NCBI GenBank assembly: GCA_028865725.1
Contig: JAGWJP010000001.1
Coordinates: 55,377-119,376 of the forward strand
Source of the DNA: Patescibacteria group bacterium
Lineage (GTDB): Bacteria > Patescibacteriota > Minisyncoccia > UBA6257 > JACRHW01
Length of the DNA stretch: 64,000 nt
Direction of reading: 5' to 3'
Part shown: in pieces, positions 1 to 64,000 of the stretch
Numbering within the stretch: position 1 is the stretch's first letter
Layout: each line of letters opens with the position of its first letter
Made by a program: the position numbers and the translations under genes
Notes under the pieces: generated by a model
Database searches by the model: none
What the model was told of the DNA's origin: nothing
The model's input: only the letters and a program-made list of their open reading frames with translations

Positions 1-1802
1 CTTGCAAATTTCCATATCATGAGTCCGCGTGTCAGTTCCTCCTCCGCTTCCTGCTTATTCAGCCACCGCGGTTCCAGTGTTTTTCCAGCCACAATGACAT
101 TGATTCTGTTTGTAGATGCAAGACATTCCCTCAACGTGACAAGCGTACTTGTCCCATCAGGAGGAAAGAAGATGCGGATAAAACATCCTTGCCGTTCTAG
201 CATATCGCTCACGAATCCGGGGTTCTGATGTGAGAATCCATTATGCTCTTGGCGCCATCCCGATGACGTGAGAATGTAGTTGAAGGAGGGTGCTGCGCCG
301 CGCCATGGTATTTCGCGCGCCACTTTCAAAAATTTTGCATATTGATCCGCCATGCTGCTCACGACCTGAATGAAAGCCTCGTAGGACGCAAACACTGCAT
401 GGCGTCCTGTAAGAATATATCCTTGTGCAAGACCCTGCAACGAATGTTCGCTGAGCATCTCAATGACGCGTCCGTCAGATGCGAGATCCATGTCCCAAGG
501 CTCGATAAGGAGTTCAAATGAACGTGGCGTCGTGCTGAATATCGCGTCGAGTTTGTTCGAATACGTTTCATCCGGAGAAAAGAATCGAAAGTTTTTTTGG
601 TTTGCATTGAGTGCGAAGACTTCGTTGAGATAAAGTCCTGCACGCCGCATACTGCTCGATCCTACAATACCTGGTGGATCGGCTTCTTCATTAAAGTGAT
701 CGATTTCTGGAAGAATAAGGTCTTTGCGTATGGTGCCTGCATAGGCGTGGCGGTTTTGTCCTATACGGAGCGAAGGGGCGGGGAGAATACTTCGGATAGA
801 TTCGGAGAATCCTTTTTCAGAATCAAAAAGATTTTCAAAATGATATGAACGAAGCCATGTGCTTAATGCTTTTAGTTCTTCCGGATCGGTTTTGGCAAGA
901 GGTGCGGTGACCTGGTGCGATAAACAGTTTCCTTCAATTTTTTTTCCATGCAATGTTTTGATTCCCGTCCACCCCTTCGGTGTTTTCATGATAATCATGG
1001 GAAAGCGCGCCTCAGCAGTCATCGTGTGATTGCGTGCGGCATGTTGAATGCGTGTGATTACTTCATAGGCATGATCAAGTGCGGTAAACATTTTTTGGTA
1101 GACATCACGTCCTTCTACTATGATTGGCTCATACCCGTACCCTGAAAAGAGATTTTTGAGGTCTTTGTTCGACATTCTTCCAAAGATTGTAGGACCCGAT
1201 ATCTTATAGCCATTCAAATGAAGAATGGGGAGTACGGCTCCGTTTGATGCGGGGTTTATAAACTTGTGTAAGTGCCATCCAGTGGCAGTGGCGGCTGTTT
1301 CCGCTTCGCCATCACCGACGAGACATACGGTGAGAAGATCTGGATTATCCAAAACTGATCCGTAGGCTGTGCTCAGGGCATAGCCTAATTCTCCTCCTTC
1401 TACGATGACACCCGGCGTTCCTGGATTACTGTGGCTTGGAAATCCATAGGGCCAGCTAAATTGTTTTGCGATATATCCTACCCCCGCTTCAGTAGGAAGC
1501 GCTTGAGGATAATACTTGCCTAATGTTTCTTCGATAAATAGGTTTGCCTGAAGGGCAGGAAAGCCATGACCGGGTCCCAACACGAACAGGGTCGACACGC
1601 TGTGTCGTTTTACAAAGTGTTGCAAGTGTCCATACACAAAATTGATGCCAGGACTTGTGCCCCAGTGTCCTAGGAGACGAGGTTTGATATGTTCAAATTT
1701 GAGCGGTTTTTTCAGAAGGAAGTTGTCGGCAAGATAAATTTGAGCTGCTGCAAGATAATTTGCCGCGCGCACATATTCTTTAATTGATTCAATTGGGTTC
1801 AT
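1..1802 (-). CDS. xfp: Phosphoketolase (xylulose-5-P/fructose-6-P). Partial: the C-terminus is cut by the window start.
   Basis: Reverse-strand translation from ATG at 1802-1800 gives MNPIESIKEYVRAANYLAAAQIYL...GHWGTSPG...GDGEAETAATATGWH...LPILHLNGYKISGPT, which are phosphoketolase hallmarks. Missing from the ORF track because it runs off the window edge without a stop. Confidence 0.75.
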   Translation of the reverse strand, partial: MNPIESIKEYVRAANYLAAAQIYLADNFLLKKPLKFEHIKPRLLGHWGTSPGINFVYGHLQHFVKRHSVSTLFVLGPGHGFPALQANLFIEETLGKYYPQALPTEAGVGYIAKQFSWPYGFPSHSNPGTPGVIVEGGELGYALSTAYGSVLDNPDLLTVCLVGDGEAETAATATGWHLHKFINPASNGAVLPILHLNGYKISGPTIFGRMSNKDLKNLFSGYGYEPIIVEGRDVYQKMFTALDHAYEVITRIQHAARNHTMTAEARFPMIIMKTPKGWTGIKTLHGKKIEGNCLSHQVTAPLAKTDPEELKALSTWLRSYHFENLFDSEKGFSESIRSILPAPSLRIGQNRHAYAGTIRKDLILPEIDHFNEEADPPGIVGSSSMRRAGLYLNEVFALNANQKNFRFFSPDETYSNKLDAIFSTTPRSFELLIEPWDMDLASDGRVIEMLSEHSLQGLAQGYILTGRHAVFASYEAFIQVVSSMADQYAKFLKVAREIPWRGAAPSFNYILTSSGWRQEHNGFSHQNPGFVSDMLERQGCFIRIFFPPDGTSTLVTLRECLASTNRINVIVAGKTLEPRWLNKQEAEEELTRGLMIWKFA

Positions 1803-2122
1803 ACGCAGGGGGGTAAAGTATATCTCTCTTATTTTAGAACATCTTCATCAATAAGTTAAATTTTCTTGTCCGACATTCTTGTGTTTGTGAAAACATCGTT
1901 TTATAAATAACGTACGTCTCTCGTCTATGTTTTTGACATCCGCGGTGTGTTAGTGGTACCTTGAATATATCTTGTTTATACTAATTTGTTGCATCATAAT
2001 GCTAATTTCATTGCTATTATACAGACATATTGTTCCGTTGCCATGTTCCACATTAAAGAATCGTGCGGAAGACGTTGAAGGAAGTGGCGCGGGAGGATTA
2101 GCAGAAGCGTCAGCACACTATT

Positions 2123-3640
2123 ATGGGATTTCCAATCGTGGGTATTTTGGTTTTGGTAGGCGCGGGAGTAGGATACGCTATTCGTGAGTTAAACGCGAAA
2201 ATCTCTACGAACTCTGCAGAAATGAAGGTGCGGAATTTACTGGAATCCGCAAGACAAGAAGCGAAAGAGACATTATTATCCGCAAAAGACAAAGCGGTCA
2301 AGATTCTCGAGGAGGCAAAAGGTGAAGAAAAAGAACGAAAACTTTCCCTTCAACGCATTGAGGAACGTCTTTTGCATCGCGAAGAACTTTTCGAAAAGAA
2401 ATCACAAGAGGTAGAAGAAAAAAACAAAACAGTTGATAGCGAGCTTGATCGTTTGAAAGTAGTCAAGGCTCAACTTGAAAAATCAAGCCAGAAAATCAAT
2501 GGAGAATTGGAGCGTGTGGCGCAGATGACGCGCGAACAGGCGCGCGAAGAGCTTGTGTCCAAAGCGGAGTCTGAACACCGTAATGATTTGACGCGCGCAC
2601 TCATGAAGCTCGAACAGACTAAACAGGAAGAAATCGAAAAAAAGACGAGTGAATTGGTGACGACCGCGATTCAACGCTACGCACGTTCCCATGTAAGTGA
2701 TATTACGACATCTTATCTTCCGCTTCCTGCCGAGGATTTGAAAGGAAAGATCATCGGACGTGAAGGACGAAATATTCGCACATTTGAACGATTGACCGGA
2801 GTAGAGGTCATCATGGATGAGGCGCCTGATGTGATCGTATTTTCTTCGTTTGATCCTGTGCGTCGCGAGGTAGCTCGTCTCGCGATGGAAAAACTTATTA
2901 AGGATGGCAGAATCCAGCCCGCAAAAATAGAAGAGAAGGTGGCGGAGGCAGGACAGGAAATGAATGAACGAATGCGTGAGGCGGGGGAGAATGCGGCATA
3001 TGAGGTAGGCGTGTTGGATTTGCCGCGGGAACTTATTATGCTTCTCGGCAGATTGAATTATCGTACCAGTTTTGGACAAAATGTATTGATGCATTCCGTA
3101 GAAATGGCGCATATTGCAGGCATGCTTGCCGAAGAACTTGGACTCCGCGTCGATATCGCAAAAAAGGGTGCACTGCTTCATGATATTGGAAAGGCGGTAG
3201 ATCATGAGATTCAAGGTACGCATGTAAACATTGGAAAGAAAATCTTACAAAAATACGGTATGCCAGAAGATATTATTCGAGCCATGCACTCACATCACGA
3301 AGAGTATCCGGTCGAGATCCCGGAGGCATATTTGGTGAATGCTGCGGATATTATTTCGGCCGGGCGTCCGGGTGCACGCAGAGAAACGCTCGAGTTTTAT
3401 GTAAAGCGTCTTGAGGATCTTGAAAAAATCGCGCATATGTTCCACGGTGTGGAAAAAGCATATGCAATCCAGGCAGGACGTGAAATTCGCGTGTTTGTCG
3501 TGCCTGAAAAGGTAGATGATTTCGGAGCAATCAGACTCGCACATGATATCGCAAAGCGTATTGAAGCGGATTTGAAGTATCCCGGCGAGATTAAAGTAAA
3601 CGTAATTCGTGAGACACGCGCGGTAGAATACGCCCGATAG
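2123..3640 (+). CDS. rny: Ribonuclease Y (N-terminal TM helix, coiled coil, KH domain, HD domain)
   Basis: 505 aa. KH motif region KGKIIGREGRNIRTFERLTGVEVIMDE. HD region HSVEMAHIAGMLAEELG...LLHDIGK. Confidence 0.9.
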   Translation: MGFPIVGILVLVGAGVGYAIRELNAKISTNSAEMKVRNLLESARQEAKETLLSAKDKAVKILEEAKGEEKERKLSLQRIEERLLHREELFEKKSQEVEEKNKTVDSELDRLKVVKAQLEKSSQKINGELERVAQMTREQAREELVSKAESEHRNDLTRALMKLEQTKQEEIEKKTSELVTTAIQRYARSHVSDITTSYLPLPAEDLKGKIIGREGRNIRTFERLTGVEVIMDEAPDVIVFSSFDPVRREVARLAMEKLIKDGRIQPAKIEEKVAEAGQEMNERMREAGENAAYEVGVLDLPRELIMLLGRLNYRTSFGQNVLMHSVEMAHIAGMLAEELGLRVDIAKKGALLHDIGKAVDHEIQGTHVNIGKKILQKYGMPEDIIRAMHSHHEEYPVEIPEAYLVNAADIISAGRPGARRETLEFYVKRLEDLEKIAHMFHGVEKAYAIQAGREIRVFVVPEKVDDFGAIRLAHDIAKRIEADLKYPGEIKVNVIRETRAVEYAR

Positions 3641-3802
3641 GAATTCAATTGCCGCACCCCGATTTTACGGAAGGAATCTAAATGGTCATGATGTGGGTAA
3701 ACCCCTTGTCTTTTTCTCAGTTTTTTTAGTACCATAAGAAGAGAAGAGGGTATGATGCCCCATGTGGTGAAAGGTCGTCAATTTATAATTCAATCATTTG
3801 TT

Positions 3803-4075
3803 ATGTCAAAAGAAGGATTAGTGGAAGCAGTGCAAAAAGTTGCAGAGATGAGTAAGAGCCAAGCTCAAGAAATTGTGAACACTGTTTTTGAAACAATTAC
3901 CCAGACACTTAAAAACGGAGAGGAGGTTGCGGTCACTGGTTTTGGTACATTTCGTGTATCAAAAAGAGCCGCACGTATGGCTACCAACCCAAAGACAGGT
4001 GAAAAGATAAATGTCCCCGCTAAAATCGTTCCCAAGTTTAAGCCTGGTAAGGGATTAAAGGATGCAGTGGCATAA
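3803..4075 (+). CDS. hup: HU family DNA-binding protein
   Basis: 90 aa from the internal ATG. Sequence MSKEGLVEAV...GFGTFRVSKRAARMATNPKTGEKINVPAKIVPKFKPGK is typical HU. Confidence 0.85.
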   Translation: MSKEGLVEAVQKVAEMSKSQAQEIVNTVFETITQTLKNGEEVAVTGFGTFRVSKRAARMATNPKTGEKINVPAKIVPKFKPGKGLKDAVA

Positions 4076-4107
4076 GAAGGTTTCCTCATAAGGGGACTCT
4101 AAGACAA

Positions 4108-4143
4108 TAAAAACTCCTTGGAATTTTCAAGGAGTTTTTATTG
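4108..4143. terminator. Rho-independent terminator between convergent genes (bidirectional)
   Basis: aaaactccttg-gaattttc-caaggagttttt hairpin followed by a T-run. Confidence 0.7.
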
Positions 4144-4163
4144 TAGGGATGAGTTGGTGTGTA

Positions 4164-4919
4164 TTACGAACCACTTACATGGAGTACGTTTCCAATGGCA
4201 ATAAATTCATCATAGACGTTCTGAAGAAGTCCGTTGATGCGACTTAGGGCGTCAAGGCCATTGGTATAGTCTTCTGTTGTCGAGAGTGTTTCAAACAATA
4301 AACGTGTCTCTGAAGTGGTGGTCTGAATTTCATCCAATTGAGATTTAATTTCTGAGAGGTACGCAGTAACAGCAAGGTGCGCAGGATTAAGAAATAATTG
4401 TGCGGTAGAACTGCTTACTTGATTGAAACGAGTGACTGCGATAGCACGCGCCCGTTCCGCATCGTTTACAAGGAGGATCCCTGTAATTTGTTTTTGCAGA
4501 ATATCTTGTATTTCTTGGCGATGTTGTTTGACGTCAAGCACAACCGCCTTGATTGCGTCAGTGGATGTAGCACTTGCAGTTATTTTTCGTTCTGCAAGAT
4601 ACCACTGTTCGTCATTCCAGATCGCGTCGAGAAATTTATTTTGTGTGCTACTCGCAAGCGTCGCATTAGTCACGCTTTTCCCAAGATTGTCATCCTCACT
4701 TATCAGGTAAGAATATAGATTGTCGAGGATGTTTTTATTGAGTTTTAAAATTTGTAATTTCGATGCATTGTTCTCTTCCGCATTTTTAAGAGCATTTACC
4801 TGTTGTTGTAATGCAGTAAGAGTAATTTGCGATTGCGCCGCGGCGAGGCTTGTCCCATATGAGGAACATAACCAAACTCCGCTTATCACGAGAACATAGA
4901 GTTTTTTAGAGAAGTTCAT
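4164..4919 (-). CDS. Hypothetical secreted protein (signal peptide)
   Basis: ORF with N-terminal MNFSKKLYVLVISGVWLCSSYGTSLAAAQ. Probable start is the internal Met. Sits downstream of the ECF sigma / membrane-protein pair. Confidence 0.5.
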   Translation of the reverse strand: MNFSKKLYVLVISGVWLCSSYGTSLAAAQSQITLTALQQQVNALKNAEENNASKLQILKLNKNILDNLYSYLISEDDNLGKSVTNATLASSTQNKFLDAIWNDEQWYLAERKITASATSTDAIKAVVLDVKQHRQEIQDILQKQITGILLVNDAERARAIAVTRFNQVSSSTAQLFLNPAHLAVTAYLSEIKSQLDEIQTTTSETRLLFETLSTTEDYTNGLDALSRINGLLQNVYDEFIAIGNVLHVSGS

Positions 4920-5340
4920 CGAGAATAGTATTAACAGTTGGTGTGTGCGGGCCACTTGTAGGAGAGGAAGGCGCTGATGACATTTTTGCGAAGGCTAGGT
5001 TTTGGATAGTGCGATCAATTACTTTATTGTTGGAATCTTGTTTTTTTGTCTCCTTAATTTTTGCAGCGAGATTAATGTTGTCAAATTCTTGAATGAGAGC
5101 GTTATGATCAAGGCTCGAGAGTGTTGCAGGGGCTGGCGCTATTACAATGGGGTGGAACAGGAGTAAGGATAATGCGATTATTCCGCTTGTGCCAAGGGCG
5201 AGGCTTACAAGCATGCGAGGAGCGAGAAATGTGACGGGAGGCGTAATGGCGCGGAGTAATTTCTTTTTTGAAAACGCATAATAACCCTTATGAGGACGGA
5301 TGTGGCGCAGTCGTTTAATTGTTCCTACGAGATCATTCAT
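4906..5340 (-). CDS. Membrane protein, putative anti-sigma factor
   Basis: 144 aa with one hydrophobic TM segment. Overlaps the ECF sigma stop by 4 nt. Confidence 0.45.
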   Translation of the reverse strand: MNDLVGTIKRLRHIRPHKGYYAFSKKKLLRAITPPVTFLAPRMLVSLALGTSGIIALSLLLFHPIVIAPAPATLSSLDHNALIQEFDNINLAAKIKETKKQDSNNKVIDRTIQNLAFAKMSSAPSSPTSGPHTPTVNTILDELL

Positions 5341-5906
5341 GATGCATCGAGTTTGTGTTTTAGTTTGGCGATTGCTCTATGGATAAGGACTTTTGTGGCA
5401 CTCTCACTTTTTTGTATGATAGATGCCACTGCTTTATGATCCAAATCTTCTACATAACGGAGAAGGAGCGCATCTTGTTCAATGGGGCCGAGCTCAGCAA
5501 TATATTTTTTTATTCCTTGTAGGGCTATATGTGACTCAAGACGTTCTAATTCGTTCGAGGAAACAAGTTTACTTTGAAATGTTTCAGACAATTCGGAAGT
5601 TGCTTTTCTGGTGCGATAGAAATCGATCACCGTATTTCTCGCAATGCTATAGAGCCAGGAGAGGAAGGGAATTCCGCGTTCTTCATAGTAAGGAATATGA
5701 TCCCATGCCTTAAGAAAGGTCTGATGAACCAGATCCTCCGTATCTTCTTGATTACTTGTTTTAAGGAAGATAAACCGATAAATACTTTCCGCATAAAGCT
5801 CATAAAGGACCCCAAAAGCGTTTGTATTTCCACTTTTTGCCTTTTTCACGAGTGTAGGTACGTCGATTTTTTCTCTCTTAGGTATAAAACGATTGAATAA
5901 GGACAT
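5337..5906 (-). CDS. RNA polymerase sigma-70 family ECF sigma factor
   Basis: Region 2: LVHQTFLKAWDHIPYYEERGIPFLSWLYSIARNTVIDFYRTRK. Region 4 helix-turn-helix near the C-terminus. Confidence 0.8.
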   Translation of the reverse strand: MSLFNRFIPKREKIDVPTLVKKAKSGNTNAFGVLYELYAESIYRFIFLKTSNQEDTEDLVHQTFLKAWDHIPYYEERGIPFLSWLYSIARNTVIDFYRTRKATSELSETFQSKLVSSNELERLESHIALQGIKKYIAELGPIEQDALLLRYVEDLDHKAVASIIQKSESATKVLIHRAIAKLKHKLDAS

Positions 5907-5976
5907 TGGTAACAGCGCGAGCTAAAAGTATACTTTTCTGGTGTTATTGTGTGGAGAACGACCATGTTCTGATATG

Positions 5977-6048
5977 AGCGGGCGATGGGAATCGAACCCA
6001 CGTCTCAACCTTGGAAGGGTCGCATAATAGCCACTATACGACGCCCGC
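5977..6048 (-). tRNA. tRNA-Gly (anticodon TCC)
   Basis: Reverse complement GCGGGCG...CGACC-CTTCCAA-GGTTG...GGGTTCGATTCCCATCGCCCGCT. Cloverleaf fits and the anticodon loop is CT-TCC-AA. Confidence 0.85.
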
Positions 6049-6166
6049 AATGCATGCCAATCAATACTTCCTGTTGTTTTTAGATTACCCTTTGTTTTTT
6101 CATTTGTAAATGTAGGGAAGGATGTTTGATATTTTGTGTATTCTATAAAAATTCGATACAATAGAC

Positions 6167-7012
6167 ATGAAAATATTTTTTATGGCGGAACTCACTATTC
6201 TAAAAGCAAACGGCGAACATGAGCCGTTTTCACTTGAAAAGATTAAACGTACGGCGATGCGTGCACAGGCAGACGAACTTCTCGCATCTCGTGTTGCGCA
6301 TGAAGTAGAGCAAAAGGCGTATGACGGCATCTCTACAAAAGAGATTCTCCATTTAATTCGCAATTCTCTTGCTGCTCATTCTCCTGTTGTGGCATCGCGA
6401 TATGGATTAAAGGAGGCAATCTTAAAATTGGGTCCGACAGGTTTTGATTTTGAAAAATATCTTGTTTATGTGTTTAGGGCGTATGGATATCATGCTGAAT
6501 TGCCCCCCCTCTTGCAGGGAATGTGCGTGACGCATGAGGTAGATCTTTTGATTGAAAAAGACAAACGTAGGGGAATGGTAGAAGCTAAGCTCCACCACGA
6601 TCCTATTTATGTGGGTATTCAGGTCACTATGGCAACGTGGGCGCGGTTCTTGGATCTTGTCGATGCGGGGCAGATTGGCAAGTGTCCTCATTTAGATGAA
6701 GTGTGGATGGTGACCAATGGAAAATTTTCTCATGAATCGCTTCAATTTGGGCACTGTAAAAATATGATTCTTTTGGGGTGGAATCATCCTAAAGAACGCC
6801 CTCTTTCAGCCTGGATTGATGACAAGCATTTGTATCCTATTACGATCCTTTATCACTTGTCCGCTGAGGAACACAGAATGCTTGTTGATGCAAACATTAT
6901 CCTGGTAAGCCAGCTTTTGGAACATAAACCTTATGAATTACAACACATTCTTCATACATCAGAAGAACGTATTACTGAATTGTGTCGCGTTTCGGAAGGG
7001 CTTTTGAAGTAA
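6167..7012 (+). CDS. ATP-cone domain protein fused to a restriction-endonuclease-like (Mrr-like) C-terminal domain
   Basis: N-terminus ILKANGEHEPFSLEKIKRTAMRA resembles an ATP cone. The C-terminal nuclease-fold assignment is inference. Confidence 0.45.
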   Translation: MKIFFMAELTILKANGEHEPFSLEKIKRTAMRAQADELLASRVAHEVEQKAYDGISTKEILHLIRNSLAAHSPVVASRYGLKEAILKLGPTGFDFEKYLVYVFRAYGYHAELPPLLQGMCVTHEVDLLIEKDKRRGMVEAKLHHDPIYVGIQVTMATWARFLDLVDAGQIGKCPHLDEVWMVTNGKFSHESLQFGHCKNMILLGWNHPKERPLSAWIDDKHLYPITILYHLSAEEHRMLVDANIILVSQLLEHKPYELQHILHTSEERITELCRVSEGLLK

Positions 7013-7018
7013 TTATGG

Positions 7019-7089
7019 TCGGGACGCAGGGAATCGAACCCTGATCGCACGCTCCCAAAGCGCGTATACTACCATTATACGACGTCCCG
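7019..7089 (-). tRNA. tRNA-Pro (anticodon TGG)
   Basis: Reverse complement CGGGACG...CGCGC-TTTGGGA-GCGTG...CAGGGTTCGATTCCCTGCGTCCCGA. The anticodon assignment is the less certain part. Confidence 0.7.
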
Positions 7090-7168
7090 ATTGCTGCTGA
7101 AGAGTGTTTTTATTCTACATAGATTTGTTGGATTTATCAAACATGGTATAGTAATTCGAGATTATGCC

Positions 7169-7240
7169 GCCCTCGTAGCTTAATGGATAAAGCAGGACTC
7201 TTCTAAGGTCTTGATGTGGGTTCGATTCCTACCGAGGGCA
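7169..7240 (+). tRNA. tRNA-Arg (anticodon TCT)
   Basis: GCCCTCG...GGACT-CTTCTAA-GGTCT...GGGTTCGATTCCTACCGAGGGCA. The anticodon stem has G-U pairs, so the anticodon call is moderately confident. Confidence 0.7.
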
Positions 7241-7260
7241 CATGGGCGAAATTTTTTCAT

Positions 7261-7827
7261 ATGTTAACACAAAACATGAAACAAATAAAAAAGAAGAAAG
7301 TAGCGAAAAATGTGGTGAAAAAAGTTTCAGCGGCAAAGAAACCAGCTAAAAAAGGAACAGTGAAATTAGTGAAGGAACCACTAAAGACGAAATCGGAAAA
7401 AAGGGCGATGAAGAAACATCAAAAAAGGGAAATCGGGGTCATTAAAAAATTGGCGCTGAAGGGAAAGACTACAAAAAGGCCGGTTTCTAAAAAGGTGAAG
7501 TCGCATCTTGTGGCGAAGAAATCAATCAAAAATCCGCTACCCACAAAAAGAGTTGTGATTGTATCTTCCGTTCATGAAAAAGAGGTGGGCGTTGTGACAC
7601 ACATGTTCGACGCTATCCGCGTAGGTGTCGTGCTTCTTGCAAAAGCAGGCTTACAAAAAGGAGATCATATTCGCATTCGCAGGGGTGATGTGGTGTTTGA
7701 TCAGAGAGTGGAGTCGATGCAAAAAGATCATGTTCATCTTGATGCGGCGAAGAAAGGCGAGGAGATTGGGTTGAAGCTTAAGAAAGTTACCAAAAGCGGA
7801 GCCAAGGTGTACAAAATAGAAAAGTAG
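7261..7827 (+). CDS. Lysine-rich (histone H1-like) protein with a C-terminal translation-factor-like beta-barrel domain
   Basis: The ORF-track start at 7216 overlaps tRNA-Arg, so an internal Met is used. N-terminal KKKK-rich tail. C-terminus VGVVLLAKAGLQKGDHIRI...IGLKLKKV. Confidence 0.45.
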   Translation: MLTQNMKQIKKKKVAKNVVKKVSAAKKPAKKGTVKLVKEPLKTKSEKRAMKKHQKREIGVIKKLALKGKTTKRPVSKKVKSHLVAKKSIKNPLPTKRVVIVSSVHEKEVGVVTHMFDAIRVGVVLLAKAGLQKGDHIRIRRGDVVFDQRVESMQKDHVHLDAAKKGEEIGLKLKKVTKSGAKVYKIEK

Positions 7828-7870
7828 GCTATAATAGATTTCTGGATTCTCACGAAAAAGATGAGATCAT

Positions 7871-7945
7871 GGTGCCCATGGTGTAACGGCAACACTAGAG
7901 TTTGTGGAGCTCTCATTACGGGTTCGAGTCCCGTTGGGCACCCCA
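7871..7945 (+). tRNA. tRNA-His (anticodon GTG) with encoded G-1 and 3' CCA
   Basis: G-GTGCCCA...AGAGT-TTGTGGA-GCTCT...ACGGGTTCGAGTCCCGTTGGGCAC-C-CCA. The extra 5' G pairs with discriminator C. Confidence 0.85.
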
Positions 7946-9532
7946 AGAGAGAATTAATTGAGCGAAAGCCTCATTTCGTTCAGTGTTTGTAAGGTTTTTC
8001 GCCAGTTCTAATCGCTTGAATTCCATTTCTAACGCAGGATATGCTTTTTCTATGGGAACGAACCATTCGTTAGGTATTATCACGACTTTTCCGTTTTTGA
8101 GCCAAAAGTTCTGACCAAGTGCTGAAAAGAGCTCTCGCTTCCTTTCCAAGCTACCTGTAAGGAATTCTTTACGAGCATAACAGGCGAAATAAAAAGTCTT
8201 TTCTGTGAGTTCCAGCCACTTGCTGGCTCTATTTTCAGTTTCGTGTAAGTTTTGTTGGAGCTTCAGTATTTTTGCTTTGAGTCCGTCTCGTTCTTTGATG
8301 AATGTCTCGTCATCAATAAGTTCCCGATATCGCATCTTTGTAAGGTTGTCCAATTCTCGCTGGGTAGCAACAAGGGTCTGGTGTTGTGTCTCGTATATTT
8401 TTGTCCGTTCCTCAATTTCTTTGTCATTATCACGATTTAGTATCTCAAGAGCCCATTTTAGGAATTGAGGAAGAATAGTGTATCGTTCAAGTTCAATATC
8501 AATCATTTCCTCGACTTCTTTAAGTGGAATTCTTATCTTTTGGGTACAGACTGCATTTTTCTTTTGATGACCGCAATGATAGTAGACGTAAGCTTTCAAT
8601 TCCATCGTCTTTTTTACTATCTTTATTTTTTCTGTGGCAGTAATCATCCCACCACAAACACTACATACAATAATTCCTGTGTATGCGAAATCGTGTGCTT
8701 TAGGGCGTGGTCTTCCTTTCCGTCCCAAAAGGATTTGGACACGGTCATACTCTTCAAGGGTAATCATTGCTTCATGATTGCCTTGGTATGTAGTTCCTGA
8801 CCAGACGAAAAGACCCGTATAAAATATATTGGAAAATATGCGATACATTTCAGAGAGCGACATCTCTTTATTTCCAAGTTTGCTCCATTTCGGTGTTCGG
8901 AACCCCCATTCATTATTTGCTATGGCAAGTATTTTTGAGGGAGTGTAATTGCCCGTGAGCATCATGTCCCACATTTTGCGAACCAGATGAAATCGTTCTG
9001 GGTCTTTGTAGATAGTATGTTCAAGTTTATCGTTCAAGTAACCAACAGGAGCACGGGATGGGAGCCATCCACGTTCAGCTTTTCCCACCATTCCTCGTCT
9101 GCTATTTTTGCGGAGGTCTATGATGAATTGATTTGCCATTCCGCTTTCAACATTGAAGAGGAGGACATTGTCGTCGGGGAGATATCTGCGGTCTATGGTT
9201 TGGATACACTGCAAGATACCTTGTTGGAGCATCCAGCTTATTGTTCCGCTGTCTATTGGGTTTCTGGAAAGACGATTAATTTGCCAACATAAGATGCCCT
9301 GGGCTTCTCCATTTTCAATTCGTTTGAGCATTTCTGCAAAGACAGGGCGGCAGTTTGGTTTCTTTGCTGATTTTGCTTCTGTGAGTATTTCTTTAATTGA
9401 AATACCAAGGGTGTTTGCAAGTTCTTTAAGGCGGTTTATTTGGTCGTCGATGGATTGAACCTGCCTATCCTCGCTTTCTGATGATTTGCGAGCGTAGAGA
9501 AAATATGTAATTTTTTGGTCTTGTTGTTTCAT
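7916..9532 (-). CDS. Large serine recombinase (integrase). Its 3' end overlaps the tRNA-His 3' end.
   Basis: N-terminal resolvase domain ...YFLYARKSSESEDRQVQSIDDQ (catalytic Ser). Central recombinase domain and a Cys-rich zinc-ribbon region. Confidence 0.85.
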   Translation of the reverse strand: MKQQDQKITYFLYARKSSESEDRQVQSIDDQINRLKELANTLGISIKEILTEAKSAKKPNCRPVFAEMLKRIENGEAQGILCWQINRLSRNPIDSGTISWMLQQGILQCIQTIDRRYLPDDNVLLFNVESGMANQFIIDLRKNSRRGMVGKAERGWLPSRAPVGYLNDKLEHTIYKDPERFHLVRKMWDMMLTGNYTPSKILAIANNEWGFRTPKWSKLGNKEMSLSEMYRIFSNIFYTGLFVWSGTTYQGNHEAMITLEEYDRVQILLGRKGRPRPKAHDFAYTGIIVCSVCGGMITATEKIKIVKKTMELKAYVYYHCGHQKKNAVCTQKIRIPLKEVEEMIDIELERYTILPQFLKWALEILNRDNDKEIEERTKIYETQHQTLVATQRELDNLTKMRYRELIDDETFIKERDGLKAKILKLQQNLHETENRASKWLELTEKTFYFACYARKEFLTGSLERKRELFSALGQNFWLKNGKVVIIPNEWFVPIEKAYPALEMEFKRLELAKNLTNTERNEAFAQLILSWGAQRDSNP

Positions 9533-9671
9533 AAATGAAATTAAAAGGGACGGTTCTGGTTGACCCAATTACTTGCTCACGAGGAGTAGCCTACTGGCAG
9601 AACCGCCCCTTTTAGGGCAGTAAGCAATAAAAAAACTCGTGATGTACTATATAACTGGGCCAACGTAATGA

Positions 9672-10265
9672 TTATAGCATTTTCTCCATTTGTAGTGAAG
9701 CGAGATAAGGACGTGCCCGCTGGCATAGTCTCGCAAGGCGTCGTGCTTTTTTGGTGGGTCTTCCTGCATAAGTACGACGTTTCATCTTCTTTTCAAGGTC
9801 TTCAGCCTTAAACATAAAGTTCATTGTTGCGAGAAGTGGACTTCTATAGTTTTCATATTGCGAACTATAGGGAAGGCCATAGCAATGTCTGCACCCGAAG
9901 TAATCACCACCTTTATAGAGTACACCTACCCGTTTGCCACAATATACTCCGTTGCGAGATAGGGGGCACATAAACCACCATCGCTTACCACCGAAATGAC
10001 ATTTTGTGCTTACCAGAGGAATTTTGTAGTCCACATCTTTCTTTTCTCCCGTATCTCGGTTTGTTTGCGTGTAGTAAAAACGAATATAGTCGTTATTTTC
10101 TTCGATATGACTGGCAATGCTGATAGAGTTTTTAGAGTCTCCATGTGTCCATGTAATAAGACCTGATTGAGTGGAATTAAAATATCCATGCTTGTGAAGG
10201 AAGGAGACACTTACGCTTCTACACTCATCAGCATAATCCCGCATATACGATTTCCATCTTCCCAT
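9672..10265 (-). CDS. Hypothetical protein with a Cys4 zinc-ribbon-like motif (island cargo)
   Basis: 197 aa. Contains CHFGGKRWWFMCP...CGKRVG...CRHC. Confidence 0.4.
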   Translation of the reverse strand: MGRWKSYMRDYADECRSVSVSFLHKHGYFNSTQSGLITWTHGDSKNSISIASHIEENNDYIRFYYTQTNRDTGEKKDVDYKIPLVSTKCHFGGKRWWFMCPLSRNGVYCGKRVGVLYKGGDYFGCRHCYGLPYSSQYENYRSPLLATMNFMFKAEDLEKKMKRRTYAGRPTKKARRLARLCQRARPYLASLQMEKML

Positions 10266-10342
10266 ATTTTTTCTTCAAAATTTACGAAATCATTAGGGTT
10301 TCTCCTGTTTTAATGGATAACCTTTTCCAAACAAACCCATTG

Positions 10343-10708
10343 TTATTCATTGTTAATATCAACGTCTATTGCGATAGGGGCGGGCGGTTTTTCACCATTG
10401 CGAGCTGATTGGATACGCTGGAGTTCGTGAAGGGCTTTGTAAAGACTTCTTTCAAGCATAGTTTCATAACGGAAAAATAAATCTGCATCGACTTTAAGAC
10501 TTATCTTTCTGTCGAAATCACCGATATAGAATACATCATCCTTTTCAAAAGAGAGGGCACGTTTAAGTCTCCATACGTTTGAACTAATTCTATCAACAAG
10601 GATATATTCTATTTCGCTTGCAGGATTAAGTTCTTGCCTCAATCGTTTTTGCAGTTCAAGCAACGCCTTTTCATCCTCTCCTTTTATGAGCACCTCTTTG
10701 CTCAACAA
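10343..10708 (-). CDS. Hypothetical protein. The frame continues upstream to an ATG at 10816 across one in-frame TGA.
   Basis: ORF starts at TTG in the track. Upstream in-frame reading is MATQKQIEANRENAKL*GIKTEEGKAISRYNAIKHGLL... Confidence 0.35.
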   Translation of the reverse strand: MLSKEVLIKGEDEKALLELQKRLRQELNPASEIEYILVDRISSNVWRLKRALSFEKDDVFYIGDFDRKISLKVDADLFFRYETMLERSLYKALHELQRIQSARNGEKPPAPIAIDVDINNE

Positions 10709-10822
10709 GCCGTGCTTGATAGCATTATAACGGCTTATTGCCTTACCTTCTTCGGTTTTTATACCTCAGAGCTTTGCATTTTCACGATTTGCTTCTATTT
10801 GTTTTTGTGTAGCCATATTTGA

Positions 10823-12742
10823 TTAAAACCCTAATTCATTAGCGTTTATTTCCTTGCTATCGGGCATAATGGGTTCTGAACTCTGGGAACGACCAAATGT
10901 CTCGATAGTATCACCATTTTCTTCACTTTTTGTTTCTTGTTTTTCTTGTTCCGTATATATAGTGGGAACAAGGGAACAAGAATATTGGAATGGGTCTCCC
11001 TTCTTGCCCGAGCCTGTCCTGCCAATCTTTTGAGCTTTCACAAGTTCCTGTAACGCCCTACGTTTATGCGTGGTACGTCCTTCAACGGCATTATCAATAT
11101 CGACTTGTAACATAGGCTCATTAGATGCTTTCAGAAGCTCTAGGATAGCTTCAGAGACCTTCAATACATCATCCTCTTCCTTCGTTCCACCAAAAACCAC
11201 CATTTTGGTGTCTGGGTCAAAAAGCAATATGCTTGGTTCCATGTCTGTGCCATACCGTTGCTGTGTTTCAATAGTCCTTTTACTGTCAGTACGTTTTAGA
11301 ACAATTGCAGTGTCTACAGAACCGAATATCGCTGTAGAGCCGAGTGCGGTATCTGCTCCATCTCCTCCACCTTTTCTGGCGTGGTGAATACCCATCACGT
11401 GTGCCGAATACGTCCTCGCAAGAGAGAGGAGGGGGTCTAAAGCTTTAATCACTTTCGAATAGTCATTTACATCAGAAACACTCGCAAAACGGAACAGAGT
11501 GTCTACAATCACCAGTATAGGTTTTTTCCGCTCTATTTCGCTTTTAAGCCACTCATTTGCACTATCTGGTAGAGAACCTACATAAACTCCCAAATCTTCG
11601 CTTCCTGTGGCTCCCATGAGCTGGAAATGGCTTCTCACTTCGCTACGCTTCTCTTCAAGGGATACATAAAGAACGGCTCCTTGAATAACTTGACGCCCTA
11701 AAAAGGGCTCACCACGTGCAACTGCAAGGGCTGCTTGTCTCGCCAGGGTTGATTTTCCTACTTTTGGCTTTGCTATCACTATTGAGAACCCTCCCGAGGG
11801 AAGTAGGTTCTCAACCACCCAGCTTATTTCTTCTTCTGACTCTTTCAATAAATCATTGAGTGATGTAAAGCCGAATTTGGGAACAACAATCACGGCTGAA
11901 GAAATAGATGCCAGTACTGCTTCACCCCCATGAAGCACACACAAGTCATTAAAATCAGATGGCGTTTCTTCTCCAATTTTTTCTTCTGGTTCAAAAGAGG
12001 GGAAGGCGAGTCTGGCTCCTATAGCCTCGGCAGCTTCTTTTGCTTTTTGAGAGCCGTTTGTATCAGTATCTCCGCAAATGACCACTTCAATATCGGGATA
12101 CTTTCTCCTTATATCCATTGCTGTTGCTTTGAGGTTGCTTGCAGAGAAGGCTATAGCGACCGCATATCCTGTTGTCTCTGCAATGCTCGCCGCTGTGGCA
12201 AAACCTTCCGCTACGCAGAGAATTTTGTCGGGTTCTCTTATGATGGAATAGCACCCCGCCGTCTTTCCACCTTTAAGGAATTTCTTGTTCCCGTTTTCAT
12301 CTACGAATTGAAGTGAGGAAAGAAATCCTTCTGAAGAATAAAGCGGAAGAATAAGGTTGTTGTTCCAGAAGCGGCTATGATAAGCGGATATCTTCTTTTT
12401 TGTGAGATAGGGAAAATTGGCGGGTGGTTGGGATGCTGATTGCCATATCTTCATGGCATCAGTAGATATTTCGTTTTTTGTTTTCCTCATATCCTCCAGA
12501 AGAAGACTACTTGTATCATCCCCAAAATGTTTGGCGAGGGTCATAAGATTTCCCTTTGCGTCACATTTCTTACAGTGAAAGCGACCCGTCTCTTCTTCAA
12601 AGTAGAGATGGGCTTCATTGTTTTTGCTGTCGTCATCGCAATTACTGAAGATACAACGAGTGATGAGCTCCTTTCCGTTTTTACGGAAGGGGATACCTTT
12701 GCGAGTTAGGTATTCTGTAATAGTAATAGTTTGAAAGGTCAT
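10823..12742 (-). CDS. Bifunctional DNA primase / replicative helicase (zinc finger, Toprim, RepA/DnaB-like P-loop ATPase)
   Basis: CHC2-like zinc finger CIFSNCDDDS...FHCKKCDAKG. Toprim ILCVAEGFATAAS...VVICGDTD. Walker A VIAKPKVGKSTLARQAA. Confidence 0.75.
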   Translation of the reverse strand: MTFQTITITEYLTRKGIPFRKNGKELITRCIFSNCDDDSKNNEAHLYFEEETGRFHCKKCDAKGNLMTLAKHFGDDTSSLLLEDMRKTKNEISTDAMKIWQSASQPPANFPYLTKKKISAYHSRFWNNNLILPLYSSEGFLSSLQFVDENGNKKFLKGGKTAGCYSIIREPDKILCVAEGFATAASIAETTGYAVAIAFSASNLKATAMDIRRKYPDIEVVICGDTDTNGSQKAKEAAEAIGARLAFPSFEPEEKIGEETPSDFNDLCVLHGGEAVLASISSAVIVVPKFGFTSLNDLLKESEEEISWVVENLLPSGGFSIVIAKPKVGKSTLARQAALAVARGEPFLGRQVIQGAVLYVSLEEKRSEVRSHFQLMGATGSEDLGVYVGSLPDSANEWLKSEIERKKPILVIVDTLFRFASVSDVNDYSKVIKALDPLLSLARTYSAHVMGIHHARKGGGDGADTALGSTAIFGSVDTAIVLKRTDSKRTIETQQRYGTDMEPSILLFDPDTKMVVFGGTKEEDDVLKVSEAILELLKASNEPMLQVDIDNAVEGRTTHKRRALQELVKAQKIGRTGSGKKGDPFQYSCSLVPTIYTEQEKQETKSEENGDTIETFGRSQSSEPIMPDSKEINANELGF

Positions 12743-12957
12743 AAATCATTGAGACGTTTTATTAATAAGGGGAGCGTTGCTGTTCTATGTTTTTGTATAA
12801 GTTCATATTCTTCTTTAGTCATTGGCTTGTAGATTGCAGACGTCAATTGCAAAAGCTTGATGCCTTTTTCGTAAGCATCTTCTTTTTCTATTTCAGTTCC
12901 AAAGAGCTCTTTATAAAGTGCTTGGAACCTCTCAATGTCTGCATCTGACAAGACCAT
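12739..12957 (-). CDS. Small hypothetical protein, a paralog of the ORF at 20196-20375
   Basis: 72 aa. Shares FxxxYKExFGxxIxxExAxExxxxLLxxxxAIYKPxxKEE with the 20196-20375 ORF. Confidence 0.4.
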   Translation of the reverse strand: MVLSDADIERFQALYKELFGTEIEKEDAYEKGIKLLQLTSAIYKPMTKEEYELIQKHRTATLPLLIKRLNDL

Positions 12958-12961
12958 ATAC

Positions 12962-13255
12962 CTATCTGCTATAGAGTTTATTTTTCAGGGCTTTTATCGC
13001 ATCGAAGAACGACCTTGCTTTCACCTCTAACCTGTCCGCAAAATAATGGTTTGCGACCTCGTTTATTCTGTCTTCACGACGAAAGATGAAAAGAGCCTTG
13101 TTCGGGTTTTCCTTGTTCACCGACAATAATTCAAACCCCATACATAAGAGTGCGGATGATACTCCCAAATCGTATGTGGTAAAGACCACTGACGAGTCAT
13201 CGAGTGGTATGTATTGATAGTCTTCAGACTCATTACTTCCTGTTTTTTTAGTCAT
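12962..13255 (-). CDS. Small hypothetical protein (island cargo)
   Basis: 97-aa ORF, tightly packed with its neighbours. Confidence 0.35.
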   Translation of the reverse strand: MTKKTGSNESEDYQYIPLDDSSVVFTTYDLGVSSALLCMGFELLSVNKENPNKALFIFRREDRINEVANHYFADRLEVKARSFFDAIKALKNKLYSR

Positions 13256-13394
13256 AATTTTTAATATTGGTTAATTGGTTAAGACGACTTTGTCGCTCTG
13301 GCAAAATAAAAAAGCCAAAGCGTACTCTGCTTTGACTTTATCTTTTACCCTTCCGTGTCGGATATGGAGGTGAGAAAGGTGAACTTTTTATTTC

Positions 13395-15632
13395 CTATTT
13401 CTCAAGCCATATCCAGCCTTTTTCTTGTTTGAAAATCGGGAAAAGTTCGCCCTCACCCACTTTCAGTCTAGAGCGAATTTCTCGTAATGTATCATTGATG
13501 TCTTTTGCTTTTCTAAACTGATATTTTTTAATATTAATTAGTGGATTGCAGTGCTTTTTTATCTCATCAACATGAAAATTCATATTTTTGCTTTTGCGGA
13601 GAATTGTTAAAAAAGCACGAGCTTTTCCCTTAAATTGCCACAGAGCAGTTTTATATTCGGCATCGCCACTCTCTGGATAAAAGTTAAGTTTATTTGCAAT
13701 AATTTTTGAATACCTTGCTTTTTTATCGGGTTTGGAGATACCAAGGAATTGGGTGAGTTGGTTTTTTGGAATCTTACCTTCAAAAGTAAGGTAGTCTCCT
13801 TCAGTTACAACTTGTTCTTTTTTTGATTTTGCGTGCGGTGGTAGTTTTAGATAAATCCTACTTAACTCTCCCGTTATTTCTTGCCCTAAATTTATATTCC
13901 ATTTTGTTATGATGTTTCTACTGTTTATTTCGGCTGGAGATGCTTCAAAAAAGTGATAAAGATTTTTTAATAAAAACAGTCCCATTGTCTGGATTTCTGG
14001 AGATTTTGACTGCAATGCATCATAGACCAAGTCTTTCATTGTTTCTTCTTCTCCTCGAATACCTCTCAAATAGATTACAAAATAATAGTAAATCGCCTGT
14101 TCTGTTTCGGCTTTAGATTTTCTTATTTGTCTCTTTACGTCGTCTGATGTAAAACCTAAATCTATTGAGTCCAAAGATTCTCCACTCACCGCTTTATTCC
14201 AACGCACCATATCCCTTGCGTATGCTTTATAGAAAAATGCTAAAGGTCTTAAAAATTTTGCGTTAGGGTCTGCAACTATTCTGCTAAGTTCCATCTGAAA
14301 TCCATTGTGATTTTTTGCAAACGGTGATGCAGATAGGACTTTCAAAAGCCAGAATTTTGTCCATTCAGTAAGCGAGTTGTCGCAATAGATTTTCCAAATT
14401 TTTTCATATTTAGCGTGTATGAATTTTTTATTGGCTTCATAAAAGTTATCGTCAATATCAGAGAGAAAAAATCCTAAATAGCGACATATCAAAAAGGTTA
14501 GAGATGGTTTTTTCGGTATTAACGCAATCAAATCATCAAGTATCTTTGGATTGCCCCATTTTCCTCCAGCCTTGAGGTAATATCGGAGGCAACTTATTTC
14601 CGCCTTCTTTACATCTCCGCCATTTTTAATTTTTCTTAAAATTGTTGGTAATCGTTTGCTTATTTTTGTTATCTTTTGCTTTGATGTTTCGTTAAGTTCT
14701 CCATATGGATTGTAAAACTTTAGCTCTTCAATTTTTTCGGTATTTTTGAGTTTTTCTAATTTTGTTTTCCCATTAAGTTTTAGATTATATTCTCGAAGAA
14801 ATATTACGATTTGAGCAACAATATTATTTATTTTATCGGCACTTTTCGCCATTATCACAGTGTCATCTGCGTAGCGAAAGTATTCAAAGTCATTATTACT
14901 TTTCAAATCATCAAGAAAAGTGTCCAGTGGATAAAGATAGGCATTGGATAAAACGTGAGAAGCGTTTGCACCCTGCGGGATACCACAAAGAGTAGGGGTT
15001 TCAGACCAATTTTTTAGTTGTTGTTCCAGAGTTTTCAGTAGGCGTTCATCTTGTATTTGAAAGCCTTTCTTAAGAATTTTGAGTAGAGTATCAATGTGGA
15101 TATTTTCATAATAGGTTTGTATATCAAACTCTGCTCTCCAGACAAATTTCTTTGCAAAAGCATCTACTTGTTTATCACAGAATTCTGCCCATTGGTTTTT
15201 GTATGGTTTCAGATACTTTTCCTTTCCAAGCACTCTGTTACCTAAACACGAACTGTACATTTTTTTATCTATCGTATTGCCTAAAATTAATGGATTAAGA
15301 AGTGCCTGAAAAACTATTCTGTCCACTACTGAAAAAACACAAATAGGACGAACACCCATATTATCTTTATCGGCATAAATATAATCAGCTTTGTCGGGTT
15401 GATATTTTTCTTGTCGGAGATATTCTTGCAGTGTCTCAAAGAATTCGTCTCCGAGTTGTGTTACAGCACTTATAGCTGGTCTCCATATTGGGTCTAAGGG
15501 TAGAGTGCTCTCATCTGTTTCTTCCTTTAGATATACAAATGCTTTTTTGAGGTTTTCCTTTGAGGAAAAGCTTTCAAACAGGTTCATCAATGTAGGGTAA
15601 TGGTAATTTAATATCGCACCCCAATGTAGCAA
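13395..15632 (-). CDS. Standalone reverse transcriptase with a ~450-aa C-terminal extension (Abi/DRT-like, putative anti-phage)
   Basis: RT motifs GVRPICVFSVVDRIVFQALL, FDIQTYYENI, GIPQGANASHVLSNAYL and YADD (FRYADDTVIM). No adjacent TR/VR repeat was found. Confidence 0.7.
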   Translation of the reverse strand: MLHWGAILNYHYPTLMNLFESFSSKENLKKAFVYLKEETDESTLPLDPIWRPAISAVTQLGDEFFETLQEYLRQEKYQPDKADYIYADKDNMGVRPICVFSVVDRIVFQALLNPLILGNTIDKKMYSSCLGNRVLGKEKYLKPYKNQWAEFCDKQVDAFAKKFVWRAEFDIQTYYENIHIDTLLKILKKGFQIQDERLLKTLEQQLKNWSETPTLCGIPQGANASHVLSNAYLYPLDTFLDDLKSNNDFEYFRYADDTVIMAKSADKINNIVAQIVIFLREYNLKLNGKTKLEKLKNTEKIEELKFYNPYGELNETSKQKITKISKRLPTILRKIKNGGDVKKAEISCLRYYLKAGGKWGNPKILDDLIALIPKKPSLTFLICRYLGFFLSDIDDNFYEANKKFIHAKYEKIWKIYCDNSLTEWTKFWLLKVLSASPFAKNHNGFQMELSRIVADPNAKFLRPLAFFYKAYARDMVRWNKAVSGESLDSIDLGFTSDDVKRQIRKSKAETEQAIYYYFVIYLRGIRGEEETMKDLVYDALQSKSPEIQTMGLFLLKNLYHFFEASPAEINSRNIITKWNINLGQEITGELSRIYLKLPPHAKSKKEQVVTEGDYLTFEGKIPKNQLTQFLGISKPDKKARYSKIIANKLNFYPESGDAEYKTALWQFKGKARAFLTILRKSKNMNFHVDEIKKHCNPLINIKKYQFRKAKDINDTLREIRSRLKVGEGELFPIFKQEKGWIWLEK

Positions 15633-15874
15633 ATTTAAGTCTTGTTCTCAACCCCTTAAAAATCAAGGGTTTCCATTTTTTTGAAATTTGTTTATTATAA
15701 GAACGTCTACCCAAAACGAATACTCCTGAAGAGCTGTCCATTTTCCCCAATTACGGGCAGAAATGGGCAGCTCGAGTTCCATAATTGGGGACTCCTTTGG
15801 GGGTTTTTCGTTATGGGTAGACAGCTCGGGCTGTCCCTTTTTATTTTCAGCTCGAGACATAGTTCTGTCTACCT

Positions 15875-17581
15875 ATGTCTCAAACACAAGAAGAAAAAAA
15901 ATTTCAGGCTCGCATTTCAGAGCTTGAAACCGAAATTAAAAAACTAAAGAAAAGAAAAAAATACGGACTTGTTTGGGAGGAAAAACCAGAACAGGTTGTT
16001 GAATCATGTAAGGAAAAATTACCTGTTTTTTCAGAGAACAAAGATAGAGAAATTAAAGCAGCAAAAAATGAACCCACGAATATTCTTATTGAAGGAGACA
16101 ACTATGATAGTCTCTCTGTTTTGAATTATTCTCACGAAAAGAATATTGACCTAATTTATATAGACCCTCCCTACAATACTGGCAACAAAGATTTTATATA
16201 CAATGACCGTTACATCGATTTAGTAGACACCTACAGGCACAGCAAGTGGCTTTCTTTTATGGAGAAACGGTTAAGGTTGGCAAGAAATTTATTAAAGGAG
16301 ACGGGAGTTGTTTTTATTAGTATCGATGATAATGAGTTTGCACGGTTAAAGTTGTTATGTGATGAAATTTTTGGAGAAAAGAATTTTGTAACTACGATTA
16401 CAATTCAGGTTAATAAGGGTGGGAGGGATTATTTGCCATTGGCTGTAACGCACGAGTATATTCTTTGTTATTTTAAAGGGAATGCTGGACAGTTAAATGA
16501 GCTATCAAAGGAGATTGATTTTGAACTCGAAGACACAGGGGGTAAATATGAATTAAGGGAATTAAGAAATCGTAATCCGAAATTTAGTAAAAAAAATCGA
16601 CCCAATCTTTACTATCCGATTTATGTCAGTCCAATGAGTAAAGATGGAAACGAACAATGCATCGTGTCTTTAGAAAAATCAAAAGATTTTAACGTTGAAG
16701 TCTTTCCTCTTAATAGTAAGGGTGAGGAAGGTTGCTGGCGTTGGGGTCGAGAACTTACGCTAAAAAATTTAGCGAGCAGTACAGATCTATCTAATATAGT
16801 CGGCAGGCAACGTAGAGATGGTGGATGGAATATTTATGAAAAATCTAGAAAGGCTACCACAAAAGCGAAATCAATCTGGGATGAAACTGGCGTAAGGACA
16901 GAACAAGGAACAATTGATTTGCGAGAACTCGGAATGGCGAACCTTTTCGACCACCCAAAGCCAGTTTATCTCATAAAGAAAATGGTCAGATTGGCTACTA
17001 AAGAAGATTCTGTAATTTTAGATTTTATGGCTGGTTCAGGTACTACGGGTCAAGCAGTTTTAGAACTTAATAAAGAAGATGGTGGTACTCGTAAATTTAT
17101 CTTATGTACTAATAACGAAAATAAAATTGCTGAAGAAGTATGCTATTTACGCATTAAAAAAGTAATCGAAGGATACAAGAATCCTAAAAACGAGGAAATT
17201 GCTGGCTTGGGTGGCAACCTCAAATACTATAAAACCGACTTTGTCGACGCAGAACCAACTGACAAAAACAAAAAGATGCTCGTTGATAAATCGACCGAAA
17301 TGCTTTGTCTCAAAGAAGATTGTTTTGATGTAGTCAAAAAAGGTAGCGAATATAAGCTTTTCAAAAATAGTAAGGATAAATATCTCGGTATCATCTACGA
17401 CGATACAGGCATTGAACCATTCAAAAGTGAAATAAAAAAACTGAACAAGAAAGCTACTGTTTATGTTTTTTCACTAGACGAGAGTGCCCGAGAAGAGGAA
17501 TTTGAGAATATTGCGAACCTTGTTGAACCAAAACCAATACCCGCCGCTATTCTTAACGTGTATAAACGCATATTCAAATGA
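15875..17581 (+). CDS. mod: Type III restriction-modification methyltransferase (Mod, beta-class N6A/N4C MTase)
   Basis: Motif IV DLIYIDPPYNTGNKDF comes before motif I ILDFMAGSGTTGQAV. The stop overlaps the res start (ATGA). Confidence 0.85.
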   Translation: MSQTQEEKKFQARISELETEIKKLKKRKKYGLVWEEKPEQVVESCKEKLPVFSENKDREIKAAKNEPTNILIEGDNYDSLSVLNYSHEKNIDLIYIDPPYNTGNKDFIYNDRYIDLVDTYRHSKWLSFMEKRLRLARNLLKETGVVFISIDDNEFARLKLLCDEIFGEKNFVTTITIQVNKGGRDYLPLAVTHEYILCYFKGNAGQLNELSKEIDFELEDTGGKYELRELRNRNPKFSKKNRPNLYYPIYVSPMSKDGNEQCIVSLEKSKDFNVEVFPLNSKGEEGCWRWGRELTLKNLASSTDLSNIVGRQRRDGGWNIYEKSRKATTKAKSIWDETGVRTEQGTIDLRELGMANLFDHPKPVYLIKKMVRLATKEDSVILDFMAGSGTTGQAVLELNKEDGGTRKFILCTNNENKIAEEVCYLRIKKVIEGYKNPKNEEIAGLGGNLKYYKTDFVDAEPTDKNKKMLVDKSTEMLCLKEDCFDVVKKGSEYKLFKNSKDKYLGIIYDDTGIEPFKSEIKKLNKKATVYVFSLDESAREEEFENIANLVEPKPIPAAILNVYKRIFK

Positions 17582-19758
17582 TTACTCTCAAGGATTATCA
17601 AAAACAGGCAGTAGAAAACCTGCATAGGAAAATAGAGAATTCATTACGTTCTCCAGAGAATGAAGTGGTTGTTTTTCAGGCTCCTACTGGTTCTGGAAAG
17701 ACGGTGATGGTATCCGAGCTCCTAAAAGAACTCATAAATAACAGGCAAGATGACAAAAAACTTTCTTTTATTTGGATTTCGGTGAGGATGCTCCATGAAC
17801 AGAGTAAGGAACGCCTAGAAAAATACTATGAGGACGATAGAAGTCTCAAATGTTCCTATTTTGAAGACTTGGAAGACAGAAAAATAGGAGAAAATGAAAT
17901 CCTGTTCGTTAATTGGCATAGCATAAACAAGAAAGACAAAAACACAATAGTTAAAGAAAACGAACAAGAATTTTATCTCGAAAAAGTCCTAGAAAATACC
18001 AGAGAAGATGGGCGAGATATTGTTTTAATTATAGACGAAAGCCACCACACGGCTGGTTCCCAGAAATCGAGGGAACTTATAGAAACCATAAGCCCAAAGG
18101 TGACTCTAGAGGTCTCCGCTACACCGCATTTGGAAGAGAATGCTGCTGAAAAAGAAAAAGTCCACCTTTCGGACGTTAAAGCGGAAGAAATGATTAAGTC
18201 AGAAATATCCGTAAATCCAGAATTTCTTGATATCAAAGTAGGTTCCAAAAGCTCTGATGAAATTGTAATTGAAGAAGCTCTCAAAAAACGGGATGAGCTT
18301 GCGAAGATGTACAAGAAAGAAGGGGTAAACATTAACCCCCTAATGCTTGTACAGCTTCCCGATGCAAAGGCTGGTCTTGCCGACAAAAAAGAGGAGATAT
18401 TAACAATACTTCACAAACAGGGCGTAGAGGACGAGAACATCGCTATTTGGCTATCGGAAGATAAATCTGATACTTTGCCGAACATAGAGAAAAACGATAA
18501 TGATGTGAACGTCCTTATATTCAAACAAGCCATCGCACTTGGATGGGACTGCCCGAGAGCTTCTATCTTGGTTATTTTCAGAGAGTCAAAGAGCTTCACG
18601 TTTACCATCCAAACCATTGGTAGAATAATGCGGATGCCTGAACTGAAATATTATACGAAGGAGCCAGAACTAAATAAAGGGTTTGTATTTACCAACCTAG
18701 CCAATATTGAGGTTACCGAAGATTATGCAAAAGACTATGTAACTCAATATGAAGCAAAACGAGATAAATTATATAAAAACATATCACTACCCTCTATTTA
18801 CTTAAAACGCCAAAGAGAAAGAACCCGTTTATCTGGCGAATTTATTAAATTCTTTCTTAAAATTGCGAAGGAAAAGGATTTAGCAAAAGAAATAAATCCG
18901 AAACCAAAGAAAATAATAAGCCCCATAATTGCTGATGGAAGGATAATAGATATAGATAAATCGGGGGAAATAGAGCACAGGGGTACTCTAGAAATTGGGT
19001 TGAGTGAGAAAGAGCTTGGAAAGAAATTTGATAAATTTATTGCTCAAAATTGCACTCCTTATGCTCCTGCTGATTCTAGCGACAGAATGAAAACAGCTTT
19101 ATATCAGTTCTTTAATCAGGAGTTCAAAATACCGAAATACGAACCCAAGGTTCAACGGATTGTGCTAGGTGAAGAAAACGTGCAGTTATTTGTAAACGTT
19201 ATCAATTTGGCAAAGGAAAAATATAAGAAAGATATAGTTGAAAAGCTTGCCGAGAAACGTGAGCTTATTGAAACAAAGGATTGGGAAGTACCTCTCGTTA
19301 CCAGCTACAACAGCAGGTATCAGATGGAAGAACAACCCTTATCCGTTATGAAACCGTTTTATACGGCAAAACAAAGCGAGCCAGAACGCTTATTTATTGA
19401 ATTTCTCAACAAATCAAAGAACGTAAAGTGGTGGTACAAAAATGGCGAGGCGGAAATCAAGTATTTTGCGGTTTTGCGAGATGACGACCTCGCATTCTAT
19501 CCCGACTTCATTATTCAGCTCAAAGATGGAAGTATCGCTATATTTGATACCAAATCGGGAAGAACGGCAGAAACAAGTGATGCAGCACCCAGAGCCGAAG
19601 CACTACAACGATATATCAAAAAACAAAATAAATCAGGCAAAAATCTATTCGGTGGTATCGCTATTTATGTGAATGGCACATGGCGATACAACGACAAAGA
19701 GAAATATGAGTATAATTCCGATGATTTGTCGGATTGGAAAGTGTTAACTGAATTATGA
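17578..19758 (+). CDS. res: Type III restriction enzyme Res subunit (SF2 helicase plus endonuclease)
   Basis: Walker A FQAPTGSGKTVMVSEL. DEAH-like LIIDESHH. 726 aa. Translationally coupled to mod. Confidence 0.85.
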   Translation: MITLKDYQKQAVENLHRKIENSLRSPENEVVVFQAPTGSGKTVMVSELLKELINNRQDDKKLSFIWISVRMLHEQSKERLEKYYEDDRSLKCSYFEDLEDRKIGENEILFVNWHSINKKDKNTIVKENEQEFYLEKVLENTREDGRDIVLIIDESHHTAGSQKSRELIETISPKVTLEVSATPHLEENAAEKEKVHLSDVKAEEMIKSEISVNPEFLDIKVGSKSSDEIVIEEALKKRDELAKMYKKEGVNINPLMLVQLPDAKAGLADKKEEILTILHKQGVEDENIAIWLSEDKSDTLPNIEKNDNDVNVLIFKQAIALGWDCPRASILVIFRESKSFTFTIQTIGRIMRMPELKYYTKEPELNKGFVFTNLANIEVTEDYAKDYVTQYEAKRDKLYKNISLPSIYLKRQRERTRLSGEFIKFFLKIAKEKDLAKEINPKPKKIISPIIADGRIIDIDKSGEIEHRGTLEIGLSEKELGKKFDKFIAQNCTPYAPADSSDRMKTALYQFFNQEFKIPKYEPKVQRIVLGEENVQLFVNVINLAKEKYKKDIVEKLAEKRELIETKDWEVPLVTSYNSRYQMEEQPLSVMKPFYTAKQSEPERLFIEFLNKSKNVKWWYKNGEAEIKYFAVLRDDDLAFYPDFIIQLKDGSIAIFDTKSGRTAETSDAAPRAEALQRYIKKQNKSGKNLFGGIAIYVNGTWRYNDKEKYEYNSDDLSDWKVLTEL

Positions 19759-20030
19759 ACAAAAAGACACTAAAATATACAATTTCCGAATTTATTTGGA
19801 ACCAATATTTCAAAGAACAATCGGAATTGAAATACTGCATGGATATTCTTGATAAAAAACTTGAATGCCTATCAAAATATGTGGGGAGGAAGCTAACAGA
19901 AAGAGAACAGATGGCTATTTTGGATATTGTAGACGAAAATACCGCCAAAGGTGATGACGGGAATTATCTTGGTTCGCTTTTTCCTTTTGAGTTTGCGTGG
20001 AAGATTTATGAGACAGAAAAAGAATACTAA
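19755..20030 (+). CDS. Hypothetical small protein
   Basis: 91-aa ORF overlapping the res stop (ATGA). Confidence 0.4.
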   Translation: MNKKTLKYTISEFIWNQYFKEQSELKYCMDILDKKLECLSKYVGRKLTEREQMAILDIVDENTAKGDDGNYLGSLFPFEFAWKIYETEKEY

Positions 20031-20194
20031 TGCTTTCTATTGAAAAGTGTCGTGAGATATTAGGCGATGAATATGCTGGGCTTTCTGATGAAAGGCTGGC
20101 TCAAATTAGGGATGAACTATCTGAACTTGCTCGGATAGCTCTCGATGCCTACATTAAGAAACAGAAACAAGGTAAGATTGCTAACAATAGTTAA
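20030..20194 (+). CDS. Hypothetical small protein (54 aa)
   Basis: ATG overlaps the upstream TAA. Reads MLSIEKCREILGDEYAGLSDERLAQIRDEL... Below the ORF-track length cutoff. Confidence 0.3.
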   Translation: MLSIEKCREILGDEYAGLSDERLAQIRDELSELARIALDAYIKKQKQGKIANNS

Positions 20195-20195
20195 A

Positions 20196-20375
20196 ATGAT
20201 TTCTGAAGAGGCATTTGAAGAATACAAAAAGATATATAAAGAAGAATTTGGTGCCGATATTACTGATGAAGAGGCAATGGAACAAGCCACAAGTCTTTTG
20301 ACGATGATGAACGCTATCTACAGACCCGTCAAAAAGGAGTGGCTTGATGATTTGGAAAAACGTGATAATGTATAA
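20196..20375 (+). CDS. Small hypothetical protein, a paralog of the ORF at 12739-12957
   Basis: MISEEAFEEYKKIYKEEFGADITDEEAMEQATSLLTMMNAIYRPVKKEW. Confidence 0.4.
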   Translation: MISEEAFEEYKKIYKEEFGADITDEEAMEQATSLLTMMNAIYRPVKKEWLDDLEKRDNV

Positions 20376-20559
20376 GATATTATTTTCTTTTCTTTGAACC
20401 AGATATATAATCAAGATATGATACATCCTAAAAACACAAATAATAAGAAAACAGCCCACTCGAAGGGGTTTAATTGGGATAAGTTTAATTTGGACAGATT
20501 TTTTAAGGATGCAGAAAGGGTGGGGAAAATAATTAGAAGAAAAGGAGGATATTCTGAAA

Positions 20560-21111
20560 ATGACAGACGAAACATTTTGGAAAGATAAATCGGTTATTCT
20601 TGATACAAATATCCTTTCGCAGTTAGCAAAGGAAAAACGGGCGGATAAGTTCCGTCCCGTTTTTGATTTTTTTAAAAACAATAATATCGACCCACTTTTG
20701 ATTGATGCAACTTATTTTGAACTTTTAGGATTTACGGCAAATAAAAGCGATTTCGATTTTCTTGCTGAATGGGTTAAACAGTTTCCAATATTGCCGACCA
20801 AATCGGAGGATGTTGAATTAGCGTCCCTACTCTCGTCTTATTATAAAAACCTAGACCCCGAACTTAACAAAAAACAGATATCATACTGTGATTGTTTGCA
20901 CGCAGCACAACTGATTAAATTTGGTGGACGGGTATTTATTGTAACTACTGATATACATGATTATCCCATTTCTATTTTTGATATAAAAAGTATTCAAATT
21001 ATTGAAGATAATAAAAAAGCTGTGCTAGTTGGATTTATCACTTTTAATAAAGAGAAACTAGAAAAAGCAAGAATAAATTTTGAGAAATCAATTCAGGAGA
21101 AACGAGGATAG
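20560..21111 (+). CDS. PIN-domain protein (putative nuclease / toxin-like)
   Basis: Acidic residues arranged as in PIN domains: ILDTNIL, FELLG, YCDCLHAA, VTTDIHDY. Confidence 0.55.
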   Translation: MTDETFWKDKSVILDTNILSQLAKEKRADKFRPVFDFFKNNNIDPLLIDATYFELLGFTANKSDFDFLAEWVKQFPILPTKSEDVELASLLSSYYKNLDPELNKKQISYCDCLHAAQLIKFGGRVFIVTTDIHDYPISIFDIKSIQIIEDNKKAVLVGFITFNKEKLEKARINFEKSIQEKRG

Positions 21112-21177
21112 ATACTATTAGGTTTTTTTCAATCAATAAACCAAACCTGACGTTGTTGGTGACAATTATAAAAAGTA

Positions 21178-21206
21178 TTGACTTTTCTTACAAAATACTA
21201 TATAAC
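21178..21206 (+). promoter_or_regulatory. Candidate sigma-70 promoter for the DGR-1 target gene
   Basis: TTGACT, 17 nt, TATAAC. Followed by a ~135-nt leader with a long imperfect stem before the RBS AAAGGAGG. Confidence 0.4.
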
Positions 21207-21343
21207 ATAATTATCCTGTTCTTTAACATGGTAAAATTCAGTATGAGACGAGCGTTTTGGATGCCAAATAGAGGTGGTTTTCAGACCGCTCTTCTCATCC
21301 GAGAGAGCCAGGAGCAATCCTGATTTCATAAAGGAGGTGTGCG

Positions 21344-22129
21344 ATGTCTAACATCGTAAGCCCAAACAAACTGTCAGTACACAAGCAGCACGAGGTGCTT
21401 CTCAAGCTCGAAGCAGCGGGTCTCAACGACACCCTTGCCCAGAAGCTCGTCGACTCCAAAGACAATGACCTTGCTACGAGAGTGGTACGGCTCATCGAAA
21501 ACGGAGGCATCGAGCCGAGCACGAGTCAGAAGATGGCACGTAGCATCATGGGCAAGAACTTCTTTGGTGTGGAAGAGGCAGTGAAGCACTTCGGTGTCAA
21601 TCCCACGAAGGCTCAGCTCGCTCTTCTCGCCGAGATTCCGTTTACCAAAGCGGAGCTCAAAGAAAAGAAGAACTCCCATATCCTCGTCGCCGTCTTCCCG
21701 CTCTCCATCCTCGACATTCGTGGCAAGATGACCACCAAGGTTTTCTACAACCAGGACTGGTACAACAACCAGGACTGGTACAACAACCAGGACTTCGCCA
21801 AGAATCGTGGAGAAGTGGGATGGTATCTCATTCGCAAGACTCCCGTGGAGAATTCGACGAACAAGACGTGGCAAGAGCAGCAGGCTCTTCTCTCCGACAA
21901 GGATGAGACGCCGACTGCTCGGGTCATGGTCTATGCTATCGTCGGTCATTACCTGGCAACGGGTGAGCGACTTTTTGAGAGAATCTATGTACGCTGTTCG
22001 GACCTCGGTTCGGACGGCCGCCGTGTCAGCGTCGGTTACTTCGCTGCTCGTGGGCTGGGCGTCAGCGACTGCTGGGGTGATGACCGTTTCTCCAGCGTCG
22101 GTCTCGCCTCCGCTCGGAAGTCCAACTGA
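21344..22129 (+). CDS. DGR-1 target (variable) protein. Its C-terminal ~40 aa are encoded by the variable repeat.
   Basis: 261 aa. The C-terminus ...GSDGRRVSVGYFAARGLGVSDCWGDDRFSSVGLASAR is homologous to TR1 with adenine-specific differences. Shares NQDWYN and other segments with the DGR-2 targets. Confidence 0.8.
   Translation: MSNIVSPNKLSVHKQHEVLLKLEAAGLNDTLAQKLVDSKDNDLATRVVRLIENGGIEPSTSQKMARSIMGKNFFGVEEAVKHFGVNPTKAQLALLAEIPFTKAELKEKKNSHILVAVFPLSILDIRGKMTTKVFYNQDWYNNQDWYNNQDFAKNRGEVGWYLIRKTPVENSTNKTWQEQQALLSDKDETPTARVMVYAIVGHYLATGERLFERIYVRCSDLGSDGRRVSVGYFAARGLGVSDCWGDDRFSSVGLASARKSN
21749..21794 (+). repeat. Tandem 18-bp repeat (2.5 units) inside the DGR-1 target
   Basis: aaccaggactggtacaac repeated. 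Encodes NQDWYN-NQDWYN-NQD. Confidence 0.8.
22002..22123 (+). repeat. DGR-1 variable repeat (VR1)
   Basis: ~122 bp matching TR1 (22490-22611). Every mismatch is at a TR adenine (e.g. TR AAC to VR CGC/AGC/TAC). GC-rich 3' end atcggtctcgcctccgctcgg is identical (IMH-like). Confidence 0.8.
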
Positions 22130-22489
22130 ACCTAGAACCTTGAAGCCTTGAGCTTCTTCGACCCCTTGAGTTTCCCGCAACGATTTGCGTGAGACTCTTG
22201 GGGTTTTTTCTTTTTGAATTCTTTTTTGATACAATATCCTTGTTCTGCTTTTGAAGGTGAGGCTACGGTTTCATCTCGCAGATGTCTCTTCTTTGAGACT
22301 TCGCCAGAATAGCAGTTGTCTACGGATACCGCTAGCGTGCGAATAAAGATGGAGATTGGACTTCTTGCTCATCTTTGGTGGAGATGGTTTCACAACTTGC
22401 TCCCAAATAAAATACAGAAAGGAGAGGATATAGACTCCCGTGAGTAGTAACCCTCGATTTTCAGTGACAGAGAGGAAGATGGGCAAATT

Positions 22490-22611
22490 TCTCGATTCGG
22501 ACGGCAACCGTGTCAACGTCGGTAACTTCGATGCTAATGGGCTGAACGTCAACAACTACTGGGATGATAACCGTAACTCCAACATCGGTCTCGCCTCCGC
22601 TCGGCACTCTT
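22490..22611 (+). repeat. DGR-1 template repeat (TR1), rich in AAC codons
   Basis: gattcggacggcaaccgtgtcaacgtcggtaacttcgatgctaatgggctgaacgtcaacaactactgggatgataaccgtaactccaacatcggtctcgcctccgctcgg. Followed by the hairpin aacacccc-tttc-ggggtgtt. Confidence 0.8.
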
Positions 22612-22645
22612 TTCTCTATCACAACAACACCCCTTTCGGGGTGTT

Positions 22646-22996
22646 TTAGTAACTTTTTGTTGCTTTAATCCAACCCCCGAGCATTTTTCCAATTTCATCA
22701 ATATGTTCCTGAAGTATGATATATTTTTTAGCATCAATCGCTTTTACCTCTTTTGATAATCGCACCAATACCCGCAAGAGATTTAATTTCACGCTTGTTT
22801 TTTCAAGTATTGGGAGTTTCTCCATTTTTGTACTCTGGCTTGCGGCGAGAAGAAATTCTACAATATCTAACATTATTGTTTCGCACCGTTGCCATAGAAT
22901 ATAACGGTCTTGTTTTGCAACTGTGTTCCGATAGCTATACAGTGTTTTATACAGCTCATACGTTTTCTTAAAAATTGGGATATCGAATTCGTCCAT
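22646..22996 (-). CDS. avd: Avd-like accessory variability determinant of DGR-1 (four-helix-bundle family)
   Basis: 116 aa and helical. Divergent from the RT with a 4-nt gap. Paralog of the C-terminal part of the 61345-61719 ORF (DIPIFKKTY...IGKMLGGWI). Confidence 0.7.
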   Translation of the reverse strand: MDEFDIPIFKKTYELYKTLYSYRNTVAKQDRYILWQRCETIMLDIVEFLLAASQSTKMEKLPILEKTSVKLNLLRVLVRLSKEVKAIDAKKYIILQEHIDEIGKMLGGWIKATKSY

Positions 22997-23000
22997 AATT

Positions 23001-24047
23001 ATGAAAGTTTATAAGAATGTTTTTGAAGAAATAATTTCGTTAGAAAATTTGTTTGCTGCATGGGATACCTTCAAGAGCAACAAACAGAAGAAACGAGACG
23101 TACAAGCATTTGAATGGAATCTTGAACATAACATCTTCGAACTCCATAGAGCTTTGAAGTCAGGGCGTTATCGCCATGGTTCCTACACCTCGTTCTTTAT
23201 TCAAGACCCGAAGCAACGTCATATTCATAAGGCATTGGTACAAGATAGGATATTGCATCACGCTCTCTTTACGGTATTGAATCCAATCTTTGAATCCACG
23301 TTTATTGCTCATTCGTTTTCGTGCCGTGTAAACAAGGGAACTCACAAAGGCATAGAAGTTCTCGAAGGAATGATACGAAAAATAACCCACAATGGGGTTC
23401 ATATGGCGTTTGCTTTGAAATGTGATGTCCAAAAGTTCTTTGGGTCGGTTGACCATCAAACTCTGAAGTCTATCCTTGCTCGAAAAATCAAAGATGTTCA
23501 GGCACTGGACTTGTGTAGCAAGATTATCGACAGTTTTGCCACAAACCCGTTGGGGGGGGGGCGTTATAGGAGGGGTTTGCCGATTGGTAACCTCACCTCG
23601 CAATTGTTTGCCAACATCTATCTGAATGAATTTGACCAGTTTATTAAGCATGATTTGAAAGTGAAAAATTACGTACGGTATACCGATGATTTTGTCATTG
23701 TGCACCAGAGTGAGGAAGAACTCAAGAACCTTTTACCGAAGATACGAGAATTTTTGAGCACGAGATTAAAACTTACCTTGCATCCCCGAAAAGTTATCTT
23801 GAATAAAACATCCCAAGGAGTCGATTTCTTGGGGTATGTACTTTTGCTTCATCACAGAGCGTTGCGTACGAAAACAAGGAGGCGGATAGTGAGAAAATTC
23901 AAATTGCGGATGGGGGAGTATAGAAAGGGAGTTATTACAAGGCAGACCCTTGAACAGTCGTTGCAATCCTATCTCGGTGTTCTTTCTCACGCAGATAATT
24001 ATGTGATTTCCGAAGGATTAAAGAATATGCTTTGGTTTTGGAAATAG
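23001..24047 (+). CDS. DGR-1 reverse transcriptase
   Basis: 348 aa. Motif GLPIGNLTSQLFANIYLNEFD carries the DGR-specific I/LGxxxSQ. Also YTDDFVIV (YxDD). Confidence 0.85.
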   Translation: MKVYKNVFEEIISLENLFAAWDTFKSNKQKKRDVQAFEWNLEHNIFELHRALKSGRYRHGSYTSFFIQDPKQRHIHKALVQDRILHHALFTVLNPIFESTFIAHSFSCRVNKGTHKGIEVLEGMIRKITHNGVHMAFALKCDVQKFFGSVDHQTLKSILARKIKDVQALDLCSKIIDSFATNPLGGGRYRRGLPIGNLTSQLFANIYLNEFDQFIKHDLKVKNYVRYTDDFVIVHQSEEELKNLLPKIREFLSTRLKLTLHPRKVILNKTSQGVDFLGYVLLLHHRALRTKTRRRIVRKFKLRMGEYRKGVITRQTLEQSLQSYLGVLSHADNYVISEGLKNMLWFWK

Positions 24048-24049
24048 AG

Positions 24050-24172
24050 TAATCAATAAACCAAATCCGCCCCCGTGTCCGAAAAGCTAGGAATATACAC
24101 TGTAGCATCATTTCTACGCTCAAAAATAGTTCTAACATCCCACACTACGGCACCCACTTTACAAAATAGCAT
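24050..24172. repeat. ~125 bp intergenic repeat, copy A (family shared with 26882-27008 and the 21127 stub)
   Basis: Begins aatcaataaaccaaatc. About 80% identical to copy B over about 120 nt. Confidence 0.5.
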
Positions 24173-24371
24173 TAAATTCCAACTATTCGTTCTATCTTTC
24201 CAAGAAAATCGCCACAAAGGCGCACCTCATTCGAGTAGGATTATTCAACAATGACCACTCTGCGTATGCGGTAAATGGATCGCAGATTGAAGATGAACAA
24301 GTGGTTCATGTTTCTGCAAATGCGCCAAAACCCATGCAGATGGGAAATGGCCAGATGTAACGCGTGGCGCA

Positions 24372-24866
24372 CTAGCGCACCACAGCCGTTTCGTAGACAA
24401 TCGCGTAGGTTGAACTTGGGGTAAGCTCTGTATCGGCAAGCGTGTTTACCGGATTGCCGTCTTTGTAGATCGTGAGCGCGTGCGATGTGTCAAGGGGATG
24501 TCCTAAGAAATGGGAGCTATCAAACTTTTGCCGCCAGGTTCCGAAAAAGTCTCCCAGCGTATAGATGATGTGGTCATTTGATTGGATTATCACTGCGCCG
24601 GAAGCGTCGTTCGTGGAAATTACGCGGAGGCATTTTCCTGGGTCATGTCCGATAGAAGGAGAGAGGGGAAGCGGGGCACCATTCAGTGTTATGATAATGT
24701 GTACGGTAAAGCGTTGAAGAATGGGCTGAGTGGGATCAACGCAAGGCACCGCAGGAAGCCCGAGGTAATTCGCGCTATTCTGCGCTGCAACAAGAAGCCA
24801 TGATGTAGTTCCGGCAAGCGCAATAACAATGATGATGGAAACAAAAAATGATACGAATGTTCTCAT
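24372..24866 (-). CDS. Hypothetical secreted protein
   Basis: 164 aa with an N-terminal hydrophobic signal/anchor: MRTFVSFFVSIIIVIALAGTTSWLLVAAQ. Confidence 0.5.
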   Translation of the reverse strand: MRTFVSFFVSIIIVIALAGTTSWLLVAAQNSANYLGLPAVPCVDPTQPILQRFTVHIIITLNGAPLPLSPSIGHDPGKCLRVISTNDASGAVIIQSNDHIIYTLGDFFGTWRQKFDSSHFLGHPLDTSHALTIYKDGNPVNTLADTELTPSSTYAIVYETAVVR

Positions 24867-25089
24867 ATGCTTAATTATAGCCTACTTTTAAAGAAAGCAG
24901 ATGTGGTAAGATAAGAAAAGATTATGAAATACGAAGAATCAACGCCTTCTTCGGGGATGAAAATAGAAGATGCTTTAGTGACTATTCGTTCAAAACGTTC
25001 TTCTATACATTTGGGTGATTCTCAGCTCAAGGCCTTAGAAAAATTTGCTATGGTGATACAAAAAAGAGCCAGATCTGATTAATTCAATT

Positions 25090-25791
25090 ATGATTCAAAT
25101 ACTTTTTGCTCTTTTAGCCGGGATGTTGACGATTGCATCACCATGCATATTGCCGCTTTTGCCAATTCTTCTAGGCGTATCTATTGGACAGACCAATAAG
25201 GTGCGGCCATTATTTATTGTCATTGGTTTTGTTATTGTTTTCTCTACTACAGCAATCCTTTTGTCGATCTTGGTAAGAAATTCAGGGTTTAACCCAAATC
25301 TTATAAGGACAATCGGGATTTTTGCATTAGGGGTTTTTGGTGTCTTAATGCTTTGGCCCACTCCCTTTGAACGCTTTATGCTTCGGTTCAATAGTTTTTT
25401 TGTGAGAGTCGGCATGCTTAGCAACCCAACAAAACAGAGTAATATAAGCGGTTTTGTGTTGGGGATGGTTTTGGGAATCATCTGGACGCCTTGTGCAGGC
25501 CCCGTACTCGCCTCGGTGCTCACTCTCGTGGCACTTCAAAAAGAATTATTGGTAGCAGGTATTTTGCTTGTTGCGTATGCTATCGGTGCTGGTGTGCCTA
25601 TGCTTCTTATTGCATACGGCGGTCAGTATCTTAGTAATAAAATCACGGCTGTTGCAAGATATTCCGGATTATTACAACAGATTTTTGGAGCACTTATTAT
25701 AGTGCTTTCTGTTGCTATCTATTTCAACTACGATATGAAAATATACATGCTGCTTTCAACGTATTTTCCAAATCTTAATCCTCGATTTTAA
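25090..25791 (+). CDS. ccdA: Cytochrome c-type biogenesis / thiol-disulfide transporter, CcdA/DsbD family
   Basis: MIQILFALLAGMLTIASPCILPLLP (SPC motif). Multi-TM. A second Cys in ...TPCAGPVL. Confidence 0.8.
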   Translation: MIQILFALLAGMLTIASPCILPLLPILLGVSIGQTNKVRPLFIVIGFVIVFSTTAILLSILVRNSGFNPNLIRTIGIFALGVFGVLMLWPTPFERFMLRFNSFFVRVGMLSNPTKQSNISGFVLGMVLGIIWTPCAGPVLASVLTLVALQKELLVAGILLVAYAIGAGVPMLLIAYGGQYLSNKITAVARYSGLLQQIFGALIIVLSVAIYFNYDMKIYMLLSTYFPNLNPRF

Positions 25792-25794
25792 ATC

Positions 25795-26862
25795 ATGAAA
25801 ACGAAATCACTACTAGTATTAATAGTGATCATTACAATTGTGATCGGTGCCGGTTTTTATGTTGACACGAGATTACGTGGTATTAACCTTATGTTCAATA
25901 CCACCGTGATCCCTAGAAACGGAACTCAGTCCGATAGTTCTTCGACAGCGGAGGCGTCGCTTGCTTCAAAGATAGACCTTAAGAATTACGGCATGGCTCC
26001 CGATTTTGCTGGAATTAGTACATGGCTTAACAGCAGTCCTTTGACTATCGAAGGTTTGCGTGGAAAGGTCGTGCTCATAGATTTCTGGACATATTCTTGC
26101 ATCAACTGTATTCGCACGCTTCCTTATGTGACGAAGTGGTATGACACCTATAAAAATAATGGTTTTGTTGTTGTAGGAGTCCATACTCCAGAGTTTGCAT
26201 TTGAGCAAGACACGAATAATGTGAAAGACGCTATCCAGTATTTCAATATCCATTATCCTGTTGCTCAAGATAATCAGTACAGAACGTGGAATGCATACAG
26301 CAATCAATATTGGCCAGCCGAATATCTAATCGATAAGAATGGAAATATTGTTCACGTGCATTTTGGAGAGGGTGAGTATGACGTTACTGAAAATATAATA
26401 CGTGCATTGTTGGGTTTGAATCCAGCAACCACGACGGCTCCGAGTAATAGTTTGGACCAAGTGCAATCACCTGAAATGTACTTTGGCACTAATAGGCTTA
26501 ATAATCTGACACCTGAGCAAACCCCTTCGTTATCGTCCACAATGTATTCATTTCCTCAGAATCTTTCTTTAAATAATTTTGCTTTGGAAGGAAACTGGCA
26601 ATTTAGTCCGAAGAGTATTGCGTTAGTAAGTGGTCAAGGAAAAATAAAACTCAAATTCCATTCTGGTAAACTCTATATTGTGGCTTCCAGCGCAAATCCG
26701 AATCAACTTTCTGTTGTGATTGATGGAAAAGATCAGCTCCCCGTTGTGGTAAAAGATTCCAAATTATATACGCTCTTCGATTCAAATGATTACTCTGACC
26801 ATATCGTTGAAGTTACGATAGATCAGCCTGGCTTTAATGCATTTACGTTTACATTCGGATAG
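25795..26862 (+). CDS. Thioredoxin-fold thiol-disulfide oxidoreductase (TlpA/ResA/DipZ-like), membrane anchored
   Basis: VVLIDFWTYSCINCIRTLP CxxC motif. N-terminal TM helix. Follows CcdA with a 3-nt gap. Confidence 0.8.
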   Translation: MKTKSLLVLIVIITIVIGAGFYVDTRLRGINLMFNTTVIPRNGTQSDSSSTAEASLASKIDLKNYGMAPDFAGISTWLNSSPLTIEGLRGKVVLIDFWTYSCINCIRTLPYVTKWYDTYKNNGFVVVGVHTPEFAFEQDTNNVKDAIQYFNIHYPVAQDNQYRTWNAYSNQYWPAEYLIDKNGNIVHVHFGEGEYDVTENIIRALLGLNPATTTAPSNSLDQVQSPEMYFGTNRLNNLTPEQTPSLSSTMYSFPQNLSLNNFALEGNWQFSPKSIALVSGQGKIKLKFHSGKLYIVASSANPNQLSVVIDGKDQLPVVVKDSKLYTLFDSNDYSDHIVEVTIDQPGFNAFTFTFG

Positions 26863-26881
26863 GAAATGCAAGGCGCGCTTT

Positions 26882-27008
26882 TGCGAATCAATAAACCAAA
26901 TCTATCGTTGTGTCTGCAAACGTAGGAACATACACTGTAGCGTCGTTTCTCTGCTCAAACACAATTTTAACATCCTCTACGACGGCACCCAAAGATTTGA
27001 CAAATAGC
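26882..27008. repeat. ~125 bp intergenic repeat, copy B
   Basis: aatcaataaaccaaatctatcgttgtgtctgcaaacgtaggaacatacactgtagcgtcgtttct... Aligns with 24050-24172. Confidence 0.5.
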
Positions 27009-27486
27009 ACGTGATGTGCTATGTTGGTTTTATTCCCATAGAGAGTGGAGGCAAAACTAATGGAAGAGGAGCGTTTTCGAAAGGCTCAAACAAATTATAT
27101 TCGTGCACACAGTAGGTTTGTGCGGTTGGATCGGATGAGTAATCCGCCGAAAGAAAAAGTTGACAGGGCTGAGGATGACCTTCGTACGGCAAGCGATGCA
27201 TGGAAGGCTTTGCAAGATGGCGAGGGGAAGAAAGATAACTAAATATTTTTTTGAGAGCCCCTGGTAATGCCCATGGGTTTTTATATACCAACCATCAGTT
27301 TCTCCAACCCAACCGTAACCTCCCGCTAATGATACATTTTGCCGCTTGGAAATATTCAAGCGGTTTTTTGTTCCTACCACAGCGCATCCCGCTATTTAGC
27401 GTACCTCCGAGCACGGCGTTTACATTATGTATAAATTATGTTATTATATCTTTTGTTCGTTGAAATCAGTATAAGGAGGTAGGTCT

Positions 27487-28737
27487 ATGAAGTCTTTTCG
27501 TGTCTTTCCAGTTACTTCGTTGCTTGATTCCGATTTTTACAAGTTTACGATGGGACAGTTTGTGTTTTTGAATTTTCCAAATGTCGAGGTCGAGTTTGAA
27601 CTTATCAATCGATCTCGTGCGCCGCTTGCGTATCATATTCGTGAAGCGGATCTTCGCGCCACGCTTACCGCGCTTCGTACTTTACGCTTGACTCAAAGTG
27701 AACTTTCTTATTTGCGCGGGTTACGCAATGGAGAAGGGCCTCTTTTTCGCGAGGAATATCTTGATTTTCTTTCGGGACTTTCGTTGCCTCGCTATACGCT
27801 TAAGCGTGACGGCGATACCTATCGTTTGTCATGTCGCGGGCCGTGGCCGCTCGTTATGATGTGGGAGATTCCTGCGCTTGCCACAGTGAATGAACTTTAC
27901 TATCGTGGTCTTTGCGAGGGTCGACAGGATGAGTGTATTACCGTGGGAGACAAGCTTCTACGAGAGAAGATCGCTTTGTTGCGTACTGTACCCAATCTTT
28001 CCTTTAGCGATTTTGGGACGCGCCGGCGTTATAGCAGGGCGTGGCAGGGTCATGTTTTGGAGACGCTTGTTCGGGAAATTCCTTCCCAATTGCAAGGGAC
28101 TTCGAATGTGATGTACGCGATGCGGTACGGTCTTCGGCCTATTGGCACTTCTGCACACGAGCTTCCTATGGTGCTTGCAGCACTCGCATTTGCCAAGAAC
28201 ACCCCAGGGGTATCGGATACCGGAGTGCTTGAGAGCGTTCATCAGTATATTTTTGAACACTGGTTTGAGCTCTATGGCGATTCGCTTTCGATTGCGCTGA
28301 CTGATACGTTTGGAAGTGATTTCTTTTTTCGTACTGCTCCGCGTTGGATTGCAGAGCAATGGCGTGGAACCCGCCAGGATTCAGGCAATCCATTCCGGTA
28401 CGGAGAAGAGGCGATCAGATGGTATGAACGCCATGGAATTGATCCTTCAAAAAAGGTAGTGGTATGGAGCGATCAGTTGGATGTAGCTCTTATGATTACT
28501 ATTCTTGAGCAGTTTTATGGGCGTATTGGCGTTGGGTTTGGTATTGGTACGAATCTTACGAACGATTGCGGCGTCAAGGCCATTTCTCTTGTGATGAAGG
28601 CGATGCGTGCGAATGGACATGATACGGTGAAGCTCAGTGATAACCGCGCGAAGGCGACTGGTCCCCAAAACACTGTTGATCGATATTCCGCAGCGGCAGG
28701 GTATGTCTCGACATTGTATGAAGAATGCCGGTCATAG
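27487..28737 (+). CDS. pncB: Nicotinate phosphoribosyltransferase
   Basis: LLDSDFYKFTMGQ N-terminal hallmark. 416 aa. RBS AAGGAGG upstream. Confidence 0.88.
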   Translation: MKSFRVFPVTSLLDSDFYKFTMGQFVFLNFPNVEVEFELINRSRAPLAYHIREADLRATLTALRTLRLTQSELSYLRGLRNGEGPLFREEYLDFLSGLSLPRYTLKRDGDTYRLSCRGPWPLVMMWEIPALATVNELYYRGLCEGRQDECITVGDKLLREKIALLRTVPNLSFSDFGTRRRYSRAWQGHVLETLVREIPSQLQGTSNVMYAMRYGLRPIGTSAHELPMVLAALAFAKNTPGVSDTGVLESVHQYIFEHWFELYGDSLSIALTDTFGSDFFFRTAPRWIAEQWRGTRQDSGNPFRYGEEAIRWYERHGIDPSKKVVVWSDQLDVALMITILEQFYGRIGVGFGIGTNLTNDCGVKAISLVMKAMRANGHDTVKLSDNRAKATGPQNTVDRYSAAAGYVSTLYEECRS

Positions 28738-28753
28738 CGTAGAATTTTTTTAT

Positions 28754-28780
28754 CCCGCCACATGGCGGGTTTTTGTTTTG
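28754..28780 (+). terminator. Rho-independent terminator, copy 1 of an identical pair
   Basis: cccgcc-acat-ggcggg followed by tttttgttttg. Confidence 0.75.
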
Positions 28781-28946
28781 AAAATATGTATTTTCAAAGA
28801 ATAATGCTGATAATTTGCTGACGTGTTTCATGTTTAGCCTATAGAGTCCACCTCTTGACATATTTTTTAGAAAGTTTTAAAATTTTCATGCTTCACAAGA
28901 AGCAATTCTGGTGGGTTACCGCCACAAGGAGGAAATTCTATTGGAT

Positions 28947-29435
28947 ATGGATAGAAAGAATACTATTGTTGACATGCTTATTGGATCGTTGCTCAAAAGT
29001 GAAGAAGATGAAGCTGGGGGAGAAGAAAGACTGACGAGTCGAGGAATGGGCCAGGTTCTTGGGATGGTTGGTGAGTTGCAGGGTGGGCTTGATGAGGTGA
29101 GACGCTATTTTCCTATCGCAAAACTTATCATCGACGGCTTGAAAGGCGATGTGACCACCGTTCTTAAGATGGCGGCTGGTGCGTATCTTGACGTAGCGGA
29201 GGGCATGCCAGAAGAGGCAAAGCGATTTGCAGCGCTTCGGGCGCGGGGAATCCGTAATTTGTATGAGAGTCTTAGCCAGAGTGGTTTTTCTGACGAAGAC
29301 GCGTATGGACTCACACTTGCGGCCCTTGCGAGTGACAGTGCTATCAAAGCACAGCAAAAGGCCAACGGCCTTTCCAAAGCTCTTGATAGATGCAGCAGTA
29401 CTACCGCTGCTCAAGTTCGTGCTGCCAAGAGTTAG
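28947..29435 (+). CDS. Hypothetical protein
   Basis: ORF 28911-29435. Internal ATG at 28947 downstream of AAGGAGG. The start is uncertain. Confidence 0.4.
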   Translation: MDRKNTIVDMLIGSLLKSEEDEAGGEERLTSRGMGQVLGMVGELQGGLDEVRRYFPIAKLIIDGLKGDVTTVLKMAAGAYLDVAEGMPEEAKRFAALRARGIRNLYESLSQSGFSDEDAYGLTLAALASDSAIKAQQKANGLSKALDRCSSTTAAQVRAAKS

Positions 29436-29483
29436 GGAGAGCGAATAAATAAATTTTTTTATCCCGCCACATGGCGGGTTTTT

Positions 29484-29510
29484 GTTTTGATCTAGAGCAG
29501 CTATCCTATT
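29484..29510 (+). terminator. Rho-independent terminator, copy 2, identical to copy 1
   Basis: The same tttatcccgccacatggcgggtttttgttttga string. Confidence 0.75.
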
Positions 29511-29583
29511 CGTATCTTTCCTTGACGAGCCATGAATGTTTTATTATGTTTTATGTAGAGCATCTTGTGTAGGGAGGCCTGAC

Positions 29584-30087
29584 GTGAAAGAAAAGGCGAC
29601 ACGCAAAGTTACTCTTGCGGAACTGGTGCGAGCGCGGCAATTGTTCCTTGAAACTATTATTCCTTGTATTGAATTTTTGGTGCATACCCATGGTGAGGTG
29701 TTGGATCATAAGGTTCGCGATTGTTACACGACTACTACACGTGAGTTAAACAATGTGCGTGGATTCTCATTCTATACGTACGGCTCTTTTACTATGTTTG
29801 GTGGTAGGAACGTCATTGTATACTATCATCCACATGGAAAGAAGGGTGATCTGACGCGTGTTCTCGATGTTGATTATTGGGATATCCAAAAATGTCACGT
29901 TAAGACATTTGATGCTTCTCTTGTATGGCAGCACGCGCTGCAGCAGCTTTGTTTAGACAAAGAACAAGTGCAACATGAATTGCAGAGACGGAAACAGCAG
30001 GAGCAGGAAGTGCGGGGAAAAGAAGCACAGCAATATAGAGATGCGGCACAAGTTGAAGAGGATGCACGACGGTTGAAGCTTATTTGA
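29584..30087 (+). CDS. Hypothetical protein
   Basis: GTG start 6 nt after GGGAGG. 167 aa. Charged, Q-rich C-terminus. Confidence 0.4.
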   Translation: MKEKATRKVTLAELVRARQLFLETIIPCIEFLVHTHGEVLDHKVRDCYTTTTRELNNVRGFSFYTYGSFTMFGGRNVIVYYHPHGKKGDLTRVLDVDYWDIQKCHVKTFDASLVWQHALQQLCLDKEQVQHELQRRKQQEQEVRGKEAQQYRDAAQVEEDARRLKLI

Positions 30088-30215
30088 GAGCAAGAGCATT
30101 TTCGAGATTACATGCGGAATTCCGCATGTTTTTTGTTCCTCACGGAATATTTACATATTTCTTTTGATGTGGTATCATTAATTTCGCTCATTGAAAACAG
30201 AAAGGAGTAAGTCTT

Positions 30216-30944
30216 GTGATCTCAGAAGTCTCCGTAATTTTTCAGGTTACAGCTACGGCGGATCATGCTTTGCGGTATGCGCGCGATCTTGCTTCATTGC
30301 TTCACGTGAACCTCACTGTATTTGTAGATTCATGGCTTGGTACGGATGAAAAAGAGCGCATTGCGCGTGCCGTGGTTGAGCGAGTTGATGGTGAAGGAAT
30401 TGTCTATAAGCCTTTGCGCGCTTTGCGTATGCCGATGGGTTCCAGTGTTTGTAATCTCGTGGTGACCAATACCCCATCTCAATGTGCAGAGTTTTCTTGT
30501 GTCATGCCTCACAATGAAACACAAGTGAGCCGGTCAGAAAAAGGAGAAATTATGATTCCTTTTGGTGACGGCCGTTCTGGCATTCGCGCTGCGTCGCTGG
30601 GGATTCCCCTCGCGAGACAGCTTGGCTATTCAGTATTTTTATGGCATACGACATGGCGCGATGAGCGAGTGTTCTCAGCGGATCCTTATGCTCATATGTG
30701 TGCAGAAGCACGCACGGTATTTTCTATACTTAAGGAGGCATGCGTCCAGGAGAGGGTGCCTTATCGTATCGGTATTGATATGGCAGACAGTATCCCTGGA
30801 GGAATAGTGCGTATAGCATTGCGCGAACATATGTCTCTGATTTGTATGGCGAGAGGTGCGAATACAGGAAAAGGAAGTTACGTTGATTTAGTGAGTGCGC
30901 GTACCCCTACCCCGCTTGTGATTGTGGGAGGTGAAGTGCAGTGA
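30216..30944 (+). CDS. Universal stress protein-like (tandem USP-like domains)
   Basis: IMIPFGDGRSGIRAASLGIPLARQLGYSVFLWHTTW and LVIVGG are USP-like segments. Inference. Confidence 0.45.
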   Translation: MISEVSVIFQVTATADHALRYARDLASLLHVNLTVFVDSWLGTDEKERIARAVVERVDGEGIVYKPLRALRMPMGSSVCNLVVTNTPSQCAEFSCVMPHNETQVSRSEKGEIMIPFGDGRSGIRAASLGIPLARQLGYSVFLWHTTWRDERVFSADPYAHMCAEARTVFSILKEACVQERVPYRIGIDMADSIPGGIVRIALREHMSLICMARGANTGKGSYVDLVSARTPTPLVIVGGEVQ

Positions 30945-32185
30945 TGAAGACTGCTGTTTTTCGCTCTCCTTATTTTGTGATGGTGGTTGTGTTGTTCATG
31001 TATGCCATAAAGGTTGTCGCGAAGCTTAGTATCGGTGCGTACGTACACTCCCCGGTGATTATGGGGGACGGTTATCATAATGTTGCTGATGTACTGGAAG
31101 CGTTGATCGTCGTAGTAGTAATTAGTTATGCGAGAATGTCGTATGGCGATGAGTATCCGTTGGGGAGAAGTAATATCGAAAGCATTTTTAAGTTCGGGGT
31201 TGGTATCGCGCTCTGCTATACCGCATTTCAATTGTGTGTTCGGTGCGGTGTCGAGCTTGTCGCATATGTGCCTTCTTTTGATACCTGGCTCCGTGCGCAT
31301 GTTGCGCTTCCGCATCACGAATTGTTGCGCATGGGTGCTCAATATTTTTGGTATGTGGCTGGCGTTACGGGGCTTAGCGCATTGACTTCATGGGGTGTGG
31401 GGCGCTATCAGATTATTGTCGGCCAGAACGCCGGGTGCGGGAGCCTTAAAACGGATGGCATTGAGACGCTAAATGACGGAAAAATCGAAGGGGTTACTTG
31501 TGTGGGTGTGTTGAGTGAATATTTTTTTCATATTTCATGTATTGAGTATCCTCTTGGGTTATATGTTGCTTATCTTGTATTTCATGCGGGGAAAGAACTG
31601 ATTGGAGAAGCGTGGGGTGCATTGCTCCAGCGTTCTATTGGAAAGGCGCATGAAGTGGCGATCCGCGATATTACCACGCGTACATGTGGGGTGCTTGACC
31701 TTGCCGAGCTGAAGGCATTTTGTGTCGGTGAACGCGTGGTATGCATTATGAAGGTGATTACGCGTTTGTCTCACACAACGAATGTCGATATCAAACATGC
31801 TCTTGCAGATAACGTCGCAGAATATCTTGAGACGCATGGCTTCGATACTCATCAATTTTTTATTCGTTTTGATCATCCCGACGCCCACGAACGTCGCGTA
31901 GCATATGCAGTGTTTCACGGCGTGCGGGGATCATTTGTCGCGGAATCTTTGCACGATGCAACGCATGTGAGAATTTGTGATGAAGAATATGAAGAGATCG
32001 TGCGGTGGGACGATGAAGCGATTTCTGGCATCATCCCAGAGGAGATTCTTGCACTTCTTCTTCGTAAGCGAGTGCGAATACTCTATGTGTATGGTGATGA
32101 ACCTGATAGAGCTATATTTCAGGACGCAGGAATTGAGGTCAAACAAACCATTTCATCGGTTCTCGATGTTTTGGGTATCGCCTAG
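30941..32185 (+). CDS. Cation-diffusion-facilitator-like membrane transporter with an extended C-terminal domain
   Basis: N-terminal TMs with HSPVIMGDGYHNVADVLEA (CDF TM2-like). 414 aa. Overlaps the upstream gene by 4 nt. Confidence 0.45.
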   Translation: MMKTAVFRSPYFVMVVVLFMYAIKVVAKLSIGAYVHSPVIMGDGYHNVADVLEALIVVVVISYARMSYGDEYPLGRSNIESIFKFGVGIALCYTAFQLCVRCGVELVAYVPSFDTWLRAHVALPHHELLRMGAQYFWYVAGVTGLSALTSWGVGRYQIIVGQNAGCGSLKTDGIETLNDGKIEGVTCVGVLSEYFFHISCIEYPLGLYVAYLVFHAGKELIGEAWGALLQRSIGKAHEVAIRDITTRTCGVLDLAELKAFCVGERVVCIMKVITRLSHTTNVDIKHALADNVAEYLETHGFDTHQFFIRFDHPDAHERRVAYAVFHGVRGSFVAESLHDATHVRICDEEYEEIVRWDDEAISGIIPEEILALLLRKRVRILYVYGDEPDRAIFQDAGIEVKQTISSVLDVLGIA

Positions 32186-32365
32186 TGTAATGAGAAAGAA
32201 CCCTGCATACTCCATGCAGGTTTTTTATAACCGCAGCCTCGGATAATATTAGTGGTTTTGCCACCCACCCATAGGATCTTTACAAATAATATTACTTATA
32301 CTAATATCTTCACAGAACCCCCCGCCCTGCCTACTACTTGTGGGGGTTTGACAAGGAGGTCTGTC

Positions 32366-32581
32366 ATGCACGAAAAACATGACGATCAGACAATGAAAAA
32401 GATTCTGATCACGACGTTTTTGATCTTTATGACTGTTCCGGTACTGAGCACTTGTGGTACCATGGTCTCTTCCCCTAGTGATCTAGGGGTATTGGGGGGA
32501 GTATGTTTGTTTCTCGCGACCGTCGTTGCGTGGTACTACTACGTAACGCGGTATCTCCAGAAAGGGAGGTCACAAGGATGA
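32366..32581 (+). CDS. Small putative lipoprotein / membrane protein
   Basis: ATG 6 nt after AAGGAGG. MHEKHDDQTMKKILITTFLIFMTVPVLSTCG (lipobox LSTC). Confidence 0.5.
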   Translation: MHEKHDDQTMKKILITTFLIFMTVPVLSTCGTMVSSPSDLGVLGGVCLFLATVVAWYYYVTRYLQKGRSQG

Positions 32582-33447
32582 ACGGAAAGTTCCACAACCT
32601 TTTTTCCACCGTCGCTCTCTTTTTTGTGATGATTTCCATGAGTGGCTGTGCCGCCACGGTTGATCCTGGCCATGCAGGCATCAAGGTAAATTATTATGGT
32701 TCGAACCGCGGAGTTCAGGATTACCCGATCGTTACGGGTCGTGTATGGTATAACCCGATTTCTGAGAAAGTTTTGAGCTATCCAACGTTTGTGCAGACCG
32801 CTGTGTGGACCTCTAATAGTCACGAAGGAAGCCCTAATAATGAGGAGATCTCCTTTAATTCAAAGGAGGGCCTCATCATTAATGGAGACATTTCTCTTTC
32901 CTATCAGCTCGATCCAAGTAAGGTCCCGGCATTTTATGTGAAGTTTCGCAGCGATGACTTGAATAACTTCACGCATGGATTTTTGCGTAATGTCGCGCGC
33001 GACGCATTCAATGAGGTCGCATCCACGTACGCAGTGGATGATCTCTATGGGCCGAAGAAAGAGGAGTTTTTGCGGGAAGTACGCAAGCGAATTAATGATA
33101 AAGTAAGTCCTTTTGGAGTAGAGATTCAGCAATTCGGTTTTATTGGTGCACCGCGTCTTCCTCAAAGCGTGGTGGATGCGTTGAACATGAAGATTAAGGC
33201 GACACAGGATGCTATTCGTGTTGAAAATGAATTGCGTGAAGCAAGAGCGGAAGCGAATAAGCGCGTAGCGACCGCGGAGGGTGAGGCGCGGGCGAATGAG
33301 ATTCTTACGAAATCAATTACGCCCACCTTGCTTGAATGGCGTCGGCTTGAACTCTTAAAAGAGAAGTGGAACGGTGCGTTGCCCACCGTGATTGGCGGGA
33401 ATGGTGGAATTCCTTTGCTTCAGCTTCCTGTTCAGCACAGTAAGTAA
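32578..33447 (+). CDS. SPFH/band-7 (prohibitin/HflC-like) lipoprotein
   Basis: Start ATG after AGGGAGG. MNGKFHNLFSTVALFFVMISMSGCAAT lipobox. SPFH core with a coiled-coil C-terminus. Confidence 0.7.
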   Translation: MNGKFHNLFSTVALFFVMISMSGCAATVDPGHAGIKVNYYGSNRGVQDYPIVTGRVWYNPISEKVLSYPTFVQTAVWTSNSHEGSPNNEEISFNSKEGLIINGDISLSYQLDPSKVPAFYVKFRSDDLNNFTHGFLRNVARDAFNEVASTYAVDDLYGPKKEEFLREVRKRINDKVSPFGVEIQQFGFIGAPRLPQSVVDALNMKIKATQDAIRVENELREARAEANKRVATAEGEARANEILTKSITPTLLEWRRLELLKEKWNGALPTVIGGNGGIPLLQLPVQHSK

Positions 33448-33467
33448 TATGAGATAAAAGTAATAAA

Positions 33468-33492
33468 GCCCCAGATTATATGGGGTTTTTTC
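33468..33492 (+). terminator. Probable rho-independent terminator
   Basis: gcccca-gattata-tgggg followed by tttttt. Confidence 0.5.
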
Positions 33493-33544
33493 TTTAGTTG
33501 AAATATCTTGAGAGAGTGAGTAGAATGGAGTTACTTTATATTAC

Positions 33545-34348
33545 ATGAAGAATAAAAAACTCGTCACTATTTTATTTTTTGATATCCTCACGCCCGATGA
33601 AGCGCAAAAGATCGAGTTCAGTCGTGAGATTTATAACGGGGGGACATATTCTGAATCTGTGCGGCGTAGGGTAGGATTGGGTCCGGATGAATGGGTATAT
33701 TGTGATGCTCCTAAAGGAGTGTTTCCGAAAGATCTCTCCCAATTCGATGGAGTTATTATTGGTGGATCTACGGGGGATCCCATCCAAGGATCTGAAAAAT
33801 CATGGATGAGAAAGACCTATCCTTTTATTCGAAAACTTATCCGCGCCAAGATTCCGCTCTTGGGGATTTGTGGCGGTCTCCAGTTTACCGTGCGTGCATT
33901 AGGGGGTGATGTCATATTAAATCCGAAGGGCAGGGAACTTGGAACTATACGTGTAGCACTTACAAAATCGGGGAAACAGGATCCGCTCTTTCGCGGGTTA
34001 CCGCACGCTATTTTTGCGCAATCCAGTCACAAATGTATTGCCGGAGATTTGTTGCCAGATTGGGTATTGCTCGGATCTTCTAAACTTTGTATACCCCAGG
34101 CAATCGGTATTCACAACTCGGTGCGCCTTTTGCAATTTCATCCCGAGAAAAAGGCATCGTATCTGAAGAGACTTGTGCGCACGCGTAAGAATACGCTCTT
34201 GAAAGAAGGCTTTGTAAAAAATGAAGCGCAGTTCAAGAAATTTGTCGCATCTATTAAAAACGAAGATCGTATCGGAAAAAAGATTCTTCATAATTTTGTC
34301 ACGCAGTTTGTGATGCCTTACGCACAACAGAAAACAAAAACCCGTTAA
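33545..34348 (+). CDS. Class I glutamine amidotransferase-like protein
   Basis: IPLLGICGGLQF nucleophile-elbow-like motif. 267 aa. Confidence 0.55.
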   Translation: MKNKKLVTILFFDILTPDEAQKIEFSREIYNGGTYSESVRRRVGLGPDEWVYCDAPKGVFPKDLSQFDGVIIGGSTGDPIQGSEKSWMRKTYPFIRKLIRAKIPLLGICGGLQFTVRALGGDVILNPKGRELGTIRVALTKSGKQDPLFRGLPHAIFAQSSHKCIAGDLLPDWVLLGSSKLCIPQAIGIHNSVRLLQFHPEKKASYLKRLVRTRKNTLLKEGFVKNEAQFKKFVASIKNEDRIGKKILHNFVTQFVMPYAQQKTKTR

Positions 34349-34354
34349 AAGTAT

Positions 34355-34492
34355 ATGAGAGATTTCATTAAGCCACGCGAGCAAGAAGAATTAAAAGAAG
34401 TCCTTGATAATCTTACTAAAGAATCCGAGGCTCTTTATGATGCTCTTATTCAAAAAGAGGGAGAAGTAGAAAATAAAGAGCAAGCGAAATAG
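34355..34492 (+). CDS. Possible small acidic protein (45 aa)
   Basis: MRDFIKPREQEELKEVLDNLTKESEALYDALIQKEGEVENKEQAK. Not in the ORF track. Confidence 0.25.
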   Translation: MRDFIKPREQEELKEVLDNLTKESEALYDALIQKEGEVENKEQAK

Positions 34493-34504
34493 TTAAAAAG
34501 AAAT

Positions 34505-36685
34505 ATGAAAGAGTCTCTTGGTTCTATTCAAAAAGAAAAGAAAAATCCCGCGCATGTAATTGATATGTATTGGGAGAAGGCGCGACGTATCGTTGGTGCT
34601 GTTCAGGAGCGCGGAGGAGATGTTTCCGCCGTTCTCAAAAAAGAGATTATGGAGCGTTTGTCGGCCTTATCTTATATTAAAGAATATGCGTCAAGTGTTG
34701 CCGCGCGCGTATCGGGTAACAAAGAGTTCCTTACCGAACGCCAGCGCGACGAGATTCGCATTCATTGCAAAGCGCTTGAAGGTCAACTAGGCATAGAGAG
34801 CAACAACGGGCATATTGCCGAGGCGGCGCTGTGTATTGATTTGCCTTTCTTGGAGTTTGCCCTTCTTCGTGAAGATAACTATCCCGAGGAAGTATTGGGA
34901 ATTCGCGCGTGGGAAGGATGGCTTGAAGCAGAAAAGAAGATTAAGGATACTGCTACGCTTACTCTCGATAATGTGATTGAGCTTCAGAATATCCTTACAC
35001 AGGGAACCTCTTCTAAAACACGGGGAGCGTTAAGGGACACAGGTGTCGTAGGTAGCGATATGACAGAGTTAGGAAAACCCCTGCTTCTTACTGATCAGGA
35101 GCTGCAAATTCTTCGCAAGAATTTTTTTGTACGGTTCGTGCCTACAGGTGATGATCCTCATAAAGGATATATTTTATATCCTACGGTAAAAGATCCCGAG
35201 CTTCTCGCATCATGCCGCGCCAATCTTTCACCCGAAGCAAACGATCGTCTAGGAGCAGACCCCGGCGAACAAATGCTTGTTATGGAATTATTGGACGCAA
35301 GACTTCAGGAGCTTGCCGCAGAGGACTCGCCCAAAGATAACGATGAAGTTATCGTGCGCGCAGCAAAGCTTCAGCGAGATATTGTTTCCCTTCACCCCTT
35401 TTTTGATGGCAACGGAAGGCTTTCCCGGTTGATTATGAATTGGTATCTAAGAAAACACGGTGTTTCTCCGAGTGTTTTGGAATATGCGGAACGTGATCTT
35501 TTCTTTTCTGATGAAGAATGGGTAGAAGAAGTGAAGCGGGGGACAACGCATCATGAAGAATTACAGGGACTGGGAGTGTGGAGCATTGAAGATTGTGAAT
35601 TATATACCCAGATCTATGCGCCTGCGAACCCTGATGCGATTCCCGAAAAAGACAAAATGCGCCACGAGCCGTATCGTGTCGCCCTTGATCGATTTGAGAA
35701 ATGGGAGGGCACGCACGCCGAGGAATTTCAAAAAATGACGACTGATGAAGTGCAGATTTATACGTCTGAAGGACCAAAAACTGTAAAGATAGGAGGACTG
35801 GTGTCAAGGAGGCAGATTGAGATGTTCGGCGATACTCGGCCTGAAGCGCAGAAGTTTATTCGTCGTGAGTTTTATCGAGAGGATGTGACGCTTTTTCGCG
35901 GTTTAGCAGTGACGGGAATAGAGGATCCACAAGATCTTATTTCATTTTTTACAGAACCTATGGCAGGTACTTCTTCGTATCGATCTTTGATTCCTAGCGG
36001 TACGTCTCCTTTTGCATTTTTGCCGGTTTCCAAGAAAGATATTCGCCAGGTTTTTTTAGATTATAACCAGACAATTGCTTCTGATTATACTATTACCACG
36101 GAACATAAGGAAATACCCGATTTTAAAAACAAAGAAAAACAGAAATTAAAATTAGTATCAAAGAATTTTGGTCGATATGAACCTAAAGGAAAGCAGGCGC
36201 TTCAAGACGGAGATTACTTATCTTTTCTTTTAGATAAACACCAGTTGGGTTCGACACCTGGCGTTGTTGTATCTCCCGGGGTAAGTTTCACTCCTAATAT
36301 TGGCAATGCACGGTCTTTTGGTTCTGAGAGGGAGACTCGTATCCTAATACACGCATTATTACCGCGCTCAGGACTTTATTTTTTACCTAAAGCAAAGCAG
36401 GTACCTCTTTTGAAAAAATTTCATCCTGAGCATCCTAGTGAGAATGAAATGATAGTGATCGGAGGAATGGATCCGAATGCGGTGATGAAAGTTGAGGTTG
36501 TTGAACGTAATCAGGTTGGGTCGTATCCTGAATTTACTACCGTAGCTTCTTTGGAGAGAAACGAACGTAATGAAATTGTGTATACGAATCATAAGAGTGG
36601 GGTACAGAACGTGTTTGTGTTCAACGGCGAGGGAACATTAGTGCCTTATGTGTCTGAAGAGACGTCAAATAAACGCGCCGCTTAA
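34505..36685 (+). CDS. Large Fic/DOC-family protein (726 aa)
   Basis: Fic motif SLHPFFDGNGRLSRLIMNWYL (HPFx[DE]GNGR). Confidence 0.75.
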   Translation: MKESLGSIQKEKKNPAHVIDMYWEKARRIVGAVQERGGDVSAVLKKEIMERLSALSYIKEYASSVAARVSGNKEFLTERQRDEIRIHCKALEGQLGIESNNGHIAEAALCIDLPFLEFALLREDNYPEEVLGIRAWEGWLEAEKKIKDTATLTLDNVIELQNILTQGTSSKTRGALRDTGVVGSDMTELGKPLLLTDQELQILRKNFFVRFVPTGDDPHKGYILYPTVKDPELLASCRANLSPEANDRLGADPGEQMLVMELLDARLQELAAEDSPKDNDEVIVRAAKLQRDIVSLHPFFDGNGRLSRLIMNWYLRKHGVSPSVLEYAERDLFFSDEEWVEEVKRGTTHHEELQGLGVWSIEDCELYTQIYAPANPDAIPEKDKMRHEPYRVALDRFEKWEGTHAEEFQKMTTDEVQIYTSEGPKTVKIGGLVSRRQIEMFGDTRPEAQKFIRREFYREDVTLFRGLAVTGIEDPQDLISFFTEPMAGTSSYRSLIPSGTSPFAFLPVSKKDIRQVFLDYNQTIASDYTITTEHKEIPDFKNKEKQKLKLVSKNFGRYEPKGKQALQDGDYLSFLLDKHQLGSTPGVVVSPGVSFTPNIGNARSFGSERETRILIHALLPRSGLYFLPKAKQVPLLKKFHPEHPSENEMIVIGGMDPNAVMKVEVVERNQVGSYPEFTTVASLERNERNEIVYTNHKSGVQNVFVFNGEGTLVPYVSEETSNKRAA

Positions 36686-36900
36686 GTTGACAGATTTTTG
36701 AGAGGAGTATACAATGAATACTATATGCAGCACGAAATTTCATTTACGTATTGGTTTTGCTTTATCCCTCTCTTGGAGAAGCGGCGTTTTGTTGCATAGC
36801 TACATACTAAGTAGTCAGGACAAAAACCTCTTCTCCAGAAGAGGTTTTTTACTTCTTCCGGATTCCAGCACTTTGAAAACAAGAAAAGGAGGAGATTACT

Positions 36901-37662
36901 ATGGACCCAGATTATGAGGCGTTCATTGCAAAGTTTTTGTTCCGCGAGGATCTTGCGCGGCATATAGGCATTGAGCGTGAACATTTTTTAGTAGATCAGT
37001 ATGGCAAGGAAATTCCTCGCGCCAAGGAATTTCTGGAAATGATCAGCGATCCTCGATGGACGTATGAACTTTCTGCGTGCCAAGTTGAGGATAGGACAAT
37101 TCCACGACGTGATATAAACGCAGTCATGTATGAGTGTTTGGAAAATGATAATAACGCGCATCATGTCGCAGAGCGTTTGGGTATTGCTCTCGCGAATCGA
37201 GAGGTTGCGCGTGCGTCTATGCCGCTTGATGTGTATCCCGATCCGCGCTATGAGAATATTGTGCGTACTATTTCGCATGAACGACTTAGCGCGGCATGCC
37301 GTGTAACCGGAACTCATATTCACGTAGGAGTACGAGATATGGAAGATGCGATCGCGACGTATAATGCCCTTGTGCCTCACGGTGAGGAGCTCTGTGCACT
37401 GGGGAACCATTCGGATGGTGAGCGTTTGCGCCTCTATAAAGCGATGGCAACTGATTGGAAACCATCGTGTTATCGCAACGCGGCACATTTTTATGCAGTG
37501 GCATGCGCGCGTGGTTTTGCAGAGGACCCGAGAAATTGTTGGAACTTGATTCGGATCAGCAGACATGGCACCATCGAACTCCGTATGTTCGGGGTCACTG
37601 ATTATGTCGGTGAGGTTGCGATGTGGGTACAGCGTATTCTTTCAATCCTGAAAGGAGGATGA
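36901..37662 (+). CDS. Glutamate-cysteine ligase family 2 (YbdK-like carboxylate-amine ligase), compact form
   Basis: IGIEREHFLVD, GTHIHVGV, RHGTIELRMFG. Confidence 0.6.
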   Translation: MDPDYEAFIAKFLFREDLARHIGIEREHFLVDQYGKEIPRAKEFLEMISDPRWTYELSACQVEDRTIPRRDINAVMYECLENDNNAHHVAERLGIALANREVARASMPLDVYPDPRYENIVRTISHERLSAACRVTGTHIHVGVRDMEDAIATYNALVPHGEELCALGNHSDGERLRLYKAMATDWKPSCYRNAAHFYAVACARGFAEDPRNCWNLIRISRHGTIELRMFGVTDYVGEVAMWVQRILSILKGG

Positions 37663-37669
37663 CACATCT

Positions 37670-38745
37670 ATGAACACACATGAGTCAGAAATGAGAGAGG
37701 CGTTTGTCCAGCGCGCGGAGCAGATTCTTTCTGAGGAAGAGCGGTTTGTAAAGCCGGAAGGTATGCAACGTATGGGGTTCGAATCTGAGCTTGCGTTCGA
37801 TGTGGAGAGCGCGCCGCTCGATGCGATCGAGCCGGTGCGGAATATGGTGATCGACGAGGTGGGCACCTCGGCCGATACCGAACTTGGGGTGGCACAGATC
37901 GAGATCCGTACCCCTCCTATTGATATCTTGAAATGTGGCGGCATGCATGAGCTTGGTAGAGTCTACCAGCAAGAGCTTGAGGCAACTGTCATCGCGGCGC
38001 GGCGTCACGGAGCGCATATTCTTCGTGTAGGCGCACACCCATTTCTTCCTGTGCTTGGTACCCCACGTACTCACAAGCCGAAATATCGACAGGTTCCTGA
38101 TTTCTACAATGCGCATCGACGTTGTGATGTGGAAACACGAATTGGGCTTGGGAATGTTCAGATTGATATTGGGGACGCCGCGGTGGTGTCACTTTTTCAG
38201 TCGTTTCAAGTTAATATTGAAGCACGCTCCTTTTACGACGCGATTCTAAAAATGGATCGTTCTCTTATGATCGCTCCCTACCTTCTGACATTAGGCGGTA
38301 ATGCGCGGTACTTGAATTGTACCGATTCTCACTACACAGACTTACGTATGGTTGCGTGGGAGAAGAGTCATGATACGCGTGCGAATGATATGCGACTTCT
38401 TTCATGGGAACGAACTTGCCGTTGTCCATGGTGCGAGAAAACAGAATCAATGCGATGCTCCATGGAGTACACCGCGATATGTGGTTTCTGTCCGATACGG
38501 GCGCACTAGAACGTATGGATGCGCGAGTGGGTATTTTGCGTGAAATTGATCGCGCGATGCATGGACTTCGTGATCTTGGTCTCCATAACGAATTTTGTGC
38601 TCAGCATATGTATCTGGTTCATCACACGGGTTCTCCCTCGGACAGGTTGTCACAGGCGCTGTCTCAACTTTCTTGTAGTGGCGATGAATGCATTGAAGCA
38701 TCTGTAATGCGGAATGCACTTCGTGAAACAAGTATGCTTATATAG
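37670..38745 (+). pseudogene. Second GCS2-like ligase, interrupted by an apparent frameshift near 38390-38430
   Basis: ORF 37670-38509 reads GFESELAFDV...ELGVAQIEIRT, then ends in an unrelated Cys-rich tail. The conserved C-terminal block SDTGALERMDARVG (compare RHGTIELRMFGV of the upstream paralog) continues in the other frame, 38404-38745. Confidence 0.5.
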
Positions 38746-38758
38746 CACAGAAAAATAC

Positions 38759-38784
38759 AAAGCGGGGACCCTTCGCTTTTTTGT
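38759..38784 (+). terminator. Rho-independent terminator
   Basis: aagcg-gggaccctt-cgctt followed by ttttgtt. Confidence 0.55.
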
Positions 38785-38885
38785 TGAGGCGATCAATTCT
38801 TGCGATGGCACTATGGCCTTTGGCCGATCCATTTTTCTATATTAGGTGACATTAATATGGAGTTGGTACGTTTATTGTAGCAAGC

Positions 38886-38913
38886 TTGACAAATTTTATT
38901 GGTTGGTTATAAT
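38886..38913 (+). promoter_or_regulatory. Sigma-70-like promoter
   Basis: TTGACA, 16 nt, TATAAT. About 50 nt upstream of the RBS and ATG at 38966. Confidence 0.5.
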
Positions 38914-38965
38914 ATGGACACATGATGGGATCCGCAAGATCTCATCAAAAAAAGGAGGGAAAAAG

Positions 38966-39370
38966 ATGTCAATAGTGCCTTTTTTCTTTTTGTCGCTTGC
39001 GGGGTGTTTTTTTATGCTGGCTGGGTATGTGTTTGGTAAGTCTGCTTATCAGCAGAAGCCCGCGCCACAGAAGGTTTTTGGCCTTCGAGAGGCTGAGGAG
39101 GCCGCCGCAAAGCTCGGCGGGATTAATAAGGAAACGGCGAAGGTTATGCGGGTTGTCGCCGCCGTGAATGGCCTTGACAACCAAGTCCTTGCCCACGCGG
39201 CGGACGAAAGAGAATATCATTCTCGACAAATCGCGGAGAGTGAAAAGAGGATCAGTGACAAGAGGCGCCAGATTGCGATCCACGAGGGGATCATCGAGAA
39301 CCACAAGATTCGGGATGAAGATGTTGCTTCTTTGCAAGCCGTGTTTGCTGAAGAAACCGCGGCCGAGTAA
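38966..39370 (+). CDS. Membrane-anchored hypothetical protein
   Basis: RBS AAAGGAGGG. MSIVPFFFLSLAGCFFMLAGYVF TM helix. Coiled-coil C-terminus. Confidence 0.55.
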   Translation: MSIVPFFFLSLAGCFFMLAGYVFGKSAYQQKPAPQKVFGLREAEEAAAKLGGINKETAKVMRVVAAVNGLDNQVLAHAADEREYHSRQIAESEKRISDKRRQIAIHEGIIENHKIRDEDVASLQAVFAEETAAE

Positions 39371-39378
39371 TTTTTGAA

Positions 39379-39405
39379 GACGCCCACATTGTGGGCGTTT
39401 TTTAT
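39379..39405 (+). terminator. Rho-independent terminator
   Basis: acgcccac-att-gtgggcgt followed by tttttt. Confidence 0.75.
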
Positions 39406-39548
39406 TAAGCATGGCGGAAGATTCATCGGGTTATCAATCGATTTCTTCCCGGGAGGATGCCGAATAATAAGTACTTTGCCGTCGGTAGATTTTTTTATTT
39501 GCGTATGCTAGGCTTGTGGTGGGTCTTTTCACAAGGGAGGAAGGCAGT

Positions 39549-40118
39549 GTGAATACGTTGAAACCTAATGATTTTGATCATCCTATTTCGTATATGATTC
39601 AAAAAAAGATTCGTTCCGCTTCCCGTCATGAGGTTGCAACGAGTCTATGCGCATGGCTGGAGAGCTGGCTTGATGTCGGATATATTGACGATGAATATAT
39701 AGAATACGCAGGAATGCACGTCGCCGCAGAGGAAAAAACAGGAATTGATGACGACGTGTTCTCATGGTTCAAAAAAGATCCTACCGAAAAACGCCTATTT
39801 ATCGCCGTGTCGTTTTGCATGGGGTACTGGGGCGCTATGCCGGTTTCAGAGCCGTGCATGGAGATTATTCTTACCGTGTTTGCAACAACGAGACGCGATA
39901 CGATGTTATATCGTGTATTGCTCGGCGCGCTATGTCGCAAAATCACAAACTTATCAGGAACACTGCGGACGCGCGCAGAGGAAGTTCTCCTTGCTGAAGA
40001 GCCATTTATCATGGAACGCATAACGATTGAACAAGAGGACGTATTGCACGAGCAGGGGGCGTATGCCTGTCTAGGAGTCCTTTTTAAGATGTTGCGTGCA
40101 AATAAAGTGATTTCATAA
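39549..40118 (+). CDS. Hypothetical protein
   Basis: GTG start 8 nt after AGGGAGG. 190 aa. Confidence 0.45.
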   Translation: MNTLKPNDFDHPISYMIQKKIRSASRHEVATSLCAWLESWLDVGYIDDEYIEYAGMHVAAEEKTGIDDDVFSWFKKDPTEKRLFIAVSFCMGYWGAMPVSEPCMEIILTVFATTRRDTMLYRVLLGALCRKITNLSGTLRTRAEEVLLAEEPFIMERITIEQEDVLHEQGAYACLGVLFKMLRANKVIS

Positions 40119-40142
40119 TTTATTAGACCTGAGGAGGTTCAT

Positions 40143-40168
40143 AGCCCGGAAAGTTTCCGGGTTTTTCT
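40143..40168 (+). terminator. Rho-independent terminator
   Basis: cccgga-aagttt-ccggg followed by tttttc. Confidence 0.7.
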
Positions 40169-40202
40169 TACTCTTTACTGATTTTAAATTTAGTTATATA
40201 CT

Positions 40203-40547
40203 ATGGTTCCAAAGGTGATACGTGAAATTACTCATAACGACGCTATGACACCCTCTCATCACATCCCTCATCAGCCTATTCCTCAGGAGAAGCATAACGA
40301 TGATTTTATTACTGTACCCACCACATGGGTGAAGGGTCTTGTTGAGTGGGCGAAGAGAATGGAGGAACGCGAGAGGCATGTTCTCGTGGGTGTTCTCTAT
40401 AAATTGGAGCTCAACCATCTTCTTCGTTCTATCTTAGAAGGCGAGGCGCATCTTGCCACACACCATATATCTAAAACACATCAAATCGAGGTATGTGACC
40501 ACTGTGGAAATGTTTCTCTTGTACGGCAGGAACCGAAGGTCGAGTAG
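40203..40547 (+). CDS. Hypothetical protein
   Basis: 114-aa ORF with His-rich segments and a CDHCG motif. Confidence 0.35.
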   Translation: MVPKVIREITHNDAMTPSHHIPHQPIPQEKHNDDFITVPTTWVKGLVEWAKRMEERERHVLVGVLYKLELNHLLRSILEGEAHLATHHISKTHQIEVCDHCGNVSLVRQEPKVE

Positions 40548-40583
40548 AATTATTTATCTGTATAAAAATTGGATTAATATATA

Positions 40584-40616
40584 AAAACCGCAAGAGCCAA
40601 TTTTTGCGGTTTTTAT
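40584..40616. terminator. Bidirectional terminator hairpin
   Basis: aaaaccgcaa-gagccaattt-ttgcggtttt flanked by A/T runs on both strands. Confidence 0.55.
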
Positions 40617-40636
40617 ATATCTCCTCTTTCTTAGCG

Positions 40637-41059
40637 TTATTGAGTGCGAGTAGATGAGGCAGGACGTAGTTGAATTGATTCTGCAGTAAGGCTTCCGTCC
40701 GAGTTTTGTGTTCCGGCCGCGATTACTTGTTTTCCTGACACAAGGTCGGCGCGTGTTCCCGCGACAGATTTCATAATCGGCGTAGAGGGCGATACAAGTA
40801 TAATTTTGGAACTCCCGTCTTGAAGTTTTACCGTGATGCTTGTCGCGTCACTTGCAATAATGTTTCCCGAAACAAAACCACCCCCATTTCCTCCTCGTAG
40901 GGTGCCTCCTCCACTTCGTGGGCCGCTAAAACGCGCATTCATGGCAGCAGACCCTGTGAATTGTGCACGCGTATTTGCATTGTATTTCATGCCTGCATAA
41001 AACGCACCCCCTCCCACCACGATCACCCCCACGAGAATCATAAGAATTTTGTTATTCAT
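40637..41059 (-). CDS. Membrane-anchored Gly-rich hypothetical protein
   Basis: MNNKILMILVGVIVVGGGAFYAG TM helix. GGGTLRGGNGGG segment. Confidence 0.45.
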   Translation of the reverse strand: MNNKILMILVGVIVVGGGAFYAGMKYNANTRAQFTGSAAMNARFSGPRSGGGTLRGGNGGGFVSGNIIASDATSITVKLQDGSSKIILVSPSTPIMKSVAGTRADLVSGKQVIAAGTQNSDGSLTAESIQLRPASSTRTQ

Positions 41060-41086
41060 ACATTTTAAATATTGTTATTTTATTAT

Positions 41087-42310
41087 TTACTCATAACGCA
41101 ATGCTTCGATAGGGTTAAGGCTTGCTGCTCTGCACGCAGGATAGTAACCGAAGATAATTCCAATGAGCGCAGAGACTCCAAATGCGAGGAGTACGGAAAA
41201 GAATGAAACAGACGTCTGAATAATACCCAGGTATGTAATCAAAAACGAGATGAGCCATCCAAGAAAGACGCCAATTGTACCACTTGAGAATGTCAACATG
41301 ACTGCCTCTGCGAGAAATTGAAAGCTTATATCTTTTTTCTTTGCACCGATTGCCTTGCGAAGTCCTATTTCTCGTGTACGTTCGGTCACCGTGGTAAGCA
41401 TCATATTCATAATGCCGATCCCTCCCACAAGAAGAGAAATACCTGCCACGGCTGCAAGAAGAATTGTGAAGGTTTGTGCCACGCTTGATGCGGTCGCGAC
41501 AATATCAGCTTGATTGACCGTACTAAAATCAGCCATAGTGGGATCAGAGATTTTATGACGGTCGAGAAGAAGCGATGTAATATCATCCTGTACTTGTGTC
41601 ATTACCTGTTGATTTTCGGCTTCTACATCGATTGTAGTTACATACGTATCGCCCGCAAAGAAACGTTGCGCGCTTGAAATCGGGATAAAAATCATATTAT
41701 CTTGACTGTTGAATCCTGATCCGCCCTTTGTGGTTGTGATGCCAATTACCTTAAAATCAAGCCCTTTAATACGGATAGTTTGTCCAATAGGATTGGTATC
41801 TGGGCCGAACAGATCATCACGCACCGTAGGGCCGATAACGGCCACTTTTTGAATTCCTTGAATGTTTGCATCAGTGATAAAATAACCATTGTCAATTTGG
41901 ATATTGCGTACGTCGGGATAGTTCGCATTCGTACCGATGACTGACACGTTCGTATTCGTACCCGGTGCGGTAACCTGTTCGCGGATAGAGAGCTCCGGTG
42001 CCACCGCTTTGACGGATGCGACCTGCGACGCAATAGCATCTGCGTCTTCCAGCCGTAGCGTACGCGCAGAACCTCGCCCCGCACTTATTTGGTATCCGGG
42101 TCCTCGCTGCGCTCCGGGTGTCACTATAATAAGGTTTGAGCCAATAGACTGGATGCTTGCTTGAATTGATCTTTGTGCTCCGGCGCCAATTGCAGTCATC
42201 GCGATCACGGAGCTAATACCAATGATAATGCCAAGCATGGTAAGACCCGTACGCGTTTTATTAGAGGTGAGCGCAGTGTATGTTTCTTGGAAAATATCGT
42301 TCGCGGTCAT
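41087..42310 (-). CDS. ABC transporter permease, FtsX/MacB family
   Basis: 407 aa. N-terminal TM, periplasmic domain, C-terminal 3-TM FtsX-like region. Operon with the ATPase. Confidence 0.85.
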   Translation of the reverse strand: MTANDIFQETYTALTSNKTRTGLTMLGIIIGISSVIAMTAIGAGAQRSIQASIQSIGSNLIIVTPGAQRGPGYQISAGRGSARTLRLEDADAIASQVASVKAVAPELSIREQVTAPGTNTNVSVIGTNANYPDVRNIQIDNGYFITDANIQGIQKVAVIGPTVRDDLFGPDTNPIGQTIRIKGLDFKVIGITTTKGGSGFNSQDNMIFIPISSAQRFFAGDTYVTTIDVEAENQQVMTQVQDDITSLLLDRHKISDPTMADFSTVNQADIVATASSVAQTFTILLAAVAGISLLVGGIGIMNMMLTTVTERTREIGLRKAIGAKKKDISFQFLAEAVMLTFSSGTIGVFLGWLISFLITYLGIIQTSVSFFSVLLAFGVSALIGIIFGYYPACRAASLNPIEALRYE

Positions 42311-43032
42311 AGAGAGTATGTTACTTTTTTTGAAATGTTCGGTGTATCGCTTAAAATCAAACCGTCTTTAATGTGGATAATCCGCTTTGCATATTCAGCA
42401 ATATCCGGTTCGTGGGTAATAAGAATAATAGTTCGTCCATGTTGCGTGTTAAGTTCCTGGAACGTCCCAAGTACGATTTCTCCTGTTTTTGAATCAAGAT
42501 TTCCCGTGGGTTCATCGGCCAAGATAAGCGAAGGATTGTTGACAAGCGCTCGCGCAATTGCCACGCGTTGAATTTGTCCCCCTGAAAGTTGATTAGAGAG
42601 ATGGGAAAAATATTCTTCTCCAAGACCCGCAGCCTTTAATGCGGTGTATGCGCGCGATTCCCGTTCTTCAGGGTTTGTCTCCTCATAGACAAGCGGTAGC
42701 ATGACATTGCGGAGCGCGGTTGCGCGCGGGAGGAGATTGAATGCCTGAAAGACAAATCCTATCTTTTCTCTGCGAATATCGGCAAGCTCATTATCATTGA
42801 GTTTCGAGACGTCCTTCCCCTCAAGGAAATAAGAGCCGCTTGTCGGTGTATCGAGCGCTCCCAAAATATGCATAAGTGTTGACTTTCCTGACCCGGAAGG
42901 TCCCATAATGGCGACAAATTCTCCTTCGTGTATATCAAAACTTACGCCGCATAACGCAGTAAATGCCGCATTGCCACTGCCATATGTTTTTGTCACGTTT
43001 TTAATTTCTAGCATGTCCGATATAGGTTTCAT
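42307..43032 (-). CDS. ABC transporter ATP-binding protein (MacB/LolD-like)
   Basis: Walker A GPSGSGKSTLMHILG. Signature LSGGQIQRVAIARAL. Walker B ILADEPTGNLD. Confidence 0.9.
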   Translation of the reverse strand: MKPISDMLEIKNVTKTYGSGNAAFTALCGVSFDIHEGEFVAIMGPSGSGKSTLMHILGALDTPTSGSYFLEGKDVSKLNDNELADIRREKIGFVFQAFNLLPRATALRNVMLPLVYEETNPEERESRAYTALKAAGLGEEYFSHLSNQLSGGQIQRVAIARALVNNPSLILADEPTGNLDSKTGEIVLGTFQELNTQHGRTIILITHEPDIAEYAKRIIHIKDGLILSDTPNISKKVTYSL

Positions 43033-44813
43033 TAACCTCCTATTCTTCCGCGAAATGTTGCTCCGCCTCCGCCACCTCCCGTGACACCACGCGCGCCTCC
43101 TCCGCCAATAAGGCTCGGTGCGGAAGCAGCAGTCGTGGATTTTGTCGCCGTAATTGTTTTTACAATAATTTCATCGTCTTGCTCGAGGCCGCTTAGAATC
43201 TCCGTTGAATTATTGTCTGAAATACCAACTTCTACGGTGCGTCGTTGCGGAATAAGGGTAGTGGCAATTCCTTGCGGATTTTCAATATTACTCACGTTGC
43301 CCAATAATGTTTTATCAATCGTCTCTACATAATGCGTGGTCCCTTGCGTTTTTACCGCACTATTAGGTACGAGGAGCGTGTCTTGGTGGACATCGGTAAT
43401 AATAGCGGCATTTACGCTCATTCCTGGTTTTACTCGTGCGTCTTGCGTATCGAATCCTATTTTAACGTTATAGGTTACGACACCCTGGTTTACCGTTCCT
43501 ATGGTATCTATCTCTGCAACGGTTCCCGCAATACTTAACCCATCAACTGCGTCAAAAGTGAGCGTTGCTTTTTGTCCTACTTTTACTTTCGCCGCATCGA
43601 TCTCATTTAATGAAAGTTCCGCAATTTTTTGCTGGGTGATAAGTGTGGCGATCACGGTCGAAGGAGATGCTGAATCGTATTTCTGTGCATTTACCGTTGC
43701 CAGCACACCATCAAAGGGCGCATAGACAGAATAATCAGCTAATGTACTTTGCGCATCGGCAAGCGCGTTTTCTTTTTGCTGGATCGAAAGTTGTTGCGCG
43801 GCAAGATCAAGCGGATCAGGTCCTTGCTGGAGTTTTGTAAGATTCAACTGCTCCTCTTCAATAGAGCGTTTTGTGTTGGCAAGCGTACTGATATCACTGG
43901 AAAGATTTGAGAGTTGCGAATCGGTTTCACTGATATAGGTTGCAAGCGTATTTTGTTGAGTAATAAGTAGGGAAGGGGGTGTACGCTGGTAGGTGCTCAA
44001 CGTTTCTTTCACAAATCCAAGAAGATCATTTGTACTTTTTACGGTGTCTGAAACGGATTTAGTTGTTGCATAGGTTTCATTGATAATATGTTCAGTGGTG
44101 GTGGCATCAGAAAAACGCGTAGTGGTTTTATAATCGTTAAACGTTTGGTTATATTCGTTTTGTGCCGTTTGAAATTTTGTGAGCACATCATTTTGGTATT
44201 TCGATACATTGGGATCATAATCTTTCACCAAATCACCGTAGGCTGAAGTATTGTCTTGATTTCTACTTACCTCTGTACCGTAAATAATATCTTGAAGACC
44301 TGACATAATAGTAGGGAGCTGTAAGAAGGTATCGGACACATCGCTAAACCCACCGTCATACGTTTTTTGAAGTGTTTCTTGCGATTGTGCGAGACTGTTC
44401 TGCGCCTGAATGATAGTAAGGGGATCGGTAGGTTCTTCAAATTTCTGAAAGGATAGTTTTGCGCTTTCAAGATTGGCCTCCGCATCTCGCACCGATTTTT
44501 CTGCTGTGGTAGTGTCGAGGCGTGCAATAAGAGACCCTGCTTTTACGTAGTGTCCGGGGACCGCGTTGAGATACAAGATTTCACCTGACGCTTCCGGTTG
44601 GAGGTTTACTTGATTTGATGCGGATACTTGCCCGCTCCCACTTATCGAAGATACAATAGTGCCCTTCTGTGTTGCGGCAAATACATAGCGTGTTTCTGTG
44701 TTTGTCGGGTAAAGTGCATTCCATCCCCAGTATCCTGCACCTACAAGTAAGATAAGTACGAGTATGCTTAGTTTTTTATGAGTAGCAATATAAACACTTA
44801 GAGCATGATACAT
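43032..44813 (-). CDS. Periplasmic adaptor (membrane fusion protein, HlyD/MacA-like) with a Gly-rich C-terminus
   Basis: N-terminal TM, long coiled coil, beta-barrel segments. C-terminus GGGGARGVTGGGGGGATFRG. Overlaps the ABC ATPase start. Confidence 0.7.
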   Translation of the reverse strand: MYHALSVYIATHKKLSILVLILLVGAGYWGWNALYPTNTETRYVFAATQKGTIVSSISGSGQVSASNQVNLQPEASGEILYLNAVPGHYVKAGSLIARLDTTTAEKSVRDAEANLESAKLSFQKFEEPTDPLTIIQAQNSLAQSQETLQKTYDGGFSDVSDTFLQLPTIMSGLQDIIYGTEVSRNQDNTSAYGDLVKDYDPNVSKYQNDVLTKFQTAQNEYNQTFNDYKTTTRFSDATTTEHIINETYATTKSVSDTVKSTNDLLGFVKETLSTYQRTPPSLLITQQNTLATYISETDSQLSNLSSDISTLANTKRSIEEEQLNLTKLQQGPDPLDLAAQQLSIQQKENALADAQSTLADYSVYAPFDGVLATVNAQKYDSASPSTVIATLITQQKIAELSLNEIDAAKVKVGQKATLTFDAVDGLSIAGTVAEIDTIGTVNQGVVTYNVKIGFDTQDARVKPGMSVNAAIITDVHQDTLLVPNSAVKTQGTTHYVETIDKTLLGNVSNIENPQGIATTLIPQRRTVEVGISDNNSTEILSGLEQDDEIIVKTITATKSTTAASAPSLIGGGGARGVTGGGGGGATFRGRIGG

Positions 44814-44832
44814 AAGTCATTATATTATGGAA

Positions 44833-45306
44833 TTATTGATTGTGAGGCATGCGCGCCATGGTGCTTGACGCAATGCCGGGTACGATACGCACAAGGCGTG
44901 CGTGCATGACACCTGCTTCGTCGGAGGATCCTATTACGATTACATGATCATTTATGTGAAGATCGGTGGGGGTAATGACATCTCGAAATTTTCGGAGTGC
45001 CGTAGTGCTTGAGAGCCTGATTGTCGTTTCAATATTATCTCTCCCTTCTACTATAAAAGTTGGTAGATTGATTGAGGTGATGGTTCCTACTGCTCCGTTT
45101 GCGCTTGGAAAATATTGCTGTGCGATATTGTAGCGCGGATTATTAAATGCTTGGTAGTATGCTCTTCCCCGCTGATACGCAACGCTTGCTTTGTGATACC
45201 CGATAAAAATGCCAAGTTGAAATACCGCGAGGATTATGATGAATGCACCAATGCCGTATAGGATGCATATAATAACGCGTGAGGAAAATGATGTGCGTGT
45301 ATCCAT
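44833..45306 (-). CDS. Hypothetical membrane protein
   Basis: 157 aa with an N-terminal TM. Confidence 0.4.
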   Translation of the reverse strand: MDTRTSFSSRVIICILYGIGAFIIILAVFQLGIFIGYHKASVAYQRGRAYYQAFNNPRYNIAQQYFPSANGAVGTITSINLPTFIVEGRDNIETTIRLSSTTALRKFRDVITPTDLHINDHVIVIGSSDEAGVMHARLVRIVPGIASSTMARMPHNQ

Positions 45307-45315
45307 AAATTGTGA

Positions 45316-45777
45316 TTATAACGTTTTTATTGACAGCAATGCTCTTCGGACATGTTTTGCAATACGCGCACATGAGAGCACTATGATAAAGGCGACAGAG
45401 GAGAGCGCAATCAGTGGAAGTACGGGGAGCGCTTCTAAAATTGAACTTACAAATTCTTGCCATGAAGCGACAAGGAGTGTGCCGTCAGAAAAGAGAAGAG
45501 ATCCATATTCATAGAATCCCGTTTCTCCAAAGCTTTTTATTGCATAATGAAGAGCGGGAACAAGAGCGGCTCCTGCAAAAATGGCGGGGATGCCAAAGAG
45601 AACGAGTTGTACTCGCGAAAATTTCCTACGTTCCATTGCAACCGCCACGATTACTTTGTGATACAAATTGTGAGGAAGTGGATTCTTGGAGGAATGGGGA
45701 GTATTCATATGGTTTCTAATAATACAACGTGTGTGCGCACTATTTTGGTGCGTGAGCGACGAGCTTTCGTAGTGCAA
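45316..45777 (-). CDS. Membrane protein, putative anti-sigma factor
   Basis: 153 aa. Overlaps the ECF sigma gene end. Hydrophobic helices. Confidence 0.4.
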   Translation of the reverse strand: MHYESSSLTHQNSAHTRCIIRNHMNTPHSSKNPLPHNLYHKVIVAVAMERRKFSRVQLVLFGIPAIFAGAALVPALHYAIKSFGETGFYEYGSLLFSDGTLLVASWQEFVSSILEALPVLPLIALSSVAFIIVLSCARIAKHVRRALLSIKTL

Positions 45778-46333
45778 TAAGAGCTCGATTGTGCTGGCTT
45801 CGTACGGTGTTGGCTGGTTTGTGAAGTATGGTGCCTATTTCTTCAAATGAGAGATGTTCTTCATAGCGCAGAAATACAACTTCTCGATACAGGGTTGGTA
45901 ATTGACCTAACAACATATGCATATGTCGTTTTTCCTCCGCCTGAAGAAGCAGCTCATCAGGCGGTGTTTCTTCGCTTGTCACTCGGTCGGCAATAGTATT
46001 ATTTCCTTCTTCGTCCTCAAATTCGGAGAATGAATAATCGCGTCGTTTGCGCATCCAGTCGATCGTGGTGTTTCGCGCAATAGTGAGCAGCCAAGTAGTG
46101 AATTTTCCTGTTGGTTTGTAGTGTGAAAGTTTTTTCCACATTTTAATAAATGTTTCTTGTGCAATATCTTCTGCGTCTTTTGGGTTTTTATTAAGCTGGA
46201 GTATAAAGTAATACACCTGATTAAGGTGTGTATGAATGAGAATTTCGAGAGCATTATCGTCTCCTTCTTGCGCACGCGCGATGAGATCAAACTCGTTGGT
46301 TTCACTACTGCGATGCCTGTGATCGTGAATCAT
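45740..46333 (-). CDS. RNA polymerase ECF sigma factor (second copy)
   Basis: IAQETFIKMWKKLSHYKPTGKFTTWLLTIARNTTIDWMRKRR. Region 4 NTVRSQHNRALIALRK. Confidence 0.8.
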   Translation of the reverse strand: MIHDHRHRSSETNEFDLIARAQEGDDNALEILIHTHLNQVYYFILQLNKNPKDAEDIAQETFIKMWKKLSHYKPTGKFTTWLLTIARNTTIDWMRKRRDYSFSEFEDEEGNNTIADRVTSEETPPDELLLQAEEKRHMHMLLGQLPTLYREVVFLRYEEHLSFEEIGTILHKPANTVRSQHNRALIALRKLVAHAPK

Positions 46334-46442
46334 GATGTTCAGGAGTGTTCCATACCACCATAATGGTGGCAGGAGGGTAGTTCTCTGTCAACCCCCCCCA
46401 TTTTTTTTGCTTCTATAGATATAAACGTGGGTTTATGGTATT

Positions 46443-46826
46443 TTGTTCCCATACATTAAGTTGGCTTATATGTTCATTCGCACGGGAACATTTCTTTGGA
46501 CGCAACATATTCAACGAAAAATGAGATTTTACGGGCTTTCTGAGTCACGACTTAAGCGTATCGTGCGCCATCCCGCACGCATTGAAGAAGGCATTGCGCC
46601 GCATACTGTCGCCTGTATGCAGCCTGCGGGGTCTTCAAAGAATATGCAAGAAATTTGGGTGATGTATCAAAAAAAATCAGCATCCAAAAATCAACATTCA
46701 AAATTGAGTGGCGAAGCGGTTACCATGATTAGTGCATGGCGCTATCCTGGAGTGAGCCCCAAGCGGAATCCTATTCCGCAAGATATTTTGGATGAAGTGT
46801 TAGAAATGCTTGAACTCTCAGAATAA
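46443..46826 (+). CDS. Hypothetical protein
   Basis: 127-aa ORF. The start is uncertain. Confidence 0.3.
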   Translation: MFPYIKLAYMFIRTGTFLWTQHIQRKMRFYGLSESRLKRIVRHPARIEEGIAPHTVACMQPAGSSKNMQEIWVMYQKKSASKNQHSKLSGEAVTMISAWRYPGVSPKRNPIPQDILDEVLEMLELSE

Positions 46827-46831
46827 CAAAT

Positions 46832-46872
46832 AACACCGCGGTAAGAGAAATCTACGGTGTTATTTGTTATAC
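46832..46872. terminator. Bidirectional terminator-like hairpin between convergent genes
   Basis: acaccg...cggtgt stem followed by tatttgttat. Confidence 0.45.
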
Positions 46873-46880
46873 AGCATTTT

Positions 46881-47945
46881 TTATTTTCTTTCTACCAGTT
46901 TTACTGCAGCAGTGATTTCTTTTCCATTGCGCAAGACTTTGAGCATAAGTTCGTCGCCCACTTCATACCGATCAAGCATGTCCTGGAGGGTAAGATCTCG
47001 CGTTACTTTTTCTTCGTTGCATTCGAGAATGACGTCTTGTTCTTTGATGCCTGCCTTTGATGCCGGGGAGTGAGGGACAATGGCATTATCTCCCGGGTCC
47101 TGCCGTACGACCAGCGCGCCGTAATTAACAGGGAGTTTGAAATGCCGTTGCAATGCATCGTCTAAGATCACGTACTTTATACCAAGGAGCGGTTTGCGTA
47201 TTCTTCCAAACTCCTTGAGATCCGCAAGATCTTTTTTTGCTGCATTGATAGGAAGCGCGAATCCGATATTTTGTGCGCCAAAAATGATAGCGGTATTGAT
47301 GCCCATAACCTCGCCAAAAATGTTCAAGAGAGGTCCACCCGAGTTTCCGGGATTGATCGCAGTATCTGTCTGGATTAAACCGCGCAGTTCTTCTGTTGGT
47401 TTTTCTCCGGGTTCGATTTGTGCGGGGATATGGCGCGCGATGCCCGATACAATTCCGCTTGAAACAGTATTTTTGAACATGCCAAGCGCATTGCCGATAG
47501 CAATAGCTTGCTGACCAAGCGTAATGCGCGCCGAATCGCCGAGGGTAAGTGTGGGGAGGTCATGCGCATCAATTTTCAAGATCGCAACATCATTGATAGG
47601 ATCGCGTGCGAGAATAGTTGCTGCATAGGTCTTGTTGTCGTCGGTGAGTACTGCGTAGGAGGCATTTGGTTCGCTCACCACATGGCGGTTTGTGAGAATA
47701 ATTCCACTTGGATCAACGACAAAACCGGACCCCCCTCCAATTTTTACCATGCCTTTTTCGTCGACATCCTCGGGGGAAATATGGGGCTGTTCTTCCCCCT
47801 GGGGAATGTAGGGATACATTTGGGTATAAATTTCTTTTTCGAGCTCGCGCAAATCTTTCGAGATGACAATGCTTACCACCGCAGGCATTGCGGATTTTAC
47901 TACATTAATAAGAGGTGATTGTTCTTCCATATGTGTCTGCCTCAT
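46881..47945 (-). CDS. htrA: HtrA/DegP-family trypsin-like serine protease with a C-terminal PDZ domain
   Basis: GSGFVVDPSGIILTNRHVV (His). TDTAINPGNSGGPLLN (Ser). PDZ domain at the C-terminus. Confidence 0.85.
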   Translation of the reverse strand: MRQTHMEEQSPLINVVKSAMPAVVSIVISKDLRELEKEIYTQMYPYIPQGEEQPHISPEDVDEKGMVKIGGGSGFVVDPSGIILTNRHVVSEPNASYAVLTDDNKTYAATILARDPINDVAILKIDAHDLPTLTLGDSARITLGQQAIAIGNALGMFKNTVSSGIVSGIARHIPAQIEPGEKPTEELRGLIQTDTAINPGNSGGPLLNIFGEVMGINTAIIFGAQNIGFALPINAAKKDLADLKEFGRIRKPLLGIKYVILDDALQRHFKLPVNYGALVVRQDPGDNAIVPHSPASKAGIKEQDVILECNEEKVTRDLTLQDMLDRYEVGDELMLKVLRNGKEITAAVKLVERK

Positions 47946-48184
47946 GTCGGCTGGCGCATTTCTTTGTCAAAACTTGCGCTCCTCACTCGAAATACTGTTA
48001 GTATTCCTCGTTTCGGTGCTCGGTTTTTCCTCGCACTGCATCCAGCCGGCACAAGGCAGTATCGTTTTTAAGAGTTAATACGCTTTGATTATAGCAGAAA
48101 AGAATCTTATTTGTCATTCTGAATGGAAGGTAAAAATGCTCTCGTTTTGTCATTCTGAGGCGCTCCGAAGAATCTCTGTAGCAT

Positions 48185-48742
48185 CTAGTGACTACCAAAT
48201 ACATCGGGCGGCAGAGTTTCCGGCCACTCTCCAGTTTCTCGTATTATTGCAAGTTTCCACAATAGATCGCCTACACGGCCATTCCCGTCTTCAAAAGGAT
48301 GAATTGTTTCAAAGTCTGTGTAATATTCTAATGGGTTTACTGCGTTGCCAATAAAGGCATCGATTAACCCTTCAAGTGCTCTTTCAATATTTTCGGGATC
48401 AATGCCGCGTGTCATATTGGCAAAACGTACTGGAATCCTTCTGAACCCTTTTTGATTTCTTTTTTCTATTATTTCCGCCCACCGCATGATATACTCTTTC
48501 ATCTCGGAAGGGGTAAGCGCGGCGAGTTTCTCCGTATCAGATCCTAATGTCTTGGCGGAGATGTATGCTTCTGCAAAGCCCAGAATTTGTTCTCTAGAAG
48601 TTGCGTGTTGCAAGATACATTGCTCAATAATCAGTTCCTTATCTTTTTGGGTAAGCCTTTCCGGAAATTTCAAAGAAGCAATATCCAATGGAACTGATTT
48701 TATTTCTTCGTTATTTTTCATGGCTTGGACTGTCGATGCCAC
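48185..48742 (-). CDS. Fic-family protein (short form)
   Basis: FETIHPFEDGNGRVGDLLW Fic motif. Confidence 0.75.
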   Translation of the reverse strand: MASTVQAMKNNEEIKSVPLDIASLKFPERLTQKDKELIIEQCILQHATSREQILGFAEAYISAKTLGSDTEKLAALTPSEMKEYIMRWAEIIEKRNQKGFRRIPVRFANMTRGIDPENIERALEGLIDAFIGNAVNPLEYYTDFETIHPFEDGNGRVGDLLWKLAIIRETGEWPETLPPDVFGSH

Positions 48743-49367
48743 TAATTATAGTGAGTAAATCTAACGTATTGTGTGCAATAGGTGTTTCGGGATCAATGGT
48801 TGAGGGATCATAACCCCACCCGTAATGGGCAAGGATAAAATGGCGAATATTATTTTCGCGTGCCATGGTATAGTCGACATTTCTGTCTCCAATCATAATG
48901 ACTTCATCAACTCCCACATTAAATCTGTTCAAAATATCAGGTACGACGTTTTTCTTGATGAAACGTGTAAGATCAGTTTTGCCGACGACATCATCAAAAA
49001 ACGAGTCTAGTTGATTGAGTTCGAGATTACGACGTATTTCGTTTGCATAATTTGATGATAATACCACGAGCGTATAGTTTTGATGTAGCTCCCGAAGCAC
49101 TTCTTGTATATTCGGATAGGCATTGTATTTTTGAGTTTTAATCTCGTCTACATACATCTCTTCCGCCTGGCGTACCACCTGTTCGTCGGTCACCCCGAGA
49201 TTGGACAAACATTCTTTATAGTTTTTACCATATACTTTTCTAAATTCCTCTAAATCTTCAGGACAGGGGATACCCAATGTCTTGCAAATATTCAAATATA
49301 CGCGATGAATCGCGGGAAAAGAATCTAGAATGACGCCATCATAATCAAAGATAATTAATTTAATCAT
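48711..49367 (-). CDS. HAD-IA family hydrolase (phosphatase)
   Basis: MIKLIIFDYDGVILDS (DxDG). VIMIGDRNVDYTMA (motif IV). Start taken at an internal Met. Confidence 0.7.
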   Translation of the reverse strand: MIKLIIFDYDGVILDSFPAIHRVYLNICKTLGIPCPEDLEEFRKVYGKNYKECLSNLGVTDEQVVRQAEEMYVDEIKTQKYNAYPNIQEVLRELHQNYTLVVLSSNYANEIRRNLELNQLDSFFDDVVGKTDLTRFIKKNVVPDILNRFNVGVDEVIMIGDRNVDYTMARENNIRHFILAHYGWGYDPSTIDPETPIAHNTLDLLTIISGIDSPSHEK

Positions 49368-49397
49368 ACCGTGACCGCGTCTTATGTTTTTTAAGGG

Positions 49398-49471
49398 TGG
49401 GCTCGAGCCGATTCGAACGGCTGACCCCTTCGATGTCAACGAAGTACTCTAACCAACTGAGCTACGAGCCC
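49398..49471 (-). tRNA. tRNA-Val (anticodon GAC)
   Basis: Reverse complement GGGCTCGTAGCTCAGTTGGTTAGAGT-ACTTCG-TTGACAT-CGAAGG...GTTCGAATCGGCTCGAGCCCA. Confidence 0.85.
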
Positions 49472-49533
49472 GTACATAAGTAATCGTGAGGTCATTGTAG
49501 GATAGTTTTTTCTGAAATACAAGGCGTGCCGTA

Positions 49534-50682
49534 TTATTGAGGAATCTGGCTGTGGAGTGCGTGAAGGACGCAGTTCGCGATATAGTGTCCGTTAATAAAC
49601 GCATCTTCCGTGCTTGGTACATCATGATCGTTTGCGAGATAAATATTCGGTTCAGGATGTTCATTAATGTATTCATCGCCGAAGAAAAAAAGTGCGGGCT
49701 GCCACGTGCCCTTAGTGATTACTTCCCAGGTGTCAAAATACTTTCCAATGCGATCGTCTCCGTTGTAAAAATACAGAAATGTGCCATTCGGCTCATGAGA
49801 AATTGCAGCCTCTTCTTCAATGGGGAAGAAATTATACCACGGTACGTCATATTCTTTTTTGATGACACCACGAAGATGATAGTAGTTTACATTAATTTGC
49901 CCTTTGATCTTTTGAGGAGTAATGAGCGTATTCGCGATATCCATAGGGGTGGCGAGGATGAGAATATCACATTCGTATTGAGTTCCGGATTTGGTTTCAA
50001 GAGTAAACGTGTTGTTTGCGTGCCGTGCAAGCGACGTCACGCGATCTATAATGATTTTGTTTTTGAAAGGTTTGGTGAGGATATCAAAATGAAAGATGAA
50101 TGAATAACTTGGAATGATGATAGTCGAAAGCACGCCGAGGAAGATGGTGGTCGGTACTTCGCGCGGATCGGTAAAATATGCCGCCCACAGAAATTGTTCA
50201 AGGTACTCTTTCGTTAATGCTTCGAGGTTCTTTTCCTTGATAAATTCTTTTGCGTTCTGATGATAGTACCGTTTCAAGTAGGGATCTGCTTCGATCAGCT
50301 CTCGATAAGGAGTATGCATGGCGCGCGCGCGTGCTGCTTGTACATGGCGGCGAAATATAAACAGCTCTTTTAAAAGGCGCAGTCCTGCTGGAATGTGGCG
50401 CAGCATACGGAGCGAGAAAGCGCGGTATTGCGTGTGTCCCGAATGAAAATGGGCTTTGGCAAAATGCACCAAGTCTTTTTTGGTGATATACGGCATAATG
50501 TTTGCGCAATCGGCCGTGATATAATATGCGCCGTAATTGGTTTGTCCGTCGGGGGATGTTTTCACACGTCCGCCGATATTTTCGCTCACCAACAAAAAAT
50601 CCTCTCCTTGCTCCGTAAGACGTTTTGCGCACCCGAGCCCGTTGAGGCCTCCTCCTACGATGATGATTTTTGCGCGTGGCAT
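49534..50682 (-). CDS. FAD/NAD(P)-binding oxidoreductase (amine oxidase / desaturase-like)
   Basis: N-terminal Rossmann motif KIIIVGGGLNGLGCAKRL. 382 aa. Confidence 0.6.
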   Translation of the reverse strand: MPRAKIIIVGGGLNGLGCAKRLTEQGEDFLLVSENIGGRVKTSPDGQTNYGAYYITADCANIMPYITKKDLVHFAKAHFHSGHTQYRAFSLRMLRHIPAGLRLLKELFIFRRHVQAARARAMHTPYRELIEADPYLKRYYHQNAKEFIKEKNLEALTKEYLEQFLWAAYFTDPREVPTTIFLGVLSTIIIPSYSFIFHFDILTKPFKNKIIIDRVTSLARHANNTFTLETKSGTQYECDILILATPMDIANTLITPQKIKGQINVNYYHLRGVIKKEYDVPWYNFFPIEEEAAISHEPNGTFLYFYNGDDRIGKYFDTWEVITKGTWQPALFFFGDEYINEHPEPNIYLANDHDVPSTEDAFINGHYIANCVLHALHSQIPQ

Positions 50683-50699
50683 AGTGTGTTACTTGAAGA

Positions 50700-51323
50700 T
50701 TATTCTGGTAGTCCTATTATATAGGTTAACACATTTACGAAGTTTTGTTCTCGATAGGACCACGGCATTGCTTCTTCGGGGCTTATTTCTGCAAGAGTTT
50801 TTTCTCGATCCTGCGGGATAAAAATTGCGTTATAGCCGCCGCCATACGCGTTATGCTCATTCGGTGCGATCCAATCAGGATAATCGCCATAATGTTCTTC
50901 ATGAGCAATATGTCCTTCTATTGTGCGATGAAATACGTTGCATGTGCCTTCCGGTGTCGCATAGGCGACGGCGGAGCGTATAGCCGCATTGCGATTTTTT
51001 ACATCTCGCATTCGGTACAAAATTTCACCTCTTCCATATTGCTTCAAAAATGCTCCTGCGTGAATACCTGGGATTCCACCCAGTGCGTCGACGCGAAAGT
51101 CGGTGTCTTCAGTGATCACAGGTACGCCGATGCGTTTCGCTACCATAATGGCTCCGTTTCGCGCCACATCGGAAACATTGTCGCCTATTTCTTCGTAGGA
51201 TGCATTGTCACCATACGTCTCTTTTCCATTTATGATTTCGATCGGAATATCGTAATGCCCGGCGACAAATCGAATTTGCGCGAGTTTTGAGTGATTGCCG
51301 GTTGCAAATACAATTTGTTTCAT
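50700..51323 (-). CDS. rdgB: Non-canonical purine NTP pyrophosphatase (RdgB/Ham1 family)
   Basis: FATGNHSK and VITEDTDFRVDALGGIPG motifs. Confidence 0.75.
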   Translation of the reverse strand: MKQIVFATGNHSKLAQIRFVAGHYDIPIEIINGKETYGDNASYEEIGDNVSDVARNGAIMVAKRIGVPVITEDTDFRVDALGGIPGIHAGAFLKQYGRGEILYRMRDVKNRNAAIRSAVAYATPEGTCNVFHRTIEGHIAHEEHYGDYPDWIAPNEHNAYGGGYNAIFIPQDREKTLAEISPEEAMPWSYREQNFVNVLTYIIGLPE

Positions 51324-51335
51324 GAGCCGGTACTA

Positions 51336-51563
51336 TTATTTCTTTCCTTCGTTTTTCTTTCCGCGAAGTTGTAGGAGTTCTATCGTTGCCGAAGCGATAA
51401 ACACAATTTGCAGGATGATAAAGATACTATCACGGATGTTTATGCTATAGACGAGGAGGAACACGCCACCGATCATGAATAACACATCTTGTCGTTTTTC
51501 GTTTTTGAGCCAAATCGCAACGGATATTATGAGAAGTCCCAGAATGCCGAATATGATATGCAT
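51336..51563 (-). CDS. Small hydrophobic membrane protein
   Basis: 75-aa ORF, two predicted TM helices. Confidence 0.35.
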   Translation of the reverse strand: MHIIFGILGLLIISVAIWLKNEKRQDVLFMIGGVFLLVYSINIRDSIFIILQIVFIASATIELLQLRGKKNEGKK

Positions 51564-51576
51564 AAGATGAATTTTG

Positions 51577-51595
51577 GTGGACCTACGGGGAAGCG
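51577..51595. repeat. 18-19 bp direct repeat of the tRNA-Ala 3' end (att-like remnant)
   Basis: tggtggacctacggggaa appears here and again at 51703-51720 inside tRNA-Ala. The copies are about 105 bp apart. Structured spacer with gtgcac palindromes and hairpins. Confidence 0.5.
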
Positions 51596-51702
51596 GTCAC
51601 AACTTTTTTGCTTCGCAAAAAGTCGCGACCCCGTCTCGCGTGCACTGATGTGCACATGCTCCGACTTTCGATTCCCTACACAAGCAAAGCGGTTTGCTTG
51701 TT

Positions 51703-51776
51703 GTGGTGGACCTACGGGGAATCGAACCCCGCCTTCCTCCATGCCATGGAGGCGTAATACCGATTTACTATAGGCC
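51703..51776 (-). tRNA. tRNA-Ala (anticodon GGC) with encoded CCA
   Basis: Reverse complement GGGCCTATAG...CCTCC-ATGGCAT-GGAGG...CGGGGTTCGATTCCCCGTAGGTCCACCA. Confidence 0.85.
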
Positions 51777-51788
51777 CGTTGCTCTTCC

Positions 51789-52778
51789 TTATATATACTG
51801 TACTTCTTCTGAGAGTTCAATTCCGAATTTTTTCTGTACGCGATGTTTTAGGCGCTTTACGAGTCTTGCGAGATCATGTGCCGTTCCGTTTCCTTTGTTG
51901 TAGATAAGGTTTCCATGATAGGCCGCGACGGCAATGTCGTGCTCGGCAAGTCCCATCGCGCCCGCTTCTTCGAGGAGGTATCCACTTGCGAGTTTTCCAA
52001 ATGTTATTTTTTCTGGCGGTATTTTTTTCATGAACTCATCGCGTAACGAGGCAGGGGATATCATTTTGATGACAAGATTTTTAAAAAAGCTTCCTGGGCA
52101 GCGCATTCCACGTGGATACTTTTTTTCACGAAGGCGTATCGTATCGCGCGAGATTTTTTTGAGTGCCGCAGGATGCGCATGTGTGTAGGTGAATGTCGCT
52201 GCAAGGATGATCCAATTCTTTTTCTTTTTGAAGATACTTGAGCGGTAGCGAAACATACATGCATCGCGCGTAAGCCACCGCACGGTGCGCCCGTCATATA
52301 TTTGTACGTGATGGAGGCAATCCTTAATTTCTTGGCCATAGGCACCCGCGCATCCATAGATTGCGCCACCTATTGTGCCTGGGATACCTGCCATGCGTTC
52401 CATGCCCGCCAATCCTATTGCGTTTATCCTTTTTATTAATGCGAGGAGGTTGTATCCCGCGCCGACAGTGATGGAATGAGTGCTTTTATCTATCGTACAG
52501 TCCGCAATACGGTTTTGTATCACAAGGCCGTTAAATCCAATGTCCTCCGCAATGATGTTCGATGCTTCCCCGATCACCACATACGGCATGCGATAGGCAC
52601 GCGCGAGGCGAACTGCTTCAAGAAGTTCGTGTTCGTGTTGCGCCATAACTATATAGTGCGCAGGTCCGCCAATATGTATGGACGTTATTTCGCGGAGAGG
52701 ATACTCGATCCGCAGTCTTTTTTTAAAAAGAGTGTGGAGCGCGTTCTCTATAGTGTCGGTACGCGTTTTCATGTACAT
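51789..52778 (-). CDS. murB: UDP-N-acetylenolpyruvoylglucosamine reductase
   Basis: FAD-binding domain ITSIHIGGPAHYIV...VVIGEASN. MurB C-terminal domain GAGYNL...AGMERMAGIPGTIGGAIYGCAGAYG. Confidence 0.85.
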   Translation of the reverse strand: MYMKTRTDTIENALHTLFKKRLRIEYPLREITSIHIGGPAHYIVMAQHEHELLEAVRLARAYRMPYVVIGEASNIIAEDIGFNGLVIQNRIADCTIDKSTHSITVGAGYNLLALIKRINAIGLAGMERMAGIPGTIGGAIYGCAGAYGQEIKDCLHHVQIYDGRTVRWLTRDACMFRYRSSIFKKKKNWIILAATFTYTHAHPAALKKISRDTIRLREKKYPRGMRCPGSFFKNLVIKMISPASLRDEFMKKIPPEKITFGKLASGYLLEEAGAMGLAEHDIAVAAYHGNLIYNKGNGTAHDLARLVKRLKHRVQKKFGIELSEEVQYI

Positions 52779-52832
52779 TGATAAAATACAATGTTTTCGG
52801 TACCATTACAATTGTTCGGGCGAACGGAGAAG

Positions 52833-52904
52833 GCTCCTGTAGTTCAATGGATAGAACATCCCCGTCCTAAGGGGAGGATGCAGGTCCGATTCCTGCTGGG
52901 AGCA
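52833..52904 (+). tRNA. tRNA-Arg (anticodon CCT)
   Basis: GCTCCTGTAGTTCAATGGATAGAACA-TCCCC-GTCCTAA-GGGGA...GCAGGTCCGATTCCTGCTGGGAGCA. Confidence 0.8.
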
Positions 52905-53054
52905 CACACTAGTGAGAGGTGTTTTGCGACCGTGTTTCTCGGTACTCCTGGGCGACCACGAGAGCCGACCCGACTGTACGGAAACACGTTTCACACACAA
53001 CAATAGCGCAGCATTTTGCCGCGCTCTTGTTGTCTCTCTCCACACATGACCCCG

Positions 53055-54395
53055 CTATACCGTTTCTTTCTGCACCAAACTGATCGTTCTGTCTTTGAGC
53101 GTAAGCCTACTTTTCAAGTTTGAAAGCAGCTCTCGCTTCTCTGTGATTGATCCGTCAGTCAAAATGTAGGCGGCATAGGCTTTCACATCAAAGATATCCG
53201 ATTCGTCATTCTTTTCCTTGGCTTTCCCCAACGCAATCCTCCTGAACTTGTTGTAACGGGTTATCTCATCATTGAATTTTTGTTTCACGCCAAGTTCGTT
53301 TAGATCGAGGGTATTCAAGATAGGGATGATTTGTTCAATGATCTCTTCTTCTTTGATGTAGCCGCACGGACAGTTTACATCTCTCCGCTTCGTACATCCG
53401 TAGTACACGTAACGGTGGGTATTCCCATTCTTCTGGTACTTCCATTTCTCGGAGGCGGTAATCCCTGATCCGCATAATCCACACGTTATCAACTTCGTGA
53501 AGGCGAACTCCTTGTCATTCTTCACCTCGCTCCGAACAAGCTGTTCCCGCGCGCGATCGTACAACTCTTTGGTAATGATAGGAGTATGAGTCCCTGTATA
53601 CCAATTCCCTGATCCTTCGGGGAATTCGAAGACGCCGTAATAGAAGGTTTTCTGGAGAATGAGGAAGATGTTTGAGAGCGAGAGATGTTTTCCATTTCCC
53701 GTTTTGAAATCTACATCGTTCCGAAGCCATTGATACAAGCGGCGGCCGCTCCATCCTTCATGCGCCACCTTCTCAAACATTTGTTTGATGATGGGTGCTC
53801 GTACCGGATCGACAATCACTTCACAGGGCTTATCCTTTCGTTTCTCATTCAGATAACCTGTTGGCGCGACAGAGGGACGAAGTCCTTGTTCGCAGCGTGT
53901 GCGCAATCCGCGTTTTACGTTCTCTGACTTATTGTCATTTTCAAGCTTGGCGGTGGAACACAGAATCATCAGCATGAATTTTTCGCTTGGGCTATTGGAG
54001 AATTTCTGTGAAAAAGTTCGGATTTCGATGAGGAGCTTCTGATCCATGAGATCGACAAGGCTTCCAAGATCGCCCGCATTTCTTGAAAGCCTATCTGGCG
54101 CCCAGGTCAGGATTCCATTAAACTTACCTCCGCGTATATCCTTGAGGAGTTCATTGAACACCTCACGCTGTCCTGTCGCCTTAGCAGAATGGCTCTCCTT
54201 TCTAATCTCTGTGATCTCCAAACCATCCCGCTCGGCAATCTTGATCATTTCTTTGATTTGAGAATCGATGGAAAGCACCTGCTGTTCCTCTGATTCCGTT
54301 GATTTTCTTGCGTACAAACAGTAGGCGACCTTTGTTGGCAGCGGTGGATTGGTTGAGGACGCCGTGCCTGCCGCCCCCTTTAGTTGATTGTTCAT
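53055..54395 (-). CDS. Large serine recombinase (second copy), adjacent to tRNA-Arg(CCT)
   Basis: YCLYARKSTESEEQQVLSIDSQ catalytic region, recombinase and zinc-ribbon domains. The ORF-track start at 54503 would read through the conserved post-VR element, so the internal Met at 54395 is preferred. Confidence 0.8.
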   Translation of the reverse strand: MNNQLKGAAGTASSTNPPLPTKVAYCLYARKSTESEEQQVLSIDSQIKEMIKIAERDGLEITEIRKESHSAKATGQREVFNELLKDIRGGKFNGILTWAPDRLSRNAGDLGSLVDLMDQKLLIEIRTFSQKFSNSPSEKFMLMILCSTAKLENDNKSENVKRGLRTRCEQGLRPSVAPTGYLNEKRKDKPCEVIVDPVRAPIIKQMFEKVAHEGWSGRRLYQWLRNDVDFKTGNGKHLSLSNIFLILQKTFYYGVFEFPEGSGNWYTGTHTPIITKELYDRAREQLVRSEVKNDKEFAFTKLITCGLCGSGITASEKWKYQKNGNTHRYVYYGCTKRRDVNCPCGYIKEEEIIEQIIPILNTLDLNELGVKQKFNDEITRYNKFRRIALGKAKEKNDESDIFDVKAYAAYILTDGSITEKRELLSNLKSRLTLKDRTISLVQKETV

Positions 54396-54454
54396 ACACC
54401 CAAAGGAATGACGCAAACCACCCTGAGCGTCAAGGGTGGGTGAAATGTGATTAT

Positions 54455-54518
54455 AAAAAATTTTTCGAACGTCCAAGGAATCAAGAAGAACCAAGACAAT
54501 CAAGCACCCAAGGCGAAA
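54455..54518 (-). repeat. Conserved ~64-nt element immediately 3' of VR-A (copy 1 of 3)
   Basis: gtttcgccttgggtgcttgattgtcttggttcttcttgattccttggacgttcgaaaaatttttt on the gene strand. Copies are near-identical after each VR stop. Confidence 0.7.
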
Positions 54519-55346
54519 CTACCGAGAGGGACAGACGCCCAGAGTGGAGTAAGTGCTGCCGCGGGAAACGCTGCGGACGCTGAGACCGCCCGAATCGAAG
54601 CTGCCAACGAGGACGAAGCCGCCGCCGGACGACTGAACACCGGTCCAGTCCCATTTATCTTCTAAGAGCGATTCTTTATTGGCGCCATAATATAAAAACG
54701 TATCGTACGCAATTTCTACAGGAGTTCTTCGCTTTACTGAAGCAGGATCAATGTTATTCTGTTTAGCCCAGTCTTTGAGAACCTCTTCTTGTTGGTCCCA
54801 GTTTTTTCCTAATGAATCGGGTAATACCGATCTTGCCACAAGACCCCAACCGAGCTTCGGAGTATCTTCGATAGCGAATTTTTCAGCGTCATACCACCCT
54901 TCACCTTTTTTGCTCACGAACATTTTTTGCTTCTTTTTCTTGGGATTGCCTAATGTGTCGCCACTTGAGAACCTCTCACGTATTTGATCGATAGTTAGCG
55001 GTTTTTCGGTTTTCCCTTCGCCAAGTCTTGATACTCTTAAGACAAGCATCATTCCCAATTTCTTTGCCTGTTCTAGTTCTTCTCGCGTAAAGGGTATTGT
55101 CTCTATTTTTTCTGATTCTTCTGGACTAAGTTCAACGCCATACGTGGCTTTAATGGCTTCGGGTCCTAGAAAGTCTTTACCAAATATTTCTTGGGCCTCG
55201 GTAAATTCAATGGATCCTTCTTTGGCCTCTGGTACAAGATTTTCTTTTTTTGCAATATCCAAAGCTTGCGCTACTTTCTTTTGTGTAGAGGTTTTGTATT
55301 TATTCGGCTCGTATTCGTCGTAGATTTTGTAGGCTTCGAAGGGCAT
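54519..55346 (-). CDS. DGR-2 target (variable) protein A. The C-terminal ~40 aa are encoded by VR-A.
   Basis: 275 aa with no signal peptide. Paralog of the genes at 57411 and 60045 (MPFEAYKIYDEYEPNKYKTSTQKKV...). C-terminus ends ...LGVCPSR. Confidence 0.8.
   Translation of the reverse strand: MPFEAYKIYDEYEPNKYKTSTQKKVAQALDIAKKENLVPEAKEGSIEFTEAQEIFGKDFLGPEAIKATYGVELSPEESEKIETIPFTREELEQAKKLGMMLVLRVSRLGEGKTEKPLTIDQIRERFSSGDTLGNPKKKKQKMFVSKKGEGWYDAEKFAIEDTPKLGWGLVARSVLPDSLGKNWDQQEEVLKDWAKQNNIDPASVKRRTPVEIAYDTFLYYGANKESLLEDKWDWTGVQSSGGGFVLVGSFDSGGLSVRSVSRGSTYSTLGVCPSR
54522..54641 (-). repeat. DGR-2 variable repeat A
   Basis: Reverse complement matches TR2 (61178-61297). Differences are almost all at TR adenines. 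One G-to-T difference. Confidence 0.75.
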
Positions 55347-55347
55347 G

Positions 55348-57333
55348 CTATAGGTCTTGTGTATATTTTAGAATAACGTTTTGGACCGCCTGTGGCAATG
55401 TTTTGATGTCAGCAATAACTTCAGCATCGGGTTTGTAGGTTTCTTTAACAGCTCCGCCTGATTCAGTCATACCAAGACCCAACACAATAACTCCTTTGCT
55501 GCGCAATTCACGAAGGATGCCCTGAACCCGAGAGGCATCCTGACTCTCTCCATCAGAAAGTACCACGACCACCTTTCTTCTCGTTTTTTCTCGCAATTCT
55601 TTCTCTTGCTCTTGCGTAATTGATTTCAGGACCGCATCCAAAGAAAGGTAATCAGGAGTGCCTCCTCCTGCTTTATGCATTTTCTTCCAAATACCAACCC
55701 TATCTTTCTCTGACAACTCCGGCGAAAGTTCTTTCAGTTCGGTATCGCCAAAGTCACCAAAGGCCCTTGTCTCTGTTCTTACCTGAAGACCAAGGACTAT
55801 ACCGCTTTCATATTCAGCTTGTTTGATTTCCTTTTGAAAATCAGCGAGCGATTCCAAGAATAGTAGTTTACTCTTCCGGTCCATTTCTAACTTACCGCCT
55901 TCGCTCATAGAACCAGAAAGATCGTTTACGAGAGACATGTCCAACATACCATAACCTTTTTGTTCTTTCTGATGTTTTTCAAGTTCACGAAATGCGTGTG
56001 GCTCTCCGCCCATCCGAGATTCGATGGAAGATTCGACGAGCGTGTCTTCGGATAATTCTTCACCTTCCGTCTCGAGCTGTGGCGAAAACTTCCAACGTTC
56101 TTTGAGGCGTCGAGAAATAATCTGTTTAAATACTTCTCGCAATTCAGCGACGAGCGGAGCAATTTCTGCATATTCCTTACGATACCCAAGAACATCCTCA
56201 GCGTTAACTCCGTGTTCACGAGCCCATTCTTCAAGAATATTCTGTTCTAGCGTTGGTGCTCCGCCTTTCTTGGCGACAATCTCTTCCATCATTTTCTTGA
56301 TCTGTTTCTCTTCTTCGTAGGTGATAGGTTCAGGGTGGCTGTCGTGGTATGTTTTGTATTGTTCTTTAAACTTCTTCTGAGCCGCTTCTTTCGCAGCACG
56401 ATCGCTGGTTTTTTTATCACCCTCGTTACCCGGCTTTTCTTCTTTTCCTTTGCCTTCTTGCGGTGTTTCCCTTTTTCTCTGCCACCATTTTCTTTTTTCC
56501 TGACCCGAACCTTGACCCTGTTGCGGCTTATCGGAAACCGTAGTGTCTGTTGGTGATACTTGCCCCTGATCTTTTTTACCATTCTTCTTTTCTTCCTCTA
56601 GGTCTTTCTCGTAAAGTTCCCGGTAGATAGGTTCAACGATCGTTCGCATAATGCGAAAACGATCTTTGGGATCAATGGTTGGTGTCGTGACAAGATCTAA
56701 AATATCTATTTTTTCAGAACCAAAACTTCGCAAGGTGTCCAACGCAGTTTGTGCATCTAGCCCAAGTTGTACTGCCTCACCGGACACCATCATCTGCCGG
56801 ATAAACCCATAGGTAAATTGGACATGGGAAGCTTTATCGGTGTAATCGGTTTGTGGAAACATCTTTTCTCGATAGAGAGTTTCACGTGTTTCCTTGAGAA
56901 ACGGAAGCTCAGCAACGATACGCCTGTTGCCTAACACGTCCTCAAAAATATTGTATAACAGATGGAGATGTTCTTTTGCACTATAACGCTTAGCCTCTTT
57001 TAAAATGAGCTCCGGATCGCGCAGGAGCTCGCCGTAGTGGGCCATGAGTTCATGTGTCGTGGCAAAGAGGGTTTCCTGAAGATTATACCCGCGTTCGATA
57101 AAGAAGTTGGGATCGTAGATAAGTTTTCGATTTTGAAAATCAAACGCCCAGCCGCCATTGCCCCGTTCTAAGGTAATGTCGCCCTTTAATCCATAGGCGG
57201 ACAAAAGCTCTGTCTCCCGATTCAAAAACTCCTCAACCGCAGGGGCATCAATTTCACGTTCTTTTTTAGGAACCTCCTGTTTTGGTGTATTACGAGGAGG
57301 TTCCATCCGATTTGTAGGGAATGATTCTTGCAT
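55348..57333 (-). CDS. von Willebrand factor A (VWA) domain protein with a long acidic/basic linker
   Basis: MIDAS LVNDLSGSMSEGG. C-terminal VWA fold ...VVVLSDGESQD...GVIVLGLGMTE. 661 aa. Confidence 0.7.
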   Translation of the reverse strand: MQESFPTNRMEPPRNTPKQEVPKKEREIDAPAVEEFLNRETELLSAYGLKGDITLERGNGGWAFDFQNRKLIYDPNFFIERGYNLQETLFATTHELMAHYGELLRDPELILKEAKRYSAKEHLHLLYNIFEDVLGNRRIVAELPFLKETRETLYREKMFPQTDYTDKASHVQFTYGFIRQMMVSGEAVQLGLDAQTALDTLRSFGSEKIDILDLVTTPTIDPKDRFRIMRTIVEPIYRELYEKDLEEEKKNGKKDQGQVSPTDTTVSDKPQQGQGSGQEKRKWWQRKRETPQEGKGKEEKPGNEGDKKTSDRAAKEAAQKKFKEQYKTYHDSHPEPITYEEEKQIKKMMEEIVAKKGGAPTLEQNILEEWAREHGVNAEDVLGYRKEYAEIAPLVAELREVFKQIISRRLKERWKFSPQLETEGEELSEDTLVESSIESRMGGEPHAFRELEKHQKEQKGYGMLDMSLVNDLSGSMSEGGKLEMDRKSKLLFLESLADFQKEIKQAEYESGIVLGLQVRTETRAFGDFGDTELKELSPELSEKDRVGIWKKMHKAGGGTPDYLSLDAVLKSITQEQEKELREKTRRKVVVVLSDGESQDASRVQGILRELRSKGVIVLGLGMTESGGAVKETYKPDAEVIADIKTLPQAVQNVILKYTQDL

Positions 57334-57344
57334 TGAGATAGTTA

Positions 57345-57410
57345 TAAAAAATTTTTTCGAACGTCCAAGGAATCAAAAAGAATCAAGAGATCCAAGCACC
57401 CAAGGGGAAA
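57345..57410 (-). repeat. Conserved post-VR element, copy 2
   Basis: Same sequence family as 54455-54518. Confidence 0.7.
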
Positions 57411-58229
57411 CTACCGAGAGGGACAGACGCCCAGATCGGAGCTCGTGCCGTCGCGGGTATCGCTGTAGACGTTGAGACCGTCCGAATCGAAGCGGCCAAC
57501 GAAGACGAAGCTGCCGCCGGACGACTGAACGGCAGACCAGTCATAAGAACTTTCGAGGAGAGATTCTTTGTTCGCACCATAATACAAAAGAGTATCGTAG
57601 ATGATCTCAACGGGAGTCCTACGTTTTACTGAAGCAGGATCAATATTGTTTTGTTTGGCCCAACTCTTGAGAACCTCTTCTTGCTGATCCCAGTTTTTAC
57701 TGCGTGATTCCTGTAAGACTTCTTTCATAACTAAACTCCACCCGAGTGAAGGCGTAACCTGTGTAGCAAACGATTCATTATTATACCAATCCTGATCGTA
57801 AAATATCTTTGTTTTTTTCTTGGTGGGATTACCCAACTTGTCTCCCGCCTTAAAAACTCCCCGCACATTGTTAATGCTAAAAGGTTTTGCAGTTTTATCC
57901 TTACCGATTCTTGGTATGCGTAAGACGAGCATCATGCCAAGTTGTTTTGCCTGTTCTAATTCTTCTCGAGTAAATGGGATGTTTTCGATACGTCCAAGTT
58001 CATCAGGAGAGAGTTCAATCCCGAACGTTGCTTTGACAGCTTCAGGACCCAAAAAATCCTTACCTAATAGTTCTTGGGCCTCATTGAACTCAATAGTTAC
58101 TTCCTTTGCCTCAGGCACAAGATTTTCTTTCTTGGCAATATCTAAAGCCTGAGCCACCTTCTTTTGCGTGGAAGTTTTGTACTTGTTGGGCTCGTATTCG
58201 TCGTAAATTTTGTAGGCTTCAAAAGGCAT
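57411..58229 (-). CDS. DGR-2 target protein B
   Basis: 272 aa. About 75-80% identical to target A outside the VR. C-terminus ...SFVFVGRFDSDGLNVYSDTRDGTSSDLGVCPSR. Confidence 0.8.
   Translation of the reverse strand: MPFEAYKIYDEYEPNKYKTSTQKKVAQALDIAKKENLVPEAKEVTIEFNEAQELLGKDFLGPEAVKATFGIELSPDELGRIENIPFTREELEQAKQLGMMLVLRIPRIGKDKTAKPFSINNVRGVFKAGDKLGNPTKKKTKIFYDQDWYNNESFATQVTPSLGWSLVMKEVLQESRSKNWDQQEEVLKSWAKQNNIDPASVKRRTPVEIIYDTLLYYGANKESLLESSYDWSAVQSSGGSFVFVGRFDSDGLNVYSDTRDGTSSDLGVCPSR
57414..57533 (-). repeat. DGR-2 variable repeat B
   Basis: Reverse complement aligns to TR2. All 12 or so mismatches fall on TR adenines. Confidence 0.8.
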
Positions 58230-58258
58230 GATTCGATACGCGTATCAACGAATGGTCA

Positions 58259-59938
58259 TTATTCTTTACCCTGCCACTGACGGACTGTTTTAGAAGATAA
58301 TCCTTGGATATCAAATTCTTCTGGATTAGTGTCCTTGAAAAATTTATTCGCCATAAATACTTTAATCATATTTTCACGATCCTTGGCGGCTCGACCGCTG
58401 ATTTCTGCCTTTCTGAAAAATTCTCGGAGCACAACATTTTCTAATGGTTCAGCAAAACCAGAGGCCTTCCAGGCTTTCATGATTTCAATTTGATCTTTTA
58501 AGGTAATAACGAGTTCTTTAAAGGCAAGTTTATCGCTACGCGCTAATGAATCTTCACCACCTTCTCGCATGCTCAAAGTAAAATCTTCCTGAATCTTACG
58601 GCACGCGCCGACAAAACGCTTTAACGCATCGAGTTTTTGTGGTGCTTCTTGTTCGTCCCACGCAATGGCGCCATTTCGATCTGCAAGTACACCCGCAAGA
58701 ATAGTAAGCGTCTCAGGAGCAATATATTCACCTTCTTTGTTCTTTTTGCCGAGATCTAGATAATGAATTTCTTTCGCCCCCGCACCGCCGATAAAACGGC
58801 GAAGCGTGGCAACATCAAGTTCGTAGCGTTGCTTATAGCGTTCTGATTTAAGATTAGCGGTGGCAAAAATAACAAATCCGGGGGCAACCTTGATTGATTC
58901 TCCTGTTGAAGGATGCTTCCATGAACTGCCCACACGTAACTGAAAAATTTCGTTCAAAATGCCTTGAAATTCATGAGGCATAAGGTTCATTTCATCCAAA
59001 ATAACGGGACGCCCTTCCTTCATGCTTTTCACAAGTTCTGAATACAGAAAATCAGTAGCGCCATCTTTGAGGGTAACACGTCCCATGATTTGAGATTCTT
59101 TGATTTGTTCGGAAATGGAGATTGGCGCAACTTCGTAACCCAGAAATCTATGAGAAATGTATTTAGCAAGCTGAGTCTTGCCAGAACCTGTTTCGCCTTG
59201 AAACAAAATAGGCGCGCCGCGCAATAAATCAGGTAAGACGTCTTGAATAAGCTTGGTGCGCGATTCTGTCTCGGCAAAACTATAACGCTCTAAATCTTGT
59301 TGCGTGCGCCGAACCTCTCTCCGGCGTAGCATATCAATTGATGCCGGATCTAATTCAAAAGCAGTTACATTGTTTTGTAGTTCCTCTCTCCGATTTGTGA
59401 GATCGGTAAGCTTGGTGCGTTCAATCGGGCCCGGTGCGCGTCCTATTTTTTCATAGAGCACGCGAAGTTTTTGTTCACTATTCGTGACAGCGCTAAGTTC
59501 TTTTTGGAGATGTTCATAGGTTAGAACGTTGGCTAACGTATCCTTCATGCCTTCAAAGCGCTCTTTATACGTCTCCATTACTTTGGAGTTACTGCCCAGT
59601 TCTTGAATACGCGCATCATATTCAGCAAGAACATTCTCGGAAAATTCTGCCATTTCAGGATCAATTTTAAGTGCGTCAAATTGAGCCGCAACCGCATCAT
59701 CGCCTTGAGCCTTCAATTCTTCTCGTTCGGTTTTTGTAAGACCGCCCCACGATTCACGGACGTGCTTTGATGCTTCGACTCTTGCGGCGGAGAGGTCCAT
59801 AAGCTCTTGGACTCGTGTTTCAAGTTGCTCAGGAGAAAGTTTTTGCTTCTCTTTTGTACTATCAACACCTTTTTCCTCAATAACGCGCTCCGGAGTGGTA
59901 GGTAGATTAGGCATTGATGGAAATTGTTCTTTGGGCAT
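58259..59938 (-). CDS. MoxR-like AAA+ ATPase (AAA_5 / dynein-related subfamily)
   Basis: Walker A LFQGETGSGKTQLAKY. Walker B VILDEMNLMPHEFQGILNEIFQ. ...FVIFATANL. 559 aa with a coiled-coil N-terminus. Confidence 0.8.
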   Translation of the reverse strand: MPKEQFPSMPNLPTTPERVIEEKGVDSTKEKQKLSPEQLETRVQELMDLSAARVEASKHVRESWGGLTKTEREELKAQGDDAVAAQFDALKIDPEMAEFSENVLAEYDARIQELGSNSKVMETYKERFEGMKDTLANVLTYEHLQKELSAVTNSEQKLRVLYEKIGRAPGPIERTKLTDLTNRREELQNNVTAFELDPASIDMLRRREVRRTQQDLERYSFAETESRTKLIQDVLPDLLRGAPILFQGETGSGKTQLAKYISHRFLGYEVAPISISEQIKESQIMGRVTLKDGATDFLYSELVKSMKEGRPVILDEMNLMPHEFQGILNEIFQLRVGSSWKHPSTGESIKVAPGFVIFATANLKSERYKQRYELDVATLRRFIGGAGAKEIHYLDLGKKNKEGEYIAPETLTILAGVLADRNGAIAWDEQEAPQKLDALKRFVGACRKIQEDFTLSMREGGEDSLARSDKLAFKELVITLKDQIEIMKAWKASGFAEPLENVVLREFFRKAEISGRAAKDRENMIKVFMANKFFKDTNPEEFDIQGLSSKTVRQWQGKE

Positions 59939-59980
59939 ATTGTAAGTGTTATACGGTTATGAATTGATTGTACCAGTTTC

Positions 59981-60044
59981 AAAAATTTTTTCGAACGTCC
60001 AAGGAATCAAGAAGAACCAAGACAATCAAGCACCCAAGGGGAAA
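59981..60044 (-). repeat. Conserved post-VR element, copy 3
   Basis: Same sequence family as 54455-54518. Confidence 0.7.
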
Positions 60045-60857
60045 CTACCGAGAGGGACAGACGCCCAGACTGGAGCTCGTGCCGTCGCGGGTATCGTCGC
60101 TGACGTCGAGACCGCCCGAATCGAAGCTGCCAACGTCGACGAAGCTGCCGTCGGACGACTGAACGGCAGACCAATCCCAGGTAGATTCTAATAATGATTC
60201 TTTGTTTGCACCATAATAGAGGAGAGTGTCATAGATGATTTCTACGGGGGTTCTGCGTTTAATAGTATTCGGATCTATATTATTGTCTTTTGCCCACTTT
60301 TTAAGAACCTCCTCTTGTTGATCCCAATTTTTATCCAATGATTCCTGGAGCACGTCTTTTGTTACCAGGCTCCATTTGAGTTGCGGTGTCGGTTTTGTTG
60401 CAAATTCTTGGTCGTTATACCAATCCTGTGATTTCCAAAACAAATTCGTTTTCTTCTTTGCGGGATCTCCCAATGCATCATCGGACCCGAATTGTTCTCG
60501 CAATTGTTTGATGGTAAGCAGGTTTCCATCCTTATCATGCGATACCCGCAACACAAGCATCATCTTAAGATGTTTTGCTTGTTCAAGCTCTTCTCGAGTA
60601 AACGGGATGTTTTCAATCTCCTGCAATTCTTCAGGGGTAAGTTCGACGCCATATGTCGTTTTAACCGATTCGGGTCCCAGAAAATCTTTGCCGAATAGTT
60701 CTCTGGCTTCATTGAATTCGATGTTTGTTTCTTTAGCTTCAGGTATGAGATTCTCTTTTTTGGCAATGTCTAAAGCCTGCTCAACCTTTTTCTGAGTAGA
60801 AGTCTTGTATTTATTCGGTTCGTATTCGTCGTAAATTTTGTAAGCTTCAAAAGGCAT
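60045..60857 (-). CDS. DGR-2 target protein C
   Basis: 270-aa paralog. C-terminus ...GSFVDVGSFDSGGLDVSDDTRDGTSSSLGVCPSR. Confidence 0.8.
   Translation of the reverse strand: MPFEAYKIYDEYEPNKYKTSTQKKVEQALDIAKKENLIPEAKETNIEFNEARELFGKDFLGPESVKTTYGVELTPEELQEIENIPFTREELEQAKHLKMMLVLRVSHDKDGNLLTIKQLREQFGSDDALGDPAKKKTNLFWKSQDWYNDQEFATKPTPQLKWSLVTKDVLQESLDKNWDQQEEVLKKWAKDNNIDPNTIKRRTPVEIIYDTLLYYGANKESLLESTWDWSAVQSSDGSFVDVGSFDSGGLDVSDDTRDGTSSSLGVCPSR
60048..60167 (-). repeat. DGR-2 variable repeat C
   Basis: Reverse complement versus TR2: all differences are A to G or A to other at TR adenines. Confidence 0.8.
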
Positions 60858-61177
60858 AGCTATTTCTTTAACTATACAGAATATGAAACATTTTTGCCAA
60901 CTTTCGCAATCATAAAACGTATGCCATACTAATGGCGAGCTTTGTTACTAGAGATTAGGCTGCATAGGTTTAATCTTACGGATCTCCTTTTTGCATATTC
61001 CGCCGGAGTTTCTGTGGCATATCGGTTATAGAAAGCGCGCGGTGGCAAAACGTAAGAACAACGAAACTACGTGTTTTGTTTCAATGTGGATGCCTTGTGC
61101 ACGGGCTGCCACTACGTAAAATTCAGGAGATATTTCCTTGTTGAAATTATCCGGTGATGGGGAAGGAACAAAACACA

Positions 61178-61297
61178 CAGGTTCAGTCGTCCGACGGCAA
61201 CTTCGTCAACGTTGGCAACTTCGATTCGGACGGTCTCAACGTCAACAACGATACCCGCGACAACACGAACTCCAATCTGGGCGTCTGTCCCTCTCGG
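61178..61297 (+). repeat. DGR-2 template repeat (TR2), AAC-rich
   Basis: gttcagtcgtccgacggcaacttcgtcaacgttggcaacttcgattcggacggtctcaacgtcaacaacgatacccgcgacaacacgaactccaatctgggcgtctgtccctctcgg. In-frame translation is ...NFVNVGNFDSDGLNVNNDTRDNTNSNLGVCPSR. Confidence 0.8.
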
Positions 61298-61314
61298 TAG
61301 TTTTGTTAATCTGG

Positions 61315-61345
61315 ATGAAGAGGCCTTCTTAGAAGGCCTCTTCAT
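61315..61345. terminator. Perfect 14-bp stem-loop between TR2 and the Avd 3' end
   Basis: atgaagaggccttc-tta-gaaggcctcttcat. Confidence 0.5.
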
Positions 61346-61719
61346 TACTCTCGCGTTGATCGGATCCATCCGCCAAGCATTTTGCCAATTTCCTGGATAT
61401 GGTTTTGGCAAACAACGTATCGCTTATCGCTCAGCGCATCAACGTCGTTTGTTAATCGGATAAAAACTTTTAACATATCAAGCTTGCCGCTTGCAGATTC
61501 TAGTATGGGTAATTTGCGATCTTTTGTGATTTGGGCGGCCAACATAATATCCTTCAAGATTTGTAAAATATATTCTTCGCAATATTGGCCTAACGTATAG
61601 CGATCTTTCTTTGGGAAATCGAGCTCGAAAATGTAGAACTCTTTGAAAAAATCATACGTTTTTTTGAAGATAGGGATATCTAAGCTAAATTTTCCATCAT
61701 AGCCATGAGAGTTTTCCAT
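61345..61719 (-). CDS. avd: Avd-like accessory variability determinant of DGR-2. The start is uncertain.
   Basis: The C-terminal ~120 aa of ORF 61345-61932 align with the Avd of DGR-1 (DIPIFKKTYDFF...IGKMLGGWI). Met at 61719 overlaps the divergent RT start by 15 nt. An alternative start upstream cannot be excluded. Confidence 0.6.
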   Translation of the reverse strand: MENSHGYDGKFSLDIPIFKKTYDFFKEFYIFELDFPKKDRYTLGQYCEEYILQILKDIMLAAQITKDRKLPILESASGKLDMLKVFIRLTNDVDALSDKRYVVCQNHIQEIGKMLGGWIRSTRE

Positions 61720-62757
61720 AATATTTTTGATCAAATTATTAATATAGAGAATTTGGTTACTTCGTGGAGAGAATTTCGGATTGGCAAAAAACATCGCCGC
61801 GATACACTTATTTTTGAATATCGGTTGGAGGATAATCTCTGGTATCTTCGGAGGGTGCTTGAGGATAGAACGTACAAGCATTCCGGATACTTCTCTTTCT
61901 TTGTACAAGACCCGAAGGTCCGGCATATCCATAAAGCATCGGTTCGGGATCGAGTGTTACACCACGCGATTGTGAAACATCTTAACCCAATTTTCGAACC
62001 AACATTTATTTATGATTCCTATTCTTGCAGAATTAATAAAGGCACTCATCGAGGAATCAAAGCTTTTACTAAACATGCTCGGCAAGTCAGCAAAAACTGG
62101 ACAAGCACATGCTGGGTACTGAAATGCGACATCAGAAAATTTTTTGCCACCATCGATCACAATGTTTTGCTCGATATACTCTTTAGACATATTGCCGATC
62201 CTGACACGCGATGGTTACTACGCGAGGTTGTTTCAAGTTTTCGTTCGGAGTTTACGGTTGATCCGGAAAACCCCAAAGGAGTGCCTATCGGCAATCTTAC
62301 CTCGCAACTTTTTGCCAACGTGTACCTGAACGAGCTCGACCAATTTGTAAAGCATCAGTTGAAAGAAAAACACTACATTCGTTATGCCGATGATTTTGTG
62401 ATACTACACCCCCAAAGAGATCACTGTTTAGATATTGTGAAACGTATCACTACATTCCTTAAAGAATTTCTCAAGCTTGAATTGCATCCCAATAAAGTTA
62501 CTGTTAGAAAATTTAGCCAAGGCGTAGATTTTTTGGGTTACGTTTCTTTTCCTCATTTTGTGATACCGAGAAATAAAACCAGGAACAGAGTATTCAATAA
62601 AATACATGACAATATTTTGCTCTATAAACGTGGCCAATGGACGCTCGAGTCACTAAATCAAAGCATTCATTCATATCTTGGAATTTTATCTCACAGTAAT
62701 TCATTTGATCTCCAACAGGAGCTTGAAAATCAGATATTTTTTTGGCTGACAGAATAA
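61705..62757 (+). CDS. DGR-2 reverse transcriptase
   Basis: 350 aa. GVPIGNLTSQLFANVYLNELD (I/LGxxxSQ). YIRYADDFVIL. About 55% identical to the RT at 23001-24047. Confidence 0.85.
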   Translation: MRVFHNIFDQIINIENLVTSWREFRIGKKHRRDTLIFEYRLEDNLWYLRRVLEDRTYKHSGYFSFFVQDPKVRHIHKASVRDRVLHHAIVKHLNPIFEPTFIYDSYSCRINKGTHRGIKAFTKHARQVSKNWTSTCWVLKCDIRKFFATIDHNVLLDILFRHIADPDTRWLLREVVSSFRSEFTVDPENPKGVPIGNLTSQLFANVYLNELDQFVKHQLKEKHYIRYADDFVILHPQRDHCLDIVKRITTFLKEFLKLELHPNKVTVRKFSQGVDFLGYVSFPHFVIPRNKTRNRVFNKIHDNILLYKRGQWTLESLNQSIHSYLGILSHSNSFDLQQELENQIFFWLTE

Positions 62758-62819
62758 GCAATCATCTCTACATTATCCTTCGGATTTCCTGGTACATTGT
62801 TGACTAATACGCATGTAGC

Positions 62820-63932
62820 CTATAGCTCCGGAAAGATTGCTCTCACCTTCGCTTCGTGTTCCTCAATGGTTTTCTGATCTGGCTCAACGGTAGCGATATC
62901 AATCGTCACATCCTCCTCGAACGGCATCGTCTCTTTCTCATGAAAGAGGCGGTTCTTTGTGGTATTCGATTCCTCGTCTATGTTTGTCGCAGTTCGGATC
63001 GCCTTGTTGAGCTGCTCCATGTTTTCCCGCAAGGCAGCGAGTCTCTCGGAGACATGCTCCGCCATATCTGTCTCGTAGATGGGGGAAAGCTTTTTGAACA
63101 CAGTCTCGAAACCAAGGAGAATGGCATAGCCATTGATGAGCAGTTGTCGCCGTTCGGCAAATATTTTCGCTATTTCCTCATCTTTGAATCTGAGAAACAA
63201 TGTCCCGTTTTTTCTGAATTCTTCAAACAATGTCTGTGCATAGAGAAGGTTTGAGAGCATCGTCACACTCATACCATATCGACTGAAGGCGCCTGGTTCT
63301 CGGTTTCCTGCAAGGCTGCAAATCAAGAGCTCTTGGTCGAGATGCTCGTCCGTGTGATCGGGGTCATTTTCAGCGTACACGAGGCCAAGGTTCGGGTCGT
63401 AAGTGTCGACCCGCTTTTTGAAATCCTTGACGAATGCATATGCTCCGCCAAAGGCATAGAGACTTGTTCCGGTGATCACTGTATTGTTAAAGGTTTCGAA
63501 TGCTCTTTTTTCATCAAGTTCGCCTTTGAGGCTCGGCTCGATATTCAGGTTTTCGAAAATCATGGCAGCCGAGGCGAACTCACTATCGTAGAGACCCTTG
63601 CTCCAAAGTTTCTCTTTTCTGGTTTCTTCCTCAGTACGCTCCCTCAAGGCAAGCTCTCCAGAGGCGACATGCTTGCGTAACGTTTTTCTTGCTTTCACCT
63701 TGCTTTGGAACCACCGTTTCAAAAGTTCAGCATCATCGCTTGCCGCAAGCGGTGTGTATTCTTCGATGAGCCCATCGTCAAGCCAGCGTCGGCATGCCTC
63801 GCGAAGCATGGCCTTGATGGTCATAGTATGCTCTTTGGCATAGTGCTGCATCGCCTTCGTCACGGCATCGTGGATGTCATCGTCCTCCTCACGCGCTTCT
63901 TGATCCTTGGCTAGCGGATCGCCCGTAATCAC
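62820..63932 (-). CDS. Hypothetical acidic protein
   Basis: 370-aa ORF (GTG start). No recognisable motif. Confidence 0.4.
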   Translation of the reverse strand: MITGDPLAKDQEAREEDDDIHDAVTKAMQHYAKEHTMTIKAMLREACRRWLDDGLIEEYTPLAASDDAELLKRWFQSKVKARKTLRKHVASGELALRERTEEETRKEKLWSKGLYDSEFASAAMIFENLNIEPSLKGELDEKRAFETFNNTVITGTSLYAFGGAYAFVKDFKKRVDTYDPNLGLVYAENDPDHTDEHLDQELLICSLAGNREPGAFSRYGMSVTMLSNLLYAQTLFEEFRKNGTLFLRFKDEEIAKIFAERRQLLINGYAILLGFETVFKKLSPIYETDMAEHVSERLAALRENMEQLNKAIRTATNIDEESNTTKNRLFHEKETMPFEEDVTIDIATVEPDQKTIEEHEAKVRAIFPEL

Positions 63933-64000
63933 GACCCCATGGCTTTTGAGAAAATACCGGGCTACCTCAAGGAGGGGTATGCAGGCGAAATAGTGGAAGA

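What the first reader, a model, noticed from the sequence alone, without database searches (positions are those of the whole stretch)
54455..62757. Complete DGR with one template repeat and three variable repeats on three paralogous targets
Seen directly in the sequence:
- A 120-bp AAC-rich template (61178-61297) sits just upstream of a divergent Avd/RT pair. The RT has the DGR-specific LGxxxSQ motif.
- The reverse complements of the last ~120 coding bp of three co-oriented paralogs (54519, 57411, 60045) match that template.
- Essentially every mismatch is at a template adenine. Template Asn codons become Ser, Arg, Tyr, Phe, Gly or Asp in the variable repeats.
- The GC-rich 3' ends are identical.

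This is the adenine-mutagenesis signature of mutagenic retrohoming. One template serves three targets, so the variable repeats can be compared as independent readouts.
Basis: partly seen in the sequence, partly recalled or inferred. Interest (0 to 1): 0.8.

Follow-up and report, generated by a model that had tools for sequence, protein, structure and literature searches.

The report
Three-target retroelement on a CPR mobile island
This is a real, complete diversity-generating retroelement of the layout typical of Patescibacteria: it rewrites the binding tips of three paralogous lectin-fold proteins that sit in one conserved cassette with a MoxR-type ATPase and a VWA protein, so it is a well-supported example of a known system rather than a new kind.

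Summary
A 123-nt template repeat (61181-61303, + strand) matches the last 120 coding nt plus 3 nt of three paralogous genes on the minus strand. Of 41 mismatches, 40 lie at template adenines (p about 4e-25). All 27 template adenines sit at codon positions 1 or 2, and no stop codon can arise.

The reverse transcriptase is closest to the Bordetella phage DGR enzyme. Avd passes NCBI's curated DGR model. The targets fold as C-type lectins. The layout TR-(avd)-RT is the 'B3' architecture reported for about 90% of CPR DGRs.

- The targets are interleaved with a midasin/MoxR-type AAA+ ATPase and a MIDAS-type VWA protein. This gene order recurs in other Patescibacteria.
- Long relatives of the targets carry the same ATPase domain fused to the same lectin core.
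- The cassette lies on a roughly 15.5-kb island with a serine recombinase, between two tRNA genes.
- A second complete DGR lies at 21.3-24.0 kb.

Current activity in this genome could not be tested. Two near-identical related contigs differ almost only inside one variable repeat. Verdict: new member of a known kind, moderate interest.

The parts
61181..61303 (+). Template repeat (TR), non-coding; 27 adenines, all at codon positions 1 or 2 of the VR frame
61116..61152 (+). Conserved 5' flank of the TR: the motif GTAAAATTCAGG (possible -10 element or RNA start) followed by a hairpin at 61126-61152 that shows compensatory changes across loci
   Evidence: 3 of 6 pairs changed on both sides; single exact match in the window
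61314..61346 (+). 15-bp perfect hairpin 10 nt after the TR, between the TR and the 3' end of avd. Every related TR has such a hairpin, each with a different sequence
   Evidence: -25 kcal/mol, z -5.0; seven TRs, z -2.2 to -10.3
61345..61719 (-). avd accessory gene (124 aa), antisense between the TR and the RT
   Evidence: NF033474 DivGenRetAVD, 85.8 bits against a cut-off of 80
61705..62757 (+). DGR reverse transcriptase (350 aa) with IGNLTSQ and YADD motifs
60045..60857 (-). Target 3 (270 aa), C-type-lectin fold; VR3 = 60042-60164
59981..60044 (-). Conserved 64-nt non-coding element directly downstream of VR3
58259..59938 (-). Midasin/MoxR-type AAA+ ATPase (559 aa), Walker A and B motifs intact
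57411..58229 (-). Target 2 (272 aa), C-type-lectin fold (AF2 pLDDT 87); VR2 = 57408-57530
57347..57410 (-). Conserved 64-nt non-coding element directly downstream of VR2
55348..57333 (-). VWA protein (661 aa). The C-terminal domain is of the MIDAS type with DLSGS; the N-terminal domain carries an invariant HExxxH
54519..55346 (-). Target 1 (275 aa); VR1 = 54516-54638
54455..54518 (-). Conserved 64-nt non-coding element directly downstream of VR1
53055..54395 (-). Large serine recombinase (446 aa as called in the public record), at the edge of the island
52833..52905 (+). tRNA-Arg(CCT) at the left edge of the island. The right edge, tRNA-Ser, lies beyond the window at L010 16732-16822

Best explanation
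This is a complete diversity-generating retroelement of the CPR-typical TR-(avd)-RT layout, carried on an integrative island of a Patescibacteria genome.

Mechanism of diversification:
- The TR is transcribed from the + strand.
- The RT-Avd complex copies the transcript into cDNA and misincorporates opposite template adenines.
- The cDNA replaces the last ~120 coding nt of three paralogous genes. This recodes 17 codons on the ligand-binding face of a C-type-lectin fold and leaves the scaffold codons untouched.
- Targeting probably depends on the 30-nt 3' end that is identical in TR and VRs, together with the conserved 64-nt element found only downstream of each VR.

Likely function: the three diversified proteins are soluble and probably work as a complex with the midasin/MoxR-type ATPase and the MIDAS-type VWA protein encoded between them. 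They would be variable recognition subunits of an ATP-driven remodelling or signalling machine.

Shown: the parts, the adenine-specific pattern, the fold, the conserved synteny and the domain fusions. Inferred: the transcript ends, the priming mechanism, the role of the cis elements, current activity, the physical complex and its biological role.
For: Retroelement parts:
- 40 of 41 TR/VR mismatches are at TR adenines. All adenines sit at codon positions 1 or 2, and no stop codon is reachable.
- The RT's best PDB relative is BPP-1 bRT, E 9e-41. Avd scores above the NCBIfam DGR-Avd cut-off.

Evidence of homing after the paralogs diverged:
- 278 of 279 non-A positions in the three VRs equal the TR, while the paralogous coding bodies are only 43-73% three-way identical.
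- Across the family, A-bearing codons have 2.36 bits of entropy, against 0.21 at the other VR codons.
- In six related loci, 233 of 260 TR/VR mismatches are at adenines.
- Two related contigs that are 99.86% identical differ at 23 sites. Of these, 21 are inside one VR and 18 are at TR adenines.

Cassette:
- The order RT/Avd/TR/(T)/MoxR/T/VWA/T recurs in Yanofskybacteria and other Patescibacteria bins, down to 50% target identity.
- 8 of 10 long relatives of the target carry AAA_5 fused N-terminal to the same lectin core.
Against: - There is no direct evidence of activity in this genome. The two public assemblies that hold the locus are identical over 12.3 kb, and each target is alone in its 90% identity cluster.
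- No GC-rich inverted repeat follows the VRs. The 3' ends of TR and VR are identical, so no IMH/IMH* distinction is visible.
- No promoter-like site for the TR was found by the consensus scan.
- The three VR sequences come from a metagenome assembly and could be population consensus sequences.
- The link to MoxR and VWA rests on synteny and domain fusions only.
Confidence: 0.85

Rival explanations
1. Fossil DGR. The parts are intact in sequence, but the element no longer homes, and the three VRs record past events only.
For: No VR variation is seen between the two assemblies that hold the locus. No variant members occur in the protein clusters. The substitution spectrum is skewed: 29 of 40 changes are A->G, against 118 of 248 in related loci, p 0.006.
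Against: The RT, Avd and TR are intact. Of 279 non-A VR positions, 278 are still identical to the TR although the paralogs have diverged strongly elsewhere. A close relative of the element shows one VR rewritten between contigs that are 99.86% identical.
Confidence: 0.1
2. The DGR is real, but the targets are secreted or surface adhesins used for attachment to a host cell, which is the usual reading for CPR DGRs. On this view the MoxR and VWA genes only assist folding or export and are not a sensing or signalling machine.
For: C-type-lectin VR domains are ligand binders. Patescibacteria are commonly episymbionts (established knowledge). MoxR-VWA pairs often act as maturation chaperones, as in NorQ/NorD.
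Against: None of the five proteins has a signal peptide or a hydrophobic segment; the maximum Kyte-Doolittle 19-residue mean is 0.88. The cassette travels with recombinases, restriction-modification and methylase genes on mobile elements. AAA_5-lectin fusions place the variable domain on a cytoplasmic-type ATPase.
Confidence: 0.2
3. There is no retroelement activity. The four repeats are kept alike by gene conversion among paralogs, and the variable sites reflect diversifying selection on a lectin surface.
For: Paralogs in tandem often undergo conversion. The variable sites lie in a binding domain.
Against: Conversion and selection do not explain a non-coding fourth copy in which every variable site is an adenine. 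They also do not explain an adjacent DGR-type RT and Avd, or the same pattern in six other loci.
Confidence: 0.01

Closest known systems
CPR/Patescibacteria DGRs of architecture B3, TR-(avd)-RT (Wu et al. 2018, PMC5758913; Paul et al. 2017, not readable here; 'DGR clade 2' of Roux et al. 2021)
   Same: The order and orientation of TR, avd and RT are the same. The targets are C-terminal-VR proteins without recognisable Pfam domains, signal peptides or TM segments. [quoted passage not shown]
   Different: None of the papers I could read describes this particular five-gene cassette of three small targets interleaved with separate MoxR and VWA genes. I could not check the supplementary catalogues. 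The Yanofskybacteria relatives come from the Rifle groundwater genomes that those surveys used.
CPR DGR targets with an AAA/midasin-type ATPase fused to the variable domain (UVR4 class of Wu et al. 2018; described as the commonest CPR target architecture in PMC10907252, citing Paul et al. 2017)
   Same: The lectin core is the same, with profile hits at E 1e-50 to 1e-68. The ATPase family, AAA_5, is also the same.
   Different: Here the ATPase is a separate gene, a VWA/MIDAS protein is added, and there are three lectin paralogs instead of one fused domain.
DGR-linked MoxR-vWA 'VMAP ternary' conflict systems of cyanobacteria and Thiohalocapsa (Kaur et al. 2020, PMC7159879; PMC10907252)
   Same: A MoxR-type ATPase, a vWA protein and a DGR-diversified C-type-lectin (FGS) domain occur in one locus. 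The proposed logic is a variable sensor coupled to an ATP-driven switch.
   Different: In those systems the vWA is usually fused to the variable domain, a VMAP, iSTAND or FtsH third component and protease or TIR effectors are present, and the RTs belong to another DGR clade (5). None of these extra parts was found here. The only candidate catalytic part here is the HExxxH domain of the VWA protein.
Bordetella phage BPP-1 DGR (mtd, avd, TR, brt)
   Same: Shared features are a homologous RT and Avd, adenine-specific mutagenesis, a C-terminal VR in a C-type-lectin fold and AAC-rich template codons.
   Different: In BPP-1 the genes are co-oriented as avd-TR-brt. It has a single target that is a phage tail-fibre protein, IMH differs from IMH*, and a GC-rich hairpin follows the VR. 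Here avd is inverted, the 3' ends are identical, no hairpin follows the VRs and a strong hairpin follows the TR.
Midasin (Rea1/MDN1) and NorQ/NorD: AAA+ ring plus MIDAS/VWA domain remodellers
   Same: The ATPase matches midasin AAA modules and NorQ. The VWA domain is structurally closest to the Rea1/MDN1 MIDAS domain and to NorD.
   Different: These are ribosome-assembly and metalloenzyme-maturation factors with no link to retroelements. The resemblance suggests how the pair may grip and pull a substrate, not what the substrate is.

Membership tests
Diversity-generating retroelement (DGR) | Reverse transcriptase of the DGR clade, with the [I/L]GxxxSQ motif and YxDD | tested here: met
   The best PDB relative is BPP-1 bRT: 143 bits, E 9e-41, aligned over residues 5-328. 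The next class (retron-type and group II RTs) scores 81 bits. IGNLTSQ is at residue 195 and YADD at 227. No dedicated DGR-RT HMM was available.
Diversity-generating retroelement (DGR) | A template repeat and variable repeat(s) whose differences lie at template adenines | tested here: met
   40 of 41 mismatches are at A in three VRs, p 4e-25.
Diversity-generating retroelement (DGR) | Accessory variability determinant (Avd) next to the RT | tested here: met
   NCBIfam NF033474 scores 85.8 bits against a cut-off of 80. Pfam bAvd gives E 5e-18.
Diversity-generating retroelement (DGR) | VR at the C-terminus of a C-type-lectin (or Ig) fold target, with adenines at codon positions 1 and 2 | tested here: met
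Diversity-generating retroelement (DGR) | IMH at the VR end distinct from IMH* at the TR end | tested here: inconclusive
   TR and VRs are identical through the stop codon plus 3 nt, and discrimination would have to lie in the conserved 64-nt stretch downstream of each VR. In related loci the TR has CAG or AAG where the VRs have TAG.
Diversity-generating retroelement (DGR) | GC-rich inverted repeat downstream of the VR (present in about a third of DGRs; not universal) | tested here: not met
   Folding of the downstream regions gives z +0.4 to +1.5.
Diversity-generating retroelement (DGR) | Ongoing mutagenic homing: VR heterogeneity with an invariant TR within a population | not testable with these tools
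   No reads are available, and the two assemblies are identical. Indirect evidence: related contigs L005 and L006 differ almost only in one VR.
CPR 'B3' DGR architecture (Wu et al. 2018) | Order TR-(avd)-RT with avd on the opposite strand | tested here: met
   TR 61181-61303 (+), avd 61345-61719 (-), RT 61705-62757 (+). The definition comes from PMC5758913.
MoxR-vWA ternary conflict systems (Kaur et al. 2020) | MoxR-clade AAA+ ATPase paired with a vWA protein that has a MIDAS site | tested here: met
MoxR-vWA ternary conflict systems (Kaur et al. 2020) | A third core component (VMAP, iSTAND, FtsH or beta-propeller) and effector domains (protease, TIR, cyclase) | tested here: not met
   There are no such Pfam, NCBIfam or PADLOC hits in the cassette. 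Only an uncharacterised HExxxH domain was found.
MoxR-vWA ternary conflict systems (Kaur et al. 2020) | Anti-invader function | not testable with these tools
   There is context only: the island and its relatives carry methylases, a restriction enzyme, recombinases or conjugation genes.

The most novel reading that the evidence does not exclude
The cassette T-MoxR-T-VWA-T is a self-contained, horizontally mobile machine of Patescibacteria. Three independently hypermutated lectin subunits would dock, through their conserved and disordered N-terminal ~45 residues, onto a split midasin-like ATPase/MIDAS pair whose VWA subunit carries a possible HExxxH metalloprotease. It would be a cytoplasmic, DGR-programmed recognition system for conflict or defence, carried by integrative and conjugative elements. 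It would be the split counterpart of the AAA-lectin fusion targets and an analogue, in another DGR clade, of the MoxR-vWA sensors of multicellular bacteria.
Probability: 0.3. Interest if true: 0.6.

Novelty: new member of a known kind. Interest (0 to 1): 0.35.

Why it matters
As a DGR, the locus adds nothing new in principle. CPR DGRs with this layout, with several targets and with ATPase-linked targets have already been surveyed.

Its value is as a clean, well-delimited example.
- One template gives three paralogous readouts.
- The cassette has a conserved partner pair, MoxR and VWA.
- Domain fusions in relatives argue that the variable lectins act together with the ATPase.
- The cassette sits on a mobile carrier.

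The role of DGR targets in CPR bacteria is still open, because the targets lack signal peptides and known domains. This cassette offers a testable hypothesis for that role: variable recognition subunits of a midasin-like remodeller. It also offers small proteins suited to structural and interaction work.

Tried and rejected
- GC-rich hairpin or cruciform downstream of the VRs, as in BPP-1: none was found; folding was no better than for shuffled sequence.
- Rfam scan of 52-64 kb: only the tRNA was found, and no known RNA family covers the TR region.
- Sequence searches of the targets against Pfam, NCBIfam, PADLOC, PHROGs and the PDB: no hits. Only the fold comparison identified the lectin fold.
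- Direct repeats as att sites around the island: none were found. None are expected for a serine recombinase, so the island limits rest on the two flanking tRNA genes only.
- Phage origin: there is no tblastn match in 50,697 phage records and there are no structural genes. One IMG/VR contig is simply a copy of the Yanofskybacteria element.
- VR heterogeneity in this strain: the second assembly is identical. An exact-flank search of JGI metagenomes found nothing.
- Paul et al. 2017 and the supplements of Wu et al. 2018 are not held. I therefore could not check whether the Yanofskybacteria cassette is already listed.
Full report
OBSERVATION

Local alignment and the repeat finder place the template repeat at 61181-61303 on the + strand. 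Three inverted copies lie at 54516-54638, 57408-57530 and 60042-60164. Each ends 3 nt past the stop codon of a minus-strand ORF (54519-55346, 57411-58229, 60045-60857).

Over the 120 coding positions the VRs differ from the TR at 18, 12 and 11 sites. Forty of these 41 differences face a TR adenine, and the TR has 27 A in 120 nt. Fisher p is 7e-13, 2e-9 and 1e-8, and the pooled binomial p is 4e-25. The single exception is a G->T in VR1.

All 27 adenines occupy codon positions 1 or 2 of the VR reading frame, and no adenine substitution can create a stop codon. The theoretical repertoire is about 2.5e15 peptides per target. The last 27 coding nt, the stop codon and 3 more nt are identical in all four copies.

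THE RETROELEMENT PARTS

- RT (61705-62757, +, 350 aa). It matches Pfam RVT_1. Among solved structures it is closest by a wide margin to the Bordetella phage BPP-1 DGR RT, 8ub7: 143 bits, E 9e-41, aligned over almost the full length. Retron-type and group II intron RTs score about 80 bits. It carries IGNLTSQ and YADD.
- avd (61345-61719, -, 124 aa). It matches Pfam bAvd and exceeds the curated cut-off of NCBIfam NF033474, 'diversity-generating retroelement protein Avd' (85.8 against 80 bits).
- avd lies antisense between the TR and the RT, and the two start codons overlap by 15 nt. This TR-(avd)-RT order is architecture 'B3' of Wu et al. 2018. They report it for 90% of their CPR set and find it nearly absent elsewhere (PMC5758913).
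- Host. The window comes from a Patescibacteria MAG (locus tags KGI50_00650 to 00670). It is identical over 12.3 kb to contig JAGWUQ010000002.1.

THE TARGETS

The three proteins (275, 272 and 270 aa) are 74-75% identical to one another. They have no hit in Pfam, NCBIfam, PADLOC, PHROGs or PDB sequence searches.

Within 22 close homologues, the 17 codons that hold a TR adenine have a mean entropy of 2.36 bits. The other 22 VR codons have 0.21 bits and the rest of the protein 0.84 bits. The family therefore varies exactly where the template has adenines, on an otherwise rigid scaffold (G..FV.VG.F.S.GL.V....R...S.LGVCPSR).

None of the targets has a signal peptide or a hydrophobic segment.

IS IT ACTIVE?

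Activity in this genome cannot be shown with these tools. No reads are available, the two assemblies are identical, each target is alone in its 90% cluster, and an exact-flank search of JGI metagenomes was empty.

Three indirect arguments favour homing after the paralogs diverged.
- 278 of 279 non-adenine VR positions are identical to the TR, while the rest of the three coding sequences is only 43-73% three-way identical.
- All the protein parts are intact.
- In a related element, two contigs from different samples are 99.86% identical over 16,331 nt. They differ at 23 positions, 21 of them inside the VR of the last target and 18 at TR adenines.

In six related loci with 15 further VRs, 233 of 260 mismatches are at TR adenines. 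Most of the remainder are fixed differences shared by all VRs of a locus.

CIS ELEMENTS

No inverted repeat follows the VRs; folding is no better than for shuffled sequence. Instead, the 64 nt after each stop codon (54455-54518, 57347-57410, 59981-60044) are 83-87% three-way identical. This exceeds the coding bodies, and identity falls to 20% just beyond. The stretch is also conserved in related elements. TR and VR are identical up to 3 nt past the stop and diverge exactly where this stretch begins, so it is the best candidate for the signal that marks a recipient. This is an inference.

The TR is followed after 10 nt by a perfect 15-bp hairpin (61314-61346; -25 kcal/mol, z -5.0). All seven TRs examined, including that of the second DGR in the window, have such a hairpin of 8-21 bp with a different sequence. 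It may be a structural or priming element of the TR RNA, the terminator of the convergent avd gene, or both. No T-run follows it on either strand.

Upstream of the TR, the motif GTAAAATTCAGG (61116-61127) and a hairpin with compensatory changes (61126-61152) are conserved. The motif has one exact copy in the window. No known Rfam family covers any of this.

THE CASSETTE AND ITS CARRIER

Between the targets lie two further genes.
- A 559-aa AAA_5 ATPase (58259-59938). Its closest solved relatives are midasin AAA modules (E 4e-38) and NorQ, and its Walker A and B motifs are intact.

The order RT/Avd/TR/(target)/ATPase/target/VWA/target recurs in two Yanofskybacteria genomes, in bins labelled Saccharibacteria and Nomurabacteria, and in several metagenome contigs. 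It persists down to 50% target identity. Two-target versions lack the first target. At 35% identity the target still sits beside an AAA_5 gene, an RT and an Avd, inside a conjugative element.

A profile of the target finds 3,670 cluster representatives (559 at E <= 1e-30) in 1.84 billion proteins. Of ten long relatives tested, eight have an AAA_5 domain fused N-terminal to the same lectin core. These fusions, together with the conserved synteny, argue that the ATPase and the variable lectins act together.

The target of the window's other DGR shares the lectin core (29% identity, E 5e-25). It lacks the N-terminal ~45 residues that are strongly conserved, yet predicted disordered, in the cassette's targets, and it has no ATPase or VWA neighbour. 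That N-terminal segment is therefore a candidate docking peptide. This is an inference.

The cassette lies on a stretch of about 15.5 kb between tRNA-Arg (52833-52905) and a tRNA-Ser beyond the window end. The stretch also encodes a large serine recombinase, two N6/N4 DNA methyltransferases (one fused to ParB_N), an XRE-type repressor with an ImmA-like M78 peptidase, and three unknown proteins. Relatives carry the same recombinase and methylase backbone in other arrangements, sometimes with a DpnII-type restriction gene and a transposase. No phage structural genes and no phage database matches were found. An integrative mobile element is the most likely carrier.

HOW IT MOST LIKELY WORKS

Shown: the parts list, the adenine-specific pattern, the lectin fold, the conserved cassette and the fusions.

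Inferred from established DGR biology (BPP-1): the + strand TR transcript is reverse-transcribed by RT-Avd with misincorporation at adenines, and the cDNA replaces each VR, guided by the shared 3' end and the VR-specific downstream element.

Inferred from the midasin and NorQ/NorD analogy and from the fusions: the VWA MIDAS site grips an acidic residue of a partner, and the ATPase ring remodels it. The three lectins would supply three independently variable recognition surfaces.

Whether this serves conflict or defence or host-cell interaction is open. Conflict or defence has been proposed for the MoxR-vWA-DGR systems of multicellular bacteria (PMC7159879, PMC10907252). Host-cell interaction is the usual reading for CPR DGRs. 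The lack of export signals and the mobile-element context favour an intracellular role.

COMPARISON AND NOVELTY

As a DGR, this locus is a textbook member of the CPR-type B3 group. Multi-target DGRs make up about 15% of catalogued elements, and three-target cases have been illustrated. ATPase-linked CPR targets are known: the UVR4/Midasin class in Wu et al. 2018, and 'CLec fused to an AAA ATPase' in PMC10907252 citing Paul et al. 2017.

I did not find the split five-gene cassette with a MIDAS-type VWA protein, or its carriage on serine-recombinase islands, in the papers I could read. I could not read Paul et al. 2017 or the supplementary catalogues, and the Yanofskybacteria relatives come from the same groundwater genomes those studies used.

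The locus is not a member of the VMAP ternary systems. The third component and the effector domains are absent, the vWA is not fused to the variable domain, and the RT clade is expected to differ; the RT clade was not tested on a tree.

VERDICT

This is a new member of a known kind. Interest is moderate (0.35), mainly as a clean model for asking what CPR DGR targets do.

Noticed in passing
window 21344-24047: There is a second complete DGR with the same B3 layout. Its parts are: target 21344-22129 (+) with a VR at about 22004-22122; TR1 at about 22491-22609; a hairpin at 22626-22645; avd 22646-22996 (-); and RT 23001-24047 (+). All 19 core mismatches are at TR adenines. RT1 and RT2 are 48% identical. 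The two TRs are about 80% alike but have different 3' ends, so cross-homing seems unlikely.
   Followed up: partly
window 24050-24156 and 26885-26991: A 107-nt direct repeat (78% identical) flanks a 2.8-kb block directly after RT1. The block encodes three ORFs with no function assigned here. The mismatches are not adenine-specific.
   Followed up: no
window VR1-VR3 (54519-54638, 57411-57530, 60045-60164): The substitution spectrum is skewed towards A->G: 29 of 40 changes, and 11 of 11 in VR3. In related loci the figure is 118 of 248 (p 0.006). The cause could be selection for Ser, Gly or Asp, an RT bias, or chance.
   Followed up: partly
window 55348-57333 (-), residues 50-254: The N-terminal domain of the VWA protein is confidently modelled and carries an invariant HExxxH (HELMAH) motif across 31 homologues. 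It has no Pfam or PDB sequence match, and it may be a metallopeptidase.
   Followed up: partly
L005 9224-9346 versus L006 9107-9229: Two contigs from different samples are 99.86% identical. They differ at 23 sites, 21 of them inside one VR, including three non-adenine changes in L006. This looks like a natural snapshot of a homing event in a relative of this element.
   Followed up: yes
L018 (GCA_900206355.1 contig OBEQ012154279.1): A distant relative of the target (35% identity) lies with an AAA_5 gene, an RT and an Avd inside a conjugative element that has coupling-protein, relaxase, T4SS pilin and VirB4-like genes.
   Followed up: no
L011, L012, L014, L015 TR 3' ends: In these relatives the TR has CAG or AAG where the VRs have the stop codon TAG. 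This is a one-base difference between the TR and VR 3' ends (IMH*/IMH-like) that the window's own TR lacks.
   Followed up: partly
window 61705-61719: The start regions of avd and RT overlap by 15 nt on opposite strands. In the other DGR they are 4 nt apart. Each gene's promoter must therefore lie inside the other gene, or the RT is read through from the TR transcript.
   Followed up: no
window 20560-21111: A PIN-domain protein (Pfam E 2e-5) is encoded just upstream of the target of the first DGR.
   Followed up: no
L016 (IMGVR_UViG_3300025323_000504): IMG/VR lists a 12.6-kb copy of the Yanofskybacteria version of this element as a viral contig, although it has no recognisable structural genes.
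   Followed up: partly

What the first reader, a model, noticed from the sequence alone, without database searches (positions are those of the whole stretch)
54455..60044. Conserved ~64-nt element immediately after each DGR-2 variable-repeat stop codon, absent after the template
Each DGR-2 variable repeat is followed by the near-identical sequence gtttcgccttgggtgcttgattgtcttggttcttcttgattccttggacgttcgaaaaatttttt. It contains CTTGG and CTTGATT repeats and an A6T6/TTCGAA palindrome.

The template repeat is followed instead by a different 14-bp hairpin.

The DGR-1 variable repeat is followed by a related CTTGA-repeat stretch, ccttgaagccttgagcttcttcgaccccttgag.

This may be the target-side cis element (IMH-flanking structure) that marks VR as recipient. 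It may also act as a terminator.
Basis: seen in the sequence. Interest (0 to 1): 0.5.

Follow-up and report, generated by a model that had tools for sequence, protein, structure and literature searches.

The report
Periodic recipient-marker repeats after DGR variable regions
The conserved 64-base stretch after each variable repeat is a row of five short CTTG(G/A) units spaced about 8 bases apart; the same kind of row follows variable repeats, never template repeats, of related retroelements in many other genomes, so it most likely marks which copy receives the mutated DNA.

Summary

The element is unstructured. It consists of five YTTGR units spaced 8-9-10-8 nt, followed by TTCGA(5-6)T(5-6).

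In the 64-kb window, such CTTGR clusters occur only after the four variable repeats. Across about 460 kb of related Patescibacteria loci, strict arrays lie almost only after VR stop codons. None follows a template repeat. This holds for targets down to 26% identity and for RT-sampled DGRs with other targets.

TRs are followed instead by a long hairpin. By position it matches the Avd-binding stem-loop of the Bordetella phage DGR RNA.

An analogous array (four CTG units, period 7-8) sits between VR and the classic GC hairpin in most of 63 phage DGRs sampled.

I read the element as the VR-specific recipient determinant, the positional equivalent of the 21-bp IMH segment. What reads it is unknown. 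Its 3' end overlaps promoter-like boxes for the next gene. It is not a terminator.

I found no description of this periodicity in the searchable literature. Function is inferred, not shown.

The parts
54455..54518 (-). Element copy a: five YTTGR units (54472-54511, spacing 8-9-10-8), then TTCGAAAAATTTTTT. TATAAT follows directly at 54450-54455.
57347..57410 (-). Element copy b: units at 57364-57403, then TTCGAAAAAATTTTTT. TATAAC lies at 57341-57346, and the ATG of the VWA gene is 7 nt further on.
59981..60044 (-). Element copy c: units at 59998-60037, then TTCGAAAAAATTTTT. It overlaps a TCGAAA-16-TGgTACAAT promoter-like site at 59994-59967.
54519..54638 (-). Variable repeat a, including the TAG stop, at the 3' end of target 54519..55346.
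57411..57530 (-). Variable repeat b, at the 3' end of target 57411..58229.
60045..60164 (-). Variable repeat c, at the 3' end of target 60045..60857. All 11 mismatches to the TR are at TR adenines.
61181..61303 (+). DGR-2 template repeat. Homology with the VRs ends at ...CTCGGTAGTTT.
61315..61345 (+). 14-bp perfect hairpin with a 3-nt loop, directly after the TR. By position it corresponds to the Avd-binding stem-loop (Sp 3-33) of the BPP-1 DGR RNA.
61345..61932 (-). Mechanical ORF whose C-terminal ~105 residues are a bAvd-like accessory protein. It is convergent with the TR.
61705..62757 (+). DGR-2 reverse transcriptase (RVT_1).
22139..22172 (+). DGR-1 version of the array (CTTGA, CTTGA, degenerate TTCGA, CTTGA), starting 10 nt after the target stop. 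A terminator-like hairpin (22161-22204) plus T-run follows.
22004..22129 (+). DGR-1 variable repeat, at the end of target 21344..22129.
22491..22609 (+). DGR-1 template repeat. It is followed by the hairpin AACACCCC-TTTC-GGGGTGTT (22626-22645) and has no array.

Best explanation
The element is the VR-specific half of the DGR target site: the signal that distinguishes the recipient (VR) from the donor (TR).

In this DGR, VR and TR are identical through the GC-rich end and the stop codon (...GGGCGTCTGTCCCTCTCGGTAGTTT). Directionality therefore has to be encoded further downstream.

What lies downstream of the VR is a single-strand-friendly, unstructured array of five YTTGR units at about 8-nt spacing, then TTCGA(5-6)T(5-6). 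Downstream of the TR lies a long stem-loop instead.

Proposed mechanism (inferred): after the RT-Avd complex has made the adenine-mutagenised cDNA, the array is read sequence-specifically on the sense strand, which is the strand the cDNA pairs with. This docks the 5' end of the cDNA at the VR/array boundary, so only copies carrying the array are rewritten.

The array occupies the place taken in Bordetella phage BPP-1 by the 21-bp IMH segment, between the shared GC-rich tract and the GC hairpin. Many relatives keep such a hairpin after the array. This lineage has lost it and retains only the A/T palindrome.

The last unit, the TTCGA tract and the adjacent TATAAT-like boxes probably double as the promoter of the next gene.

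Shown here: anatomy, VR-specificity, periodicity, lack of structure, deep conservation.
For: 1. Specificity in the window. Clusters of at least 4 CTTGR in 60 nt occur only at the four VR ends, in 64 kb on both strands.

2. Conservation with homologous targets. In 34 loci with targets 26-80% identical, arrays follow almost every VR stop codon. The spacing is conserved: 8-9-10-8 in the close clade and 8-7-7-8 in a distant TTTGA clade. Additional paralogous VRs in the same loci carry arrays too.

3. Independence from the target family. Loci sampled through the RT (52-56% identical; Doudna-, Magasanik-, Woyke-, Kerfeld-, Specht- and Parcubacteria, with other target proteins) show the array after every VR found.

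4. Contrast with TRs. 56 VR flanks carry on average 3.57 TTGR in 55 nt; 24 TR flanks carry 0.54. TTG-TTG distances peak at 7-8 nt and multiples of that. An unbiased 3-mer scan ranks TTG first: 95 pairs at 7-9 nt, against 4.5 at control distances and 3.7 in TR flanks.

5. Background. Across 64 + 207 + 193 kb on both strands, strict arrays occur only on the target strand at VR ends, with one exception.

6. Selection on the units. In an alignment of 17 flanks from the close clade the units are near-invariant, the spacers vary, and conservation collapses after the A/T tract.

7. Not tied to one downstream context. The same element precedes promoter-like boxes, terminator hairpins (L001a, L008a) or GC hairpins in different loci.

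8. Generality. 39 of 63 phage-type VR flanks have at least 3 CTG units at 6-10 nt spacing (34 have exactly 4) before the GATA/GACA-loop hairpin; 0 of 63 TR flanks do. Cultured phages VHML, VP585, BalMu-1, Saumur and Lagaffe show the same.

9. Fit with the literature:
- A 21-bp VR-specific IMH segment sets directionality in BPP-1 (PMC3240598).
- When IMH equals IMH*, recognition 'would have to extend downstream' (PMC5758913).
- GC hairpins are found in only 34% of DGRs.
Against: - There is no experiment. Everything rests on conservation and position.
- The flanks are phylogenetically related, so the p-values are inflated.
- A conserved 3' flank could instead serve expression of the target or of the next gene. 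In all three window copies a -10-like box follows within 0-10 nt, and unit 5 or TTCGAA sits at -35 distance.
- Two VR flanks lack the array (L010, L011), as do several phage and archaeal-virus DGRs (ANMV-1, crAss LMMB, Arawn, vir525). It is therefore not universal.
- Unit number varies between 2 and 5 among lineages, which argues against a simple one-unit-per-Avd-protomer reading.
- The published model for BPP-1 IMH is base pairing with the Sp RNA primer (PMC5703328). I found no complementarity between arrays and the 400 nt downstream of the TR above the controls.
- The loose 4-mer pattern alone is not diagnostic outside this context. A metagenome scan returned only simple tandem repeats.
- The main paper on CPR DGRs (Paul et al. 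2017) could not be read.
Confidence: 0.6

Rival explanations
1. The element is a promoter/UP-element region for the gene downstream of each target (recombinase, VWA protein, AAA ATPase). It is conserved because these genes travel with the targets.
For: - TATAAT (54450-54455) and TATAAC (57341-57346) follow the A/T tract directly.
- TGgTACAAT follows about 10 nt beyond the tract in copy c.
- Unit 5 (TTGGAC) or TTCGAA lies 15-17 nt upstream of these boxes.
- The consensus scan flags copy c.
- Orthologous loci keep CTGGTAAAAT or TATAAC at the same places.
- The VWA ATG lies 7 nt after TATAAC, which fits a leaderless transcript.
Against: - This accounts for at most the last unit and the A/T tract, not units 1-4.
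- The same array is followed by terminator hairpins and no gene start in L001a and L008a, by GC hairpins in many lineages, and by the TR cassette in DGR-1.
- Arrays follow VRs regardless of which gene comes next.
- No other promoter in the window carries such an array.
Confidence: 0.12
2. The array is a 3'-UTR or transcription-level signal of the target gene. It would be a periodic binding site on the mRNA for an RNA-binding regulator or termination factor, unrelated to retrohoming.
For: - Periods of 7-9 nt with short cores are typical of sites for oligomeric proteins that bind single-stranded nucleic acid (own knowledge: TRAP, HutP).
- The array is unstructured and always lies on the sense strand just after the stop codon.
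- In the TTTGA clade the stop codon is itself the first unit.
Against: - It occurs only after DGR-diversified genes in about 460 kb of Patescibacteria sequence.
- It follows unrelated target families that share only the DGR.
- An analogous array occurs in phage DGRs of unrelated hosts.
- No Rfam family matches.
- No regulator gene is conserved alongside it.
Confidence: 0.1
3. The array acts by base pairing with the RNA still attached to the cDNA (the Sp-derived primer), as proposed for the BPP-1 IMH. The repeated units would offer several registers for a short RNA segment.
For: - Published model: PMC5703328.
- In BPP-1 the Sp sequence AGGTGGTCA is the exact complement of IMH TGACCACCT (read).
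- In the window, CCAAGCA (61373-61379, about 70 nt after the TR and just past the hairpin) is complementary to TGCTTGG of unit 2 in copy b.
- In phage DGRs a conserved CCAGA within the first 25 nt of Sp complements TCTGG units in 17 of 62.
Against: - The longest complement between the 400 nt after the TR and the array averages 7.35 nt (CPR) and 6.65 nt (phage). Reversed, complemented and same-strand controls give 6.3-7.9. Cognate pairs barely exceed non-cognate ones.
- The window matches are 6-7 nt and are not adjacent to the cDNA start.
- The priming site in these DGRs is unknown.
Confidence: 0.1
4. The array is read by the host replisome, for example as a cluster of primase start sites or a pause site on the lagging-strand template. 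This would create an Okazaki-fragment boundary at the VR end that the cDNA can exploit.
For: - DGR editing is favoured when the sense strand is the lagging-strand template (PMC12875486).
- E. coli DnaG starts at 5'-CTG on the template (own knowledge).
- Both target sets in the window are co-oriented with the replication direction inferred from GC skew and gene orientation.
Against: - The core follows the DGR lineage, not the host. A Bacillus phage uses CTG. Vibrio phages mix TTG and CTG in one array. The two DGRs of this one genome share the core but differ in spacing.
- Nothing is known about primase specificity in Patescibacteria.
Confidence: 0.06
5. The element is a neutral leftover of tandem gene duplication, or is homogenised by gene conversion among the three paralogues, and has no function.
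For: The three targets are tandem paralogues. Copies a and c are nearly identical in the element.
Against: - The units are conserved across genomes whose target proteins are only 26-35% identical, and across other target families. Spacers and the sequence beyond the A/T tract are not conserved.
- The coding sequence next to the element is less conserved than the element itself.
Confidence: 0.02

Closest known systems
IMH (initiation of mutagenic homing) of the Bordetella phage BPP-1 DGR: (GC)14 plus a 21-bp VR-specific segment
   Same: - Same position: directly after the GC-rich end of the VR and before the hairpin, where one exists.
- Present at the VR and different at the TR.
- Marks the 3' limit of adenine mutagenesis.
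- In BPP-1 this segment sets the direction of transfer.
- The BPP-1 IMH itself contains TGA, CTGA and TTGA spaced 8 and 7 nt. Four of the five IMH/IMH* mismatches fall in the first two.
   Different: - Here the segment is about 45-60 nt, lies outside the coding region, and has no residual similarity to the TR flank.
- It has an overt 5-unit periodicity that has not been described for IMH.
- The BPP-1 IMH bases are explained in the literature by pairing with the Sp RNA primer. I could not show that for the arrays.
GC-rich hairpin/cruciform downstream of VR (Guo et al. 2011, PMC3240598)
   Same: It is a target-side, VR-specific accessory element. In many relatives a hairpin of this type (CCGCC-GAA/GCA-GGCGG, or GCGATAGC-type loops in phages) directly follows the array.
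   Different: - The three DGR-2 copies have no inverted repeat beyond the A5-6T5-6/TTCGAA palindromes, and fold no better than shuffles.
- The array is made of direct repeats, not inverted ones.
Avd-binding stem-loop of the DGR RNA (Sp 3-33 in BPP-1; bioRxiv 10.1101/2023.10.23.563531)
   Same: This comparison concerns the TR side. A long stem capped by a small loop follows the TR immediately in the window (14 bp) and in 20 of 22 related TR flanks.
   Different: - Binding to Avd was not tested.
- Here avd is encoded on the opposite strand, convergent with the TR, so the hairpin could also be a bidirectional terminator.
Periodic direct-repeat binding sites for oligomeric proteins (TRAP and HutP sites on RNA; plasmid iterons)
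   Same: Short conserved cores separated by variable spacers of constant length, and no secondary structure (own knowledge of these systems).
   Different: No binding protein has been identified. The spacing of 7-10 nt is off the DNA helical repeat, and the unit number varies from 2 to 5 between DGR lineages.
Sigma-70-type promoter with an A/T-rich upstream tract
   Same: TTGGAC or TTCGAA at -35 distance from TATAAT, TATAAC or TGgTACAAT.
   Different: It covers only the 3' third of the element. The array also occurs without any downstream gene start.

Membership tests
DGR IMH (recipient determinant) | Lies at the 3' end of the VR, after the last adenine-mutagenised position and a GC-rich tract shared with the TR | tested here: met
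   The alignment of three VRs and the TR shows GGGCGTCTGTCCCTCTCGGTAGTTT shared by all, with the element starting right after it. All VR/TR mismatches lie at TR adenines upstream of this point.
DGR IMH (recipient determinant) | The sequence differs between VR and TR, so donor and recipient can be told apart | tested here: met
   The TR flank has no array and carries a hairpin instead. Across relatives, 56 VR flanks average 3.57 TTGR and 24 TR flanks 0.54.
DGR IMH (recipient determinant) | IMH and IMH* form an imperfect repeat (21 bp with 5 mismatches in BPP-1) | tested here: not met
   There is no alignable similarity between VR and TR flanks beyond TAGTTT. This is the case foreseen in PMC5758913, where recognition must extend downstream.
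DGR IMH (recipient determinant) | Required for homing, and sufficient together with the hairpin to make a heterologous gene a recipient | not testable with these tools
   Needs a retrohoming assay.
DGR hairpin/cruciform | GC-rich inverted repeat with a 7-10 bp stem and a 4-nt GRNA loop, 4-34 bp after the VR | tested here: not met
   DNA folding of the three copies gives -3.8 to -6.0 kcal/mol, z +0.40 to +0.97. Relatives do have such a hairpin, but after the array, about 40-45 nt from the VR.
Intrinsic terminator | Stable GC-rich stem directly followed by a T-run | tested here: not met
   No terminator-like site was called at the three copies, and they have no stem. Only the DGR-1 flank has one (22161-22204 plus T-run, z = -2.4).
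Sigma-70-type promoter | -35 and -10 hexamers 16-18 nt apart upstream of a gene start | tested here: inconclusive
   Copy c scores 9/12 with an extended -10. Copies a and b have TATAAT/TATAAC but a weak -35 (TTGGAC) at 15-16 nt. The array also precedes terminators in L001a and L008a.
Known RNA families (Rfam 15) | Match to a covariance model | tested here: not met
   There were 0 matches at E <= 1 in 53000-63000 on both strands.
Coding extension by stop-codon read-through | Open frame kept across copies, with substitutions biased to synonymous sites | tested here: not met
   The frame after TAG is open through all three copies. However, the differences are non-synonymous, relatives carry indels that are not multiples of 3, and the DGR-1 flank has an in-frame stop.
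Avd-binding stem-loop of DGR RNA (applies to the TR hairpin) | Long stem with a small loop immediately 3' of the TR, contacted by the Avd pentamer | tested here: inconclusive
   Position and shape fit in the window and in 20 of 22 relatives. Contact with Avd cannot be tested here. The bAvd gene is present.

The most novel reading that the evidence does not exclude
A periodic array of 3-5 YTG(R) units spaced 7-9 nt apart is the general sequence code of the DGR recipient signal, and its periodicity had not been noticed. The units are YTTGR in Patescibacteria DGRs, WWCTGR in a large clade of phage DGRs, and possibly a 3-unit remnant inside the classical BPP-1 IMH.

On this reading the array is read directly by the RT-Avd ribonucleoprotein, or by a replisome component, to dock the cDNA at the VR. 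The array, rather than the GC hairpin, would be the primary determinant of which copy is rewritten.
Probability: 0.35. Interest if true: 0.85.

Novelty: new variant of a known kind. Interest (0 to 1): 0.62.

Why it matters
How the mutagenised cDNA finds and enters the variable repeat is the main open step of DGR biology. It is described as unknown in 2017, 2025 and 2026 papers.

The only defined target-side elements come from one phage: the IMH and a GC hairpin. That hairpin is missing from two thirds of DGRs.

A short, countable, lineage-specific repeat code found at VRs but not at TRs has several uses:
- It gives a directly testable handle through unit deletion, transplantation and binding assays.
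- It could improve computational calling of true DGR targets and their orientation.
- It could supply portable recipient tags for DGR-based directed evolution in hosts where the BPP-1 elements work poorly.

Tried and rejected
1. **Structure.** DNA folding of both strands of the element gave no structure. RNA folding of 31 related arrays averaged -5.3 kcal/mol, against -19.7 for TR flanks.

2. **Rfam.** No hit.

3. **Terminator.** None was called at the three copies.

4. **Read-through coding.** Rejected; see the membership test.

5. **Metagenome scan.** I spent the single scan on the loose pattern TTGR-N4-TTGR-N5-TTGR-N6-TTGR-N4-TTGR. All 135 matches were microsatellite-like or coding tandem repeats or chance, with no DGR among them. 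The scan was wasted, and it shows that the 4-mer pattern alone is not diagnostic.

6. **Pairing of the array with RNA downstream of the TR.** No enrichment over reversed, complemented and same-strand controls, or over non-cognate pairs.

7. **Host primase idea.** The core does not track the host.

8. **One unit per Avd protomer.** The unit number varies from 2 to 5 across lineages.

9. **Literature.** Searches for a prior description of direct repeats after VRs found nothing. Paul et al. 2017 is not held.
Full report
**Observation**

None is expected by chance. A third copy at 57347-57410 differs by about six substitutions and one indel.

Each copy begins directly after the TAG of one of three tandem paralogous genes: 54519..55346, 57411..58229 and 60045..60857, all on the minus strand. 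The last ~120 nt of each gene are a variable repeat. All 11 mismatches between VR c and the template repeat at 61181-61300 (plus strand) lie at TR adenines.

Downstream of the TR lie a bAvd-like gene on the opposite strand and an RVT_1 reverse transcriptase.

The window comes from a Patescibacteria MAG, in which the three targets are annotated as hypothetical proteins KGI50_00650, 00660 and 00670.

A second, divergent DGR sits at 21.3-24.0 kb. Its RT is 47% identical to the DGR-2 RT (sequence).

**Anatomy**

VR and TR are identical through ...GGGCGTCTGTCCCTCTCGGTAGTTT and then diverge completely.

After the VR come five YTTGR units with start-to-start spacing 8-9-10-8. These are followed by TTCGA(5-6)T(5-6).

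The element folds no better than shuffled sequence on either strand, with z from +0.2 to +1.0. It matches no Rfam family.

After the TR comes a perfect 14-bp hairpin (-17.2 kcal/mol, z = -3.4).

The DGR-1 VR is followed by CTTGA, CTTGA, TTCGA, CTTGA and then a terminator-like hairpin.

In the whole window, on both strands, clusters of at least four CTTGR in 60 nt occur only at these four VR ends.

**Relatives found through the target protein**

The target has more than 120 homologues, all from Patescibacteria-type metagenomes. A scan of one genome per GTDB species returned 34 loci with targets 26-80% identical.

Almost every one shows a periodic array directly after the stop codon:
- Close relatives (Yanofskybacteria and allies) keep CTTGG/CTTGA units, the 8-9-10-8 spacing and the TTCGAAAAATTTTT tract.
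- Distant ones (about 30% identity) have TTTGA units spaced 8-7-7-8, in which the stop codon TGA is the first unit. These are often followed by a GC hairpin and a CGAAnTTTT tract.

A chain detector (TTGR, spacing 7-11, at least 4 units) run over the window and all 34 loci on both strands found arrays only on the target strand. All but one lay at a VR end, including second and third paralogous VRs in the same locus.

TRs identified by adenine-only mismatches had no array.

**Relatives found through the RT**

To separate the element from the target family, I took ten RTs that are 52-56% identical to the window RT, from other Patescibacteria lineages, and fetched their contigs.

Eight of the ten loci gave TR/VR pairs. 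Their targets belong to other families, including AAA_5 fusions, and some sit in prophage-like contexts.

Every VR was followed by a YTTGR array. One example is L161: CCTTGAGGTCTTGAATTCTTGGGTCTTTTGATCCCTTGAA, then CCGCC-GCA-GGCGG, then TCGAAAAAATT. No TR was followed by one.

In these 193 kb, strict arrays occurred only at VR ends. A looser detector added one unexplained T-rich site.

**Pooled counts**

- 56 VR flanks carry 3.57 TTGR per 55 nt; 24 TR flanks carry 0.54.
- TTG-TTG distances peak at 7-8 nt and at multiples of that.
- An unbiased scan of all 3-mers ranks TTG first for recurrence at 7-9 nt: 95 pairs, against 4.5 at control distances and 3.7 in TR flanks.
- The flanks are related by descent, so the formal p-values overstate independence.
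- In an alignment of 17 close-clade flanks the units are near-invariant, the spacers vary, and conservation ends at the A/T tract.

**The TR side**

Twenty of 22 related TR flanks have an 8-20 bp hairpin immediately after the TR, with mean MFE -19.7 kcal/mol. The array regions average -5.3.

In the cryo-EM structure of the BPP-1 RNP, the stem-loop immediately after the TR (Sp 3-33) is the Avd-binding element and is contacted by all five protomers.

Because avd is convergent here, the hairpin could also act as a terminator.

**Beyond Patescibacteria**

As an outgroup I fetched 80 viral contigs with RTs 34-50% identical to the window RT. The two closest have CTTGR arrays.

The rest lack TTGR arrays but show an analogous feature: four WWCTGR units, period 7-8, between the end of TR/VR homology and the classic GC hairpin with a GATA or GACA loop.
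- 39 of 63 unique VR flanks have at least 3 such units, and 34 have exactly 4.
- 0 of 63 TR flanks have at least 3.
- CTG is by far the top periodic 3-mer: 128 pairs at 7-8 nt, against 2.5 at control distances and 0 in TR flanks.

Cultured phages were then checked:
- VHML and VP585 (Vibrio), BalMu-1 (Bacillus), Saumur and Lagaffe show the array.
- Bise, Magia and QDWS have two units.
- ANMV-1, crAss LMMB, Arawn and vir525 have none.

The array is therefore common but not universal. Its core follows the DGR lineage rather than the host.

**Comparison with BPP-1**

In BPP-1 the hairpin follows the stop codon directly, and there is no separate array.

The known determinant there is the IMH: a (GC)14 tract shared with the TR, plus 21 bp with five mismatches to the TR that set the direction of transfer.

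Read from the sequence, that segment is G-TGA-CCACC-TGA-TTCT-TGA-G, with units 8 and 7 nt apart. Four of the five mismatches disrupt the first two units. This may be a short version of the array.

However, Naorem et al. explain the same bases by pairing with the RNA primer linked to the cDNA. Indeed Sp AGGTGGTCA is the exact complement of IMH TGACCACCT.

I tested that idea for the arrays. The longest complement between the 400 nt after each TR and its array is no greater than for reversed, complemented or same-strand controls, and barely greater than for non-cognate pairs. In the window only 6-7 nt matches exist, for example CCAAGCA at 61373-61379. Pairing is therefore neither supported nor excluded.

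**Promoter overlap**

TATAAT (54450-54455), TATAAC (57341-57346) and TGgTACAAT (to 59967) follow the A/T tract. Unit 5 or TTCGAA lies at -35 distance, and orthologous loci keep these boxes. The 3' third of the element probably doubles as a promoter for the next gene.

This cannot explain units 1-4. It also cannot explain the same array in front of terminators (L001a, L008a) or GC hairpins.

**Conclusion**

The element is best read as the VR-specific recipient determinant of this DGR. It is the positional equivalent of the 21-bp IMH segment, here built from five periodic units, in a lineage that has lost the following GC hairpin.

The comparative evidence for a VR-linked function is strong.

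The papers I could search describe only the IMH and the inverted repeat. They note that hairpins are absent from most DGRs, and that when IMH equals IMH* recognition must extend downstream. I found no description of the periodic array.

Noticed in passing
L166-L245 (IMG/VR viral contigs), e.g. L170 5257-5310, L184 5134-5190: Most phage-type DGRs sampled have four WWCTGR units at 7-8 nt spacing between the VR end and the GC hairpin with a GATA/GACA loop. TR flanks have none. This looks like a general feature of DGR target sites.
   Followed up: partly
L165 (BPP-1) 3438-3470 and 2885-2920, minus strand: The classical 21-bp IMH reads TGA-N5-TGA-N4-TGA. Four of its five mismatches to IMH* hit the first two units. 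The same bases are the exact complement of Sp AGGTGGTCA, which ends at the priming A56.
   Followed up: partly
window 61315-61345; 22626-22645; TR flanks of L003-L164: A strong 8-20 bp hairpin immediately follows nearly every TR of this DGR clade. By position it matches the Avd-binding stem-loop of the BPP-1 DGR RNA. Here avd is convergent, so it may also serve as a bidirectional terminator.
   Followed up: partly
window 15800-61000: Long ORFs run on the plus strand from about 15.8 to 40 kb and on the minus strand from 41 to 61 kb. GC skew changes sign near 50 kb, which resembles a replication terminus. Both the DGR-1 target (plus strand) and the DGR-2 targets (minus strand) would then be co-directional with replication, the orientation reported to favour DGR editing.
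   Followed up: no
window 53055-60857: The three targets alternate with an AAA_5 ATPase (58259..59938) and a VWA-domain protein (55348..57333). The cluster ends at a large serine recombinase (ATG near 54395). The same target-ATPase-target-VWA order seems to be kept in Yanofskybacteria loci.
   Followed up: partly
window 53055-54503 minus strand: The mechanical ORF for the recombinase starts at a TTG inside the element, in frame with the target's stop codon. The frame stays open across the element in all three copies. Substitution and indel patterns argue against translation.
   Followed up: yes
window 24051-24156, 26886-26991, and about 21130-21150: An unrelated ~106-nt repeat (AATCAATAAACCAAATC...ACACTGTAGC...ACGGCACCCA, 78-82% identical) lies just after the DGR-1 RT gene and again after ORF 25795..26862. 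Its first ~15 nt recur upstream of the DGR-1 target.
   Followed up: no
L155 16659-16692: This is the only loose YTTG array (5 units, spacing 8-7-7-7) found away from a VR in the RT-sampled loci. It is a T-rich stretch just upstream of a CCA-adding enzyme gene, and is unexplained.
   Followed up: no
L010 3955-4010; L011 3847-3900: Two homologous targets (Azambacteria, Uhrbacteria) lack the array. For L010 only 14 of 20 TR/VR mismatches are at TR adenines. For L011 no TR was found in the locus. These may be decaying DGRs.
   Followed up: no
VR flanks of L014, L022, L026, L028, L161, L168 and the window copies: A third conserved module, CGAA(A)nTTTT, follows the array or the hairpin in many lineages. 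In the window it is the A5-6T5-6 palindrome. Its role is unknown; it could be a bend, an easily melted site, or a promoter -35/UP element.
   Followed up: no

What the first reader, a model, noticed from the sequence alone, without database searches (positions are those of the whole stretch)
54519..60857. DGR targets interleaved in one operon with a MoxR-like AAA ATPase and a VWA protein: candidate diversified NTPase sensor/conflict system
The gene order on the minus strand is target C, AAA_5 ATPase, target B, VWA (MIDAS) protein, target A. Gaps are 0-100 nt.

MoxR-VWA pairs act as chaperone or remodelling couples. They are also cores of NTP-dependent conflict systems.

Here they are flanked by three proteins whose C-terminal ligand-binding tips are hypermutated by the DGR. 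These tips probably have the FGE-type C-lectin fold usual for DGR targets. The targets lack signal peptides, so they may act in the cytoplasm.

I do not know of a described system that couples a MoxR/VWA pair to three DGR targets in one operon.
Basis: inference. Interest (0 to 1): 0.85.

Follow-up and report, generated by a model that had tools for sequence, protein, structure and literature searches.

The report
Hypervariable lectin-fold proteins wired to ATPase
An uncultured ultra-small bacterium uses a mutagenic retroelement to diversify three soluble binding proteins whose genes alternate with an ATPase and its co-chaperone, a gene order kept across related genomes; this is a split version of a fused form already reported, and it suggests the variable proteins work inside the cell.

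Summary
One template repeat (61181-61303, +) matches three variable repeats at the 3' ends of three paralogous minus-strand genes, and 40 of 41 mismatches fall on template adenines. These genes alternate with an AAA_5 (MoxR-clade) ATPase gene and a MIDAS-bearing VWA gene, with gaps of 1-106 nt.

The linkage is not chance. Of 26 distinct related loci, 22 have an AAA_5 gene adjacent or fused. In more distant relatives the same lectin domain is fused to the C-terminus of an AAA_5 ATPase.

The ATPase/VWA pair resembles phage-type CobS/CobT. The VWA protein has an invariant N-terminal HExx(x)H motif.

The claim that no such system is described is overstated. DGR links to MoxR and vWA proteins, and AAA-fused targets in Candidate Phyla Radiation (CPR) bacteria, are published. 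This locus is a split, three-target variant of that theme.

A sensor or adaptor role in a cytoplasmic ATP-driven machine is plausible but untested. No defence function is shown.

The parts
60045..60857 (-). Target A: 270-aa soluble protein. It has a disordered N-terminal peptide (residues 1-45) and an FGE-type C-lectin fold (residues 50-270). VR_A covers 60042-60164.
58259..59938 (-). MoxR-clade AAA_5 ATPase, CobS-like, 559 aa. The AAA_5 core is residues 244-382, with Walker A at residue 248 and Walker B at residue 312.
   Evidence: Pfam. PDB phmmer (midasin, NorQ). phrog_249 at 6e-22. Motifs.
57411..58229 (-). Target B: 272-aa paralogue of target A. VR_B covers 57408-57530.
55348..57333 (-). 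CobT-like VWA protein, 661 aa. The N-terminal domain (residues 30-255) carries an invariant H94-E95-x3-H99. A disordered charged linker follows (255-305), then a helical region, then a C-terminal VWA domain with MIDAS D471-x-S-x-S.
54519..55346 (-). Target C: 275-aa paralogue. VR_C covers 54516-54638 and is the most diverged from the TR (18 mismatches).
61181..61303 (+). Template repeat (TR). It has 26 adenines in the coding part and nine AAC/AAT codons. About 10^15 protein variants are possible and none creates a stop codon. It lies on the RT strand, antisense to avd and to the targets.
61315..61347 (.). Strong hairpin directly after the TR and at the 3' end of avd. The 60-nt stretch 61301-61360 that contains it folds at -25 kcal/mol. 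It is a possible bidirectional terminator or TR-RNA element.
   Evidence: Sequence. Fold.
61345..61719 (-). bAvd accessory protein. The likely product is 124 aa starting at the internal Met, as in homologous loci. Its 5' end overlaps the divergent RT start by 15 nt.
   Evidence: Pfam. Homologue gene calls.
61705..62757 (+). DGR reverse transcriptase, 350 aa.
   Evidence: Pfam RVT_1. phrog_1423 at 2.9e-116.
59981..60044 (-). Conserved element of about 64 nt directly after the stop codon of target A. The same element follows target B (57347-57410) and target C (54455-54518). It is a candidate target-recognition sequence for retrohoming.
   Evidence: Repeat family D1. Sequences.
60871..60900 (-). 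Best sigma-70-like promoter match in the region (10 of 12), just upstream of target A.
   Evidence: This is a consensus match only.
53055..54503 (-). Large serine recombinase directly downstream of target C. tRNA-Arg(CCT) lies beside it at 52833-52905. It may mobilise the cassette.
   Evidence: Pfam. tRNA. Recurrent linkage.

Best explanation
The locus is a complete, recently active CPR-type DGR (RT, bAvd, TR). It rewrites the ligand-binding tips of three paralogous, soluble proteins with an FGE/C-lectin fold. These proteins appear to be the variable subunits of one conserved module, together with a CobS-like MoxR AAA+ ATPase and a CobT-like VWA co-chaperone.

Shown:
- The mutagenesis is adenine-specific.
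- Target A, the one modelled, has the lectin fold; B and C are its close paralogues.
- No protein has an export signal.
- The gene order is conserved across related genomes.
- In relatives the same lectin domain is fused to the C-terminus of an AAA_5 ATPase.

Inferred:
- The split proteins dock non-covalently through their conserved, disordered N-terminal peptide (MPFEAYKIY.EYEP.KYKTSTQKK). The docking site would be the ATPase ring or the MIDAS site of the VWA protein, possibly through the Phe-Glu/Asp motif.
- The hypervariable tip captures a ligand in the cytoplasm, most plausibly a protein from a phage, a mobile element or the host.
- The ATPase/VWA pair then remodels or processes what is bound. 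The conserved zincin-like HExx(x)H domain of the VWA protein is the only candidate catalytic output.

On this reading the locus is the split, three-receptor form of the AAA-C-lectin fusion targets known in CPR bacteria.
For: DGR activity. 40 of 41 TR/VR mismatches lie at TR adenines. The VR scaffolds match the TR at all but one non-adenine position, whereas the paralogues as whole proteins are only about 70-76% identical.

Synteny. The arrangements T-AAA-T-VWA-T, AAA-T-VWA-T, VWA-T-AAA-T and AAA-T recur in 26 distinct target loci. AAA_5 is adjacent or fused in 22 of them and VWA is present in 22.

Rosetta-stone fusions. L022, L024, L025 and L028 encode AAA_5 fused to this lectin domain. Of the best 150 cluster representatives, 30 are at least 550 aa long with the lectin domain at the C-terminus. 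Eight of 10 sampled long ones carry AAA_5.

N-terminal peptide. It is nearly invariant even where the rest of the protein is only 34% identical. It changes type together with the ATPase/VWA type. In the fusions it is replaced by the covalent link. It is disordered in the model.

Localisation. No TM or signal peptide is present.

Literature. Comparable MoxR/vWA-DGR logic is published.
Against: - No physical interaction was tested. A co-folding test could not be run.
- No PADLOC defence model matches the targets or the VWA protein. No classic effector domain is present.
- Absence of a signal peptide does not exclude non-classical export.
- L012 has no ATPase gene in the cassette, and L021 and L029 have no VWA gene nearby. 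The three-part set is therefore not obligatory in cis.
- The ligand is unknown.
Confidence: 0.55

Rival explanations
1. The variable proteins are surface or secreted adhesins that the episymbiotic cell uses to attach to hosts or particles. The MoxR/VWA pair is then a dedicated assembly, maturation or export chaperone. The zincin-like domain would remove the conserved N-terminal peptide as a leader.
For: - Most characterised cellular DGR targets are surface-exposed binding proteins (Roux et al. preprint).
- MoxR-vWA pairs assemble extracellular structures. The Acidianus two-tailed virus tail is one example, and ORF892 of that virus is a Foldseek hit.
- The conserved N-terminal peptide could be a leader or sorting signal.
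- Jumbo-phage pairs of MoxR and peptidase-vWA were proposed to process structural proteins.
Against: - None of the five proteins has a signal peptide or TM segment.
- The homologous lectin domain is often fused to an ATP-dependent AAA+ enzyme, which argues for the cytoplasm.
- No secretion-system, pilus or sortase gene lies in the conserved cassette.
Confidence: 0.2
2. The cassette belongs to a phage or integrative element. The CobS/CobT-like pair is a typical phage accessory module, and the variable proteins serve the element, for example as receptor-binding or anti-defence proteins.
For: - The ATPase matches phrog_249, the phage CobS family (6e-22).
- The VWA protein aligns over its full length with phage CobT-like proteins.
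- A large serine recombinase sits next to the cassette here, beside a tRNA gene, and also in many related loci.
- Methyltransferase and nuclease genes flank it in L001 and L031.
- One IMG/VR contig carries the cassette.
Against: - No capsid, portal, terminase or tail genes lie beside the cassette in the window. Its left flank is housekeeping (MurB, Ham1, MacB, HtrA).
- tblastn of the target and the VWA protein finds nothing in 50,697 phage records.
- The single IMG/VR hit is identical to a Yanofskybacteria MAG contig.
- In L005 the cassette sits between rpmI/rplT and infC with no recombinase directly flanking it, although a distant Resolvase-family ORF lies about 3 kb downstream.
Confidence: 0.12
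3. The juxtaposition has no functional meaning. The ATPase and VWA genes are an ordinary cobaltochelatase or housekeeping MoxR pair that happens to lie between DGR targets.
For: Some homologues match the CobT and CobT_C Pfam families.
Against: - The linkage is conserved across divergent Patescibacteria while the flanking genes change.
- Gene fusions join the ATPase and the lectin domain.
- The ATPase and VWA families are tight and specific to CPR bacteria.
- No ORF of CobN size exists in the window; the longest is 745 aa.
Confidence: 0.02

Closest known systems
AAA ATPase-C-lectin fusion targets of CPR DGRs (Paul et al. 2017, as cited by Dore et al. 2024; 'UVR4'/midasin-motif targets of Wu et al. 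2018)
   Same: - Same phylum-level host group and a CPR-type cassette with avd and RT divergent.
- Same AAA_5 ATPase class.
- The lectin domain is homologous: 28-34% identical (best segment) to the fused forms in L022, L024, L025 and L028.
   Different: - Here the ATPase and the lectin domain are separate genes.
- There are three stand-alone lectin paralogues, each with a conserved N-terminal peptide in place of the covalent link.
- A CobT-like VWA gene is interleaved with them.
VMAP ternary MoxR-vWA conflict systems with DGR-diversified FGS domains (Kaur et al. 2020, eLife)
   Same: A MoxR AAA+ ATPase, a vWA co-chaperone and a DGR-diversified FGE/C-lectin domain lie in one neighbourhood. The proposed logic is ATP-driven, threshold-setting sensing.
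   Different: - No VMAP protein is present.
- The MoxR N-terminal WxhapG and PsWRxa motifs are absent.
- The lectin domain is not fused to the vWA protein.
- No TIR, caspase or trypsin effector and no adaptor domain is present.
- The host is a CPR bacterium rather than a multicellular one.
Clade 5A DGR loci with a MoxR ATPase directly upstream of a target that has an uncharacterised N-terminal extension (Dore et al. 2024, PNAS)
   Same: The gene pair is ATPase followed by target. The target has no vWA domain and is predicted to be cytoplasmic.
   Different: - The RT lineage is different (CPR).
- The ATPase and vWA proteins are of the CobS/CobT type.
- Three targets share one TR.
- The adjacent Trypco, TIR or peptidase genes are missing.
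Phage-type CobS/CobT pairs, that is MoxR plus a metallopeptidase-vWA protein (Iyer et al. 2021; Liu et al. 2021)
   Same: - The ATPase matches phrog_249.
- The VWA protein shares the full-length architecture: N-terminal domain with an HExxH-type motif, charged linker and C-terminal VWA.
   Different: - This pair is not in a phage genome.
- It is coupled to a DGR and to hypervariable lectin-fold proteins, which the papers read here do not report for the phage pairs.
Midasin (Rea1/MDN1) MIDAS-UBL recognition
   Different: Midasin is a single giant eukaryotic polypeptide that acts in ribosome assembly. The analogy concerns mechanism only.

Membership tests
Diversity-generating retroelement (DGR) | Template and variable repeats that differ almost only at template adenines | tested here: met
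   40 of 41 mismatches lie at TR adenines across three VRs.
Diversity-generating retroelement (DGR) | A DGR-type reverse transcriptase and an Avd accessory protein next to the TR | tested here: met
   RVT_1 at 1.2e-26 and bAvd at 4.7e-18. phrog_1423 at 2.9e-116.
Diversity-generating retroelement (DGR) | The variable region forms the C-terminal ligand-binding face of a C-lectin/FGE fold | tested here: met
Diversity-generating retroelement (DGR) | Ongoing diversification within a population | not testable with these tools
   This needs read-level metagenome data. The only indirect sign is that the VR scaffolds match the TR at all but one non-adenine position while the genes have otherwise diverged.
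MoxR-clade AAA+ ATPase | An AAA_5 core with intact Walker A and Walker B motifs, related to midasin, NorQ or CobS | tested here: met
   AAA_5 at 5.7e-20. Midasin at 4e-38 and NorQ at 5e-08. GETGSGKT and VILDE are present.
VWA/MIDAS co-chaperone of MoxR ATPases | A VWA fold with the DxSxS...T...D MIDAS, encoded next to the ATPase | tested here: met
VMAP ternary conflict system (Kaur et al. 2020) | A third conserved VMAP protein | tested here: not met
   No gene in the cassette matches any VMAP family in Pfam. The only third component is the lectin-fold target.
VMAP ternary conflict system (Kaur et al. 2020) | A MoxR N-terminal region with the WxhapG and PsWRxa motifs | tested here: not met
   A pattern search of residues 1-245 found neither motif.
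VMAP ternary conflict system (Kaur et al. 2020) | The FGS (C-lectin) domain is fused to the vWA component | tested here: not met
   They are separate genes here and in the related loci examined.
Aerobic cobaltochelatase CobNST | A CobN partner and a cobalamin pathway context | tested here: not met
   No ORF longer than 745 aa exists in the window. The neighbours are DGR parts. The rest of the genome was not examined.
Phage-type metallopeptidase-vWA protein plus MoxR pair | An N-terminal zincin domain with HExxH and a downstream acidic ligand | tested here: inconclusive
Catalogued anti-phage defence systems (PADLOC 2.0) | A match of the signature proteins to a defence-system model | tested here: not met
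   The targets and the VWA protein have no match. The ATPase has only weak generic AAA hits.

The most novel reading that the evidence does not exclude
The cassette could be an intracellular recognition system comparable to adaptive immunity. The DGR would continually generate a repertoire of about 10^15 cytoplasmic lectin-fold receptors. Each would dock through a common N-terminal peptide onto a MoxR/vWA-zincin machine. That machine would then unfold, disassemble or cleave whatever foreign protein the receptor has caught. This would be programmable substrate delivery to an ATP-driven remodeller in bacteria with minimal genomes.
Probability: 0.15. Interest if true: 0.85.

Novelty: new variant of a known kind. 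Interest (0 to 1): 0.55.

Why it matters
Roux et al. left open whether CPR DGR targets, which lack membrane or export features, really act off the membrane. Two results here argue that this large lectin family works in the cytoplasm as part of an ATP-driven complex. First, the stand-alone targets keep a conserved gene order with an ATPase and a VWA protein. Second, their homologues are fused to that ATPase. The family has 2,674 cluster representatives at E <= 1e-3.

The locus also offers concrete handles for experiment. These are an invariant N-terminal docking peptide, an intact MIDAS and an invariant HExx(x)H motif. The parts are small, soluble and separable, which suits reconstitution. This would also give a first functional context for the widespread phage-type CobS/CobT pairs outside cobalamin synthesis.

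Tried and rejected
- Co-folding. I built a chimeric alignment of target plus VWA protein (A3) as a proxy for co-folding. MAFFT misaligned the target homologues, which showed only about 20% identity to the first row. The structure tool also accepts only window or database sequences. I therefore spent the last prediction on the VWA protein alone.
- Literature. Paul et al. 2017 is not held. Its content is cited only through Dore et al. 2024 and Wu et al. 2018. No paper in the library combines DGRs with CobS, CobT or cobaltochelatase; only Wu et al. 2018 reports midasin-type AAA motifs in CPR DGR targets.
- Databases with no useful match. PADLOC, NCBIfam and PHROGs gave nothing for the targets. 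tblastn against the phage collection found nothing. Rfam found only tRNAs.
- Integration sites. I found no att-like direct repeat of 12 nt or more between the tRNA-Arg/recombinase end and the RT end.
- ORF at 62820-63932. It has no counterpart in any related locus, so it is not treated as part of the system.
- Artefact. The ATPase HMM I built included fusion proteins. It therefore also hit stand-alone targets, shown as 'AAA+T' labels. Those labels were interpreted by protein length and by the Pfam results.
Full report
**1. The observation**

- target A, 60045-60857
- ATPase, 58259-59938
- target B, 57411-58229
- VWA protein, 55348-57333
- target C, 54519-55346

The gaps between them are 106, 29, 77 and 1 nt. 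Pfam gives AAA_5 (5.7e-20) for the ATPase and VWA (6.9e-07) for the VWA protein. The targets have no Pfam match.

To the right lie a bAvd gene (minus strand) and an RT gene (61705-62757, plus strand). By comparison with homologous loci, the bAvd product is probably 124 aa, encoded at 61345-61719.

A 123-nt template repeat at 61181-61303 (plus strand) forms inverted repeats with the 3' ends of all three target genes. The three VRs differ from the TR at 11, 12 and 18 positions, and 40 of these 41 are TR adenines. Every other position but one is identical to the TR. The paralogues as whole proteins are only about 70-76% identical. All three genes have therefore received template copies recently.

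The TR encodes nine Asn codons (AAC/AAT) and 26 adenines in all. This allows about 10^15 protein variants without ever creating a stop codon. No other VR exists in the window.

**2. The parts**

*ATPase.* It is closest to the AAA modules of midasin (4e-38) and to NorQ. Among phage families it matches the CobS-like phrog_249 (6e-22). Walker A and Walker B are intact.

Over its full length it aligns with phage CobT-like proteins and with ORF892 of the Acidianus two-tailed virus. Divergent homologues match the Pfam CobT_C and CobT families.

Its N-terminal domain carries an invariant His-Glu-x3-His. This reads HExxH in divergent relatives. Conserved Asn, Glu and Asp residues follow on a later helix. 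The predicted order is three beta-strands and then the motif helix.

*Localisation.* None of the five proteins has a hydrophobic segment compatible with a signal peptide or a membrane helix.

**3. The linkage is not chance**

The window comes from a Patescibacteria MAG. Homologous targets were traced in two ways: by exact-protein look-ups and by a scan of one genome per GTDB species. All loci were mapped with tblastn, phmmer and HMMs. Several arrangements appear.

| Arrangement | Loci |
|---|---|
| T-AAA-T-VWA-T (as in the window) | Yanofskybacteria and relatives: L010, L011, L013, L014 |
| AAA-T-VWA-T | L015, L020, L032 |
| VWA-T-AAA-T | L005, L009, L017, L018, L023 |
| T-VWA-T | L012 |
| AAA-T only | L021, L029 |
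| AAA-T-T-Avd-RT-VWA-T | L031 |

Of 26 distinct target loci, 22 have an AAA_5 gene adjacent or fused and 22 have a VWA gene. The exceptions are mostly short contigs. The flanking genes differ from locus to locus. In L005 the cassette lies between rpmI/rplT and infC. The unit that is conserved is therefore the cassette itself.

**4. Fusions**

In Berkelbacteria, Howlettbacteria and other distant lineages the homologous lectin domain is fused to the C-terminus of an AAA_5 ATPase (L022, L024, L025, L028). A CobT_C/VWA gene lies upstream and a further stand-alone target lies downstream.

A profile search of 1.84 billion cluster representatives finds 2,674 family members at E <= 1e-3. Thirty of the best 150 are at least 550 aa long with the lectin domain at the C-terminus. 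Eight of the 10 long members I sampled carry AAA_5. Other partners also occur: a protein kinase in L026 and transglutaminase-core proteins in L025, L027 and P0201.

Fusion to an ATP-dependent enzyme, together with the lack of export signals, argues that this lectin family acts in the cytoplasm.

**5. A docking peptide (inference)**

All type-I targets begin with MPFEAYKIY.EYEP.KYKTSTQKK, whatever their position in the operon. The peptide is kept even in the Azambacteria locus L021, where the rest of the protein is 34% identical but the ATPase is 69% identical.

Loci with a different ATPase/VWA lineage have a different N-terminal peptide, for example ...EKPQFEAFW... or MPTETLPFDPNQ.... Those lineages are 20-27% identical to the window's proteins, or undetectable by BLAST. 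Most types keep a Phe-Glu/Asp pair within the first 16 residues.

In the fusions, homology to the stand-alone targets starts at about residue 39-51 of the target. The peptide is therefore replaced by the covalent link.

I infer that the peptide tethers the free lectin proteins to the ATPase or to the MIDAS site. This is not shown.

**6. Mechanism and rivals**

The best-supported reading is that the DGR diversifies three interchangeable ligand-binding subunits of a cytoplasmic complex built on a MoxR ATPase and a CobT-like VWA protein. The ATPase/VWA pair would remodel or process whatever the variable tip binds. The HExx(x)H domain is the only candidate catalytic output. A role in conflict with phages, mobile elements or host cells is plausible by analogy. 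It has no direct support, and no PADLOC model matches.

The rivals are:
- Surface adhesins with a dedicated assembly or processing chaperone. This is disfavoured by the missing export signals and by the ATPase fusions.
- Cargo of a phage or integrative element. A recurrent large serine recombinase, a neighbouring tRNA-Arg and the phage-like CobS/CobT affinities speak for it. Against it, the window's left flank is housekeeping. Phage collections hold no homologue, and the only IMG/VR hit is a Yanofskybacteria MAG contig.
- Coincidental juxtaposition. This is excluded by the synteny and the fusions.

**7. Comparison with what is known**

- Kaur et al. 2020 described MoxR-vWA 'VMAP ternary' systems whose vWA protein is fused to a DGR-diversified FGS domain.
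- Dore et al. 2024 described MoxR ATPases directly upstream of DGR targets. [quoted passage not shown] 2017.
- Wu et al. 2018 noted midasin-type AAA motifs in CPR targets and an unusual CPR cassette architecture.

The locus is not a VMAP system. There is no VMAP protein. The MoxR N-terminal motifs are absent. The lectin domain is not fused to the vWA protein, and there are no effector or adaptor domains.

Several features are not described in the papers I could read:
- the split form, with stand-alone lectin proteins alternating with the ATPase and VWA genes
- the shared N-terminal peptide
- the CobS/CobT-type identity of the pair, including its HExx(x)H domain
- the evolutionary series from split to fused forms

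I class the locus as a new variant of a known kind, of moderate interest.

Noticed in passing
window 52833-54503: tRNA-Arg(CCT) lies directly beside a large serine recombinase that abuts target C. A homologous recombinase lies next to the cassette, at either end, in L010, L009, L011, L015, L018, L023 and L028. The DGR-ATPase-VWA cassette may move as a small island of about 10 kb. No att-like repeat was found.
   Followed up: partly
window 61181-61719: The cassette layout is unusual. avd and RT are divergent and their start codons overlap by 15 nt. The TR lies downstream of avd but on the RT strand. Any TR-RT co-transcript would therefore read through antisense avd. A hairpin in a 60-nt stretch that folds at -25 kcal/mol separates TR and avd. 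L001 and L010 have the same layout.
   Followed up: partly
window 54455-54518, 57347-57410, 59981-60044: A conserved element of about 64 nt follows the stop codon of every target gene (TTTCCCCTTGGGTGCTTGAT...TTCGAAAAAATTTTT). It is distinct from the sequence that follows the TR. It may mark the recipient sites for retrohoming.
   Followed up: partly
window 55348-57333, protein residues 94-132: The VWA protein has an invariant HELMAH motif (HExxH in divergent homologues) and a conserved NIFEDVLGN helix. This suggests a zincin-like peptidase domain that no Pfam model recognises.
   Followed up: partly
L005 3207-10915: In this Patescibacteria contig the whole cassette (RT, Avd, VWA, target, ATPase, target) lies between rpmI/rplT and infC, genes that usually form one operon. 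Wu et al. 2018 also remarked on ribosomal protein genes inside CPR DGRs.
   Followed up: no
L026 7550-10693; L025 209-2728; L027 44-1681: The same lectin domain is also fused to a Ser/Thr protein kinase (L026). In L025 and L027 it sits next to transglutaminase-core proteins that also match the profile built from this VWA protein family. P0201 combines VWA and Transglut_core in one protein. These look like alternative output modules for the same variable sensor.
   Followed up: partly
L022 2701-3114; L024 2571-2996; L028 7206-7610: In the three fused-type loci with an upstream VWA gene (L022, L024, L028), a small ORF of 134-141 aa sits between the VWA gene and the ATPase-lectin fusion gene. It has no counterpart in the window.
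   Followed up: no
L030 352-711: A Smithella contig (Deltaproteobacteria, not CPR) encodes a 606-aa protein that matches both the lectin-domain profile and the ATPase profile. That ATPase profile was built partly from fusion proteins, so the ATPase part is not independently confirmed. The ATPase-lectin pairing may therefore extend beyond Patescibacteria.
   Followed up: no
window 48185-48742: A Fic/DOC-family protein is encoded about 6 kb from the cassette, among otherwise housekeeping genes (MacB-type ABC exporter, HtrA-like protease, ECF-type sigma factor).
   Followed up: no
window 62820-63932: A 370-aa ORF lies next to the RT gene. It has no Pfam, PADLOC, PHROG or NCBIfam match and no counterpart in any related locus. 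Its function is unknown.
   Followed up: partly
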